Shown: in pieces, positions 1 through 28,297 of the stretch
Numbering within the stretch: position 1 is the stretch's first letter
Layout of the letters: each line of letters starts with the position of its first letter
DNA from: Chloroflexota bacterium
GTDB taxonomy: Bacteria; Chloroflexota; Limnocylindria; Limnocylindrales; CSP1-4
Length of the DNA stretch: 28,297 bases
Assembly: GCA_041299865.1 (NCBI GenBank)
Contig: JBFYUV010000154.1
Coordinates: forward strand, 1-28,297
Reading direction: 5' to 3'
Translations under genes and position numbers: made by a program
Notes under the pieces: model-generated
Told to the model about the DNA's origin: nothing
Seen by the model: only the letters and a program-made list of their open reading frames with translations
Databases searched by the model: none

Positions 1-76
1 TCCTCTACCTTGACCTGCGTGCCCGCCATGCACCCGCGACGGTCGGCCAGCAGCCGGACGACTGGCCCGCGGACGG

Positions 77-469
77 CTAGGCACCGAAGAGCAGCTCCAG
101 CCAGGCTTCCAGGGGCGCCGAGGCGACGGATCGGTCGGCCCGGCTACCGAGCGGCACGATGGGCTCCGGCGATGGGGCGTCCTCAGGTAGGCGGAAGGGT
201 TGCTCGCCCCGCTCTCCGTAGCCCACGACGCGGGCCTGCTGCTCGAGGAAGCGGTCGCTCCTGAGGAACTCGACCTCCGCCTTCCCTGCCGCGAGGCGCT
301 CCTCCAGGGCGGCCACCTCGGCACGCGCACGTGCCGCTTCCTGCTCGAGCTCGGTCGCGCGTGCCAGCGTGCCGGCGAAGACGAAGACGATGCCCCCTGC
401 CACGAAGAGCCCGAAGACGATGGCGGCGGCTCCGCGCCGCTCGAGGAACCCACTCCGGAGGATGGACAT
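77..469 (-). CDS. FtsB/DivIC-like septum formation initiator family protein (about 130 aa)
   Basis: N-terminal hydrophobic helix (AAAIVFGLFVAGGIVFVFAG), heptad coiled coil (ELEQEAARARAEVAALEERLAAGKAEVEFL), then FLEQQARVVGYGERGE resembling the DivIC 'E..AR..LG...GE' signature. Start moved from 538 to ATG 469, which lies 8 nt downstream of a TAGGCT -10 box. Confidence 0.7.
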   Translation of the reverse strand: MSILRSGFLERRGAAAIVFGLFVAGGIVFVFAGTLARATELEQEAARARAEVAALEERLAAGKAEVEFLRSDRFLEQQARVVGYGERGEQPFRLPEDAPSPEPIVPLGSRADRSVASAPLEAWLELLFGA

Positions 470-477
470 CGCCACCG

Positions 478-507
478 AGCCTAGTGAGGCCAGAACGGGG
501 CTGTCAA
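478..507 (-). promoter_or_regulatory. sigma70-type promoter for the FtsB-like gene: TTGACA-N18-TAGGCT
   Basis: Minus strand reads TTGACA (507-502), an 18-nt spacer, TAGGCT (483-478), 8 nt, then ATG (469). No Shine-Dalgarno in between. Confidence 0.6.
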
Positions 508-529
508 GCGCTTCGGGTGCTGCTAGACT
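501..529 (+). promoter_or_regulatory. Extended -10 promoter for the mrfAB operon: CTGTCA-N17-TAGACT with a TG extension
   Basis: TG at 521-522, TAGACT at 524-529, and a 4/6 -35 match (CTGTCA, 501-506) at 17-nt spacing. This -35 overlaps the TTGACA of the divergent promoter. Confidence 0.5.
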
Positions 530-542
530 CGTCAGCACGAAT

Positions 543-556
543 CGAACGGATGTGCG
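543..556. promoter_or_regulatory. LexA (Cheo)-box-like operator CGAAC-GGAT-GTGCG
   Basis: One mismatch to CGAAC-RNRY-GTTCG, and the spacer GGAT fits RNRY. It lies between the -10 box and the SD of a DNA-repair helicase gene. Confidence 0.5.
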
Positions 557-572
557 CTTTGTGAGGTCCGCG

Positions 573-2897
573 ATGAGACTGCATCAACCCCGGCTCACGC
601 TAGATGCCCTGGAGCGCCTGCTGGCGGAGCCGGACGTGAGCGCCAGCCTCGAAGCCCGGCACGTCCTGCCGGCCCAGCCGGCCATCCACGCGCCCATCCC
701 GGGATGGCTTGACGACCGCCTCGTCAGTGCCCTTGAGCGTCGCGGCATCGGCGCCCTCTACAGTCACCAGGCGGAAGCCCTCGAGGCGCTGCGCGCTGGC
801 CAGGACGTGGCCATCGTGACGCCCACGGCGTCCGGCAAGTCGCTCTGCTACAACCTGCCCGTCCTGCAGGCCATCGCAGAGGACCCCGCCGCACGCGCGC
901 TGTACCTCTTCCCCACCAAGGCTCTCAGCCAGGACCAGCTCGCGGAGTTCCGGGACCTGGCCGGCCTGGCCGGCATGGACCTCTCGGCGGCCGTCTACGA
1001 CGGTGATACGCCGGCCCCGATCCGGGCCGTCGTGCGCGAGGCGGGCCAGGTGGTCGTCACCAACCCGGACATGCTGAGCACGGCCATCCTGCCCCACCAC
1101 ACGAAGTGGTTCCAGCTCTTCGAGCAGGTGCGCTACATCGTCATCGACGAGGCCCACACCTACCGCGGCATCTTCGGTAGCCACGTCGCCAACGTCCTGC
1201 GCCGCCTGCTGCGCATCTGCGCCCACTACGGCTCCACGCCGCGCCTGGTGTGCTGCTCGGCGACCATCGGCAACCCCGGGCAGCTGGCGGAGACGCTGAC
1301 CGGTCGCCCCTTCCGCGTCATCGACCGCAGCGGGGCGCCCCAGGGCGAGCGGCACGTGGTGGTGCTCGATCCGGCGCCGCTCGATCGCCGTACGGGTGTG
1401 AGACCGGGCCCGCATGGACTCTCCTATCGGGCAGCCCTGACCTTCCTGCGGGCCGGCCGCCAGACCATCGTCTTCGGCCGCGCCCGCGTGGCCGTGGAGC
1501 TGCTGCTCAGCTCGCTGCGAGAGGCCATGCGCGAAGGACGGGGTCCCATCGAGCGCATCCGCGGCTATCGCAGCGGGTACTTGCCCAACGAGCGTCGCGC
1601 CATCGAGTCGGGGCTCCGCAGCGGGGAGATCCTGGGGGTGGTCAGCACGAACGCGCTTGAGCTGGGCATCGACATCGGTCGCCTGGACGTCGCCATCCTG
1701 GCCGGCTACCCCGGCACCATCGCCGCGACCTGGCAGCAGATGGGACGGGCTGGACGGCGGGGCGATCCGAGCGTCGCCATCCTCGTGGCCGGAGCGGGCG
1801 CCCTTGACCGCTACGTGGCGATGCACCCGGAGTACCTCTTCGAAGCCAGCCCGGAGGAGGCGCGGCTGGACCCAGAGAACATCCACGTGCTGCTGGCCCA
1901 CCTGCGCGCGGCGGCCTTCGAGCTTCCCTTCGATCCGGGCGAGCGCTTCGGGAGTGCTGCCGCTGACGACCTGCTCGCCTTCCTGGCCGAAGAGGGTCAC
2001 GTGCGCCAGGCGGACGATGGTCGCTGGTACTGGGCCAGCGAGAACTTCCCGGCCTCGGAGATCGACCTGCGCGTGGCCGCCCCGGAGAACGTGCTCATCA
2101 TCGATACCGGGCCGCAGCGGCCGCGGGTCCTGGGCGAGGTCGATCTCTTCGCGGCCCGCGTGCTCGTCCACGAGAAGGCCATCTACCTGCACGACTCGCG
2201 CCAGTACCACGTGGACGTGCTGGACTGGGAGGAACGCAAGGCGCTCGTGCGGCCCGTGGACACCGATTACTACACCCAGGCGGAGCTGGCGGTGACCCTC
2301 AAGCCCCTGGAGGTCTTCGACACCGCCCCGCTGACCGCCGGCAGCCGCCAGCACGGCGAGGTCATGATCAGCTCCATCGCCACCATCTTCAAGAAACTGA
2401 AGCTGGACACCCACGAGAACGTCGGCTGGGGCCACATCCACCTGCCGGAGATGGAGCTGCACACGACGGCCTGGTGGGTGGCGCTGGACCCGGCAGCCGT
2501 GGCGGCATGGCGCCGGGATGAGCTGGATGCCGCCCTGGTGGGCACGGGTCGCGCCCTGCAGACGGTGGCCAGCGTGCTCCTCATGGCCGACCCGCACGAC
2601 CTGGGCATGGTGGCGCAGGTCCAGTCGCCGCATGCCGAGCGCCCGGTCATCTATCTCTGGGAGGCCGTGCCCGGTGGCGTCGGCCTGTCGTCGCGCCTCT
2701 TCGACCGCACTGACGAGCTCGTCGCGGGTGCCCTTGACCTGGTCAGCGGCTGTGACTGCGAGGTCGGCTGTCCGGCCTGCGTCGGGCCGCGCGGCGAGAG
2801 CCGTCTGGATGGCCGCGCCCTGGCCGCGCGACTGCTGCGGGTCCTGGCCGGCACCGCGGACGGGGCACGCGCGGCACCCGGGAAACGCGCCGCGTGA
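573..2897 (+). CDS. mrfA: DEAD/DEAH-box helicase with C-terminal DUF1998 (MZB) Zn domain, MrfA/YprA/SftH/Hrq1 family (about 774 aa)
   Basis: Walker A TPTASGKS, YLFPTKALSQDQ, TNPDML, DEAH, CCSATIGNP, STNALELGIDIG, QQMGRAGRR, and four-Cys CDCEVGCPAC. Start moved to ATG 573, preceded by GAGGT at 5 nt. Confidence 0.92.
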   Translation: MRLHQPRLTLDALERLLAEPDVSASLEARHVLPAQPAIHAPIPGWLDDRLVSALERRGIGALYSHQAEALEALRAGQDVAIVTPTASGKSLCYNLPVLQAIAEDPAARALYLFPTKALSQDQLAEFRDLAGLAGMDLSAAVYDGDTPAPIRAVVREAGQVVVTNPDMLSTAILPHHTKWFQLFEQVRYIVIDEAHTYRGIFGSHVANVLRRLLRICAHYGSTPRLVCCSATIGNPGQLAETLTGRPFRVIDRSGAPQGERHVVVLDPAPLDRRTGVRPGPHGLSYRAALTFLRAGRQTIVFGRARVAVELLLSSLREAMREGRGPIERIRGYRSGYLPNERRAIESGLRSGEILGVVSTNALELGIDIGRLDVAILAGYPGTIAATWQQMGRAGRRGDPSVAILVAGAGALDRYVAMHPEYLFEASPEEARLDPENIHVLLAHLRAAAFELPFDPGERFGSAAADDLLAFLAEEGHVRQADDGRWYWASENFPASEIDLRVAAPENVLIIDTGPQRPRVLGEVDLFAARVLVHEKAIYLHDSRQYHVDVLDWEERKALVRPVDTDYYTQAELAVTLKPLEVFDTAPLTAGSRQHGEVMISSIATIFKKLKLDTHENVGWGHIHLPEMELHTTAWWVALDPAAVAAWRRDELDAALVGTGRALQTVASVLLMADPHDLGMVAQVQSPHAERPVIYLWEAVPGGVGLSSRLFDRTDELVAGALDLVSGCDCEVGCPACVGPRGESRLDGRALAARLLRVLAGTADGARAAPGKRAA

Positions 2898-4186
2898 CAG
2901 GCGAGCTGGCAGGGGGCGACCTCAGCCTGCGCTATGTGGACAGCTTCGACATCGGGCCTACCCGTCGTTCGCGCCTCGACCGGCTGCGCGCCGCCAGGTT
3001 CGCGGACGGCGTGTCCCCCAGCGCCGGGTCGCGACCGGAGCCCCGTTCGGACCGGGCGCAACGGTTGGCGGCGGACGTGGGCGGCGTCGTCCTGGAGACG
3101 CCCCTGCGGCCCATCGTGGTGGTGGAACGTCGCCTGCCCCTTGAGGCGCGGCTGGACGGCCTGCGCTGGCTGCCGGAGCCGGTCGATCCAGGGCAGCCGC
3201 TCATCCTCATCGACACGGAGACGACCGGCCTGGGCACTGGTGCCGGGACGTTGCCCTTCCTGGTCGGGGTCGGCGCCTGGCAGGGGGACATCTTCGTGAC
3301 CCGGCAACTGCTGCTGCCCGAGCAGTCGGACGAGGCGGGCTACCTGACCGCGCTGGCCGGCCTCATCCCGCCGGATGCCTGCCTGGTCTCGTACAACGGC
3401 CGCAGCTTCGACTGGCCCCTGCTGGTGACCCGGTACCGTCTGCATGGCCGGCCAGCTCCGCCACATGCCGCTCACCTGGACCTCCTGCCCCTGGCGCGCG
3501 TTCTGTGGCGGCACCGTCTCGCTGACGCCCGCCTGGCCAGCGTGGAGACCGCCATCTGCGGCGTGCACCGGGCGCACGACCTGCCTGGAGGCCTGGTCCC
3601 GGCCCGCTACCTGGACTACCTCCGGTCGGGCCACGGTGGTCTGCTGCGCGAGGTGCTCGAGCACAACTACCAGGACGTCCTCTCGATGGCCCTGTTGCTG
3701 CGCGTGCTGGCTACGGACCTGGCTCCGGCAAGCGCGACGCGGCGCGCGCCGAGCTCGGTGGATGCCGGAGACTTGGGCGGGCTCGGACGTGCCTACGCGC
3801 GCCGACACCGCCACGAGGAGGCCCTGGCCTGCTTCGACACGGCCCTGGAGCGCCTCGAGGACAGGCGTGATCCAGGGCGCTACGAGGGTGTCGCCATCGA
3901 GCGCGCCAGGACGCTGACGCGCCTCGGGCTGCGAACTGAGGCAGAAGGCGCCTGGCATGCCATCGCCCTCGAGGGAGGGCGCCACTCTGCGCTGGCCTGG
4001 CTGCACGTGGCCAAGCACCGCGAGCATGACGGTCGCGATGTCCGCGCAGCCCTGGCTGCCACGGATCGGGCGCGAGCGCTCGCCGAGCGCGGCCGGCTCT
4101 TCGGACGCCGGGATCGCGTCGTGGAACGTGACCTGGCCCGTCGTGTGCCTCGTCTGAGGAGGCGGCTCGCGGCCATGGCCGCCTGA
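2894..4186 (+). CDS. mrfB: RNase H-like (DnaQ/DEDD) exonuclease with C-terminal TPR-like helices, MrfB/YprB family (430 aa)
   Basis: IDTETTGL, SYNGRSFDWPLL, HLDLL, LASVE, EHNYQDV acidic motifs and a helical C-terminus (LGRAYARR...EEALACFDTAL). GTGA overlap with the helicase stop. Confidence 0.85.
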   Translation: MTGELAGGDLSLRYVDSFDIGPTRRSRLDRLRAARFADGVSPSAGSRPEPRSDRAQRLAADVGGVVLETPLRPIVVVERRLPLEARLDGLRWLPEPVDPGQPLILIDTETTGLGTGAGTLPFLVGVGAWQGDIFVTRQLLLPEQSDEAGYLTALAGLIPPDACLVSYNGRSFDWPLLVTRYRLHGRPAPPHAAHLDLLPLARVLWRHRLADARLASVETAICGVHRAHDLPGGLVPARYLDYLRSGHGGLLREVLEHNYQDVLSMALLLRVLATDLAPASATRRAPSSVDAGDLGGLGRAYARRHRHEEALACFDTALERLEDRRDPGRYEGVAIERARTLTRLGLRTEAEGAWHAIALEGGRHSALAWLHVAKHREHDGRDVRAALAATDRARALAERGRLFGRRDRVVERDLARRVPRLRRRLAAMAA

Positions 4187-4275
4187 GGCTCGCCTCCAGG
4201 TGAGGCGCGTATCCGTGTCAGCCGCGCCCTGCCCTTCGGCGACGCCTGCCGGTCCATGCGCTACTGTCGGCCGTG

Positions 4276-5538
4276 ATGGGTGACGAGCGGGTGACGCCGG
4301 CGACCACGCGCGGTGCCACCATCGAGTTCGACCATGTCAGCAAGCGTTACGCCCCCGCCACGCGCGGTGCCATGGCGCAGGGCGCGGTGGAGGACCTCAC
4401 GCTGACGGTGCCCGCGGGACGCATCTGCGTCCTCGTCGGCCCCTCGGGCTGCGGCAAGACCACGACCCTCAAGATGGTGAACCGGCTCATCGAGCCAAGC
4501 ACCGGCCGGATCCTCATCGACGGGCAGGACATCGGCAGCCGCGACGTCACCGAGCTGCGCCGCAGTATCGGCTACGTCATCCAGCAGACCGGGCTCTTCC
4601 CTCACCAGACCATCGCCCAGAACGTGGCCACGGTGCCGCGCCTGCTGGGCTGGACCGAGACCCGCCAGAGGTCCCGCACCGACGAGCTCCTGGCGCTCGT
4701 GGGTCTTGAGCCCGGACGATACCGGGAGCGCTATCCGAGCCAGCTCTCCGGCGGCGAGCGGCAGCGCGTGGGGGTGGCTCGCGCCCTGGCCGCGGACCCG
4801 CCGGTCATGCTCATGGACGAGCCCTTCGGCGCGGTCGACCCCATCGTCCGCGAACGTCTCCAGAACGAGTTCCTGCGACTGCAGGAGGGCCTCGCCAAGA
4901 CGATCCTCTTCGTGACCCATGACATCGACGAGGCCATCAAGATGGGCGACCTCGTGGTCGTCATGGAGCAGGGCGGCCGCATCGCCCAGGCCGGGGCGCC
5001 GGCCGACCTGCTGGCCCAGCCCGCCTCGGCGTACGTGGCCCGCTTCGTCGGTGCCGACCGCGGCCTCAAGCGTCTCTCGCTCTACCGGGTGGCGGACGTG
5101 GCCCTCGTCGAGGCACCCCTGGCGCGCGTGGGGGAAGCCAGGCAGGACGTCCGCGCGCGGGCCGAGCGCAGCGGGGATCGCCACGTGCTTCTCGTGGACG
5201 ATCGTGATCGACCGTTGGGCTGGCTGGACGCCCATGACCTTCGCTCGGAGGGCCCGCTCGGCGAGCCCGATGCCGACCCCATGTCCCCGCTGCTCGACCG
5301 GCGCACCACCCTCAAGGACGCCACGTCGCTGCTACTGGATGAGGAAGTGCGCAGCGGCATCGTGGTCGATCGCAGCGGAGGGGTCCTTGGCCTCCTGACC
5401 CTGGAGGCGGTCATGGGCTTCATGCGCGACGACCGCTCACGCGAGGTGCCCCCGGACATCGCGGATGCCGTGGCGGAGGTGCTGGCCCATCCGGCCGGCG
5501 CCCACGACCACGGTCCGGACGAGTCGAGCCCCGCGTGA
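4276..5538 (+). CDS. Opu/ProV-type ABC transporter ATP-binding protein with C-terminal CBS pair
   Basis: GPSGCGKTTTLKMVNRLIEP, LSGGERQRVGVARALAADP, MLMDEPFGAVDP, FVTHDIDEA, then a CBS-like region. Start is ATG 4276 or in-frame GTG 4273, downstream of TACTGT (4262-4267). Confidence 0.9.
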   Translation: MGDERVTPATTRGATIEFDHVSKRYAPATRGAMAQGAVEDLTLTVPAGRICVLVGPSGCGKTTTLKMVNRLIEPSTGRILIDGQDIGSRDVTELRRSIGYVIQQTGLFPHQTIAQNVATVPRLLGWTETRQRSRTDELLALVGLEPGRYRERYPSQLSGGERQRVGVARALAADPPVMLMDEPFGAVDPIVRERLQNEFLRLQEGLAKTILFVTHDIDEAIKMGDLVVVMEQGGRIAQAGAPADLLAQPASAYVARFVGADRGLKRLSLYRVADVALVEAPLARVGEARQDVRARAERSGDRHVLLVDDRDRPLGWLDAHDLRSEGPLGEPDADPMSPLLDRRTTLKDATSLLLDEEVRSGIVVDRSGGVLGLLTLEAVMGFMRDDRSREVPPDIADAVAEVLAHPAGAHDHGPDESSPA

Positions 5539-6197
5539 TCGAGATCCGCTGGGACTGGATCGCTGAGCACCTCGATGATGTCGCCGACAAGACCTGGCAG
5601 CATCTCCAGCTGCTGGTCATCCCCATGCTGGCGGGCTTCTTCATCGCCCTGCTCCTGGGCGTGCTGGCGCTCCGGCGTCCGGGCACCGTCGGGCCGGTCA
5701 CGGCCATCACGGGGCTCCTTTACACCATCCCCAGCCTGGCGGCCTTCGCCCTCCTGCGGCCCATCTTCGGCCTGACGCTGGCCACGGCCGTGATCCCGCT
5801 GACGGCCTACACGCTGCTCATCCTGTACGTCAACACGGTAGCCGGCCTGCGCTCGGTGCCTGCGGAGGTCAACGAGGCCGCCACGGCCATGGGCTACAGC
5901 AGTGCCAGCCGCTTCTGGCGCGTGCAGTTGCCGCTGGCCGTGCCGCTCATCATGGCCGGCGTCCGGGTGGCCGCGGTGACCACCATCGGCCTGGTCACGG
6001 TGGCCTCGATCATCGGCGGGGACCGCTTCGGCGGCCTCGGCCAGTTCATCACCGAGGGACTCCAGACCTCCTTCGACACGAAGGTCTACCTCGGGGCGGT
6101 CGGGTCGGTCATGCTGGCCTTCGTCGTCGACATCCTGCTGCTGGGCACCCAGCGCCTGCTGACTCCCTGGGCGCGGGCTCGGACCTTGTCCACGTGA
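5535..6197 (+). CDS. Opu/ProW-type ABC transporter permease
   Basis: LYTIPSLA, EAATAMGYS...RFWRVQLPLAVPLIMAGVR (EAA motif), GGLGQFI. GTGA overlap with the ATPase gene. Confidence 0.9.
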   Translation: MIEIRWDWIAEHLDDVADKTWQHLQLLVIPMLAGFFIALLLGVLALRRPGTVGPVTAITGLLYTIPSLAAFALLRPIFGLTLATAVIPLTAYTLLILYVNTVAGLRSVPAEVNEAATAMGYSSASRFWRVQLPLAVPLIMAGVRVAAVTTIGLVTVASIIGGDRFGGLGQFITEGLQTSFDTKVYLGAVGSVMLAFVVDILLLGTQRLLTPWARARTLST

Positions 6198-6967
6198 GCG
6201 GCCTGGAGGCGCTGCTGGCCTACCTCGCGGACGGTGGTGCCTGGCAGGGACCCGCAGGCGTCCCGAGCCGCCTGGTCGAGCACCTCGTTCTCTCCGGCCT
6301 GGCCGTGCTGACGGCCAGCCTGGTGGCACTGCCGTTGGGGTTCTACATCGGCCACACGGGACGGTTCCAGCTGCTCGGGCTGAACCTCGCCAACATCGGC
6401 CGAGCCATCCCCTCGTATGCGGTCATGGTCATGGTCTTTCCGGTCGCCCTGGCCGCGGCGGCCCCGCTCGGCTATGACCCCCGCCTAGGTCTCACCTTCC
6501 TGCCCATCTTCGTGGCCATGACGCTGCTGGCCATCCCGCCCATCCTCGTGGCTACCTTCGCCGGCATCGCCGAGGTGGACCGAGATGTCGTCGAGTCGTC
6601 TCGGGGCATGGGCCTCACCGAGCGTCAGATCCTGCGGCGCGTCGAGCTGCCCCTGGGGCTGCCGGTCATCATCGGCGGCTTCCGCGTGGCGACCCTGCAG
6701 ATCATCGCCACGGCGACGCTCGGGGCGGTCCTCTCCGGGGGTGGCTTCGGGCGCTTCATCATCGACGGCCTGGCCAGGCGGGACGAGGGCATGCTGTACG
6801 CGGGAGTCCTGCTCGTGGCCGCCCTCGCCATCGGCATCGACCTGCTGCTGGCTGGCCTGCAGCGACGCTTCACGCCACGGGGTGTCAAGGTGGCATCCGG
6901 CGAAGAGGTCGTGGAGGCCATCGGAGATCTCGGCTCCGTCGCGCCTCCGTCCCTGCGACGCGCCTGA
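6194..6967 (+). CDS. Opu/ProW-type ABC transporter permease
   Basis: ANIGRAIPS, ESSRGMGLTERQILRRVELPLGLPVIIGGFR, GGFGRFIIDG. GTGA overlap with the previous permease. Confidence 0.9.
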   Translation: MSGLEALLAYLADGGAWQGPAGVPSRLVEHLVLSGLAVLTASLVALPLGFYIGHTGRFQLLGLNLANIGRAIPSYAVMVMVFPVALAAAAPLGYDPRLGLTFLPIFVAMTLLAIPPILVATFAGIAEVDRDVVESSRGMGLTERQILRRVELPLGLPVIIGGFRVATLQIIATATLGAVLSGGGFGRFIIDGLARRDEGMLYAGVLLVAALAIGIDLLLAGLQRRFTPRGVKVASGEEVVEAIGDLGSVAPPSLRRA

Positions 6968-7062
6968 CGCTGTCATCCCGCGGTCGCGGCGGACAGAGTA
7001 CGGTTATGTTTCGGCCGTGGCCGCCAGACGGGCGGCCGGCCAGCAGTCCCAGGGAGGTTGCC

Positions 7063-8016
7063 ATGCGGCATCACCGCAGACTCGCCCTCGGTGCGTCGCT
7101 CCTGGCCGCTCTGGCCACGCTCGGCGCGTCCGGTGGCGCCATCGTGTCGGCCCAGGAGCAGCCCACGGTCCGCGTCGGATCGGATGACTTCTACGAATCG
7201 AAGCTCATGGCCGAGATCTATGCGCAAGCCCTGGAGGGCGCCGGCTACACGGTCGATCGGCAGCTCGGGCTGGGCAGCCGCGATACGCGCGCCCCGGCCT
7301 TCGAGGAGGGCCAGGTGGACCTGGTGCCTGAGTACGTGGGCTCCGGCCTGGGTTACTACGTGCTGGCCTCCGACGATCCCGGCCTGGCCGCGCTGGCCGT
7401 GGGCGGCGACGGCGAGACGAACCGCGCCAACCTGCAGGCCGCCTACATGCTGCTGGGCATCGAAGCCACAGTGCTGGGCATGACGCCCGGCGAAGACACC
7501 AACGCGGCGGCCATCCGCGCGGATACGGCCGCCGAGCTCGGCCTCTCGAAGCTGAGTGACGTGCCGCCCGTGGCCGACCAGCTCGTCTTCGGCCTGCCCC
7601 CGGAGTGCGAGACCCGGCCGCTCTGCGCTGGCGCTCTCGAGCAGTACGGCATCGACTTCGCCACCATCCAGAAGGAATCGCTGGCTGCCTGCGGGGCTGA
7701 GATCGCCGATGCCCTGGCCGGGGGGGCGGTCGACTTCGGCTGGCTCTGCTCCACCCAGCCGGCCATCGCTCAGAACGGCTTCGTCGTCCTCGAGGATGAC
7801 CTGGACACCCAGCCTGCGGAGAACCTGGCCCCGGTCGTCCGAGACGACTTCCTGGCCCAGGTCGAGGGCGGCGCTGCCACGCTGGCGGCCATCCTCGACC
7901 CTGTCTCGGCGGCCATCAGCACCGAGATCCTGACCGAGCTTGGCGTGCGCGTCGCCATCGACCAGGAGGACGTCGAGGACGTCGCGGCCGACTTCCTGGC
8001 CGGCCTCGACTCCTGA
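7063..8016 (+). CDS. OpuAC/OsmF-family ABC substrate-binding protein (about 317 aa), ligand uncertain
   Basis: SD GGGAGG before ATG 7063. Signal peptide MRHHRRLALGASLLAALATLGASGGAIVSA, then VRVGSDDFYES...AEIYAQALE, DLVPEYVGS, VVLEDD...QPAENLAPVVR. Confidence 0.85.
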   Translation: MRHHRRLALGASLLAALATLGASGGAIVSAQEQPTVRVGSDDFYESKLMAEIYAQALEGAGYTVDRQLGLGSRDTRAPAFEEGQVDLVPEYVGSGLGYYVLASDDPGLAALAVGGDGETNRANLQAAYMLLGIEATVLGMTPGEDTNAAAIRADTAAELGLSKLSDVPPVADQLVFGLPPECETRPLCAGALEQYGIDFATIQKESLAACGAEIADALAGGAVDFGWLCSTQPAIAQNGFVVLEDDLDTQPAENLAPVVRDDFLAQVEGGAATLAAILDPVSAAISTEILTELGVRVAIDQEDVEDVAADFLAGLDS

Positions 8017-8073
8017 CCCCGTGCTGGCCGTCCGGACAGCGCCCTGATCGCTGGCAGGTGCACGCGAACGCAC

Positions 8074-8100
8074 GAAGGCCCCGGGTCACCCGGGGCCTTC
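8074..8100. terminator. Perfect 12-bp hairpin between convergent operons (probably a bidirectional terminator)
   Basis: GAAGGCCCCGGG-TCA-CCCGGGGCCTTC between the SBP stop (8016) and the iolE stop (8130). No long U-tract. Confidence 0.75.
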
Positions 8101-8129
8101 AGCATGTTCGGCGGCCGTTCAGGGCGAAC

Positions 8130-9071
8130 TCAGAAGCCTCGCTCGGCGAGCCACTCGCGATTGGCCGTGTGCAGGGCCAGCAGCGCCTCCGGCGTGTCCG
8201 CCGGTTTCAGGAAGCGATCCTGCTCGATGACGACCCAGCCTTCCCAGGCGCGGGCCTTGAGACCCTCGAGGAAGCCATCCAGACCGGTCGTGCCGAGACC
8301 CAGCTGGCAGAAGACGCCCCGGTCCCAGGCCTCCATGAGCCCGCCGCCGGAGCTGGCGACCTGCCGCAGGACGGCGAGGTCACAGTCCTTGACGTGGACG
8401 TGTCGCACACATCCGGCATAGCTGTCCAGTAGCTCCAGCGGATCCGCGCCACCGAAGAGTGCGTGACCGGTGTCCAGGCACATGCCCACGAGCGACGTGT
8501 CGAGGGCATCGAAGACGGCGTGGATCTCAGCCGCCGATTCCACGTAGCTTCCGGCGTGGAAGTGCAGCACGGGATCGAAGCCGCGCTCGCGGGCCGCCTC
8601 GCCGGCTCGATGCAGGTTGTCGATGAGGACCCCGAAGCGCTCCTTGGGCAGGGCGGCCTCGGGGTGTTCCGGGATCTGGCCCGCCCAGCGCATGCGCTCG
8701 GGCTCGACGGAGGCATCGGCCAGCACGGCCTTGGGCATGACGTCGTCCGGCCGGCCGGCGGCCAGCAGGTCGAGCACGCCGATCATCCACTCGCGATCCT
8801 CGGCCGCGTGCTCAGCCCGGCTGAAGCGCTGCGGCAGGAAGGCCCCCACCAGCGAGAGGCCACGAGCGGCCAGCCGCGACCTCAGCTGCCCCGCGTCGCC
8901 GAAGTAGCCTGGCGGTCCGAGCTCCGTGCCGGCATAGCCGGCCGTCGCCATTTGGTCCAGCATGTGCTCCGGCTGGAGCTGCAGGGGGTCATCCTCGGTC
9001 TTCTCGAAGACCCCCCACGAGCATGGGGCTGCCGCGACCCTGACGCCGCCCGAACCGTTCGAGCCGCTCAT
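8130..9071 (-). CDS. iolE: myo-inosose-2 dehydratase (xylose-isomerase-like TIM barrel; about 313 aa)
   Basis: AAAPCSWGV, GYAGTELGPPGY, LHFHAGSYVE, MCLDTGH, HVHVKD, VVIEQD metal ligands. Last gene of the iolB-iolD operon. Start moved to ATG 9071 behind GGGAAGGGG. Confidence 0.8.
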   Translation of the reverse strand: MSGSNGSGGVRVAAAPCSWGVFEKTEDDPLQLQPEHMLDQMATAGYAGTELGPPGYFGDAGQLRSRLAARGLSLVGAFLPQRFSRAEHAAEDREWMIGVLDLLAAGRPDDVMPKAVLADASVEPERMRWAGQIPEHPEAALPKERFGVLIDNLHRAGEAARERGFDPVLHFHAGSYVESAAEIHAVFDALDTSLVGMCLDTGHALFGGADPLELLDSYAGCVRHVHVKDCDLAVLRQVASSGGGLMEAWDRGVFCQLGLGTTGLDGFLEGLKARAWEGWVVIEQDRFLKPADTPEALLALHTANREWLAERGF

Positions 9072-9121
9072 GAAAGACCCCCTTCCCTGACTATGAAGAG
9101 ACGCGACGCCACCCTGGACGC

Positions 9122-10993
9122 CTAGACGAAGGAGCGCTCGCGGGCCAGGTTGCCCTCGTACGCGAGGCGTGCCGCGCGGACACGCTCGGACGTCGAGACC
9201 TCGGCCACGGGCACGTCCCACCAGGACTCGTAGTCCGGTACCGGCGGCTCGGGGTTGACCTCGACGACGATGACCACCGGTCCACCCTGCATGCCTTCCG
9301 CGGTGGCCAGGGCACCCTCCAGCTCGGCAGGCGTGCTGGCCATCAGCACGCGTGCGCCCAGGCTGGCAGCGTTGGCGGCGAAGTCGATGGGCAGGACCTC
9401 GCCGGTGAAGGTGCCGCTGGACGGGTCACGGAAGCGGAAGTCGTTGAAGGGATTGTCCCCGCCGCAGGCGGCCGAGAGGTTGCGGATGCAGCGGTAGCCG
9501 TGGTTGTCCAGGAGCACGATCGTCATCGAGACGCGCTCCTGGCAGGCCGTCAGGATCTCATTAGCGAGCATCAGGTAGGACCCATCGCCGACCATGACGT
9601 AGACGCGGCGGCCTGGCTCGGCCATGGCCACGCCCAGGCCTCCGGCGATCTCGTAGCCCATCGTCGAGAAGCCGTACTCCATGTGATAGGTGTCCGGACC
9701 GCTGGCACGCCAGATCTTGTGCATGTCGCCGGGCAGCCCGCCGGCCGCGCAGACGACCACGCCGTCGGCGCCGGCCGCCTCGTTGACGAGCCGGATGACC
9801 TCCGGCTGGGAGACATGCTCGCTGGCTGCCAAGTGGCGAACACGATCGACCTCGGTGTTCCACTCGCCGCGCAGCCGTTCGACGAGCGCCAGACGCTCAG
9901 CCGAGGCGCCGCGCCAGGCGCGTGCCTCCAGGGCCGCCTGCAGCTCCTCCAGGGTGACGCGGGCATCACCGTGAAGCGGCAGCGAGGCTGCCTTGGCGGC
10001 GTCCAGCTCAGCCACGTTGATGGAGACGAAGGCGACCTCGGGATCCTGCCACGAGGACCAGCTCATGGTCGGGAAGTCGGAGAGCCGCGTGCCGACGGCG
10101 ATGACGAGGTCGGCGTCGCGAGCGATGCTGTTGGCGGCCGTGCCACCGGCCGATCCCAGCGCCCCCACCTGGAAGGGATGGTCCCAGGGCAAGGCGCCCT
10201 TGCCGGACTGTGTCTCCGAGACCGGGATGCCGAAGCGACGGGCGAAGGCATCCAGTGCCGCGCTGGCGTCGCTGTAGATGACGCCGCCACCGGCCACGAT
10301 CATGGGGCGTTGCGCGGCAGCGATGCGCTCTGCGGCCCGCGCCAGCAGGGAGGCGTCCGGCCGTGGTCGAGCGATGACCCAGGTGCGCGGCGCCAGGAGC
10401 TCCTCCGGCCAATCCCAGGCCTCGGCCTGCACGTCCTGGGGCAAGGCCAGCGTCACGGCACCGGTCTCGGCCGGCGAGGTCAGCACGCGCATGGCCGCCG
10501 GCAGGGCGTCGATGAGCATCTCCGGCCGCTCGATGCGGTCGAAGTAGCGCGACACCGGGCGCAGGGCGTCGTTGACCGAGAGGTCGCCTGCCTCCGGCCG
10601 CTCGAGCTGCTGGAGGACGGGCTTCACGCGCCGCGTGGCGAAGCGATCGCCCGGCAGCAGCAGGACGGGCAGCCGGTTGACCGTGGCATTGGCGGCTCCG
10701 GTCACGAGGTTGGTGGCGCCGGGGCCGATGGACGTCGTGCAGGCGAAGGTGCGCAGGCGGCGGCTCTGCTTGGCGAAGGCCGCGGCCGTATGGACCATGG
10801 CTTGCTCGTTGCGCGTCTGGTAGAAGCGCACGCTGTCCTGGGCAGCTTCCAGCGCCTCACCCATGCCGGCCACGATGCCGTGGCCGAAGATGCCGAAGAC
10901 GCCCTCGAAGAAGCGCTGGCGATGGCCGTCGCGTTCCACGTGCTGGTTGGCCAGCCAGGTCACGACGGCCTGGGCGACGGTGGTGCGTGGCAT
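9122..10993 (-). CDS. iolD: 3D-(3,5/4)-trihydroxycyclohexane-1,2-dione acylhydrolase (ThDP-dependent; 623 aa)
   Basis: TVAQAVVTWLANQ, GIFGHG, RNEQAMVH, TTSIGPGATN, PVLQQLE, NDALRPVSRYFDRIERPE, HMEYGFSTMGYEIAG, GDGSYLM...DNHGY, WWDVPVAEVS. Confidence 0.95.
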   Translation of the reverse strand: MPRTTVAQAVVTWLANQHVERDGHRQRFFEGVFGIFGHGIVAGMGEALEAAQDSVRFYQTRNEQAMVHTAAAFAKQSRRLRTFACTTSIGPGATNLVTGAANATVNRLPVLLLPGDRFATRRVKPVLQQLERPEAGDLSVNDALRPVSRYFDRIERPEMLIDALPAAMRVLTSPAETGAVTLALPQDVQAEAWDWPEELLAPRTWVIARPRPDASLLARAAERIAAAQRPMIVAGGGVIYSDASAALDAFARRFGIPVSETQSGKGALPWDHPFQVGALGSAGGTAANSIARDADLVIAVGTRLSDFPTMSWSSWQDPEVAFVSINVAELDAAKAASLPLHGDARVTLEELQAALEARAWRGASAERLALVERLRGEWNTEVDRVRHLAASEHVSQPEVIRLVNEAAGADGVVVCAAGGLPGDMHKIWRASGPDTYHMEYGFSTMGYEIAGGLGVAMAEPGRRVYVMVGDGSYLMLANEILTACQERVSMTIVLLDNHGYRCIRNLSAACGGDNPFNDFRFRDPSSGTFTGEVLPIDFAANAASLGARVLMASTPAELEGALATAEGMQGGPVVIVVEVNPEPPVPDYESWWDVPVAEVSTSERVRAARLAYEGNLARERSFV

Positions 10994-11023
10994 CCGGACC
11001 CCCTCTCTCGACTCAGCGTCCGC

Positions 11024-12112
11024 TCAGGCCCTGACATCCGGGTTGGGGATGAGCAGGTCGTCGATGATGGCCACCAGCTCCCAGTACGACGAGACGAAGG
11101 CTCGCAGCGTGCGCATGGTGGCGCCGTAGGTGTCGAACTGGGCTGGCGTCAGGGCCTCGGGCTCGTAGGCCTTGACGAACTCCGGGACGCGCGCCATGAG
11201 CTCGTCGACGTAGACCGACGGGACCGGATCGTGCCAGCGATCCCTGACCTCGACGTCCGAGGCGTTGAAGAGCCGCTGCCAGTTGGCCGGGATCGTCATG
11301 GAGACATCACCGCCGATGAGCTCCGACCAGTGGAGGTGGTGGCGATAGGCGGCCGCCAGCAGGCGCGCCCGGTAGCCGCGCTCCTCGAAGATGGCGGCGG
11401 CGCGCTTGAAGACGGCGATGCCGGCCCAATCCCCGGCCGCTGGGTGGATGGTGATGCCGTCGCGATCACAGGACTTCTTCACCCAGTCGTCCGTGCGGCC
11501 GATCATGATCGTGCAGATGGGTGACATCCAGGAGGTGTCATGGCCTTCGGCCTCGCGCCGGGCCAGGGCGCGCTCCACGGCCGCCCCCACGGCCACCGCC
11601 TGCGACACCGTGAAGGAGACGGTGGCGTTGATGTTCATGCCCTCGTACGTGGCCTGCTCGATGGCCTCCAGGCCGGCCGCCGTGGCCGGGAACTTGATCT
11701 GCACGTTGGGCGCCAGGGTGTCGAAATGGCGCGCCTGTTCGAGCATCTTCTGCGGGGAGCGATTGAGCGTCGGGTCGATCTGGATGGAGAGGCGGCCCTT
11801 CTGTCCGTGGTGCTGCTGGTAGATGGGCTCCAGCATCTTCCAGCCCCGGATGGCCATCTCCTCGATGACCTGCCAGGCGATCTGCTGGTCGGTCCAATCG
11901 AGATGCTCGGCGGCGATCTCGCGCACGCGCGGCGCCCAGGTGTCGTACTCCTGCTTCATCACCGAGCCCACGATGGTGGGGTTGGTGGTGGCCCCCACGG
12001 CCCCGTTCTCGATGGCGTAGGTAAGCTCAGCGGCGTTGCAGGAGTCGTTCCAGTAGTCGGTGGGGAAATCCGTCGCCGTGCGCAGCAGCGGGCTCGCCAT
12101 GGTCGTGGCCAT
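11024..12112 (-). CDS. Transaldolase/fructose-6-phosphate-aldolase fold enzyme with an atypical active site (362 aa), embedded in the iol operon
   Basis: WNDS, GATTNPT, RLSIQIDP, Schiff-base VQIKFPAT (K140), INATVSFTVSQA, TIMIGRTDDW, AAAYR. SD AAGGAG upstream. Confidence 0.85.
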   Translation of the reverse strand: MATTMASPLLRTATDFPTDYWNDSCNAAELTYAIENGAVGATTNPTIVGSVMKQEYDTWAPRVREIAAEHLDWTDQQIAWQVIEEMAIRGWKMLEPIYQQHHGQKGRLSIQIDPTLNRSPQKMLEQARHFDTLAPNVQIKFPATAAGLEAIEQATYEGMNINATVSFTVSQAVAVGAAVERALARREAEGHDTSWMSPICTIMIGRTDDWVKKSCDRDGITIHPAAGDWAGIAVFKRAAAIFEERGYRARLLAAAYRHHLHWSELIGGDVSMTIPANWQRLFNASDVEVRDRWHDPVPSVYVDELMARVPEFVKAYEPEALTPAQFDTYGATMRTLRAFVSSYWELVAIIDDLLIPNPDVRA

Positions 12113-12134
12113 CGATCGCTCCTTGTCCGTGGTC

Positions 12135-12974
12135 CTAGCGTGGGCTCGTGGGATCCCAGTCCATCAGCCAGGCATGATCCCTGTCGAGGGTGAAATGCCA
12201 TGCCCGGTGGGGGCCGGCCATCACGTTGAGGTAGTAGGCATCGTACCCGGCGGGGGCGCCCACGGGATGGTAGCCGCGGGGCACGAGGATGACGTCGCCG
12301 TCACCCGGGGCGAAGGACTCGTCGAGTGTCCGGTCCGCCGTGTAGACGCGCGCGAAGGCCCAGCCCTCCGGTCGCGCGAACCGGTAGTAGTAGAGCTCCT
12401 CGAGATAAGCCTCCCGGGGTGGATCCTCCGTGTCGTGCTTGTGAGGGGGGTAGCTCGACCAGTTGCCACCGGGCGTGAAGACCTCGAAGAGGATGAGCCG
12501 GCCGGCCGGCGCCGTGGGCGGCAGCAGGTGATGGATGCGACGCTCGGTGACACCGTGCCCACGCGTCTCGACGTGGATATCACCGGCCTCGATGAGGCGC
12601 TCGTGATACTCGTCCGCGCCTGGCGCGTCGGCGATCACGACCGTGGCCTGTGTCTCGGCCACGATCTCCACGTCCGTGCCGGGTGCCAGCAGGAGCACGG
12701 GAGGTGGCGGCCCGGCGAAGACGCTGGCGCGGCTGCCCAGCGAGGCATAGCGCTGGCGGCCGGCGCGCGCGCTGACCGTGCCCTCAACCACGATGACGGC
12801 GACCTCGTGGTCGTCAGCCGGACGGGCGAGCCCGGCACCGGCAGCCAGCCGATGCTCGGCGAAGCCCACATAGCGCCAGCCGGCATCCTCGGGCCGGATG
12901 TCATGGACACGTCCGTTGTCCGGGTCCGGGTTCCCGGCTCGGCGATGGAGGGCGGTGCCCGGGCTGGTCGTCAT
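12135..12974 (-). CDS. iolB: 5-deoxy-glucuronate isomerase (KduI/IolB cupin; 279 aa)
   Basis: AGWRYVGF, EVFTPGGNWSSYPPHKHD, LEELYYYRF, LVPRGYHPVGAPAGYDAYYLNVMAGP. SD AGGAG. Confidence 0.95.
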   Translation of the reverse strand: MTTSPGTALHRRAGNPDPDNGRVHDIRPEDAGWRYVGFAEHRLAAGAGLARPADDHEVAVIVVEGTVSARAGRQRYASLGSRASVFAGPPPPVLLLAPGTDVEIVAETQATVVIADAPGADEYHERLIEAGDIHVETRGHGVTERRIHHLLPPTAPAGRLILFEVFTPGGNWSSYPPHKHDTEDPPREAYLEELYYYRFARPEGWAFARVYTADRTLDESFAPGDGDVILVPRGYHPVGAPAGYDAYYLNVMAGPHRAWHFTLDRDHAWLMDWDPTSPR

Positions 12975-13037
12975 GGTGGAGCGCTCCTGTCGTCAGGCCA
13001 CGTGACGGCGCCCAGGGGGCGAGCAGGTGCTGGCGAC

Positions 13038-13068
13038 TTGACGCGACCCGGTGGGCGTCACCATGATA
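13038..13068. promoter_or_regulatory. Overlapping divergent promoter elements between iolB and the LacI gene
   Basis: Plus strand TTGACG (13038-13043)-N18-CATGAT (13062-13067). Minus strand TATCAT (13068-13063) points toward iolB. Confidence 0.45.
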
Positions 13069-13135
13069 CGGCGTCACGATATCGAGAGCGGCCGCCCGTC
13101 CAGCCGGAGCGGCCCCGCGCTGACGAGCGACGAGG

Positions 13136-14194
13136 ATGAGCGCAGGCAGACCAGCCACCGTTCGGGATGTCGCCGCTCGTGCGGGTGTCTCGATCGCCAC
13201 GGTGAGCCGCGCCCTGCGGGGGCACGCCAACGTGGAGCCGGCCACGCGCCAGCGGGTCGAGGAGGCCGCCCGCGCCCTCAGCTACCGACCCTCGGGCGTG
13301 GCCCGCTCGCTGCGGCTGCGCGCCACCCGCACCATCGGCCTCATCGTCACGGACATCGAGAACCCCTACTTCCCGCAGGTCGTGAGCGCTGTCGAGGATG
13401 CCGCCCGCGAGCGCGGCTACTCCGTCCTGCTCGCTGACGGCCGCCGCGATCCGGAGCGCGAGATCGAGTCGCTCGAGGTGCTCGCCGAGCGTGAGGTGGA
13501 TGGCCTCATCATCGCCAGCACGACCCTCACCCTGCGGCACCAGGTGCGCATCCGCGAGGTGCCCTGCCCGGTCGTCATCGTCAACAGCGAGTCGACGGTC
13601 TCGGCTGTGCCGGCCGTGCTCTCCGACAATGCCGGCGGCGGTCGGGTGGCTGCCGAGCACCTGCTGGGCCTGGGGCACCGGCGGCTGGCGTACCTGGCGG
13701 CGCCGTCCGCGGATGACCGGGCCGTCCACGAGCGCATCGAGGGTGTCCGCGCCGCCCTCTGGGCTGAGGGCCTGGCACGCGGCGCCCTCATCATCGTCCC
13801 GGCGGCCCCGGGCGTGGACGGTGGTGCCCTCGCGGCGGTCATGGCCATGGGCGCGGACAGCGCCATCAGTGCCCTCATCTGTTCCAACGACCTGACCGCC
13901 ATCGGTGTCATCCGCGGCCTCCGCAGCCTCGGCCTGCGAGTGCCCGCGGACGTCAGCGTGGTGGGCTTCGACGACATCGAGATGGCCGCCTACGTGGACC
14001 CACCGCTCACGACCGTCCGCCAGGCGACCGATGAGATGGGCCACTGGGCGGTGGCCAGTCTCCTGCAGCGCATCGACCGGGGACGTGAAGCCACGGCCGG
14101 CCAGGTCGGCGGCACGCCCGGCCGCACCGTGCGCCTGCCGGTCACGCTCGTGACACGGGGCTCCACGGCGCCGGCCGGCCGCACCCCGGCCTGA
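13136..14194 (+). CDS. LacI-family transcriptional regulator, probable local inositol regulator (352 aa)
   Basis: ATVRDVAARAGVSIATVSRAL HTH, YRPSGVARSL hinge, TIGLIVTDIENPYF, NDLTAIG, VSVVGFDDI, PPLTTVRQ. Confidence 0.92.
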   Translation: MSAGRPATVRDVAARAGVSIATVSRALRGHANVEPATRQRVEEAARALSYRPSGVARSLRLRATRTIGLIVTDIENPYFPQVVSAVEDAARERGYSVLLADGRRDPEREIESLEVLAEREVDGLIIASTTLTLRHQVRIREVPCPVVIVNSESTVSAVPAVLSDNAGGGRVAAEHLLGLGHRRLAYLAAPSADDRAVHERIEGVRAALWAEGLARGALIIVPAAPGVDGGALAAVMAMGADSAISALICSNDLTAIGVIRGLRSLGLRVPADVSVVGFDDIEMAAYVDPPLTTVRQATDEMGHWAVASLLQRIDRGREATAGQVGGTPGRTVRLPVTLVTRGSTAPAGRTPA

Positions 14195-14291
14195 GTCGGC
14201 AGCATCGGTCGCACCGCATCGAACCCCTGCCCGCGGAGCCGTCTGTCGACTGGAGGGGTCTCGGCACACGGGTGTCGGTGCCGGATGGGCG

Positions 14292-14335
14292 ATGCACCAC
14301 GGATAGCCCGGCCGTATGCTGTGGTTCCAGAACCA
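14292..14335 (+). promoter_or_regulatory. Putative iolG operon promoter (ATGCAC-N17-TATGCT) followed by the inverted repeat TGGTTC-CA-GAACCA
   Basis: TATGCT at 14315-14320, ATGCAC at 14292-14297, and a perfect 6-bp inverted repeat at 14322-14335. Confidence 0.5.
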
Positions 14336-14407
14336 ACGACTCGTGTCCGGCCGATCGAGCGGGTCGCACGCCCGCCACGCGGCCGGCGATAGAAGGAGGT
14401 GGATCGG

Positions 14408-15402
14408 GTGAGGGTCACCCTCTTCGGCGCCGGTCGCATCGGGCCCCTGCATGCACGGACGTTGCTGACGACGGGCGCGGTCGATCACTTGGTGATCGTG
14501 GACGTCGTCCCTGAGCGTGCCGCGGCCGCTGCGGAGGCGCTTGGTGGCAGCGTCGCTCCGTCCGTCGACGAGGCGCTCGCCACAGCCGACGCGGCTGTCA
14601 TCTGCGCCTCCACGGACGACCATCCGGGCCTCATCAGGGCAGCCATCGGCCGCGGCATCCCGACCTTCTGCGAGAAGCCGCTGGCGGCCAGCCTTGCCGA
14701 GTCCATCGCCGTCCGCCGTGACATCGAGGCTGCCGGCGTACCCTTCCAGCTTGGCTTCCAGCGACGCTTCGACCCTGCCTACGTGGAGGCCAGGCGCCTC
14801 ATCGAGTCGGGGGCCATCGGCGATATCCACGCCCTCTCGCTGCGCAGCCATGACCCGGAGCCGGCCTCCGAGGAGTTCATCGCCTCCTCCGGCGGCATGT
14901 TCCGCGACCTCTCCATCCACGACCTGGACATCCTGCGGTTCCTCTCCGGTCGCGAGGTGGACGAGGTCTATGTCATCGGCTCGGCCAAGGGTTTCCCTGT
15001 CTACGAGAAGTACGACGATCTCGCCAACGCCGTGGCCGTCATGCGCCTCGATGACGGCACCCCGGTGGCGCTCACCTGGACACGGCATGACCCCCTGGGT
15101 CACGATGTGCGCACGGAGGTCTTCGGCTCGCGTGACAGCGTGAGCGTGGGTCTTGGCCCGCGCATGCCGCTGCGCTCGGTGGAGCCCGGCGTGCCGCCGC
15201 CGTCCGGCCCACCCTGGCACATCTTCCTTGACCGCTGGGACGACGCCTATCGCGACGAACTCATCGCCTTCGTGGATGTCGCCCGCGGTGCCCGCCCGAG
15301 CCCTTGCACGGCCAAGGACGGCGTGGAGGCACTGCGTATCGCCGAAGCCCTCACGGTCTCGGCAGCGGAGCACCGTCCCGTGAGGCTCGCGGAGATCACG
15401 GC

Positions 15403-15406
<4 letters not shown>
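14408..15406 (+). CDS. iolG: Inositol 2-dehydrogenase (Gfo/Idh/MocA family; about 332 aa)
   Basis: MRVTLFGAGRIG Rossmann fold, FCEKPLA, GFQRRFDPAY, SGGMFRDLSIHDLD. Start moved to GTG 14408, 7 nt after AAGGAGGT. Stereoisomer specificity cannot be read from the sequence. Confidence 0.8.
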
Positions 15407-16227
<821 letters not shown>

Positions 16228-16238
16228 GGGATGAGGGC

Positions 16239-17267
16239 ATGACCGACGCGATGAGTGCAGGGGCTGGATCGGACCTCGGCGACACGGGCGCGCGATCGGC
16301 GGGGGTCATCCGTGTCATGGGCTGGTTCGACCGCTGGGGCGTGCTGTTGATGGTGGCCATCATGGCCCTGCTGTCCTGGCTGGCCCAGCCCGACGTCTTC
16401 CTGAGCGAGAGGAACATCTTCAACATCTTCCGCCAGACGGCGTTCTACCAGATGCTGGCGCTGGGCCAGTTCATCGTCATCGTCACGGCCGGCATCGACC
16501 TCTCCATCGGCTCTGTCCTGGCGCTCTCGATGATGTGCGCCGCCATCCTTGCCGACGGCGGGGCTGCCTGGCCGCTCGTCATGGTCGTCCCGCTGCTCGT
16601 CGGCTTCCTCGTCGGGAGCGTGAACGGGCTGGGCCTCACGAAGCTGCACATGCCCCACCCCTTCATCATGACGCTGGGCATGATGTTCGTGGCCCGGGGG
16701 GCCACGTACCTCATCTCCGGCGGGCGGCCCATCACCGGCATGCCGCCCGAGGTGACCTGGCTGGGCTCCGGCAACATCGAGATCCTGGGCCTCCACATCC
16801 CGGTCAGCCTCGTCATCGTCGTCATCATGTTCGTCATCGCCTGGTTCTTCCTGCAGCACCTGCGCACGGGACGGCACATCTTCGCCCTCGGAGGGAACCC
16901 GCAGGCAGCGCGCGTCTCGGGCATCAACGTGGACCGCACACTCGTCATCGCCTATGCCCTGTGTGGCTTCATGGCAGGCTTCGCCGGTTTGCTGCTGGCC
17001 GGGCGCACGAACTCGGGTTTCCCCAACGCCGGCGAGGGGGACGAGCTCGTGGCCATCTCCGCGGTCATCATCGGTGGCGCCAGTTTCTTCGGTGGCCGCG
17101 GCACCGTTCTGGGTGTCTTCGCGGGCGTCCTCGTCATCGGCATGCTGCGCAACCTGCTGAACCTCTCCAACGTGCAGGTCTTCTGGCAGCAGGTGCTCAT
17201 CGGCGTCGTCATCATCGCCGTGGTGGCCTTCGACGTGTTCCGCCGTCGATTGGCAGCCGCCTCGTAG
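16239..17267 (+). CDS. RbsC-type sugar ABC permease (342 aa)
   Basis: TAGIDLSIGS, HPFIMTLGMM, TGRHIFALGGNPQAARVSGIN, ELVAISAVIIGGASFFGGRG. Confidence 0.92.
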   Translation: MTDAMSAGAGSDLGDTGARSAGVIRVMGWFDRWGVLLMVAIMALLSWLAQPDVFLSERNIFNIFRQTAFYQMLALGQFIVIVTAGIDLSIGSVLALSMMCAAILADGGAAWPLVMVVPLLVGFLVGSVNGLGLTKLHMPHPFIMTLGMMFVARGATYLISGGRPITGMPPEVTWLGSGNIEILGLHIPVSLVIVVIMFVIAWFFLQHLRTGRHIFALGGNPQAARVSGINVDRTLVIAYALCGFMAGFAGLLLAGRTNSGFPNAGEGDELVAISAVIIGGASFFGGRGTVLGVFAGVLVIGMLRNLLNLSNVQVFWQQVLIGVVIIAVVAFDVFRRRLAAAS

Positions 17268-17282
17268 TCCACGGTCAGCCCG

Positions 17283-17299
17283 CGGGTCGGATCGACCCG
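17283..17299. other. Hairpin CGGGTCG-GAT-CGACCCG in the permease-SBP spacer
   Basis: Perfect 7-bp stem 15 nt after the permease stop. Function (attenuation or mRNA stabilisation) unknown. Confidence 0.35.
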
Positions 17300-17433
17300 G
17301 ATCCATCGCGGCCCCCGGCCGTGATGACGGAGGGCACGGAAGGGAGGTGACAGAGCAGGCTCTGAGGCGCCATCATGCAGGTAGCGGGCAGTCCGGGCTT
17401 CGGCGCTCGCTGAAGACCCAGGTAGGAGGAGAC

Positions 17434-18396
17434 ATGAAGGCAACACGCTTCCTCGCGGTCGGAGGGGCCGCGATGCTGGCCCTCGCGATCGTGGGACCAG
17501 TCGCTGCACAGGATGAGAGCCCGGCAGCTGCGAGCAAGGACCCAGGTGCCGCGGCCGGCGCCAAGCTCTTCGTCAACATGAAGGGCCCGTCGGCGGGTAA
17601 CCCGTTCTGGGCGCTCGTCGAGCAGGGTGCCGTGCAGGCCGGCGCGGACTACGGCGTGGACGTCCAGGTCGTGGCCCCCTCAGCCGAATCCGACATCCCC
17701 GGGCAGATCGCCCTCATCGAGGACAACGCAGCACAGGGCGCTGCCGGAATGGCCATCGCCGTGACGGACGCCGTGGCCCTCAACCCGGCCATCCAGGCCG
17801 CCATGGACCAGGGCGTCAAGGTCGTCTGGGTCGACTCGGGCGGTGACAACGAGGGCGTCACCTACATCGGCACGGACAATGCCGTCGGCGCCGCCCTGGC
17901 CGGCAAGTACCTCTGCGACACCCTGGAGCCCGGCAGTAAGGTAGCTATCCTCCAGGGCCTCATCACCACCACCACCGGCATGGCCCGAGCCGATGGCTCC
18001 AAGGCGGCCGTCACCGAGTGTGGCCTGGACCTCGTTATGGAAGTGCCCGCCAACTGGGACCGCGCCCAGGGTCTAGCGGCCACCGAGGACATCATCACGC
18101 AGCACCCGGACCTGGCCGGCATCTTCGGCAGCAATGACGAGATGGCCCTCGGGGCCGTGGAGGCACTGCGTGCCGCCGATCTCCTCGACCAGGTCACGGT
18201 CGTCGGCTACGACGCCAACCCGGATGCCCGAGAGGCCGTCCTGGCCGGTGACATGGAAGCCACCATCGCCCAGAACCCCATCAACATGGGTTACTTCGGC
18301 GTGGAGAGCCTCATCAAGCTCATCAACGGCGAGACGCTCGATCCCACCATCGACACGGGCGTCGAGCTCATCACCGCGGAGAACGCCGCCTCGTAA
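17434..18396 (+). CDS. RbsB-like sugar/inositol ABC substrate-binding protein (about 320 aa)
   Basis: SD AGGAGGA before ATG 17434. Signal peptide MKATRFLAVGGAAMLALAIVGPVAA, then NPFW, IGTDN, ANWDR, SNDEMALGA, VGYDA, TIAQNP. Confidence 0.9.
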   Translation: MKATRFLAVGGAAMLALAIVGPVAAQDESPAAASKDPGAAAGAKLFVNMKGPSAGNPFWALVEQGAVQAGADYGVDVQVVAPSAESDIPGQIALIEDNAAQGAAGMAIAVTDAVALNPAIQAAMDQGVKVVWVDSGGDNEGVTYIGTDNAVGAALAGKYLCDTLEPGSKVAILQGLITTTTGMARADGSKAAVTECGLDLVMEVPANWDRAQGLAATEDIITQHPDLAGIFGSNDEMALGAVEALRAADLLDQVTVVGYDANPDAREAVLAGDMEATIAQNPINMGYFGVESLIKLINGETLDPTIDTGVELITAENAAS

Positions 18397-18436
18397 GCGT
18401 CCGCCCGGTCAGTACCGGGCGCAGCAGATCAGGGAT

Positions 18437-18470
18437 CGCCGGCACCGTGAGGTGCCGGCGGTTCGTTGTC
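18437..18470 (+). terminator. Intrinsic terminator of the iolG-ABC operon
   Basis: CGCCGGCACC-GTGA-GGTGCCGGCG (10-bp stem, GNRA loop) followed by GTTCGTTGTC. Confidence 0.7.
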
Positions 18471-18509
18471 AGGGGGTCTCAGGCCCAGGGTCACGAGGTA
18501 CCTCGTCCC

Positions 18510-19406
18510 TCAGCGCACGCTGTGCGCCAGCCGCTGCTTCAGCTGGTCGAGGGTGGGCACGGAGTTCATGCCCGGCCCTTCCACGAGCAGGCTGCCCGCC
18601 AGTGCCCCCAGGTGCAGGTCCCGGCCCATGTGGCGGCCCTCCGAGCCCGCCACGATCCGAGCTGCCACGAGGCCGGCCAGCATGGTGTCACCGGCGCCGG
18701 TGGCGTCGATCTCGATGGGCGACGGGACGCTGGGGTAGGTACGTGCTTCCACGAGACGATGATCCTGGAAGCGGATGAGCAGACCGCCCAGGAGTCCGGC
18801 CGTCAGCAGCAGTTCCGCAGAGGGGGGCATCCATTGGCCGATGCTGCGCACCGGCAGGTCGCCGGGGATGTCGTGCCGGCTGACGGCCAGGATGTCCGCG
18901 CGGCGGACGAGGAGGGAAGGTCCTGGTTCCAGTGGCCGCACCCGAACTCCAGGTTGCAGGTGGCGCAGGATGCCCTGCCAGGCCAGGGCCACACAAGCCT
19001 CAGGCGGAGGTGCGCTGGCCCACTCGTCGTGGATCTCGCTGGCCACCGGCGCCAGCACCCAGGCGGGCACGTCACGCCAGCGCCCGGGCAGCGCGGCCAC
19101 GGGTACCGGATCGCTGGGACCATCGCAGGTCTGGACGCGTCCCGCCAGGGTCTCCGTGTTGCGGAAGACGGGCCCCTTGGCCAGCGGCACTTCGATGATC
19201 TCCGCCCCGGCGTCGCGGATCAGGTCGAGCTCATCGGCCGTACGGGCCTCGTCATCGAGCCCGAGCAGGACGCCGGTGCGCACGCCCAGGCGCGCCAGGG
19301 CGAGGGCACCGTAGGTCACGCCGCCACCCAGCAGCCAGCCTCGCGGTGCCTCATCGTTGAGATCGCGCGTGGCCGCACCGACGATGACCACATCCGGCTT
19401 GCGCAT
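18510..19406 (-). CDS. PfkB/ribokinase-family kinase, substrate unknown (298 aa)
   Basis: N-terminal VVIVGAATRD...GGGVTYGALALARLG and C-terminal anion hole IDATGAGD. SD GAGGG. Confidence 0.85.
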   Translation of the reverse strand: MRKPDVVIVGAATRDLNDEAPRGWLLGGGVTYGALALARLGVRTGVLLGLDDEARTADELDLIRDAGAEIIEVPLAKGPVFRNTETLAGRVQTCDGPSDPVPVAALPGRWRDVPAWVLAPVASEIHDEWASAPPPEACVALAWQGILRHLQPGVRVRPLEPGPSLLVRRADILAVSRHDIPGDLPVRSIGQWMPPSAELLLTAGLLGGLLIRFQDHRLVEARTYPSVPSPIEIDATGAGDTMLAGLVAARIVAGSEGRHMGRDLHLGALAGSLLVEGPGMNSVPTLDQLKQRLAHSVR

Positions 19407-19492
19407 CCAGCCCTCGCTTCATCCCTGCTTCCCGCCCGCACGCCATGCCGTCGCTCGCCGGCGGCGCGACCGCGAAGCCTATACTCGTGCCC

Positions 19493-19891
19493 GTGACCCT
19501 GCGCGACGGGGATGTCCCCCTCTTCTTCTACGAGCTCCACGAGAGTGACAGCGACATCTTCGCGGACGTCCTGCTCGCTCACGACGTCGAGTACGACGAA
19601 GCGGAATTCTTGGAGCTGGTCATCGCATCGCGTGCCCGGGTCATCGAGGGCTTCCGCGAGGATTCGCTCATCGAGGCCATCGCGGCGGACCTGGCCGAGA
19701 AGTCCGGCTTCCTCATCATCGACGATACGCAGCTGCGCGTGGCCGTCAACGTATCGGCCATGGACGATGGCACGTTCGTGTCAGACATCACGGTGGCCAG
19801 CCGGGGCGGGTCGGACGTGACGGACTACCGCACGCTGCTCGTGGACGTGGAGCCGGACGACGCCGTCTGGGGCGACGACCGCCTCGACTGA
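19493..19891 (+). CDS. Highly acidic hypothetical protein (about 132 aa)
   Basis: Clean high-GC codon usage and a protein-like sequence (LFFYELHESDSDIFADVLLAH). TATACT (19480-19485) lies 7 nt before GTG 19493. The ORF track start at 19445 is the alternative. Confidence 0.7.
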   Translation: MTLRDGDVPLFFYELHESDSDIFADVLLAHDVEYDEAEFLELVIASRARVIEGFREDSLIEAIAADLAEKSGFLIIDDTQLRVAVNVSAMDDGTFVSDITVASRGGSDVTDYRTLLVDVEPDDAVWGDDRLD

Positions 19892-19924
19892 CGGCGGGGC
19901 CGCTGGACTGGCCCAGGGCCGGTA

Positions 19925-21025
19925 TCAGACGTTGAAGAGGATCTCGATGACGTCGCCGTCCTTGACCTGGTACGTCTTGCCCTCTGATCGGACCTTGCCG
20001 TGGCGCTTGGCCTCGGCCATGGAGCCCAGCTCGAGGAGCTCCTGCCAGCCGATGACCTCGGCACGGATGAAGCCGCGGGCCAGGTCCGAGTGGATGGTGC
20101 CCGCGGCGTCCACGGCGGAGGCACCGACGTGGACGGTCCAGGCGCGCGTCTCGTCGGGACCGGCCGTGAAGAAGCTGATGAGCCCCAGGAGCGAGTAGCT
20201 GGCGCGGATGACGCGCTCCAGGCTGGAGCCTTCCAGCCCGAGGTCCTCGCGGAAGACCTGCGCCTCCTCGTCGTCGAGCTGGCCGATCTCCATCTCGATC
20301 CGGGCTGAGAGCGGCACCACGCTCGTACGAGCGTGGATGATGCCGGCCTGCAACTCGTCGGCCAGCGCATCCGCCCGGTCGAGATCGGACTCTCCGACGT
20401 TGAGCAGGACGAGGACGGGCTTCTCGGTCAGGAAGCGGAACCCGCGGATGCGCAGCTCGTCGTCGGCCGACAGCCCCAGGTCACGGATGGGCCGCCCCTC
20501 GGTGAGGGCGGGCAGGATGCGCTCCAGGACCTCCAGCTCCCGCTCGTTGGCCTCCCGCTCGGCGGGCGTGCCGTGGCGTCCCGAGGTGCGCAGCTTCTCG
20601 ACGCGCTTCTCGACCACGCCAAGGTCGGCCAGCGTGAACTCCAGCTCCAGCTGCTCCAGGTCCCGGCGCGGGTCCACGCCCAGCAGCGGGTGGGGCACGG
20701 TGTCATCGGCGAAGGCCCGCACGACGTGCAGGAGGGCATCAGCGTTGCGCAGGCGGGCCAGCTGGTCGGCCGGGATGTCGCTGTGCGGCGCGCCCTCGGC
20801 CGCCATGGCCGGCGCCGGCAGGTCCACGTAGGTGACGTCGGCAGGCACCTCGCGCTTGGGTCGGAAGACGCTGGTGAGCCGCACCAGGCGCTCGTCGGGG
20901 ACTTTGACGACCCCGGTGTTGACCGTCAGGCCGCCAAAGCCACCCGTCTCTGCCGTGCCGCGGGTGAGGGAGTTGAAGACGGTGGTCTTGCCCGAGCGGG
21001 CGAGGCCCACGATGGCGATCTGCAT
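19925..21025 (-). CDS. ychF: YchF/Obg-like ATPase with C-terminal DUF933/TGS domain (366 aa)
   Basis: IAIVGLARSGKTTVFNSLT, VPDERL, LLHVVRAF, FLTEKP, LISFFTAGPDETRAWT, AGTIHSDLARGFIRAEV, EGKTYQVKDGDVIEILFNV. Confidence 0.88.
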   Translation of the reverse strand: MQIAIVGLARSGKTTVFNSLTRGTAETGGFGGLTVNTGVVKVPDERLVRLTSVFRPKREVPADVTYVDLPAPAMAAEGAPHSDIPADQLARLRNADALLHVVRAFADDTVPHPLLGVDPRRDLEQLELEFTLADLGVVEKRVEKLRTSGRHGTPAEREANERELEVLERILPALTEGRPIRDLGLSADDELRIRGFRFLTEKPVLVLLNVGESDLDRADALADELQAGIIHARTSVVPLSARIEMEIGQLDDEEAQVFREDLGLEGSSLERVIRASYSLLGLISFFTAGPDETRAWTVHVGASAVDAAGTIHSDLARGFIRAEVIGWQELLELGSMAEAKRHGKVRSEGKTYQVKDGDVIEILFNV

Positions 21026-22042
21026 CTAGTACCCGGCCGCCGGATTGACGATATTGAGCAGCTCGCGACCATCCCGGAAGCGCGCCAGGTTCTCGCAGAA
21101 GAGCTCGATGCTGCGGTCCAGGACACGGCCGCTCGACCAGGACGTGTGCGGCGTGATGATCAGCCCGGGGGCGTCCCAGAGCGGCGAGCTGGGCGGCAGC
21201 GGCTCCTCCCAGAGCGTGTCGAGGATGGCGCCGCCGAGGGAGCCGCTGCGCAAGGCCCGGAGCAGGGCGGATTGGTCGACGAGCCGGCCGCGAGCCACGT
21301 TGATGAGCCAGGCACCCCGCTTCATCTGTGCCAGGCGCCGCGCGTCCATGAGCTTGTCGGTCGTGCTCGTGAGGGGCAGGGCAAGGACGACGAAATCGGA
21401 GGCTGCCAGGAGCTCCGGCAGCTGGTCGTGGGAGAGGATGCGGTCCAGGCCGTCCGGGATGGGCTCGCCACCATCGCCGCGGTCAGGATCGCGCCGGGTG
21501 GCGATGACCTGCGCTCCGAAGGCGCTGGCCAGCCGGGCCACGGCGCGGCCGATGGAGCCCAGGCCGACGATGCCCACCGTGACCTGCCGCAGCTCGCGTG
21601 CTGGCAGCGGCTGCCAGGTGCGCTCGCGCTGCAGCTCCATCAGCTCGGGCAGCCTGCGCACGACGGCCAGGATCATCATCATCGTGTACTCGGCGATGGG
21701 CTCGCTGAAGACGCCGCGGGCGTTGGTGATGGTCAGGCCGCGGCCTGCGGCCTCAGCTGTCAGCAGGCGCTCGACCCCGGCCGTGGCGGAGTGCACCCAG
21801 GTCAGCCGGGGGCAACGGGCCAGGAGGCGATCGAAGCTGGCCGCGGGCATGGGGCCGCGCAGCAATACCTCGACGTCATCGAGCGGGCTGTCCGAGAGGC
21901 CCTCCAGCGAGACGCTCACGAGTCGGGCTCCCGGGGCAGCCGCGCGGATGCGGGCCAGGTCCTCCTCGCGATAGCGTGCCGACAGGATGGGCGTCAGCGC
22001 GATGGCGGCTGGCTCGGTCCGTCGTGGCATGGTTGGCGTCAC
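21026..22042 (-). CDS. D-isomer-specific 2-hydroxyacid dehydrogenase (338 aa)
   Basis: TNARGVFSEPIAEY, GIVGLGSIG, LINVARG, EEPLP, IITPH. GTGA overlap with the upstream gene; ATG 22030 is an alternative start. Confidence 0.88.
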   Translation of the reverse strand: MTPTMPRRTEPAAIALTPILSARYREEDLARIRAAAPGARLVSVSLEGLSDSPLDDVEVLLRGPMPAASFDRLLARCPRLTWVHSATAGVERLLTAEAAGRGLTITNARGVFSEPIAEYTMMMILAVVRRLPELMELQRERTWQPLPARELRQVTVGIVGLGSIGRAVARLASAFGAQVIATRRDPDRGDGGEPIPDGLDRILSHDQLPELLAASDFVVLALPLTSTTDKLMDARRLAQMKRGAWLINVARGRLVDQSALLRALRSGSLGGAILDTLWEEPLPPSSPLWDAPGLIITPHTSWSSGRVLDRSIELFCENLARFRDGRELLNIVNPAAGY

Positions 22043-23274
22043 ATCCTCCCCGCTGGCACATCGGCCGCCGGCGCATCGAAGGCCAAGGCATCGGGCGCCG
22101 GCATGACTCGCGCCACCCAGGTGGCCGGATCGTCCAGCTCCCGTTCGTTGGGCAGTGTCTCAGGTCCGTCCCACAGTCGGGCGATGGCGGCGCTGCCACC
22201 GGCGGCGTGGACTCCGGCCACGAACCGTTCGCCGCGCCGGTACTGCTCGAGCTTGAGGTCCATGCCCGTGAGCCGGGCCAGGATGCGGTCGATGCCACGC
22301 CGACGCTGGCCGCGGCGCGTCTCGAACCGACGGCGGATGGAGGCCACGTCCGGGATGAGCTCCACGCCCACTTCGTCCATGACCCAGTCGCTGAAGCCCT
22401 CCATGAGGCTCATGACCGCCTGGGTCTCTCTGAACAGGGCGCGCTGCTCGGGAGCGAGTAGGCCGCGCCAGGAACCCTCCGCGGCCGCGGCGCGCCAGCG
22501 GCGCGCCACATGGCGCAGCCCATGGCGTTGCAGGTGTCGCGTCTCCTCGGCGATGAGCGCCACCTGGCGCTCCAGCCGCTCGCGCAGGTAGGGACGCAGC
22601 CAGGGATGTGCCTCCAGCTCGAAGGCGTGTGTCGTCTCGTGCAGGCAGACCCACAGCCGGAAGGTATCGAGGGGTACCCCGACCGCGCGGGCGGCGGACC
22701 GGATGTTCTCCTCCACGTAGAGCAGCCGGCCGGGAGCCTGTTCTGCCGAGAGCAGCGCCACGTCGTACTGGCCGAGCACCCGCGTACCGAGATAGCCCAA
22801 CAGGAACCCCACCTGGCTGGTGGTCAGGAGGCGGTTGGTCGCGGCCGCCAGTCCCGTTCGCAGGCTGCCCTTCGGACCACGTGGCATGAGGCTGGGCTCG
22901 AGGTGCGCCACGAGGGCCTGGAAGGTGCCCAGGTTGGCTGCCGCCCACTCGGTGCGGCTGGCCACGGCGTGGCGCTCGACGACGCCGGGTAACGCTGCGC
23001 CCAATCGGCTCTCCAGCAGCGGCACGACGCGTGCCATGTGGCATGCGTAGGCAGACCGCGTGGTCCGCAGCTGCTGGTCGGTGAGGTGCCCCGGAGCGCG
23101 GACGAGCCGCCGGTGCGCGATGCGCTCGGCGCGCTCCCAGTCCACGAGCCCGTCGGCGGACCGCACCGGGGCCCGGCCGGTGATGGCCCGCGCTGCGAGG
23201 CCGATGCCGATTGCCAATCCGATGCGCACTGGCCGCCTGGCCAGGAGCCGGTCGGCGCCGCCCGCGACGGTCAT
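22039..23274 (-). CDS. Zinc-dependent metalloprotease-like protein (Zincin_2/DUF2342, 'F420-associated hydrolase' type; 411 aa)
   Basis: RTEWAAAN, RVLGQYD, LWVCLHETTHAFE (HExxH), SLMEGFSD, LTGMDLKLEQYRRGERF, LWDGPETLP...ELDDPATWVAR. Confidence 0.85.
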   Translation of the reverse strand: MTVAGGADRLLARRPVRIGLAIGIGLAARAITGRAPVRSADGLVDWERAERIAHRRLVRAPGHLTDQQLRTTRSAYACHMARVVPLLESRLGAALPGVVERHAVASRTEWAAANLGTFQALVAHLEPSLMPRGPKGSLRTGLAAATNRLLTTSQVGFLLGYLGTRVLGQYDVALLSAEQAPGRLLYVEENIRSAARAVGVPLDTFRLWVCLHETTHAFELEAHPWLRPYLRERLERQVALIAEETRHLQRHGLRHVARRWRAAAAEGSWRGLLAPEQRALFRETQAVMSLMEGFSDWVMDEVGVELIPDVASIRRRFETRRGQRRRGIDRILARLTGMDLKLEQYRRGERFVAGVHAAGGSAAIARLWDGPETLPNERELDDPATWVARVMPAPDALAFDAPAADVPAGRM

Positions 23275-24206
23275 GCCCGGGACCCTGGTGTGGCGGCGAC
23301 GTCGGGAGTGCCGGTAGTAGCGGCCGCCAGGACGGCGGCACCGGCCTCGATGTCAAGCGTCTCCACGGTCCCGAACGCCTCCCCGAACAGGAGGCGCGCC
23401 GTGCCGCGGAAGGCTTCCGCATCGCCGGTCGTGAGCATGAGATGGCGTCCCTGGGGGCGGCCGGGCGCACCGAGCGCGTGGACCTCGATCAGGCTGGCCA
23501 GGGCGCTGGCCGTGGCCGATGCCGAATCGATGACCGCGATGTCGTCGCCGACGAGGCCGCGGATGACCGGGCCCAGCAACGGATAGTGGGTGCAGCCGAG
23601 CAGCAGCGTGTCGATCCTGGCGTCACTGGGCATGGGGAAGATGAACGACTCGTCGCGGGCGCTATCGCCGAGCGCCTGCGAGCCGAGGAGCGGGGCCAGC
23701 GCTCGGCGCAGCACGACCTCCACGTCCGGGCCTGAAAGCCTGCCTGCCTCCACGAGGGGCACAAGCTCCGGCGTGGCGTGCTCGTAGACCTCGACGAAGG
23801 GATCTTCCTCCTTGATGGCCTCGAAGTAGGCGTGTGAGCGGACGGTCGCCTGGGTGGCGATCAAGCCAACGGCGCGCGTTCGCGTGGCCAGCGCGGCCGC
23901 CGTGGCGCCGGGCCGCACGACGCCCAGGATGGGGAGCGCGTAGCGGCGCCGCAGGATGGGCAGGGCGATGGCGGTGGACGTGTTGCAGGCCACCACGATG
24001 GCCTTGACGTCACGCTCGGCCAGCGCGTCGAGGCACTCCGTGCTGAAGCGCACGACCTCGTCATCAGGCCGGGGGCCGTAGGGCGTGCGGGCGTTGTCGC
24101 CCAGGTAGATGGTGTCCTCGCGCGGGAGCCGTCGCATGACCTCCACGAGGACGGTCAGCCCGCCGACCCCCGAGTCGAAGAAACCGATGGGTCGAGGGTC
24201 GCCCAT
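23271..24206 (-). CDS. murI: Glutamate racemase (311 aa)
   Basis: IGFFDSGVGGLTV, YLGDNARTPYG, VVACNTSTA and LLGCTHYP (both catalytic Cys). Confidence 0.95.
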   Translation of the reverse strand: MGDPRPIGFFDSGVGGLTVLVEVMRRLPREDTIYLGDNARTPYGPRPDDEVVRFSTECLDALAERDVKAIVVACNTSTAIALPILRRRYALPILGVVRPGATAAALATRTRAVGLIATQATVRSHAYFEAIKEEDPFVEVYEHATPELVPLVEAGRLSGPDVEVVLRRALAPLLGSQALGDSARDESFIFPMPSDARIDTLLLGCTHYPLLGPVIRGLVGDDIAVIDSASATASALASLIEVHALGAPGRPQGRHLMLTTGDAEAFRGTARLLFGEAFGTVETLDIEAGAAVLAAATTGTPDVAATPGSRA

Positions 24207-24210
24207 CCCG

Positions 24211-25383
24211 TCAGGCGAACGAGGGAGCCAGACTCGGAGAAGGCTGGGGCGCCACCGGCTCGGGCGGTGCCATCAGGTTCTGGGCGATGCTCATGATCTT
24301 CAGGCTGGCAGCGGCCTTGGGGTGGGCCATGACGAAGGGCACACCCTCCGCCGTCGTGGCCTTGACGAGCGGTTGGTCGTCGGGGATGGCGACGTCCGGC
24401 AGGCGGCCCAGCTCGGCCGCCATCTGCTCGGGCGAGATGCCCGGCGTGCCTGCCCGGTTCAGGACCAGCATCATCTTGTGCGGCGACATGCCGGCCGCCA
24501 CGAAGGCCTGCCCGGCCAGGCGGGCGGCACGCACCGAGTTGCGATCGGGCGTGACGACGGTGAGGATGCCGTCAGCGTCATCGAGGAACACCAGCGTGGT
24601 GTCCGTGATGGCCGGCGGCGCATCGATGACGATGACGTTGTAGATGCGCCGCAGCAGCGACACGACCTTCTCGACATCCCGTGCCGTGACCATCTCCGAC
24701 TGTTCGACGCGAGGCGGCGCCAAGAGCAGGTCGATGCCGGAGGGATCCCGCCACAGGACGGAGGCCAGGTCACTTTCCGAGATGCGGTCCGTCGGGAGCT
24801 GCAGCAGGGATGGAGCGGCGTCCGGCACCCGCAGCAGACCGCGCAGGTCGCTGAACTGGAGGTCGCCGTCGATGAGGACCACGCGAACGCCCGGCATCTG
24901 CCCGAAGCAGACGGCCAGGTTGTAGGCGATGGTGGTGCGGCCCACGCCACCCTTGCCGGAGTAGACGGCGTACGAGCGCGACATGGCGCTCGGGGCGGTG
25001 GCGCGATAGCGACTGCTGGCGTGGTTCAGGGCGTTCATGAGCTCGAAGCCCGAGAAGGGCATCGAGAGCACCTCGATGATGCCCATCCCCTCCCCGACCT
25101 TCACCGGCTTCTGCGGGACGGTGACGATGACGATGGGGATGCGCAGGCCGGTCTGGCGCACCTGCTCAGCCACCTCGAGGCCACTGGCCTTGCCCTGCAG
25201 GAGCGCGTCCACCATGAGCACGTCGGGGCGCAGCTCACGGATGCGGTCGAGCACCACACGGCCGTCGGTCACGGTGTCCAGCAGGCGCACCTGCTTCTGG
25301 TGTTGCAGGAGATTGCGCACGTACTGCGAGACCTGGGCGACGTCCTCGACCAGCAGCAGGCGGATCTGTTCTGAGGTGGCCAC
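24211..25383 (-). CDS. Receiver domain + MinD/ParA-like ATPase (CpaE/TadZ-like; about 390 aa)
   Basis: IRLLLVEDV...PDVLMVD...IVIVT receiver, then YSGKGGVGRTT, LIDGDLQFSD, IDLLLAPP, VIDAPP, LVLNRA. Start moved to GTG 25383, 6 nt after TGGTATAGT. Confidence 0.85.
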   Translation of the reverse strand: MATSEQIRLLLVEDVAQVSQYVRNLLQHQKQVRLLDTVTDGRVVLDRIRELRPDVLMVDALLQGKASGLEVAEQVRQTGLRIPIVIVTVPQKPVKVGEGMGIIEVLSMPFSGFELMNALNHASSRYRATAPSAMSRSYAVYSGKGGVGRTTIAYNLAVCFGQMPGVRVVLIDGDLQFSDLRGLLRVPDAAPSLLQLPTDRISESDLASVLWRDPSGIDLLLAPPRVEQSEMVTARDVEKVVSLLRRIYNVIVIDAPPAITDTTLVFLDDADGILTVVTPDRNSVRAARLAGQAFVAAGMSPHKMMLVLNRAGTPGISPEQMAAELGRLPDVAIPDDQPLVKATTAEGVPFVMAHPKAAASLKIMSIAQNLMAPPEPVAPQPSPSLAPSFA

Positions 25384-25389
25384 GCGCGG

Positions 25390-25398
25390 ACTATACCA
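25390..25398 (-). promoter_or_regulatory. Extended -10 TGGTATAGT overlapping the methyltransferase stop codon
   Basis: Minus strand TG-G-TATAGT-CCGCGC-GTG. The TAG within it (25393-25391) is the methyltransferase stop. Confidence 0.55.
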
Positions 25399-26233
25399 AC
25401 CGAGCCACGAGGATGGCCCGGTGACTTCCGGAGCTATAGGGTATGGATAGATGGTCCCCCCAGAGGTCCACGCTGTCATAGCCCGATCCCAGGGCCAGAT
25501 CGGCGAGGTGCGTCGCGGAGACGAGGTGCAGGGTGTCGGTCCGGGTCACGCGGGCAAGCGGCCCGCCATGAGCCGGCGTCCACTCGAAGACCTGGCAGAG
25601 CGTCACGCTGGAGGCCTCGGCATCGTGGCGCGCGCTCACGAGCTTGGCGACGAGGTCGCCGCTCTCCGGCTCGTGCCGCAGCCACTCAACCTGGAGGCGC
25701 CCATCGAAGTCGGCCAACTCGTCGTCACCAGGCGTGCTGAACTCGACCACGGCGATGCCACCAGGTCGCAGCTGCTCGCGCATGGCCCGGAGCAGCGCCA
25801 CGCGGGCCTGATCGTCCTCGGCCAACAGGAACGTGTTCACCGCGATGAAGACCATGGTGAAGCGCTCGCTGGTCCGGAAGGCCGTGAAGTCACCCTCGTG
25901 CAGGCTGAGCCGCTCGCGCTCGATGGGACCGCGAACGAGGTCCCAGCGTGCCCACGCCCGCTCCAGCATGGCGCCATCGTGGTCAACGCCGACGACGCGG
26001 TGGCCTGCCATGGCAAGCGGGATGGCCAGCCGGCCGCTGCCGACGGCCAGCTCGAGGACGGGCCCGCCCGACTCATGGGCCAGCCGCTGGTAGAGCTCCG
26101 CGTCATAGGAGACGTCCAGCACGTCCAGGTCGTAGAAGCGCGCCAGCGCCTCCGCGCGCTGCCGCTCGGTCAGGCCGGCGGCTGCTGCCGCGCGGTCGGG
26201 TCTGGCTAGCCTGGCCTTCGGCAGTGCGTCCAT
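25391..26233 (-). CDS. Class I SAM-dependent methyltransferase (280 aa)
   Basis: ARFYDLD, VLELAVGSGRLA (motif I), VVGVD, LHEGDF, MVFIAVNTF, LRPGGIAVVE. Confidence 0.85.
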   Translation of the reverse strand: MDALPKARLARPDRAAAAAGLTERQRAEALARFYDLDVLDVSYDAELYQRLAHESGGPVLELAVGSGRLAIPLAMAGHRVVGVDHDGAMLERAWARWDLVRGPIERERLSLHEGDFTAFRTSERFTMVFIAVNTFLLAEDDQARVALLRAMREQLRPGGIAVVEFSTPGDDELADFDGRLQVEWLRHEPESGDLVAKLVSARHDAEASSVTLCQVFEWTPAHGGPLARVTRTDTLHLVSATHLADLALGSGYDSVDLWGDHLSIPYSSGSHRAILVARLV

Positions 26234-26308
26234 GGTCGGGTGCCTATTGTGACCACGTTCCGTGGAGCGGGCCAGCCAGGACTCCGAGCCGATAGCGTCC
26301 CGGGCAGC

Positions 26309-26665
26309 TCAACGCCGTAGCGTGAACGCGACTTCCACCAGGACCGCACCGACTACCAGGAAGAGCACCACCGGCAACGAGACCGCATCGAGGACCCTGA
26401 GGACGACCAGGATGCTCACGACCAGTCCCGCCAGGCCGGCCCGCCGGCCGGCCGCGACCAGCGAGCCCGGGGACTCGCGGCGCATGGACCAGAGAAGCGG
26501 CCAGGCGGTCAGCGACACGGCGGCGCCGAGGCTGAGGGCGCCCAGCAGCTGCGCCCCGGCATCGCCGATGGGGGACACCGTCAGGACGATGATGACCACG
26601 CCCAACCAGGCGATGAGCGCTGCCACCACGAGGACGAGGGTGATGCTTCGATCGCGGGCCGACAC
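26309..26665 (-). CDS. Small four-helix membrane protein of unknown function (about 118 aa)
   Basis: Four hydrophobic stretches separated by Arg clusters (MRRES, GRRAG, LRR). TACACT (26678-26673) lies 7 nt before GTG 26665. Confidence 0.7.
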   Translation of the reverse strand: MSARDRSITLVLVVAALIAWLGVVIIVLTVSPIGDAGAQLLGALSLGAAVSLTAWPLLWSMRRESPGSLVAAGRRAGLAGLVVSILVVLRVLDAVSLPVVLFLVVGAVLVEVAFTLRR

Positions 26666-26689
26666 CGGCCGGAGTGTAGACCTCACCGC

Positions 26690-28297
26690 TCACGGCGCGG
26701 CAGGGCAGATGCGCCGGTACGGGCACCAGTCGCAGGCCGGAAAGCCGGGTGTGGCTTCGAAGTCCGCGGCACGGATGCCCGCCGTGGCCGTCGCCACCTT
26801 CTGACTGGCGCGCTCCAGCTGCCGTTCCGTCGGCGTCACCCGGCCGACCATGTCTCCCTCCAGGAAGTGCAGCTCCACGGCGTCCGGTCGCGAACCGTGC
26901 TCCGCCTCCCAGGCCAGCGCGTAGATCTGGAGCTGCAGCGCATCTCGCGCGCGCTCACGAGCCCGTGCCGGGTCGCGGACGTCACCGGACTTGTAGTCGG
27001 TGATGACCGTGGCGCCCTCGACCTCGCGCACCGCGTCATAGCGACCGCGGACCCGGGCGTCCCCGAGGCGAACGGAGAAGGGCTGCTCCACCGCCAGGAC
27101 CCGCTCTCCGGGACGGGCGAGGGTGCGCTCGACGAAGCGACTGAGCGCGGCCTGGCCAGCCGCGAACCGCGCCGACTCGTGCTCCGCGGAGAGGAAGCCC
27201 TCGCTGCTCCAGTGGCCCTCCAGGGTGGCTTGCACGGCAGCCTCGTCCAGCCCAGTGCCGCGCATGAGGGCCGCGTTGGCCACAGCGACGGCCTGGTGCA
27301 TGGCGTTGCCGAAGACCAGCGCGTGGTGAGCCGGCGCGGGAACCCGCACCAGGTGCCGGAAGTAGTACTTGCGCGGGCACGAGAGGTAGTCGTCGATTTG
27401 GGTGAAGCTCAGGGTCAGTCCGGAGCCGCGGTCATGGGACGTGGCAAGCGTGGAGGGCACAGTGCGCGGTTCGACCGGCGCAGCCAGGCGACCCTCATCC
27501 CCGGCGGCTAGGGAAGCATCCACGGGCCGGCCAAGCGCTTCTGCCAGGAACCCGGAGGGCCGACGCTGGCGCCCACCGCGAGCACTGCGCACGGCATGGC
27601 TGAGGATGAGCTCATCCCGAGCGCGCGTCACGGCCACATAGAAGAGCCGGCGTTCCTCCGCGCGCTGCGTCTCCGGGTCATCCGAGGCCCGGCGACCGGT
27701 GAGTGCCGCAGGCAGGGTGAGGGCATCGCGGCGAGACGGGAGCGGGAAGCGACCCTCAGCCATGCCGATGACGAAGACGGTGGCGAACTCCAGCCCCTTG
27801 GCCTGGTGCACGGTGAGCACAGACACGGCATCCGCCCGCTCCTCTGTCTCCGGCACGGCGGGGTCCTGTCCGGCATCGATCAGCGCCTGGAGGGTTGGCA
27901 CGAGCAGCGGCAGTCGCGGGTCGCCCAGCAGGTCGGACTGCGCCTTGACGACCTCGAAGAGCCGGGCCACCCGGCGCAGCGGGCCATCGTCGCCGCTCTC
28001 TGCCCGTGTCACCAGCGAGTGCAGCCAGCCGCTCTCGCGCAGGTGCTCGTACAGCACGGCCGGGGCAGAGCGTTCGTGGGCGCCCTCCAGCGACGCCCGC
28101 AGCTGATCGACGCAGCGCTGCAGGCGGGCCCGCGTATCAGGAGTGAGGCGCAACAGGCCGGGCTGCTCGAGCAGCTCGGTGGCGACCGACCAGAGACTGC
28201 GCCGGCGACGACTGGCCAGATCGCAGATCGCGGACAGATCCTCTCCGCCGAGGCCATATGGCTCAGCGGTGAGGACGGCGTAGAGGTCCTCCGATGA
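26690..28297 (-). CDS. C-terminal part of a UvrD-like helicase fused to a RecB-family PD-(D/E)xK nuclease with four Cys (AdnA/AdnB/AddAB-like); 5' end outside the window
   Basis: The frame stays open to base 28297 (SSEDLYAVLT...). Motifs: LTVHQAKGLEF, EERRLFYVAVTRAR, LSFTQIDDYLSCPRKY, RGRYDAV, ITDYKSG, QLQIYALA, CDWCPYRRICP. Confidence 0.9.
   Translation of the reverse strand, partial: SSEDLYAVLTAEPYGLGGEDLSAICDLASRRRRSLWSVATELLEQPGLLRLTPDTRARLQRCVDQLRASLEGAHERSAPAVLYEHLRESGWLHSLVTRAESGDDGPLRRVARLFEVVKAQSDLLGDPRLPLLVPTLQALIDAGQDPAVPETEERADAVSVLTVHQAKGLEFATVFVIGMAEGRFPLPSRRDALTLPAALTGRRASDDPETQRAEERRLFYVAVTRARDELILSHAVRSARGGRQRRPSGFLAEALGRPVDASLAAGDEGRLAAPVEPRTVPSTLATSHDRGSGLTLSFTQIDDYLSCPRKYYFRHLVRVPAPAHHALVFGNAMHQAVAVANAALMRGTGLDEAAVQATLEGHWSSEGFLSAEHESARFAAGQAALSRFVERTLARPGERVLAVEQPFSVRLGDARVRGRYDAVREVEGATVITDYKSGDVRDPARARERARDALQLQIYALAWEAEHGSRPDAVELHFLEGDMVGRVTPTERQLERASQKVATATAGIRAADFEATPGFPACDWCPYRRICPAAP

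Follow-up and report, generated by a model that had tools for sequence, protein, structure and literature searches.

A transaldolase-fold protein in the IolC position of myo-inositol clusters points to a possible kinase-free catabolic variant

Our results suggest that the gene island at positions 8130 to 18396 carries a variant myo-inositol pathway, and we lean towards a reading in which a transaldolase-fold protein, here called X, acts on unphosphorylated 5-dehydro-2-deoxy-D-gluconate (DKG), without IolC or IolJ. This kinase-independent interpretation had been proposed in the initial annotation of the island; comparative genomics now supports it, although it does not prove it. The same exchange of X for IolC recurs beyond this soil bacterium and, as far as sequence comparison can tell, points to an undescribed kinase-free finish to inositol catabolism. 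In agreement with the initial annotation, which knew of no account of such a variant, none was found in the searchable literature.

The family models, gene calls, spacers and Shine-Dalgarno sequence all bear out the gene content and layout originally claimed for the island (Table 1). The minus-strand operon has the order iolB-X-iolD-iolE, with iolB as the first cistron. X is flanked by spacers of 22 nt (12113-12134) and 30 nt (10994-11023), and has its own Shine-Dalgarno sequence, AAGGAG, 7 nt upstream of the ATG. The position of the iolE-like gene beside iolD is conserved in about 40 loci, and a LacI-type gene is present with the X clusters in about 35. Searches of the window (the whole 28.3 kb stretch analysed) with Pfam, NCBIfam and tblastn with seed proteins found no IolC, class II IolJ, DeoC/LacD-like aldolase or IolA. 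Thus, the claim that neither operon has an IolC-type kinase holds literally and can be extended to the whole window, and that of a missing IolJ/class II aldolase holds as well.

Table 1. Features of the inositol island and of the adjoining kinase-like ORF
Feature	Position	Strand	Basis and remarks
iolE-like TIM-barrel protein, probable 2-keto-myo-inositol dehydratase	8130..9071	-	AP_endonuc_2 PF01261; TIGR04379 141 bits, below cutoff 290; start 9071 from the gene call on a 99% identical contig, longest ORF extends to 9221
iolD, ThDP-dependent trihydroxycyclohexane-1,2-dione hydrolase	9122..10993	-	TIGR04377 869 bits vs cutoff 715
X, TAL/FSA-fold protein, 362 aa	11024..12112	-	PF00923 TAL_FSA 130 bits vs cutoff 27
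iolB, 5-deoxy-glucuronate isomerase	12135..12974	-	TIGR04378 298 bits vs cutoff 205; PF04962
LacI-family regulator	13136..14194	+	PF00356 and Peripla_BP domains; divergent from iolB
iolG-like inositol 2-dehydrogenase, Gfo/Idh/MocA family	14408..15406	+	TIGR04380 289 bits, below cutoff 355; GFO_IDH_MocA domains; GTG start at 14408, 8 nt downstream of GAAGGAGG
Ribose-type sugar ABC transporter, presumed inositol uptake system	15403..18396	+	PF00005, PF02653, PF13407; gene calls of the 99% identical contig
ABC transporter ATPase	15403-16227	+	
ABC transporter permease	16239-17267	+	
ABC transporter binding protein	~17434-18396	+	
Divergent PfkB-family kinase-like ORF, 298 aa	18510..19406	-	PfkB E 3e-4; GG and DATGAGD motifs

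X has the transaldolase fold, but its sequence sets it apart from the housekeeping transaldolases. Its subfamily, unnamed and tightly conserved, is present in at least 587 species, and the signature (D23, N44, Q111, K140, N162, T164, F167, T201, M203, R206 and R257) is invariant in 81/81 homologues. K140 is the Schiff-base lysine, and D23, N44, N162 and T201 are the counterparts of D17, N35, N154 and S176 of TalB, which hold the C1- and C3-hydroxyls of the dihydroxyacetone unit; R206 and R257 correspond to R181 and R228 of the TalB distal phosphate site. In the same comparison, Gln111 stands at the position of the catalytic Glu (E96 in E. coli TalB) and matches Gln59 of FSA, and Met203 stands at the position of TalB Phe178 and of the proton-donating Tyr131 of FSA. 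On these assignments, the residue pattern fits a ketose with a free CH2OH beside the ketone and an anionic tail. An AP_endonuc_2 (IolE-like)-X fusion protein also exists, and contigs from sediment and wetland metatranscriptomes cover X, iolB, iolD and iolE at 90-99% identity.

From the family assignments, inositol would be imported by the ABC transporter and oxidised by IolG, after which the IolE-like protein would dehydrate the product, IolD would open the ring and IolB would isomerise it to the ketose DKG. We infer that X, as a Lys140 Schiff-base enzyme, binds unphosphorylated DKG directly. The head of DKG is CH2OH-CO-CHOH-CHOH in the D-threo configuration, as in fructose, and its carboxylate would take the place of the fructose-6-phosphate phosphate at the Arg206/Arg257 site. 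Breaking the C3-C4 bond would release malonate semialdehyde, and the dihydroxyacetone unit would most likely be moved onto glyceraldehyde-3-phosphate (GAP) to give fructose-6-phosphate (F6P), with PFK and FBA of ordinary glycolysis substituting for IolC and IolJ at equal net ATP cost. Malonate semialdehyde would be converted to acetyl-CoA by an IolA that is unlinked in this genome. One point against a DKG transaldolase is the acid/base catalysis, since the usual Glu has become Gln and no Tyr stands in for it.

As the initial annotation had predicted, X homologues are enriched beside iolB, iolD and iolE. Among 80 species loci, with neighbourhoods of 10 kb on each side, X lies beside iolB, iolD, iolE, iolG or IolA, and iol genes are adjacent in roughly two thirds; the linked genes are iolE (43 loci), iolB (about 41), iolG (41), iolD (about 38) and IolA (27). 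The arrangement goes far beyond chance. The adjacency recurs in Chloroflexota, Actinomycetota, Acidobacteriota, Spirochaetota, Myxococcota and other phyla. The IolA-type gene (TIGR01722 above cutoff), often directly adjacent to X, is expected if X yields malonate semialdehyde, and the retention of iolB is expected if X requires a ketose. At about 19 well-flanked X loci, iolB and iolD are both missing from the 10 kb neighbourhood, and members of the family may thus act on other substrates. No recurrent kinase or aldolase family was found among the 123 + 92 otherwise unnamed neighbours of X.

In published surveys, iolB, iolC, iolD and iolE occur together in most inositol clusters. By contrast, IolC is absent within 10 kb, the span to which our counts apply, from 31 of the 34 X clusters that have both iolB and iolD. 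In 16 of these 34, iolB and iolD are separated by X alone; in the control set of 44 IolC-anchored loci, IolC itself takes this slot in 30, and the order iolB-X-iolC-iolD is seen in four. The predicted anti-correlation therefore stood for iolC at the level of the 10 kb cluster; its iolJ part had no discriminating power, since a linked aldolase is also missing from 27 of the 44 IolC-anchored clusters, which makes the missing IolJ uninformative about X. However, X occurs with an intact IolC in eight clusters (loci listed as L036, L045, L046, L073, L086, L099, L103, L118 and L137), and plasmid pCI3 of Clavibacter carries an X homologue (45% identical, full signature) beside iolC and a DeoC-like aldolase. 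These cases argue against the kinase-free reading, as do the iolC genes reported for Gaiella and Solirubrobacter and the PfkB-like gene that adjoins the island. The X proteins do not separate by the presence or absence of IolC in their clusters and have all signature residues in common, a pattern suggesting that a redundant IolC has been lost repeatedly.

The main alternative, unlikely but deserving weight, is that X cleaves phosphorylated DKG as a class I (Schiff-base) aldolase and is a non-orthologous stand-in for IolJ alone. The kinase would then be an IolC from another part of the genome or, for this clade, the PfkB-like protein. As this reading predicts, another aldolase is missing from seven of the eight clusters with X and IolC. 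Across the IolC-anchored loci, none has both X (5 loci) and a recognisable aldolase (12 loci), but this lack of overlap does not reach significance, as chance would give about 1.4 shared loci, and at L046 a LacD-like aldolase accompanies both X and IolC. Gaiella occulta and Solirubrobacter soli, whose relatives carry X, grow on inositol with a reported iolABCDEG set and no iolJ, which also favours a phospho-DKG aldolase, and the IolA adjacency and iolB retention fit it equally well. The PfkB-like ORF, overlooked in the initial annotation, abuts the island just beyond its end, convergent with the binding-protein gene, and this neighbour is a further point for a phospho-DKG aldolase. It belongs to neither operon, is not IolC-type, has only weak PDB matches (to ribokinases and TM0415) and was seen only in one clade of closest relatives, which share synteny over the entire neighbourhood, and at no other X locus, a restriction that tells against the phospho-DKG reading; we count the ORF as a caveat to the kinase-free reading and do not treat it as an established component. 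Also against a phospho-DKG aldolase, IolC usually belongs to the core of the cluster, and for many lineages its repeated loss is a more parsimonious account than its repeated relocation. The slot taken by X is that of IolC and not of an aldolase. Moreover, the transaldolase residues that hold the free C1-OH of the donor are all kept in X, and we know of no TAL or FSA enzyme that accepts C1-phosphorylated donors.

It is quite doubtful that X is instead, as in the second option of the initial annotation, an FSA-like lyase, which by simple aldol cleavage would split DKG into malonate semialdehyde and free dihydroxyacetone, kinase-independently at the DKG step, with the C3 unit recovered by an unlinked dihydroxyacetone or glycerol kinase. 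The FSA-like Gln111 is in line with such a lyase, as is the aldolase activity gained by engineered TalB E96Q/F178Y, structures of which are among the fold matches of X. However, the residue in place of the FSA proton donor is the aprotic Met203 in every homologue, which would favour transfer over dihydroxyacetone release; DhaK/DhaL homologues are absent from 160 loci and from the window, and there is no FGGY or Dak among the recurrent neighbours. Finally, the Pfam TAL_FSA domain, the label 'transaldolase' given by automated pipelines, and the sugar ABC transporters, SDR/ADH dehydrogenases, TIM-barrel isomerases or aminotransferases at the roughly 19 loci without iolB/iolD would suit an ordinary or auxiliary transaldolase (pentose-phosphate or gluconeogenic balancing) or an enzyme for another ketose, with no role in DKG breakdown, but this is improbable, given that all NCBIfam TAL/FSA equivalogs score far below cutoff (transaldolase models 81-115 bits vs 234-367), an invariant Gln has taken the place of the catalytic Glu, the iolB/iolD/IolA synteny is conserved across phyla with X replacing IolC positionally, and X keeps 65-90% identity across phyla with the full-length signature.

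The best matches of X are the long actinobacterial and neisserial transaldolases (C. glutamicum 3r5e, N. gonorrhoeae 3clm; PRK03343, TIGR00876), with 94 bits, 19-24% identity and, for the AF2 model of X (pLDDT 80.6), a Foldseek TM of 0.77 to 3r5e. They share with X a TIM barrel extended at the C terminus, an IK(I/F)PAT motif that contains the Schiff-base Lys, the TxNP and NxT motifs and both phosphate-site Arg residues, whereas they have the catalytic Glu and the strand SFF(V/I)SR where X has Gln111 and CT(I/L)M(I/V)GR, with Met203 for Phe, and they serve the pentose-phosphate pathway instead of inositol catabolism. FSA (E. coli FsaA) resembles X in its Gln at the transaldolase Glu position and accepts unphosphorylated dihydroxyacetone-type donors, but it is of the short decameric type, uses Tyr131 for acid/base catalysis where X has Met, and is only weakly similar (28 bits). 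The canonical pair of Bacillus and Salmonella, the PfkB kinase IolC with IolJ (class II) or a LacD/DeoC-like class I aldolase, acts at the same post-IolB step and yields the aldehyde predicted for X, malonate semialdehyde; with glycolysis counted in, the net stoichiometry is also the same. X has no homology to either protein, and the chemistry proposed for it needs no phosphorylated DKG, the inducer of IolR in canonical systems.

The closest mechanistic analogue of the proposed X is the sulfofructose transaldolase of sulfo-TAL sulfoglycolysis (for example BmSF-TAL, PDB 8bc3). The sequences are only marginally similar, with 38 bits across about 65 residues; this enzyme is of the short type (about 220 aa) and X of the long type, and the pathways differ, as do the tails, a sulfonate there and a carboxylate in the substrate proposed for X. 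Like the proposed X, however, it is a catabolic enzyme of the TAL/FSA fold whose substrate, a ketose resembling fructose, is unphosphorylated and has an anionic tail other than a phosphate. It moves the dihydroxyacetone unit onto glyceraldehyde-3-phosphate, leaves a C3 aldehyde for a dedicated dehydrogenase and, as we propose for X, bypasses the kinase and aldolase pair of a parallel pathway.

Real genes of the window were picked by third-position GC, because its G+C content is about 70%, and named with Pfam and NCBIfam profiles. The inositol island (8130-18396) consists of two divergent units, and a 499 kb metagenome contig of 99% identity has the same gene starts. iolB and iolD scored over their equivalog cutoffs; the iolE-like and iolG-like genes scored under theirs, belong to the right families and keep their synteny. 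With these four genes, a regulator and a transporter clustered, the window holds an iol cluster. The gene of X, the transaldolase-fold protein, lies between spacers of 22 and 30 nt, with AAGGAG ahead of its ATG. Profiles and the relative's gene calls confirmed the gene content and layout described in the initial annotation. Its claim that IolC and IolJ or another class II aldolase are lacking also stood: neither profiles nor tblastn detected IolC, class II IolJ, a DeoC/LacD-like aldolase or IolA in the 28.3 kb window. A search for intrinsic terminators was negative.

Features of the window, with profile scores where available
Feature	Position	Strand	Evidence or content
DEAD/DEAH helicase and RNase_H_2-superfamily genes	369-4186	+	helicase of 842 aa with C-terminal MrfA Zn-binding domain; 430-aa protein with TPR repeats; 4-nt gene overlap
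OpuA-type glycine-betaine/compatible-solute ABC transporter	4273-8016	+	ATPase with CBS domain, two permeases, OpuAC binding protein
iolE-like TIM-barrel gene	8130-9071	-	TIGR04379, 141 bits, under cutoff
iolD	9122-10993	-	TIGR04377, 869 bits (cutoff 715)
X	11024-12112	-	PF00923 TAL_FSA, 130 bits (cutoff 27), residues 21-279
iolB	12135-12974	-	TIGR04378, 298 bits (cutoff 205)
Direct repeat upstream of iolB	13054 and 13070		GGCGTCAC(C/G)AT
LacI regulator	13136-14194	+	
Palindrome	14322-14335	+	TGGTTCCAGAACCA, perfect, 73 nt upstream of iolG start
iolG-like dehydrogenase	14408-15406	+	TIGR04380, 289 bits, under cutoff
Ribose-type ABC transporter	15403-18396	+	
PfkB-like ORF	18510-19406	-	298 aa; GG and DATGAGD motifs; Pfam PfkB E 3e-4
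Receiver domain fused to ParA/MinD-like P-loop ATPase	24211-25479	-	response-regulator receiver; AAA_31/CbiA
UvrD-C / PD-(D/E)XK helicase-nuclease gene	26690-28297	-	incomplete at window end; related-contig homologue 856 aa

The palindrome upstream of iolG is a candidate LacI-family operator. An operator common to both units was rejected: the palindrome has no counterpart upstream of iolB, and relaxed matches occurred at chance level. The OpuA-type transporter directly adjoins the island and is syntenic in close relatives, and the helicase and RNase_H_2 genes look like an MrfA/MrfB-like DNA-repair pair.

Just past the island, and convergent with the ABC binding-protein gene, lies an ORF for a divergent PfkB-family kinase-like protein that the initial annotation had not mentioned. 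Its PDB matches were weak or marginal, ribokinases among them, and its similarity to the TM0415 N-terminus and to a related PfkB-domain protein was non-significant (E 0.06-0.08); IolC seeds did not detect it. Homologues of 64-97% identity share contigs with X homologues, the whole YchF-side neighbourhood being syntenic. Note that the gene is confined to the clade of the window, in which synteny extends over both flanks; it is a candidate for a hidden IolC and may or may not belong to the island.

X belongs to the TAL/FSA superfamily (PF00923, class I aldolase TIM barrel). Its AF2 model (pLDDT 80.6, pTM 0.81) had only transaldolases as top Foldseek matches (TM 0.71-0.77, E ~1e-15), the highest being that of Corynebacterium glutamicum (3r5e). 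X is of the transaldolase fold, yet it is not a housekeeping transaldolase, because its identity to solved transaldolases is 19-24% and all curated models scored far under their cutoffs: PRK03343 (115 bits, cutoff 367), TIGR00876 (82, cutoff 234), TIGR00874 (41, cutoff 396) and the fructose-6-phosphate aldolase (FSA) model TIGR00875 (52, cutoff 246).

Active-site residues were mapped by aligning X to the C. glutamicum (3r5e) and Neisseria gonorrhoeae (3clm) transaldolases and via these to E. coli TalB, whose catalytic and binding residues have established roles; conservation was scored over 81 family members.

Active-site residues of X and their counterparts
X	Counterpart	Role
K140	Schiff-base Lys	covalent catalysis
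D23, N44, N162, T201	TalB D17, N35, N154, S176	hold C3- and C1-OH of the dihydroxyacetone unit
T164	TalB T156	member of Glu-water-Thr triad
R206, R257	TalB R181, R228	distal phosphate site
Q111	TalB E96, FSA Q59	catalytic Glu in TalB
M203	TalB F178, FSA Y131	proton donor in FSA

K140, D23, N44, N162 and T201 are invariant or nearly so among the 81 sequences, as is the rest of the signature, so the Schiff-base and donor sites are both present. The transaldolase catalytic Glu is absent, Gln111 standing in its place in 81/81 members and in a Clavibacter homologue. This Gln is shared with FSA, whose catalytic Tyr is replaced by an invariant Met203. Read from this conserved signature, the pocket would suit a ketose that has a free CH2OH beside its carbonyl and is anionic at the opposite end. 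The predicted acid/base arrangement fits neither transaldolase nor FSA, and the Gln/Met active site poses the mechanistic question of what substitutes for the catalytic Glu or Tyr.

By sequence, X is a member of a very tightly conserved subfamily. Relatives of 65-90% identity occur in metagenomes and MAGs, including proteins named from Chloroflexota and Myxococcaceae. More than 7,800 matches were obtained among the 90%-identity representatives of a 5.8-billion-protein collection, carrying only the name 'transaldolase (family protein)'; 293 representatives remained at 50% clustering (E <= 1e-30), and a GTDB scan placed X in at least 587 species. NCBIfam r20 has no dedicated model for the subfamily, solved structures include none of its members, and no named isolate was present among the top matches or cluster members examined. 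In one related protein (P0129, 655 aa), an AP_endonuc_2 domain (IolE-like TIM barrel) is naturally fused to a transaldolase domain of the X type (39% identity to X).

In the plasmid collection, the only X homologue is on pCI3 of Clavibacter michiganensis subsp. insidiosus (locus L083, 15341-16465; 45% identity, full signature). There it adjoins a GntR regulator and a complete cluster of iolC, a DeoC-like aldolase and iolB/D/E. Clavibacter is a cultured, tractable plant pathogen in which both routes may coexist.

We took 80 species loci from the GTDB scan (X +/- 10 kb), called and clustered their ORFs, and assigned these by comparison with the proteins of the window and with IolC, IolJ, IolA and DeoC-like seeds from annotated plasmid iol clusters. 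X occurred with iolB in about 41 loci, an IolE-like gene in 43, iolG in 41 and iolD in about 38, in agreement with the co-occurrence with iolB/D/E that had been predicted; short contigs make up many of the other loci. An iolB-X-iolD order was seen repeatedly in Chloroflexia, Anaerolineae, Terriglobia and Acidiferrales. Moreover, an IolA-type CoA-acylating (methyl)malonate-semialdehyde dehydrogenase, over the TIGR01722 cutoff, accompanied X within 10 kb, and often adjacent, in 27/80 loci, X-IolA pairs being common in Solirubrobacterales, Spirochaetes and Myxococcales. IolC was found in only 4/80 loci and class II IolJ in none (+/- 10 kb); a LacD-like class I aldolase (PRK12858, over cutoff) occurred in a single locus, L046, which also has IolC. 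The aldolase counts come from an NCBIfam scan of all loci; seeds for class II IolJ and for the DeoC-like enzyme of Clavibacter miss the LacD-like type. Pfam revealed no recurrent kinase or aldolase family among 123 + 92 otherwise unnamed neighbours, which were HAD phosphatases, binding proteins, regulators, dehydrogenases and TIM-barrel isomerases, and no linked dihydroxyacetone kinase (DhaK/DhaL homologue) was present in the loci examined.

Some of these loci have phosphatase genes. Tandem HAD-family phosphatase genes (10 members in total) lie upstream of the LacI-iolB-X operon in five Anaerolineae loci (L022, L026, L029, L053 and L055), and an inositol-monophosphatase-family gene accompanies X-type iol clusters in six loci (for example L024, 6275-7129). 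Both may feed inositol phosphates into the pathway.

In about 19 well-flanked loci X has neither iolB nor iolD nearby and keeps company with sugar ABC transporters, SDR/ADH, luciferase-like oxidoreductases, IolE-like TIM barrels and class III aminotransferases; because of these loci, the subfamily may have further substrates. A separate conserved block surrounds the X homologues (61-66% identity) of four Chloroflexia MAG loci (L009-L011 and L016, ~6000-13000): ABC permease, luciferase-like oxidoreductase, Zn-ADH, IolE-like TIM barrel, X and a divergent class III aminotransferase, with no iolB or iolD within 10 kb. This block may serve another substrate, e.g. an aminocyclitol or other keto-sugar.

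As a control, 80 metagenome loci (L085-L164) anchored on IolC were analysed in the same way, the query alignment being built from the IolC proteins of the four loci where X and IolC co-occur and of Deinococcus. Content was counted in loci with both iolB and iolD.

Content of clusters with both iolB and iolD
Content	X-anchored (n=34)	IolC-anchored (n=44)
X only	31	
IolC only		27
IolC + recognisable aldolase		12
X + IolC	2	5
X + IolC + aldolase	1	0

The anti-correlation with iolC that the initial annotation had predicted thus held at cluster level, iolC being missing within 10 kb from 31/34 X clusters. The lack of IolJ carries little weight as an argument, because 27/44 related IolC clusters likewise have no linked aldolase. 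Across all IolC-anchored loci (L087, L091, L097, L107, L108, L126 and L131 among them), LacD-like class I aldolases of the PRK12858 type occur in 14/80 and class II IolJ in just 5/80, so that a 'missing IolJ' is common throughout this IolC clade. Separate modules of IolC and aldolase, with no iolB or iolD nearby, were seen in L107-L109.

The gene between iolB and iolD is IolC in 30/44 IolC-anchored loci; the order is iolB-X-iolC-iolD in four loci, and X is the sole intervening gene in 16 X-anchored loci. According to a published survey, most of 7,384 species have iolB, C, D and E all inside 10 kb, Chloroflexi using the B-C-D-E order; 1,024 genomes had just three of the genes, and the remainder was treated as incomplete. 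The series B-C-D, B-X-C-D, B-X-D looks as if X was inserted first and IolC lost afterwards. This loss appears to have been repeated, as suggested by the fact that X proteins with and without clustered IolC are interleaved at 70-79% identity and have all signature residues in common, no alignment column separating them.

Read from its C6 end, 5-dehydro-2-deoxy-D-gluconate (DKG) is CH2OH-CO-CHOH-CHOH-CH2-COO-. By our own derivation from the D-gluco configuration, its carbinols have the D-threo configuration of fructose, and it is in effect a 5-deoxy-fructose with a carboxylate replacing CH2-O-phosphate. Transaldolases and FSA require a free-hydroxyl head, which phosphorylated DKG does not have, and none is known to accept donors phosphorylated at C1. 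DKG is the predicted substrate of X because iolB, the producer of the ketose, is retained, IolA, the consumer of malonate semialdehyde, is linked and IolC is displaced, and because the C1-OH residues and anion-binding arginines are conserved. In the proposed mechanism, X would form a Schiff base at C5 of unphosphorylated DKG, cleave C3-C4 with release of malonate semialdehyde, and pass the dihydroxyacetone unit to glyceraldehyde-3-P, giving fructose-6-P; after PFK and FBA, the net ATP cost would equal that of the canonical route. Transfer rather than hydrolytic release is weakly favoured, given the aprotic residue at position 203 and the lack of a linked dihydroxyacetone kinase. A DKG transaldolase with transfer to glyceraldehyde-3-P is our best explanation of X, and we give it slightly better than an even chance.

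That X is instead an aldolase for phosphorylated DKG, with IolC encoded elsewhere, seems unlikely to us, since X replaces IolC in its slot, almost all X clusters have no IolC within 10 kb, and the free-hydroxyl pocket is conserved. This alternative would account for the eight clusters with intact IolC and X, seven of them with no other aldolase, and for the pCI3 homologue beside iolC; X and a recognisable aldolase also never coincided in the IolC-anchored set, where about 1.4 coincidences were expected by chance (not significant). It is further favoured by Gaiella occulta and Solirubrobacter soli, which grow on inositol with iolABCDEG and not iolJ reported, an unannotated aldolase having been suggested; X is present in Gaiellaceae and Solirubrobacterales MAGs. 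An FSA-like DKG lyase, which would likewise be kinase-independent, is less likely still, given Met203 at the FSA Tyr position and the absence of a linked dihydroxyacetone kinase. Most improbable is an ordinary transaldolase, at odds with the curated cutoffs and Gln111, or an enzyme for another substrate, as the loci with no iolB or iolD might suggest.

The DKG transaldolase reading is kinase-independent, as the initial annotation had proposed, and comparative genomics supports this, pointing to an iol pathway in which a new transaldolase subfamily would replace IolC, plus IolJ where present. More broadly, we put at a little short of even the chance that X represents a new transaldolase class, a DKG:glyceraldehyde-3-phosphate dihydroxyacetone transferase with a Gln/Met site, with IolC/IolJ-free inositol catabolism in hundreds of species and related members maybe acting on other unphosphorylated keto-sugars or keto-acids.

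Contigs of DNA runs from soil, sediment, freshwater and wastewater metagenomes share between about half and two-thirds of the 31-mers sampled from the locus. In sediments and a wetland, short metatranscriptome contigs match X, iolB, iolD and iolE at 90-99% identity, and one bridges the iolD-iolE junction; DNA carry-over is possible, and contig depth reflects expression poorly.

Phytate and the lipids of plants or microbes supply soils with inositol, a major carbon source there, and its bacterial breakdown has been treated as a single pathway with the kinase IolC among the core genes. If our proposal is true, fructose-6-P and malonate semialdehyde would be fed straight from inositol into central metabolism in Chloroflexota, Thermoleophilia, Acidimicrobiia, Acidobacteriota, Spirochaetota and Myxococcota, mostly uncultured soil and sediment species that current iolBCDE-based surveys would under-count. 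Some 'missing core gene' clusters of genome surveys would be explained, pathway predictions for abundant uncultured soil lineages would be corrected, and X would offer a new C-C bond-forming biocatalyst scaffold taking carboxylated aldehydes.

In the full-text literature, subscription-only literature apart, no transaldolase-family enzyme was described as taking part in inositol catabolism. The closest functional precedent for X is sulfofructose transaldolase; X would join it as a second natural case of a catabolic transaldolase with a non-phosphorylated, anionic-tailed ketose as substrate, suggesting a general way for pathways to shed a kinase and aldolase pair. The two are not closely related: BmSF-TAL (8bc3) matches X with 38 bits over ~65 residues, and sulfofructose transaldolase is of the short type whereas X is of the long type, its closest structural relatives being the long actinobacterial and neisserial transaldolases.

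Follow-up and report, generated by a model that had tools for sequence, protein, structure and literature searches.

The window analysed here, a 28,297-nucleotide stretch of DNA, carries in an inositol catabolism (iol) operon a gene for a 362-aa enzyme that has the transaldolase (TAL)/FSA fold and keeps the catalytic lysine, but has neither the Glu96 and Phe178 of canonical transaldolases nor the complete Gln59/Thr109/Tyr131 triad of FSA. Gln and Met stand in their place, and sequence comparison supports reading them as a conserved third configuration that marks a sizeable and distinct TAL/FSA clade. Gene context supports, short of proof, a carboxylate-tailed, unphosphorylated substrate such as 5-dehydro-2-deoxy-D-gluconate (DKG). 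We tentatively propose that unphosphorylated DKG is the substrate: the enzyme would split off malonate semialdehyde and pass a dihydroxyacetone unit to a sugar phosphate, taking the place of the IolC kinase as well as of an IolJ or DUF2090 aldolase.

The gene occupies positions 11024-12112, as located in the preliminary description, and lies on the minus strand, with an ATG start at 12112-12110, a stop codon at 11026-11024 and an AAGGAG Shine-Dalgarno ribosome-binding site 6 nt 5' of the ATG (12119-12124). Its immediate upstream neighbour in the same operon is iolB (12135-12974, minus strand), encoding the 5-deoxy-glucuronate isomerase that makes DKG (TIGR04378, 298 bits against a cut-off of 205; Pfam KduI), and its immediate downstream neighbour is iolD (9122-10993, minus strand), encoding trihydroxycyclohexane-1,2-dione acylhydrolase (TIGR04377, 869 bits against a cut-off of 715); the flanking gaps measure 22 nt on the iolB side and 30 nt on the iolD side. 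The TAL/FSA gene is therefore a member of the iol cluster, being co-operonic with a bona fide IolB and IolD that both score above their equivalog cut-offs. The operon order, iolB-tal-iolD-iolE, is completed by a gene for a 313-aa, iolE-like inosose dehydratase with a xylose-isomerase-like TIM barrel (8130-9071, minus strand; Pfam AP_endonuc_2; TIGR04379, 141 bits, below the cut-off of 290). Divergent from this operon is a LacI-family regulator (13136-14194, plus strand), and the same strand encodes an iolG-like inositol 2-dehydrogenase (14408-15406; Pfam GFO_IDH_MocA; TIGR04380, 289 bits, below the cut-off of 355) and an ABC sugar transporter comprising ATPase, permease and periplasmic binding protein (15403-18396). 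At the locus edge lies a divergent PfkB-like sugar kinase of 298 aa with a DATGAGD motif (18510-19406, minus strand), which the preliminary description had overlooked; a 349-aa open reading frame antisense to it (18447-19496, plus strand) was rejected as spurious.

The 362-aa protein matches the Pfam family TAL_FSA (PF00923) with 130.1 bits against a gathering score of 27 (E=1.3e-37). Its AlphaFold2 model (pLDDT 91.8) is a TIM barrel that superposes on solved transaldolases, with TM scores from Foldseek of 0.76-0.81 to 3R5E, 3CLM and 7OEY and top matches to the N. gonorrhoeae and C. glutamicum transaldolases (E about 1e-16). Public databases label members of the family just 'transaldolase', but the protein scores below every curated TAL/FSA family cut-off in NCBIfam: the best curated transaldolase model, NF002881, gives 114.8 bits against a cut-off of 367, TIGR00876 gives 81.6 against 233.75, TIGR00874 gives 40.7 against 396.2 and the FSA equivalog TIGR00875 gives 52.5 against 245.95. 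Residues 96 and 178 and these scores set it apart from the canonical transaldolases (EC 2.2.1.2), and the missing Tyr, its length and the TIGR00875 score set it apart from FSA.

Residue equivalences were read from a MAFFT alignment of the protein with TalB and FsaA of E. coli (both from NC_000913.3), which reproduced every TalB equivalence that the preliminary description had assigned by eye (D23, N44, Q111, K140, M203, R206, A255 and R257). Five TalB residues are kept at these positions: D17 as D23, N35 as N44, K132 as K140 (codon 11693-11695, minus strand, as for all codons given here), R181 as R206 (11495-11497) and R228 as R257 (11342-11344), and the alignment further pairs N162 with N154, T164 with T156 and T201 with S176. 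Three positions are replaced: Q111 (11780-11782) corresponds to TalB Glu96 and FSA Gln59, M203 (11504-11506) to TalB Phe178 and FSA Tyr131, and A255 (11348-11350) to the phosphate-binding Ser226 of TalB. The phosphate site thus retains both arginines, a predicted anion-binding pair, and has Ala for Ser. When phmmer was run against the solved C. glutamicum and N. gonorrhoeae transaldolases, Q111 aligned to the Glu of SIEVDP/SLEVSP and M203 to the second Phe of SFFVSR, while the AlphaFold2 strand 250-254 backs the register around A255 and R257. The tail of a HMMER local alignment to 3R5E, which puts W262 under the Trp of RPLW, was discarded as misregistered, the MAFFT/TalB register being the one that fits this model strand.

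Conservation across the family indicates that the substitutions are no quirk of one sequence. Among 170 full-length homologues (30-99% identity), position 111 is Gln in 163, with no Glu among the residues listed there, position 203 is Met in 155 and Phe in 2, and at position 255 Ala (146) outnumbers Gly (11) and Ser (4). The predicted Schiff-base lysine K140, invariant among close homologues, is Lys in 163 of the 170, R206 and R257 are Arg in 162 and 159, respectively, and the catalytic-core residues K140, D23, N44 and T164 (on strands 4, 1, 2 and 5, respectively) are each at least 95% conserved. Nor do these positions vary among the 78 copies that 77 genome loci contribute. The idea of a third configuration, raised in the preliminary description from a single protein, therefore extends to a distinct clade that falls below all curated cut-offs; a pseudo-enzyme reading was rejected because the core catalytic residues are all under strong conservation. 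As a rule, TAL/FSA enzymes need either Glu96 with Phe178 or Gln59 with Tyr131, and outside position 203 no strictly conserved Tyr was found among the 170 homologues (Y20, 72%; Y256, 71%). The proton-transfer role of Glu96 or Tyr131 must presumably be filled otherwise; W21, C25, E29, D208, H258, H261 and W262 are conserved specifically in this family.

We found the family in no fewer than 581 species, for the most part Chloroflexota and Actinomycetota. We examined 80 related loci with 10 kb on each side, mostly from metagenome-assembled genomes (MAGs), of which 77 could be scored for direct neighbours. IolB or IolD was found within 10 kb in 38 of the 80 loci, with IolB directly upstream in 24 of 77 and IolD directly downstream in 15 of 77. 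The CoA-acylating malonate/methylmalonate-semialdehyde dehydrogenase (MMSDH; called with TIGR01722, 535 bits against a cut-off of 448.5) was present in 25 of 77 loci and directly downstream in 18, and in one of them (L090) its start overlaps the stop of the TAL-family gene by 4 nt. A split transketolase accompanies the TAL-MMSDH pair in 12-13 loci, one being an iol cluster (L049), and a PEP-utiliser/PigC-like protein is divergent to the TAL-family gene in 17 loci. In general the neighbouring genes encode catabolic enzymes, transporters and regulators. An iol link within 10 kb is lacking in about half of the loci, which counts against DKG cleavage as the family's role. The preliminary description had named a common Gln/Met pattern in housekeeping transaldolases unlinked to iol genes as evidence against its reading, and this objection is only half averted: Gln/Met enzymes do occur apart from iol genes, but in other catabolic clusters rather than in pentose-phosphate housekeeping contexts.

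Two DKG-6-phosphate aldolases are known (PMC9007349): IolJ, which belongs to class II, and DUF2090, a domain found in IolC fusions. Within the 10-kb flanks of the 80 related loci, an IolJ-like class II aldolase was found in none (a search that had no positive control in the data set), class I FbaB and DhaKLM were likewise each found in none, DUF2090 was found in one (L067) and IolC in four. The window contains no IolC, IolJ or DUF2090, the PfkB-like gene being its only candidate of that kind. IolC is missing from the 10-kb flanks of 34 of the 38 iol-linked loci, and a PfkB-type kinase from 14 of the 20 iol-linked loci that have full 10-kb flanks. As the flanks are short and the genomes mostly MAGs, IolC, IolJ or a dihydroxyacetone kinase could sit elsewhere in the carrier genomes.

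DKG is a look-alike of fructose-6-phosphate, in which C6-C5-C4 form the dihydroxyacetone unit and the C1 carboxylate replaces the phosphate. From fold, residue pattern, conservation and neighbourhoods we infer substrate, products, acceptor and transfer mode as follows. DKG produced by IolB would be bound unphosphorylated by the TAL-fold enzyme and form a Schiff base with Lys140, after which the C4-C3 bond would be cut and malonate semialdehyde released, to be converted to acetyl-CoA by the CoA-acylating semialdehyde dehydrogenase. The lysine-bound dihydroxyacetone unit would most likely pass to an aldose phosphate, for example glyceraldehyde-3-phosphate, giving fructose-6-phosphate. A single enzyme would in this way stand in for the kinase IolC and for either aldolase, IolJ or DUF2090, following the logic of the sulfofructose transaldolase pathway.

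Context support for DKG as the substrate comes from the IolB and IolD flanks, the frequent placement of MMSDH directly downstream, the absence of IolJ and the rarity of IolC among the 80 loci. The preliminary description had linked the loss of the phosphate Ser beside retained Arg residues to a carboxylate-tailed substrate such as DKG, and this iol context agrees with such a substrate. Distant clade members with neither Arg residue still keep Gln at position 111, and the Glu-to-Gln change is thus not simply the result of a carboxylate tail. At the opposite end of the substrate, Asn154 and Ser176 bind the donor's free C1 hydroxyl in the TalB-dihydroxyacetone complex (PDB 1UCW), and the conservation of their equivalents N162 and T201 argues for an unphosphorylated dihydroxyacetone end.

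What the gene context says about DKG and malonate semialdehyde would fit equally well with an FSA-like lyase that splits DKG to malonate semialdehyde and free dihydroxyacetone, a separate kinase then phosphorylating the latter. The enzyme is without the Glu needed by canonical transaldolases, so transferase chemistry is not guaranteed, and Gln111 is the FSA-type residue and is paired with Thr164, which recalls the water-binding triad of FSA, Gln59/Thr109/Tyr131 (PMC13259622). Unusual phosphotransfer genes also lie nearby in some lineages, namely the PfkB-like kinase in the lineage of the window and the PEP-utiliser/PigC-like protein. However, Tyr131 is the dominant proton shuttle of that triad (PMC13259622), and position 203 is not Tyr, with no strictly conserved Tyr elsewhere to take over. 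DhaKLM is absent from all 80 neighbourhoods and most iol-linked loci are without any kinase. The hydrophobic side chain of Met203 resembles that of the transaldolase Phe, and in the absence of a conserved Tyr this counts toward transfer rather than lysis, as does the split transketolase beside the TAL-MMSDH pair. We consider simple lysis of DKG unlikely.

Similarly improbable, in our judgement, is a non-orthologous replacement of IolJ only, in which IolC or the PfkB-like kinase would phosphorylate DKG and the TAL-fold enzyme would split DKG-6-phosphate into dihydroxyacetone phosphate (DHAP) and malonate semialdehyde. Three loci (L041, L051 and L057) carry IolC with the TAL-family gene and without IolJ or DUF2090, the pattern expected of a phosphorylated-DKG aldolase, and this counts against transfer from unphosphorylated DKG. 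So does the PfkB-like kinase at the locus edge in the window and its closest relatives, conserved at that position in the closest lineage only; such a kinase occurs in the window, L001-L004 and L087, and a phosphorylated substrate accordingly retains some probability. The inositol growers Gaiella occulta and Solirubrobacter soli have iolABCDEG and no iolJ (PMC6741124), and MAGs of Gaiellaceae and Solirubrobacterales carry the family (L037, L046 and L077). Carriage by Gaiellaceae MAGs does not, however, establish it for G. occulta itself: when a Gaiellaceae copy served as the query of a further homologue search, all proteins recovered came from metagenomes and MAGs, and no cultured carrier such as G. 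occulta was among them. Conservation of N162 and T201, which hold the donor's free hydroxyl, also speaks against a phosphorylated donor, and we know of no TAL/FSA-family enzyme that uses one such as DHAP. IolC usually sits in one cluster with iolB and iolD, and its absence from most of the iol-linked loci is a further point against this replacement.

That the protein is an ordinary pentose-phosphate transaldolase (sedoheptulose-7-phosphate:glyceraldehyde-3-phosphate) placed in an iol cluster by chance would agree with its Pfam match, its database name and the transketolase genes near some loci, but is highly implausible given its shortfall against the best curated model, the family-wide replacement of Glu96, Phe178 and Ser226, its regulatory, transport and catabolic neighbours and an identity of only 23% to TalB.

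Transfer of the dihydroxyacetone unit from unphosphorylated DKG can be extended to a broader and more doubtful picture: a kinase-free 'inositol-TAL' branch, widespread in soil Chloroflexota and Actinomycetota, that might represent a third catalytic solution without Glu or Tyr. Protons would be moved by the substrate's beta-carboxylate or by a relocated residue (E29, D208, H258 or H261); in the substrate-assisted option, the C1 carboxylate of DKG would reach the C3 hydroxyl via a six-membered hydrogen-bonded ring. We found no published description of a TAL-type enzyme in inositol catabolism in open-access papers and bioRxiv, and a paywalled account may exist. If the proposed role is true, the enzyme would resolve the 'missing aldolase' step of inositol breakdown in bacteria in a third way, unrelated to IolJ and DUF2090, the ATP-dependent kinase step would be dropped from the gene cluster, and predictions of inositol use would change for genomes of abundant soil phyla, in which the gene is now named 'transaldolase'. 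For enzymology, nature provides in this family a strongly conserved exception to the two-configuration rule, and with it a handle on rebuilding the proton relay. FSA/TAL enzymes are workhorses of C-C bond formation, and a member accepting carboxylate-tailed aldehydes would serve biocatalysis.

Compared with known systems, the enzyme shares with the long-form transaldolases (C. glutamicum 3R5E, N. gonorrhoeae 3CLM and E. coli TalB) the (beta/alpha)8 fold, with a TM score of about 0.8 to 3R5E and 3CLM, the Schiff-base Lys and equivalents of Asp17, Asn35, Asn154, Thr156, Ser176 (as Thr), Arg181 and Arg228. It differs from them in having Gln/Met/Ala for Glu96/Phe178/Ser226, in its family-specific residues, in an identity of 20-24% and in a catabolic rather than pentose-phosphate context. 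It resembles E. coli FsaA in the Gln that stands for Glu96, in a Thr equivalent to T109, in the Lys/Asp/Asn core and, as proposed here, in using a non-phosphorylated dihydroxyacetone unit, whereas FsaA has Tyr131 in place of Met and belongs to a short, decameric subfamily of about 220 aa. The enzyme would act at the same point as IolJ and DUF2090, after IolB and before malonate-semialdehyde dehydrogenase, making the same C4-C3 cut and yielding malonate semialdehyde as they do; these two are unrelated to it in fold and chemistry (metal-dependent class II and LacD-like class I, respectively), both need the IolC-phosphorylated substrate, and neither adjoins the TAL-family gene except for DUF2090 in L067. 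The established parallel is the 6-deoxy-6-sulfofructose transaldolase (SftT) of the sulfo-TAL pathway (PMC7491151). SftT belongs to a short TAL subfamily, acts on a sulfonate rather than a carboxylate tail and has another gene neighbourhood; the solved BmSF-TAL aligns only with residues 107-194 of the 362-aa protein (E about 1e-7), and the neighbourhoods, in which iol genes and genes for MMSDH, transketolase and transporters occur, showed no sulfoglycolysis genes such as those for sulfoquinovose isomerase, sulfolactaldehyde enzymes and exporters. The proposed logic is nonetheless alike: a TAL-family enzyme would accept an unphosphorylated ketose with an anionic tail in the role of the phosphate, bypassing a PfkB kinase and an aldolase and releasing a C3 aldehyde acid.

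The TAL-family gene (11024-12112, minus strand; 362 aa) is a single open reading frame with an ATG start and a ribosome-binding site, AAGGAG, 6 nt 5' of it. Its product matches Pfam TAL_FSA (E=1.3e-37) and falls below all curated cut-offs of the NCBIfam transaldolase and fructose-6-phosphate aldolase (FSA) models (best 114.8 bits, cut-off 367). Identity to TalB is ~23%, and tblastn of TalB and FsaA against the window gave no match at E=1e-3. The solved structures nearest in sequence are the transaldolases of C. glutamicum (E=2e-23) and N. gonorrhoeae, and a Foldseek search with an AlphaFold2 model built on 37 homologues (pLDDT 91.8, pTM 0.89) again retrieved these long-form enzymes (TM 0.76-0.81).

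Alignment of the protein with TalB and FsaA of E. coli K-12 and 170 full-length homologues reproduced every equivalence that the preliminary description had drawn by eye: D23, N44, K140, R206 and R257 correspond to TalB D17, N35, K132, R181 and R228, Q111 takes the position of TalB E96 and FSA Q59, M203 that of F178 and A255 that of S226. Further equivalences are N162 with N154, T164 with T156 and T201 with S176. Phmmer alignments to solved structures concur on Q111 and M203, and the register of A255 and R257 is backed by strand 250-254 of the AlphaFold2 model, against a competing register from a low-confidence HMMER alignment tail, which was dropped. Among the 170 homologues, Gln is found at position 111 in 163, Met at 203 in 155, Ala at 255 in 146, Lys at 140 in 163, and Arg at 206 and 257 in 162 and 159, respectively; the pattern is invariant in 37 close homologues, and 78 TAL-family copies from 77 genome loci have the same active-site residues throughout. 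The Gln/Met/Ala pattern is a property of the whole family, to which the near-invariant W21, C25, E29, D208, H258, H261 and W262 are specific. As summarised in PMC13259622, Stellmacher et al. (2015) describe Glu96 with Phe178 in canonical transaldolases, Gln59, Thr109 and Tyr131 around a catalytic water in FSA, and interconversion of the two activities by Glu96/Phe178 and Gln/Tyr swaps. The Gln/Met enzyme is a conserved third configuration of this known enzyme type, as had been suspected from the single sequence.

A word-indexed protein search with the target matched 7,973 proteins (E≤1e-5), the best 120 of which are 66-99% identical and bear the sole name 'transaldolase (family protein)'. Searched exhaustively, the 50%-identity representatives yielded 292 clusters at E≤1e-30, among which full-length members down to ~30% identity still have the Gln. 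When one genome per GTDB species was scanned for GRLSIQ[TI][ND]P and MIGR[TL]DDW, the motifs were present in at least 581 species; the matches listed are mostly Chloroflexota, with Acidimicrobiia, Thermoleophilia/Gaiellales/Solirubrobacterales, Spirochaetales, Terriglobia and one Roseiarcus.

In the window, the minus-strand order is iolB (12135-12974; TIGR04378 298 bits, cut-off 205), the TAL-family gene, iolD (9122-10993; TIGR04377 869 bits, cut-off 715) and an iolE-like dehydratase gene (8130-9071), with gaps of 22 and 30 nt flanking the TAL-family gene. Divergent plus-strand genes encode a LacI regulator, an iolG-like dehydrogenase and an ABC sugar transporter. The iol locus ends with a gene (18510-19406, minus strand) whose 298-aa product carries the motif DATGAGD and has a PfkB match under the Pfam gathering score (E=3.4e-4), weak matches to ribokinases and TM0415, and no NCBIfam match; by its sequence it is a divergent PfkB-like sugar kinase, kept at this position only in the closest lineage (loci L001-L004 and L087). 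A longer antisense reading frame (18447-19496, plus strand) was rejected as spurious. IolC, an IolJ-type aldolase, DUF2090, methylmalonate/malonate-semialdehyde dehydrogenase (MMSDH), DhaKLM and transketolase are absent from the window. The iol operon adjoins a glycine-betaine/OpuA-type ABC transporter (4273-8016, plus strand; CBS-domain ATPase, two permeases and OpuAC binding protein), and since both inositol and betaine act as compatible solutes, this adjacency may not be chance.

We clustered all reading frames in 80 related loci (up to 10 kb on each side of the gene, mostly MAGs) and named recurrent families with Pfam and NCBIfam. Three neighbourhood classes recur. Class A (38 loci) is an iol cluster of LacI, IolB, TAL, IolD, IolG and IolE, often with an aldehyde dehydrogenase. 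Class B (~19 loci) comprises a PEP-utiliser/PigC-like protein, GntR, an unknown 300-aa protein, a three-subunit xanthine-dehydrogenase-like enzyme, UPF0261 with a PEP-hydrolase-like protein, TAL, MMSDH, a small cupin and a split transketolase; this non-iol cluster, with the TAL gene at 10001-11090, also includes a C_GCAxxG protein and occurs in L019, L022, L028, L034, L043, L045, L056, L059, L064, L066, L069, L078 and others. In class C (L007, L009, L010, L011 and L017), the genes directly upstream of TAL encode an ABC transporter, a luciferase-like oxidoreductase, a Zn-dependent alcohol dehydrogenase and an IolE-like TIM-barrel protein, and IolB and IolD are absent within 10 kb. The classes are coherent sub-clades of the family: in 58 of 61 cases the nearest neighbour shares the class, and at ~60% identity between classes the active-site residues are the same. 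The aldehyde dehydrogenase is the CoA-acylating MMSDH (TIGR01722 535 bits, cut-off 448.5), present in 25 of 77 scored loci and directly downstream of TAL in 18; in L090 the two genes overlap by 4 nt, from the dehydrogenase start to the TAL stop. The TAL gene is immediately preceded by IolB in 24 of these 77 loci and immediately followed by IolD in 15. Two fusions, an IolE-like (AP_endonuc_2) N-terminal half with a TAL-family C-terminal half in the homologue P0129 (655 aa) and an IolE-IolB protein directly upstream of the TAL-family gene in L088 (8218-9981), join what their domains indicate to be pathway partners.

The IolB product 5-dehydro-2-deoxygluconate (DKG) is CH2OH-CO-CHOH-CHOH-CH2-COO-, with the same donor end as fructose-6-P and its carboxylate carbon in the place of fructose-6-P C6. 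The family keeps the predicted Schiff-base lysine, two anion-binding arginines and the donor C1 and C3 hydroxyl ligands (N162/T201 and D23/N44, which we take to be such from the TalB-DHA complex, PDB 1UCW), the design expected for unphosphorylated DKG. We tentatively favour a reading in which this substrate would be cleaved to malonate semialdehyde and its dihydroxyacetone unit passed to an aldose phosphate, giving fructose-6-P from glyceraldehyde-3-P or sedoheptulose-7-P from erythrose-4-P. The frequent downstream MMSDH fits, malonate semialdehyde being exactly its substrate. The earlier suggestion of a carboxylate-tailed, DKG-type substrate is well supported by the iolB, iolD and MMSDH neighbours, though unproven.

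The same Gln111 would suit an FSA-like DKG aldolase releasing free dihydroxyacetone, as would odd phosphotransfer genes in some lineages. However, no Tyr is strictly conserved among the 170 homologues (highest Y20, 72%, and Y256, 71%), and when E. coli GatY, FbaA, FbaB and DhaKLM, plus the IolC and DUF2090 sequences of L041 and L067, were used as search queries, DhaKLM was found within 10 kb in none of the 80 loci; we consider such an aldolase unlikely. Transfer is favoured over free dihydroxyacetone because most clusters are without a kinase or dihydroxyacetone-handling gene, because residue 203, like its counterpart in transaldolases, is hydrophobic, and because transketolase is a frequent neighbour. 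Of the 20 iol-linked loci with full flanks, 14 are free of any PfkB-type kinase.

Equally improbable, in our judgement, is that the enzyme replaces IolJ and acts on phosphorylated DKG (DKG-6-P). We know of no TAL-family enzyme that uses a phosphorylated donor, the free-hydroxyl ligands are conserved, and IolC is missing from 34 of the 38 iol-linked loci. The same searches found class I FbaB in 0/80 loci and class II (IolJ-type) aldolase in 0/80, the latter in a search without a positive control, DUF2090 in 1/80, IolC in 4/80 and the window-type kinase in 4/80 (L001-L004) plus L087. The kinase of the window lineage speaks for a phosphorylated substrate, as do three loci with IolC and neither IolJ nor DUF2090 (L041, L051 and L057). 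These three and L067, a Roseiarcus MAG with IolC fused to DUF2090, are hybrids of classical IolC and the TAL gene, and bear on the choice between phosphorylated and unphosphorylated substrate. Cleavage of DKG-6-P is known from IolJ and from the DUF2090 domain of IolC fusions (PMC9007349), and inositol users without IolJ are on record (PMC6741124, PMC13311982). Among them, Gaiella occulta and Solirubrobacter soli are reported to have iolABCDEG and no iolJ (PMC6741124), which also speaks for the IolJ-replacement reading. That the gene encodes a housekeeping transaldolase is very unlikely.

Candidates for a relocated acid-base residue are E29 (acidic in 94%), D208 (96%), H261 (90%) and H258 (77%). 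Substrate-assisted proton transfer is also geometrically plausible, because the DKG beta-carboxylate can hydrogen-bond its own C3 hydroxyl. Five distant clade members (P0140, P0191, P0196, P0208 and P0270; 31-36% identity) keep Lys140 and Gln111 and lack R206, R257 and N44, so Gln111 is older than, or independent of, carboxylate binding. In some of these proteins, Ala255 is replaced by Tyr. The five are probably a subfamily of their own that acts on a neutral substrate, and their proton shuttle may also differ.

We found no transaldolase-family enzyme for the DKG cleavage step in the full text of open-access papers and bioRxiv. If DKG cleavage with transfer is correct, the TAL-fold enzyme probably defines a kinase-free branch of myo-inositol catabolism, at unchanged net ATP cost because fructose-6-P still requires phosphofructokinase. 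Such a route would parallel, for inositol, the sulfofructose transaldolase pathway, where a TAL-family enzyme works on an unphosphorylated ketose with an anionic tail and so takes the place of a PfkB kinase and an aldolase (PMC7491151). In L049 (TAL at 10001-11086), an iol cluster of IolB, TAL, MMSDH, IolG, IolE, LacI and IolD also contains a split transketolase, a gene set that recalls the bifurcated sulfofructose transketolase/transaldolase pathways.
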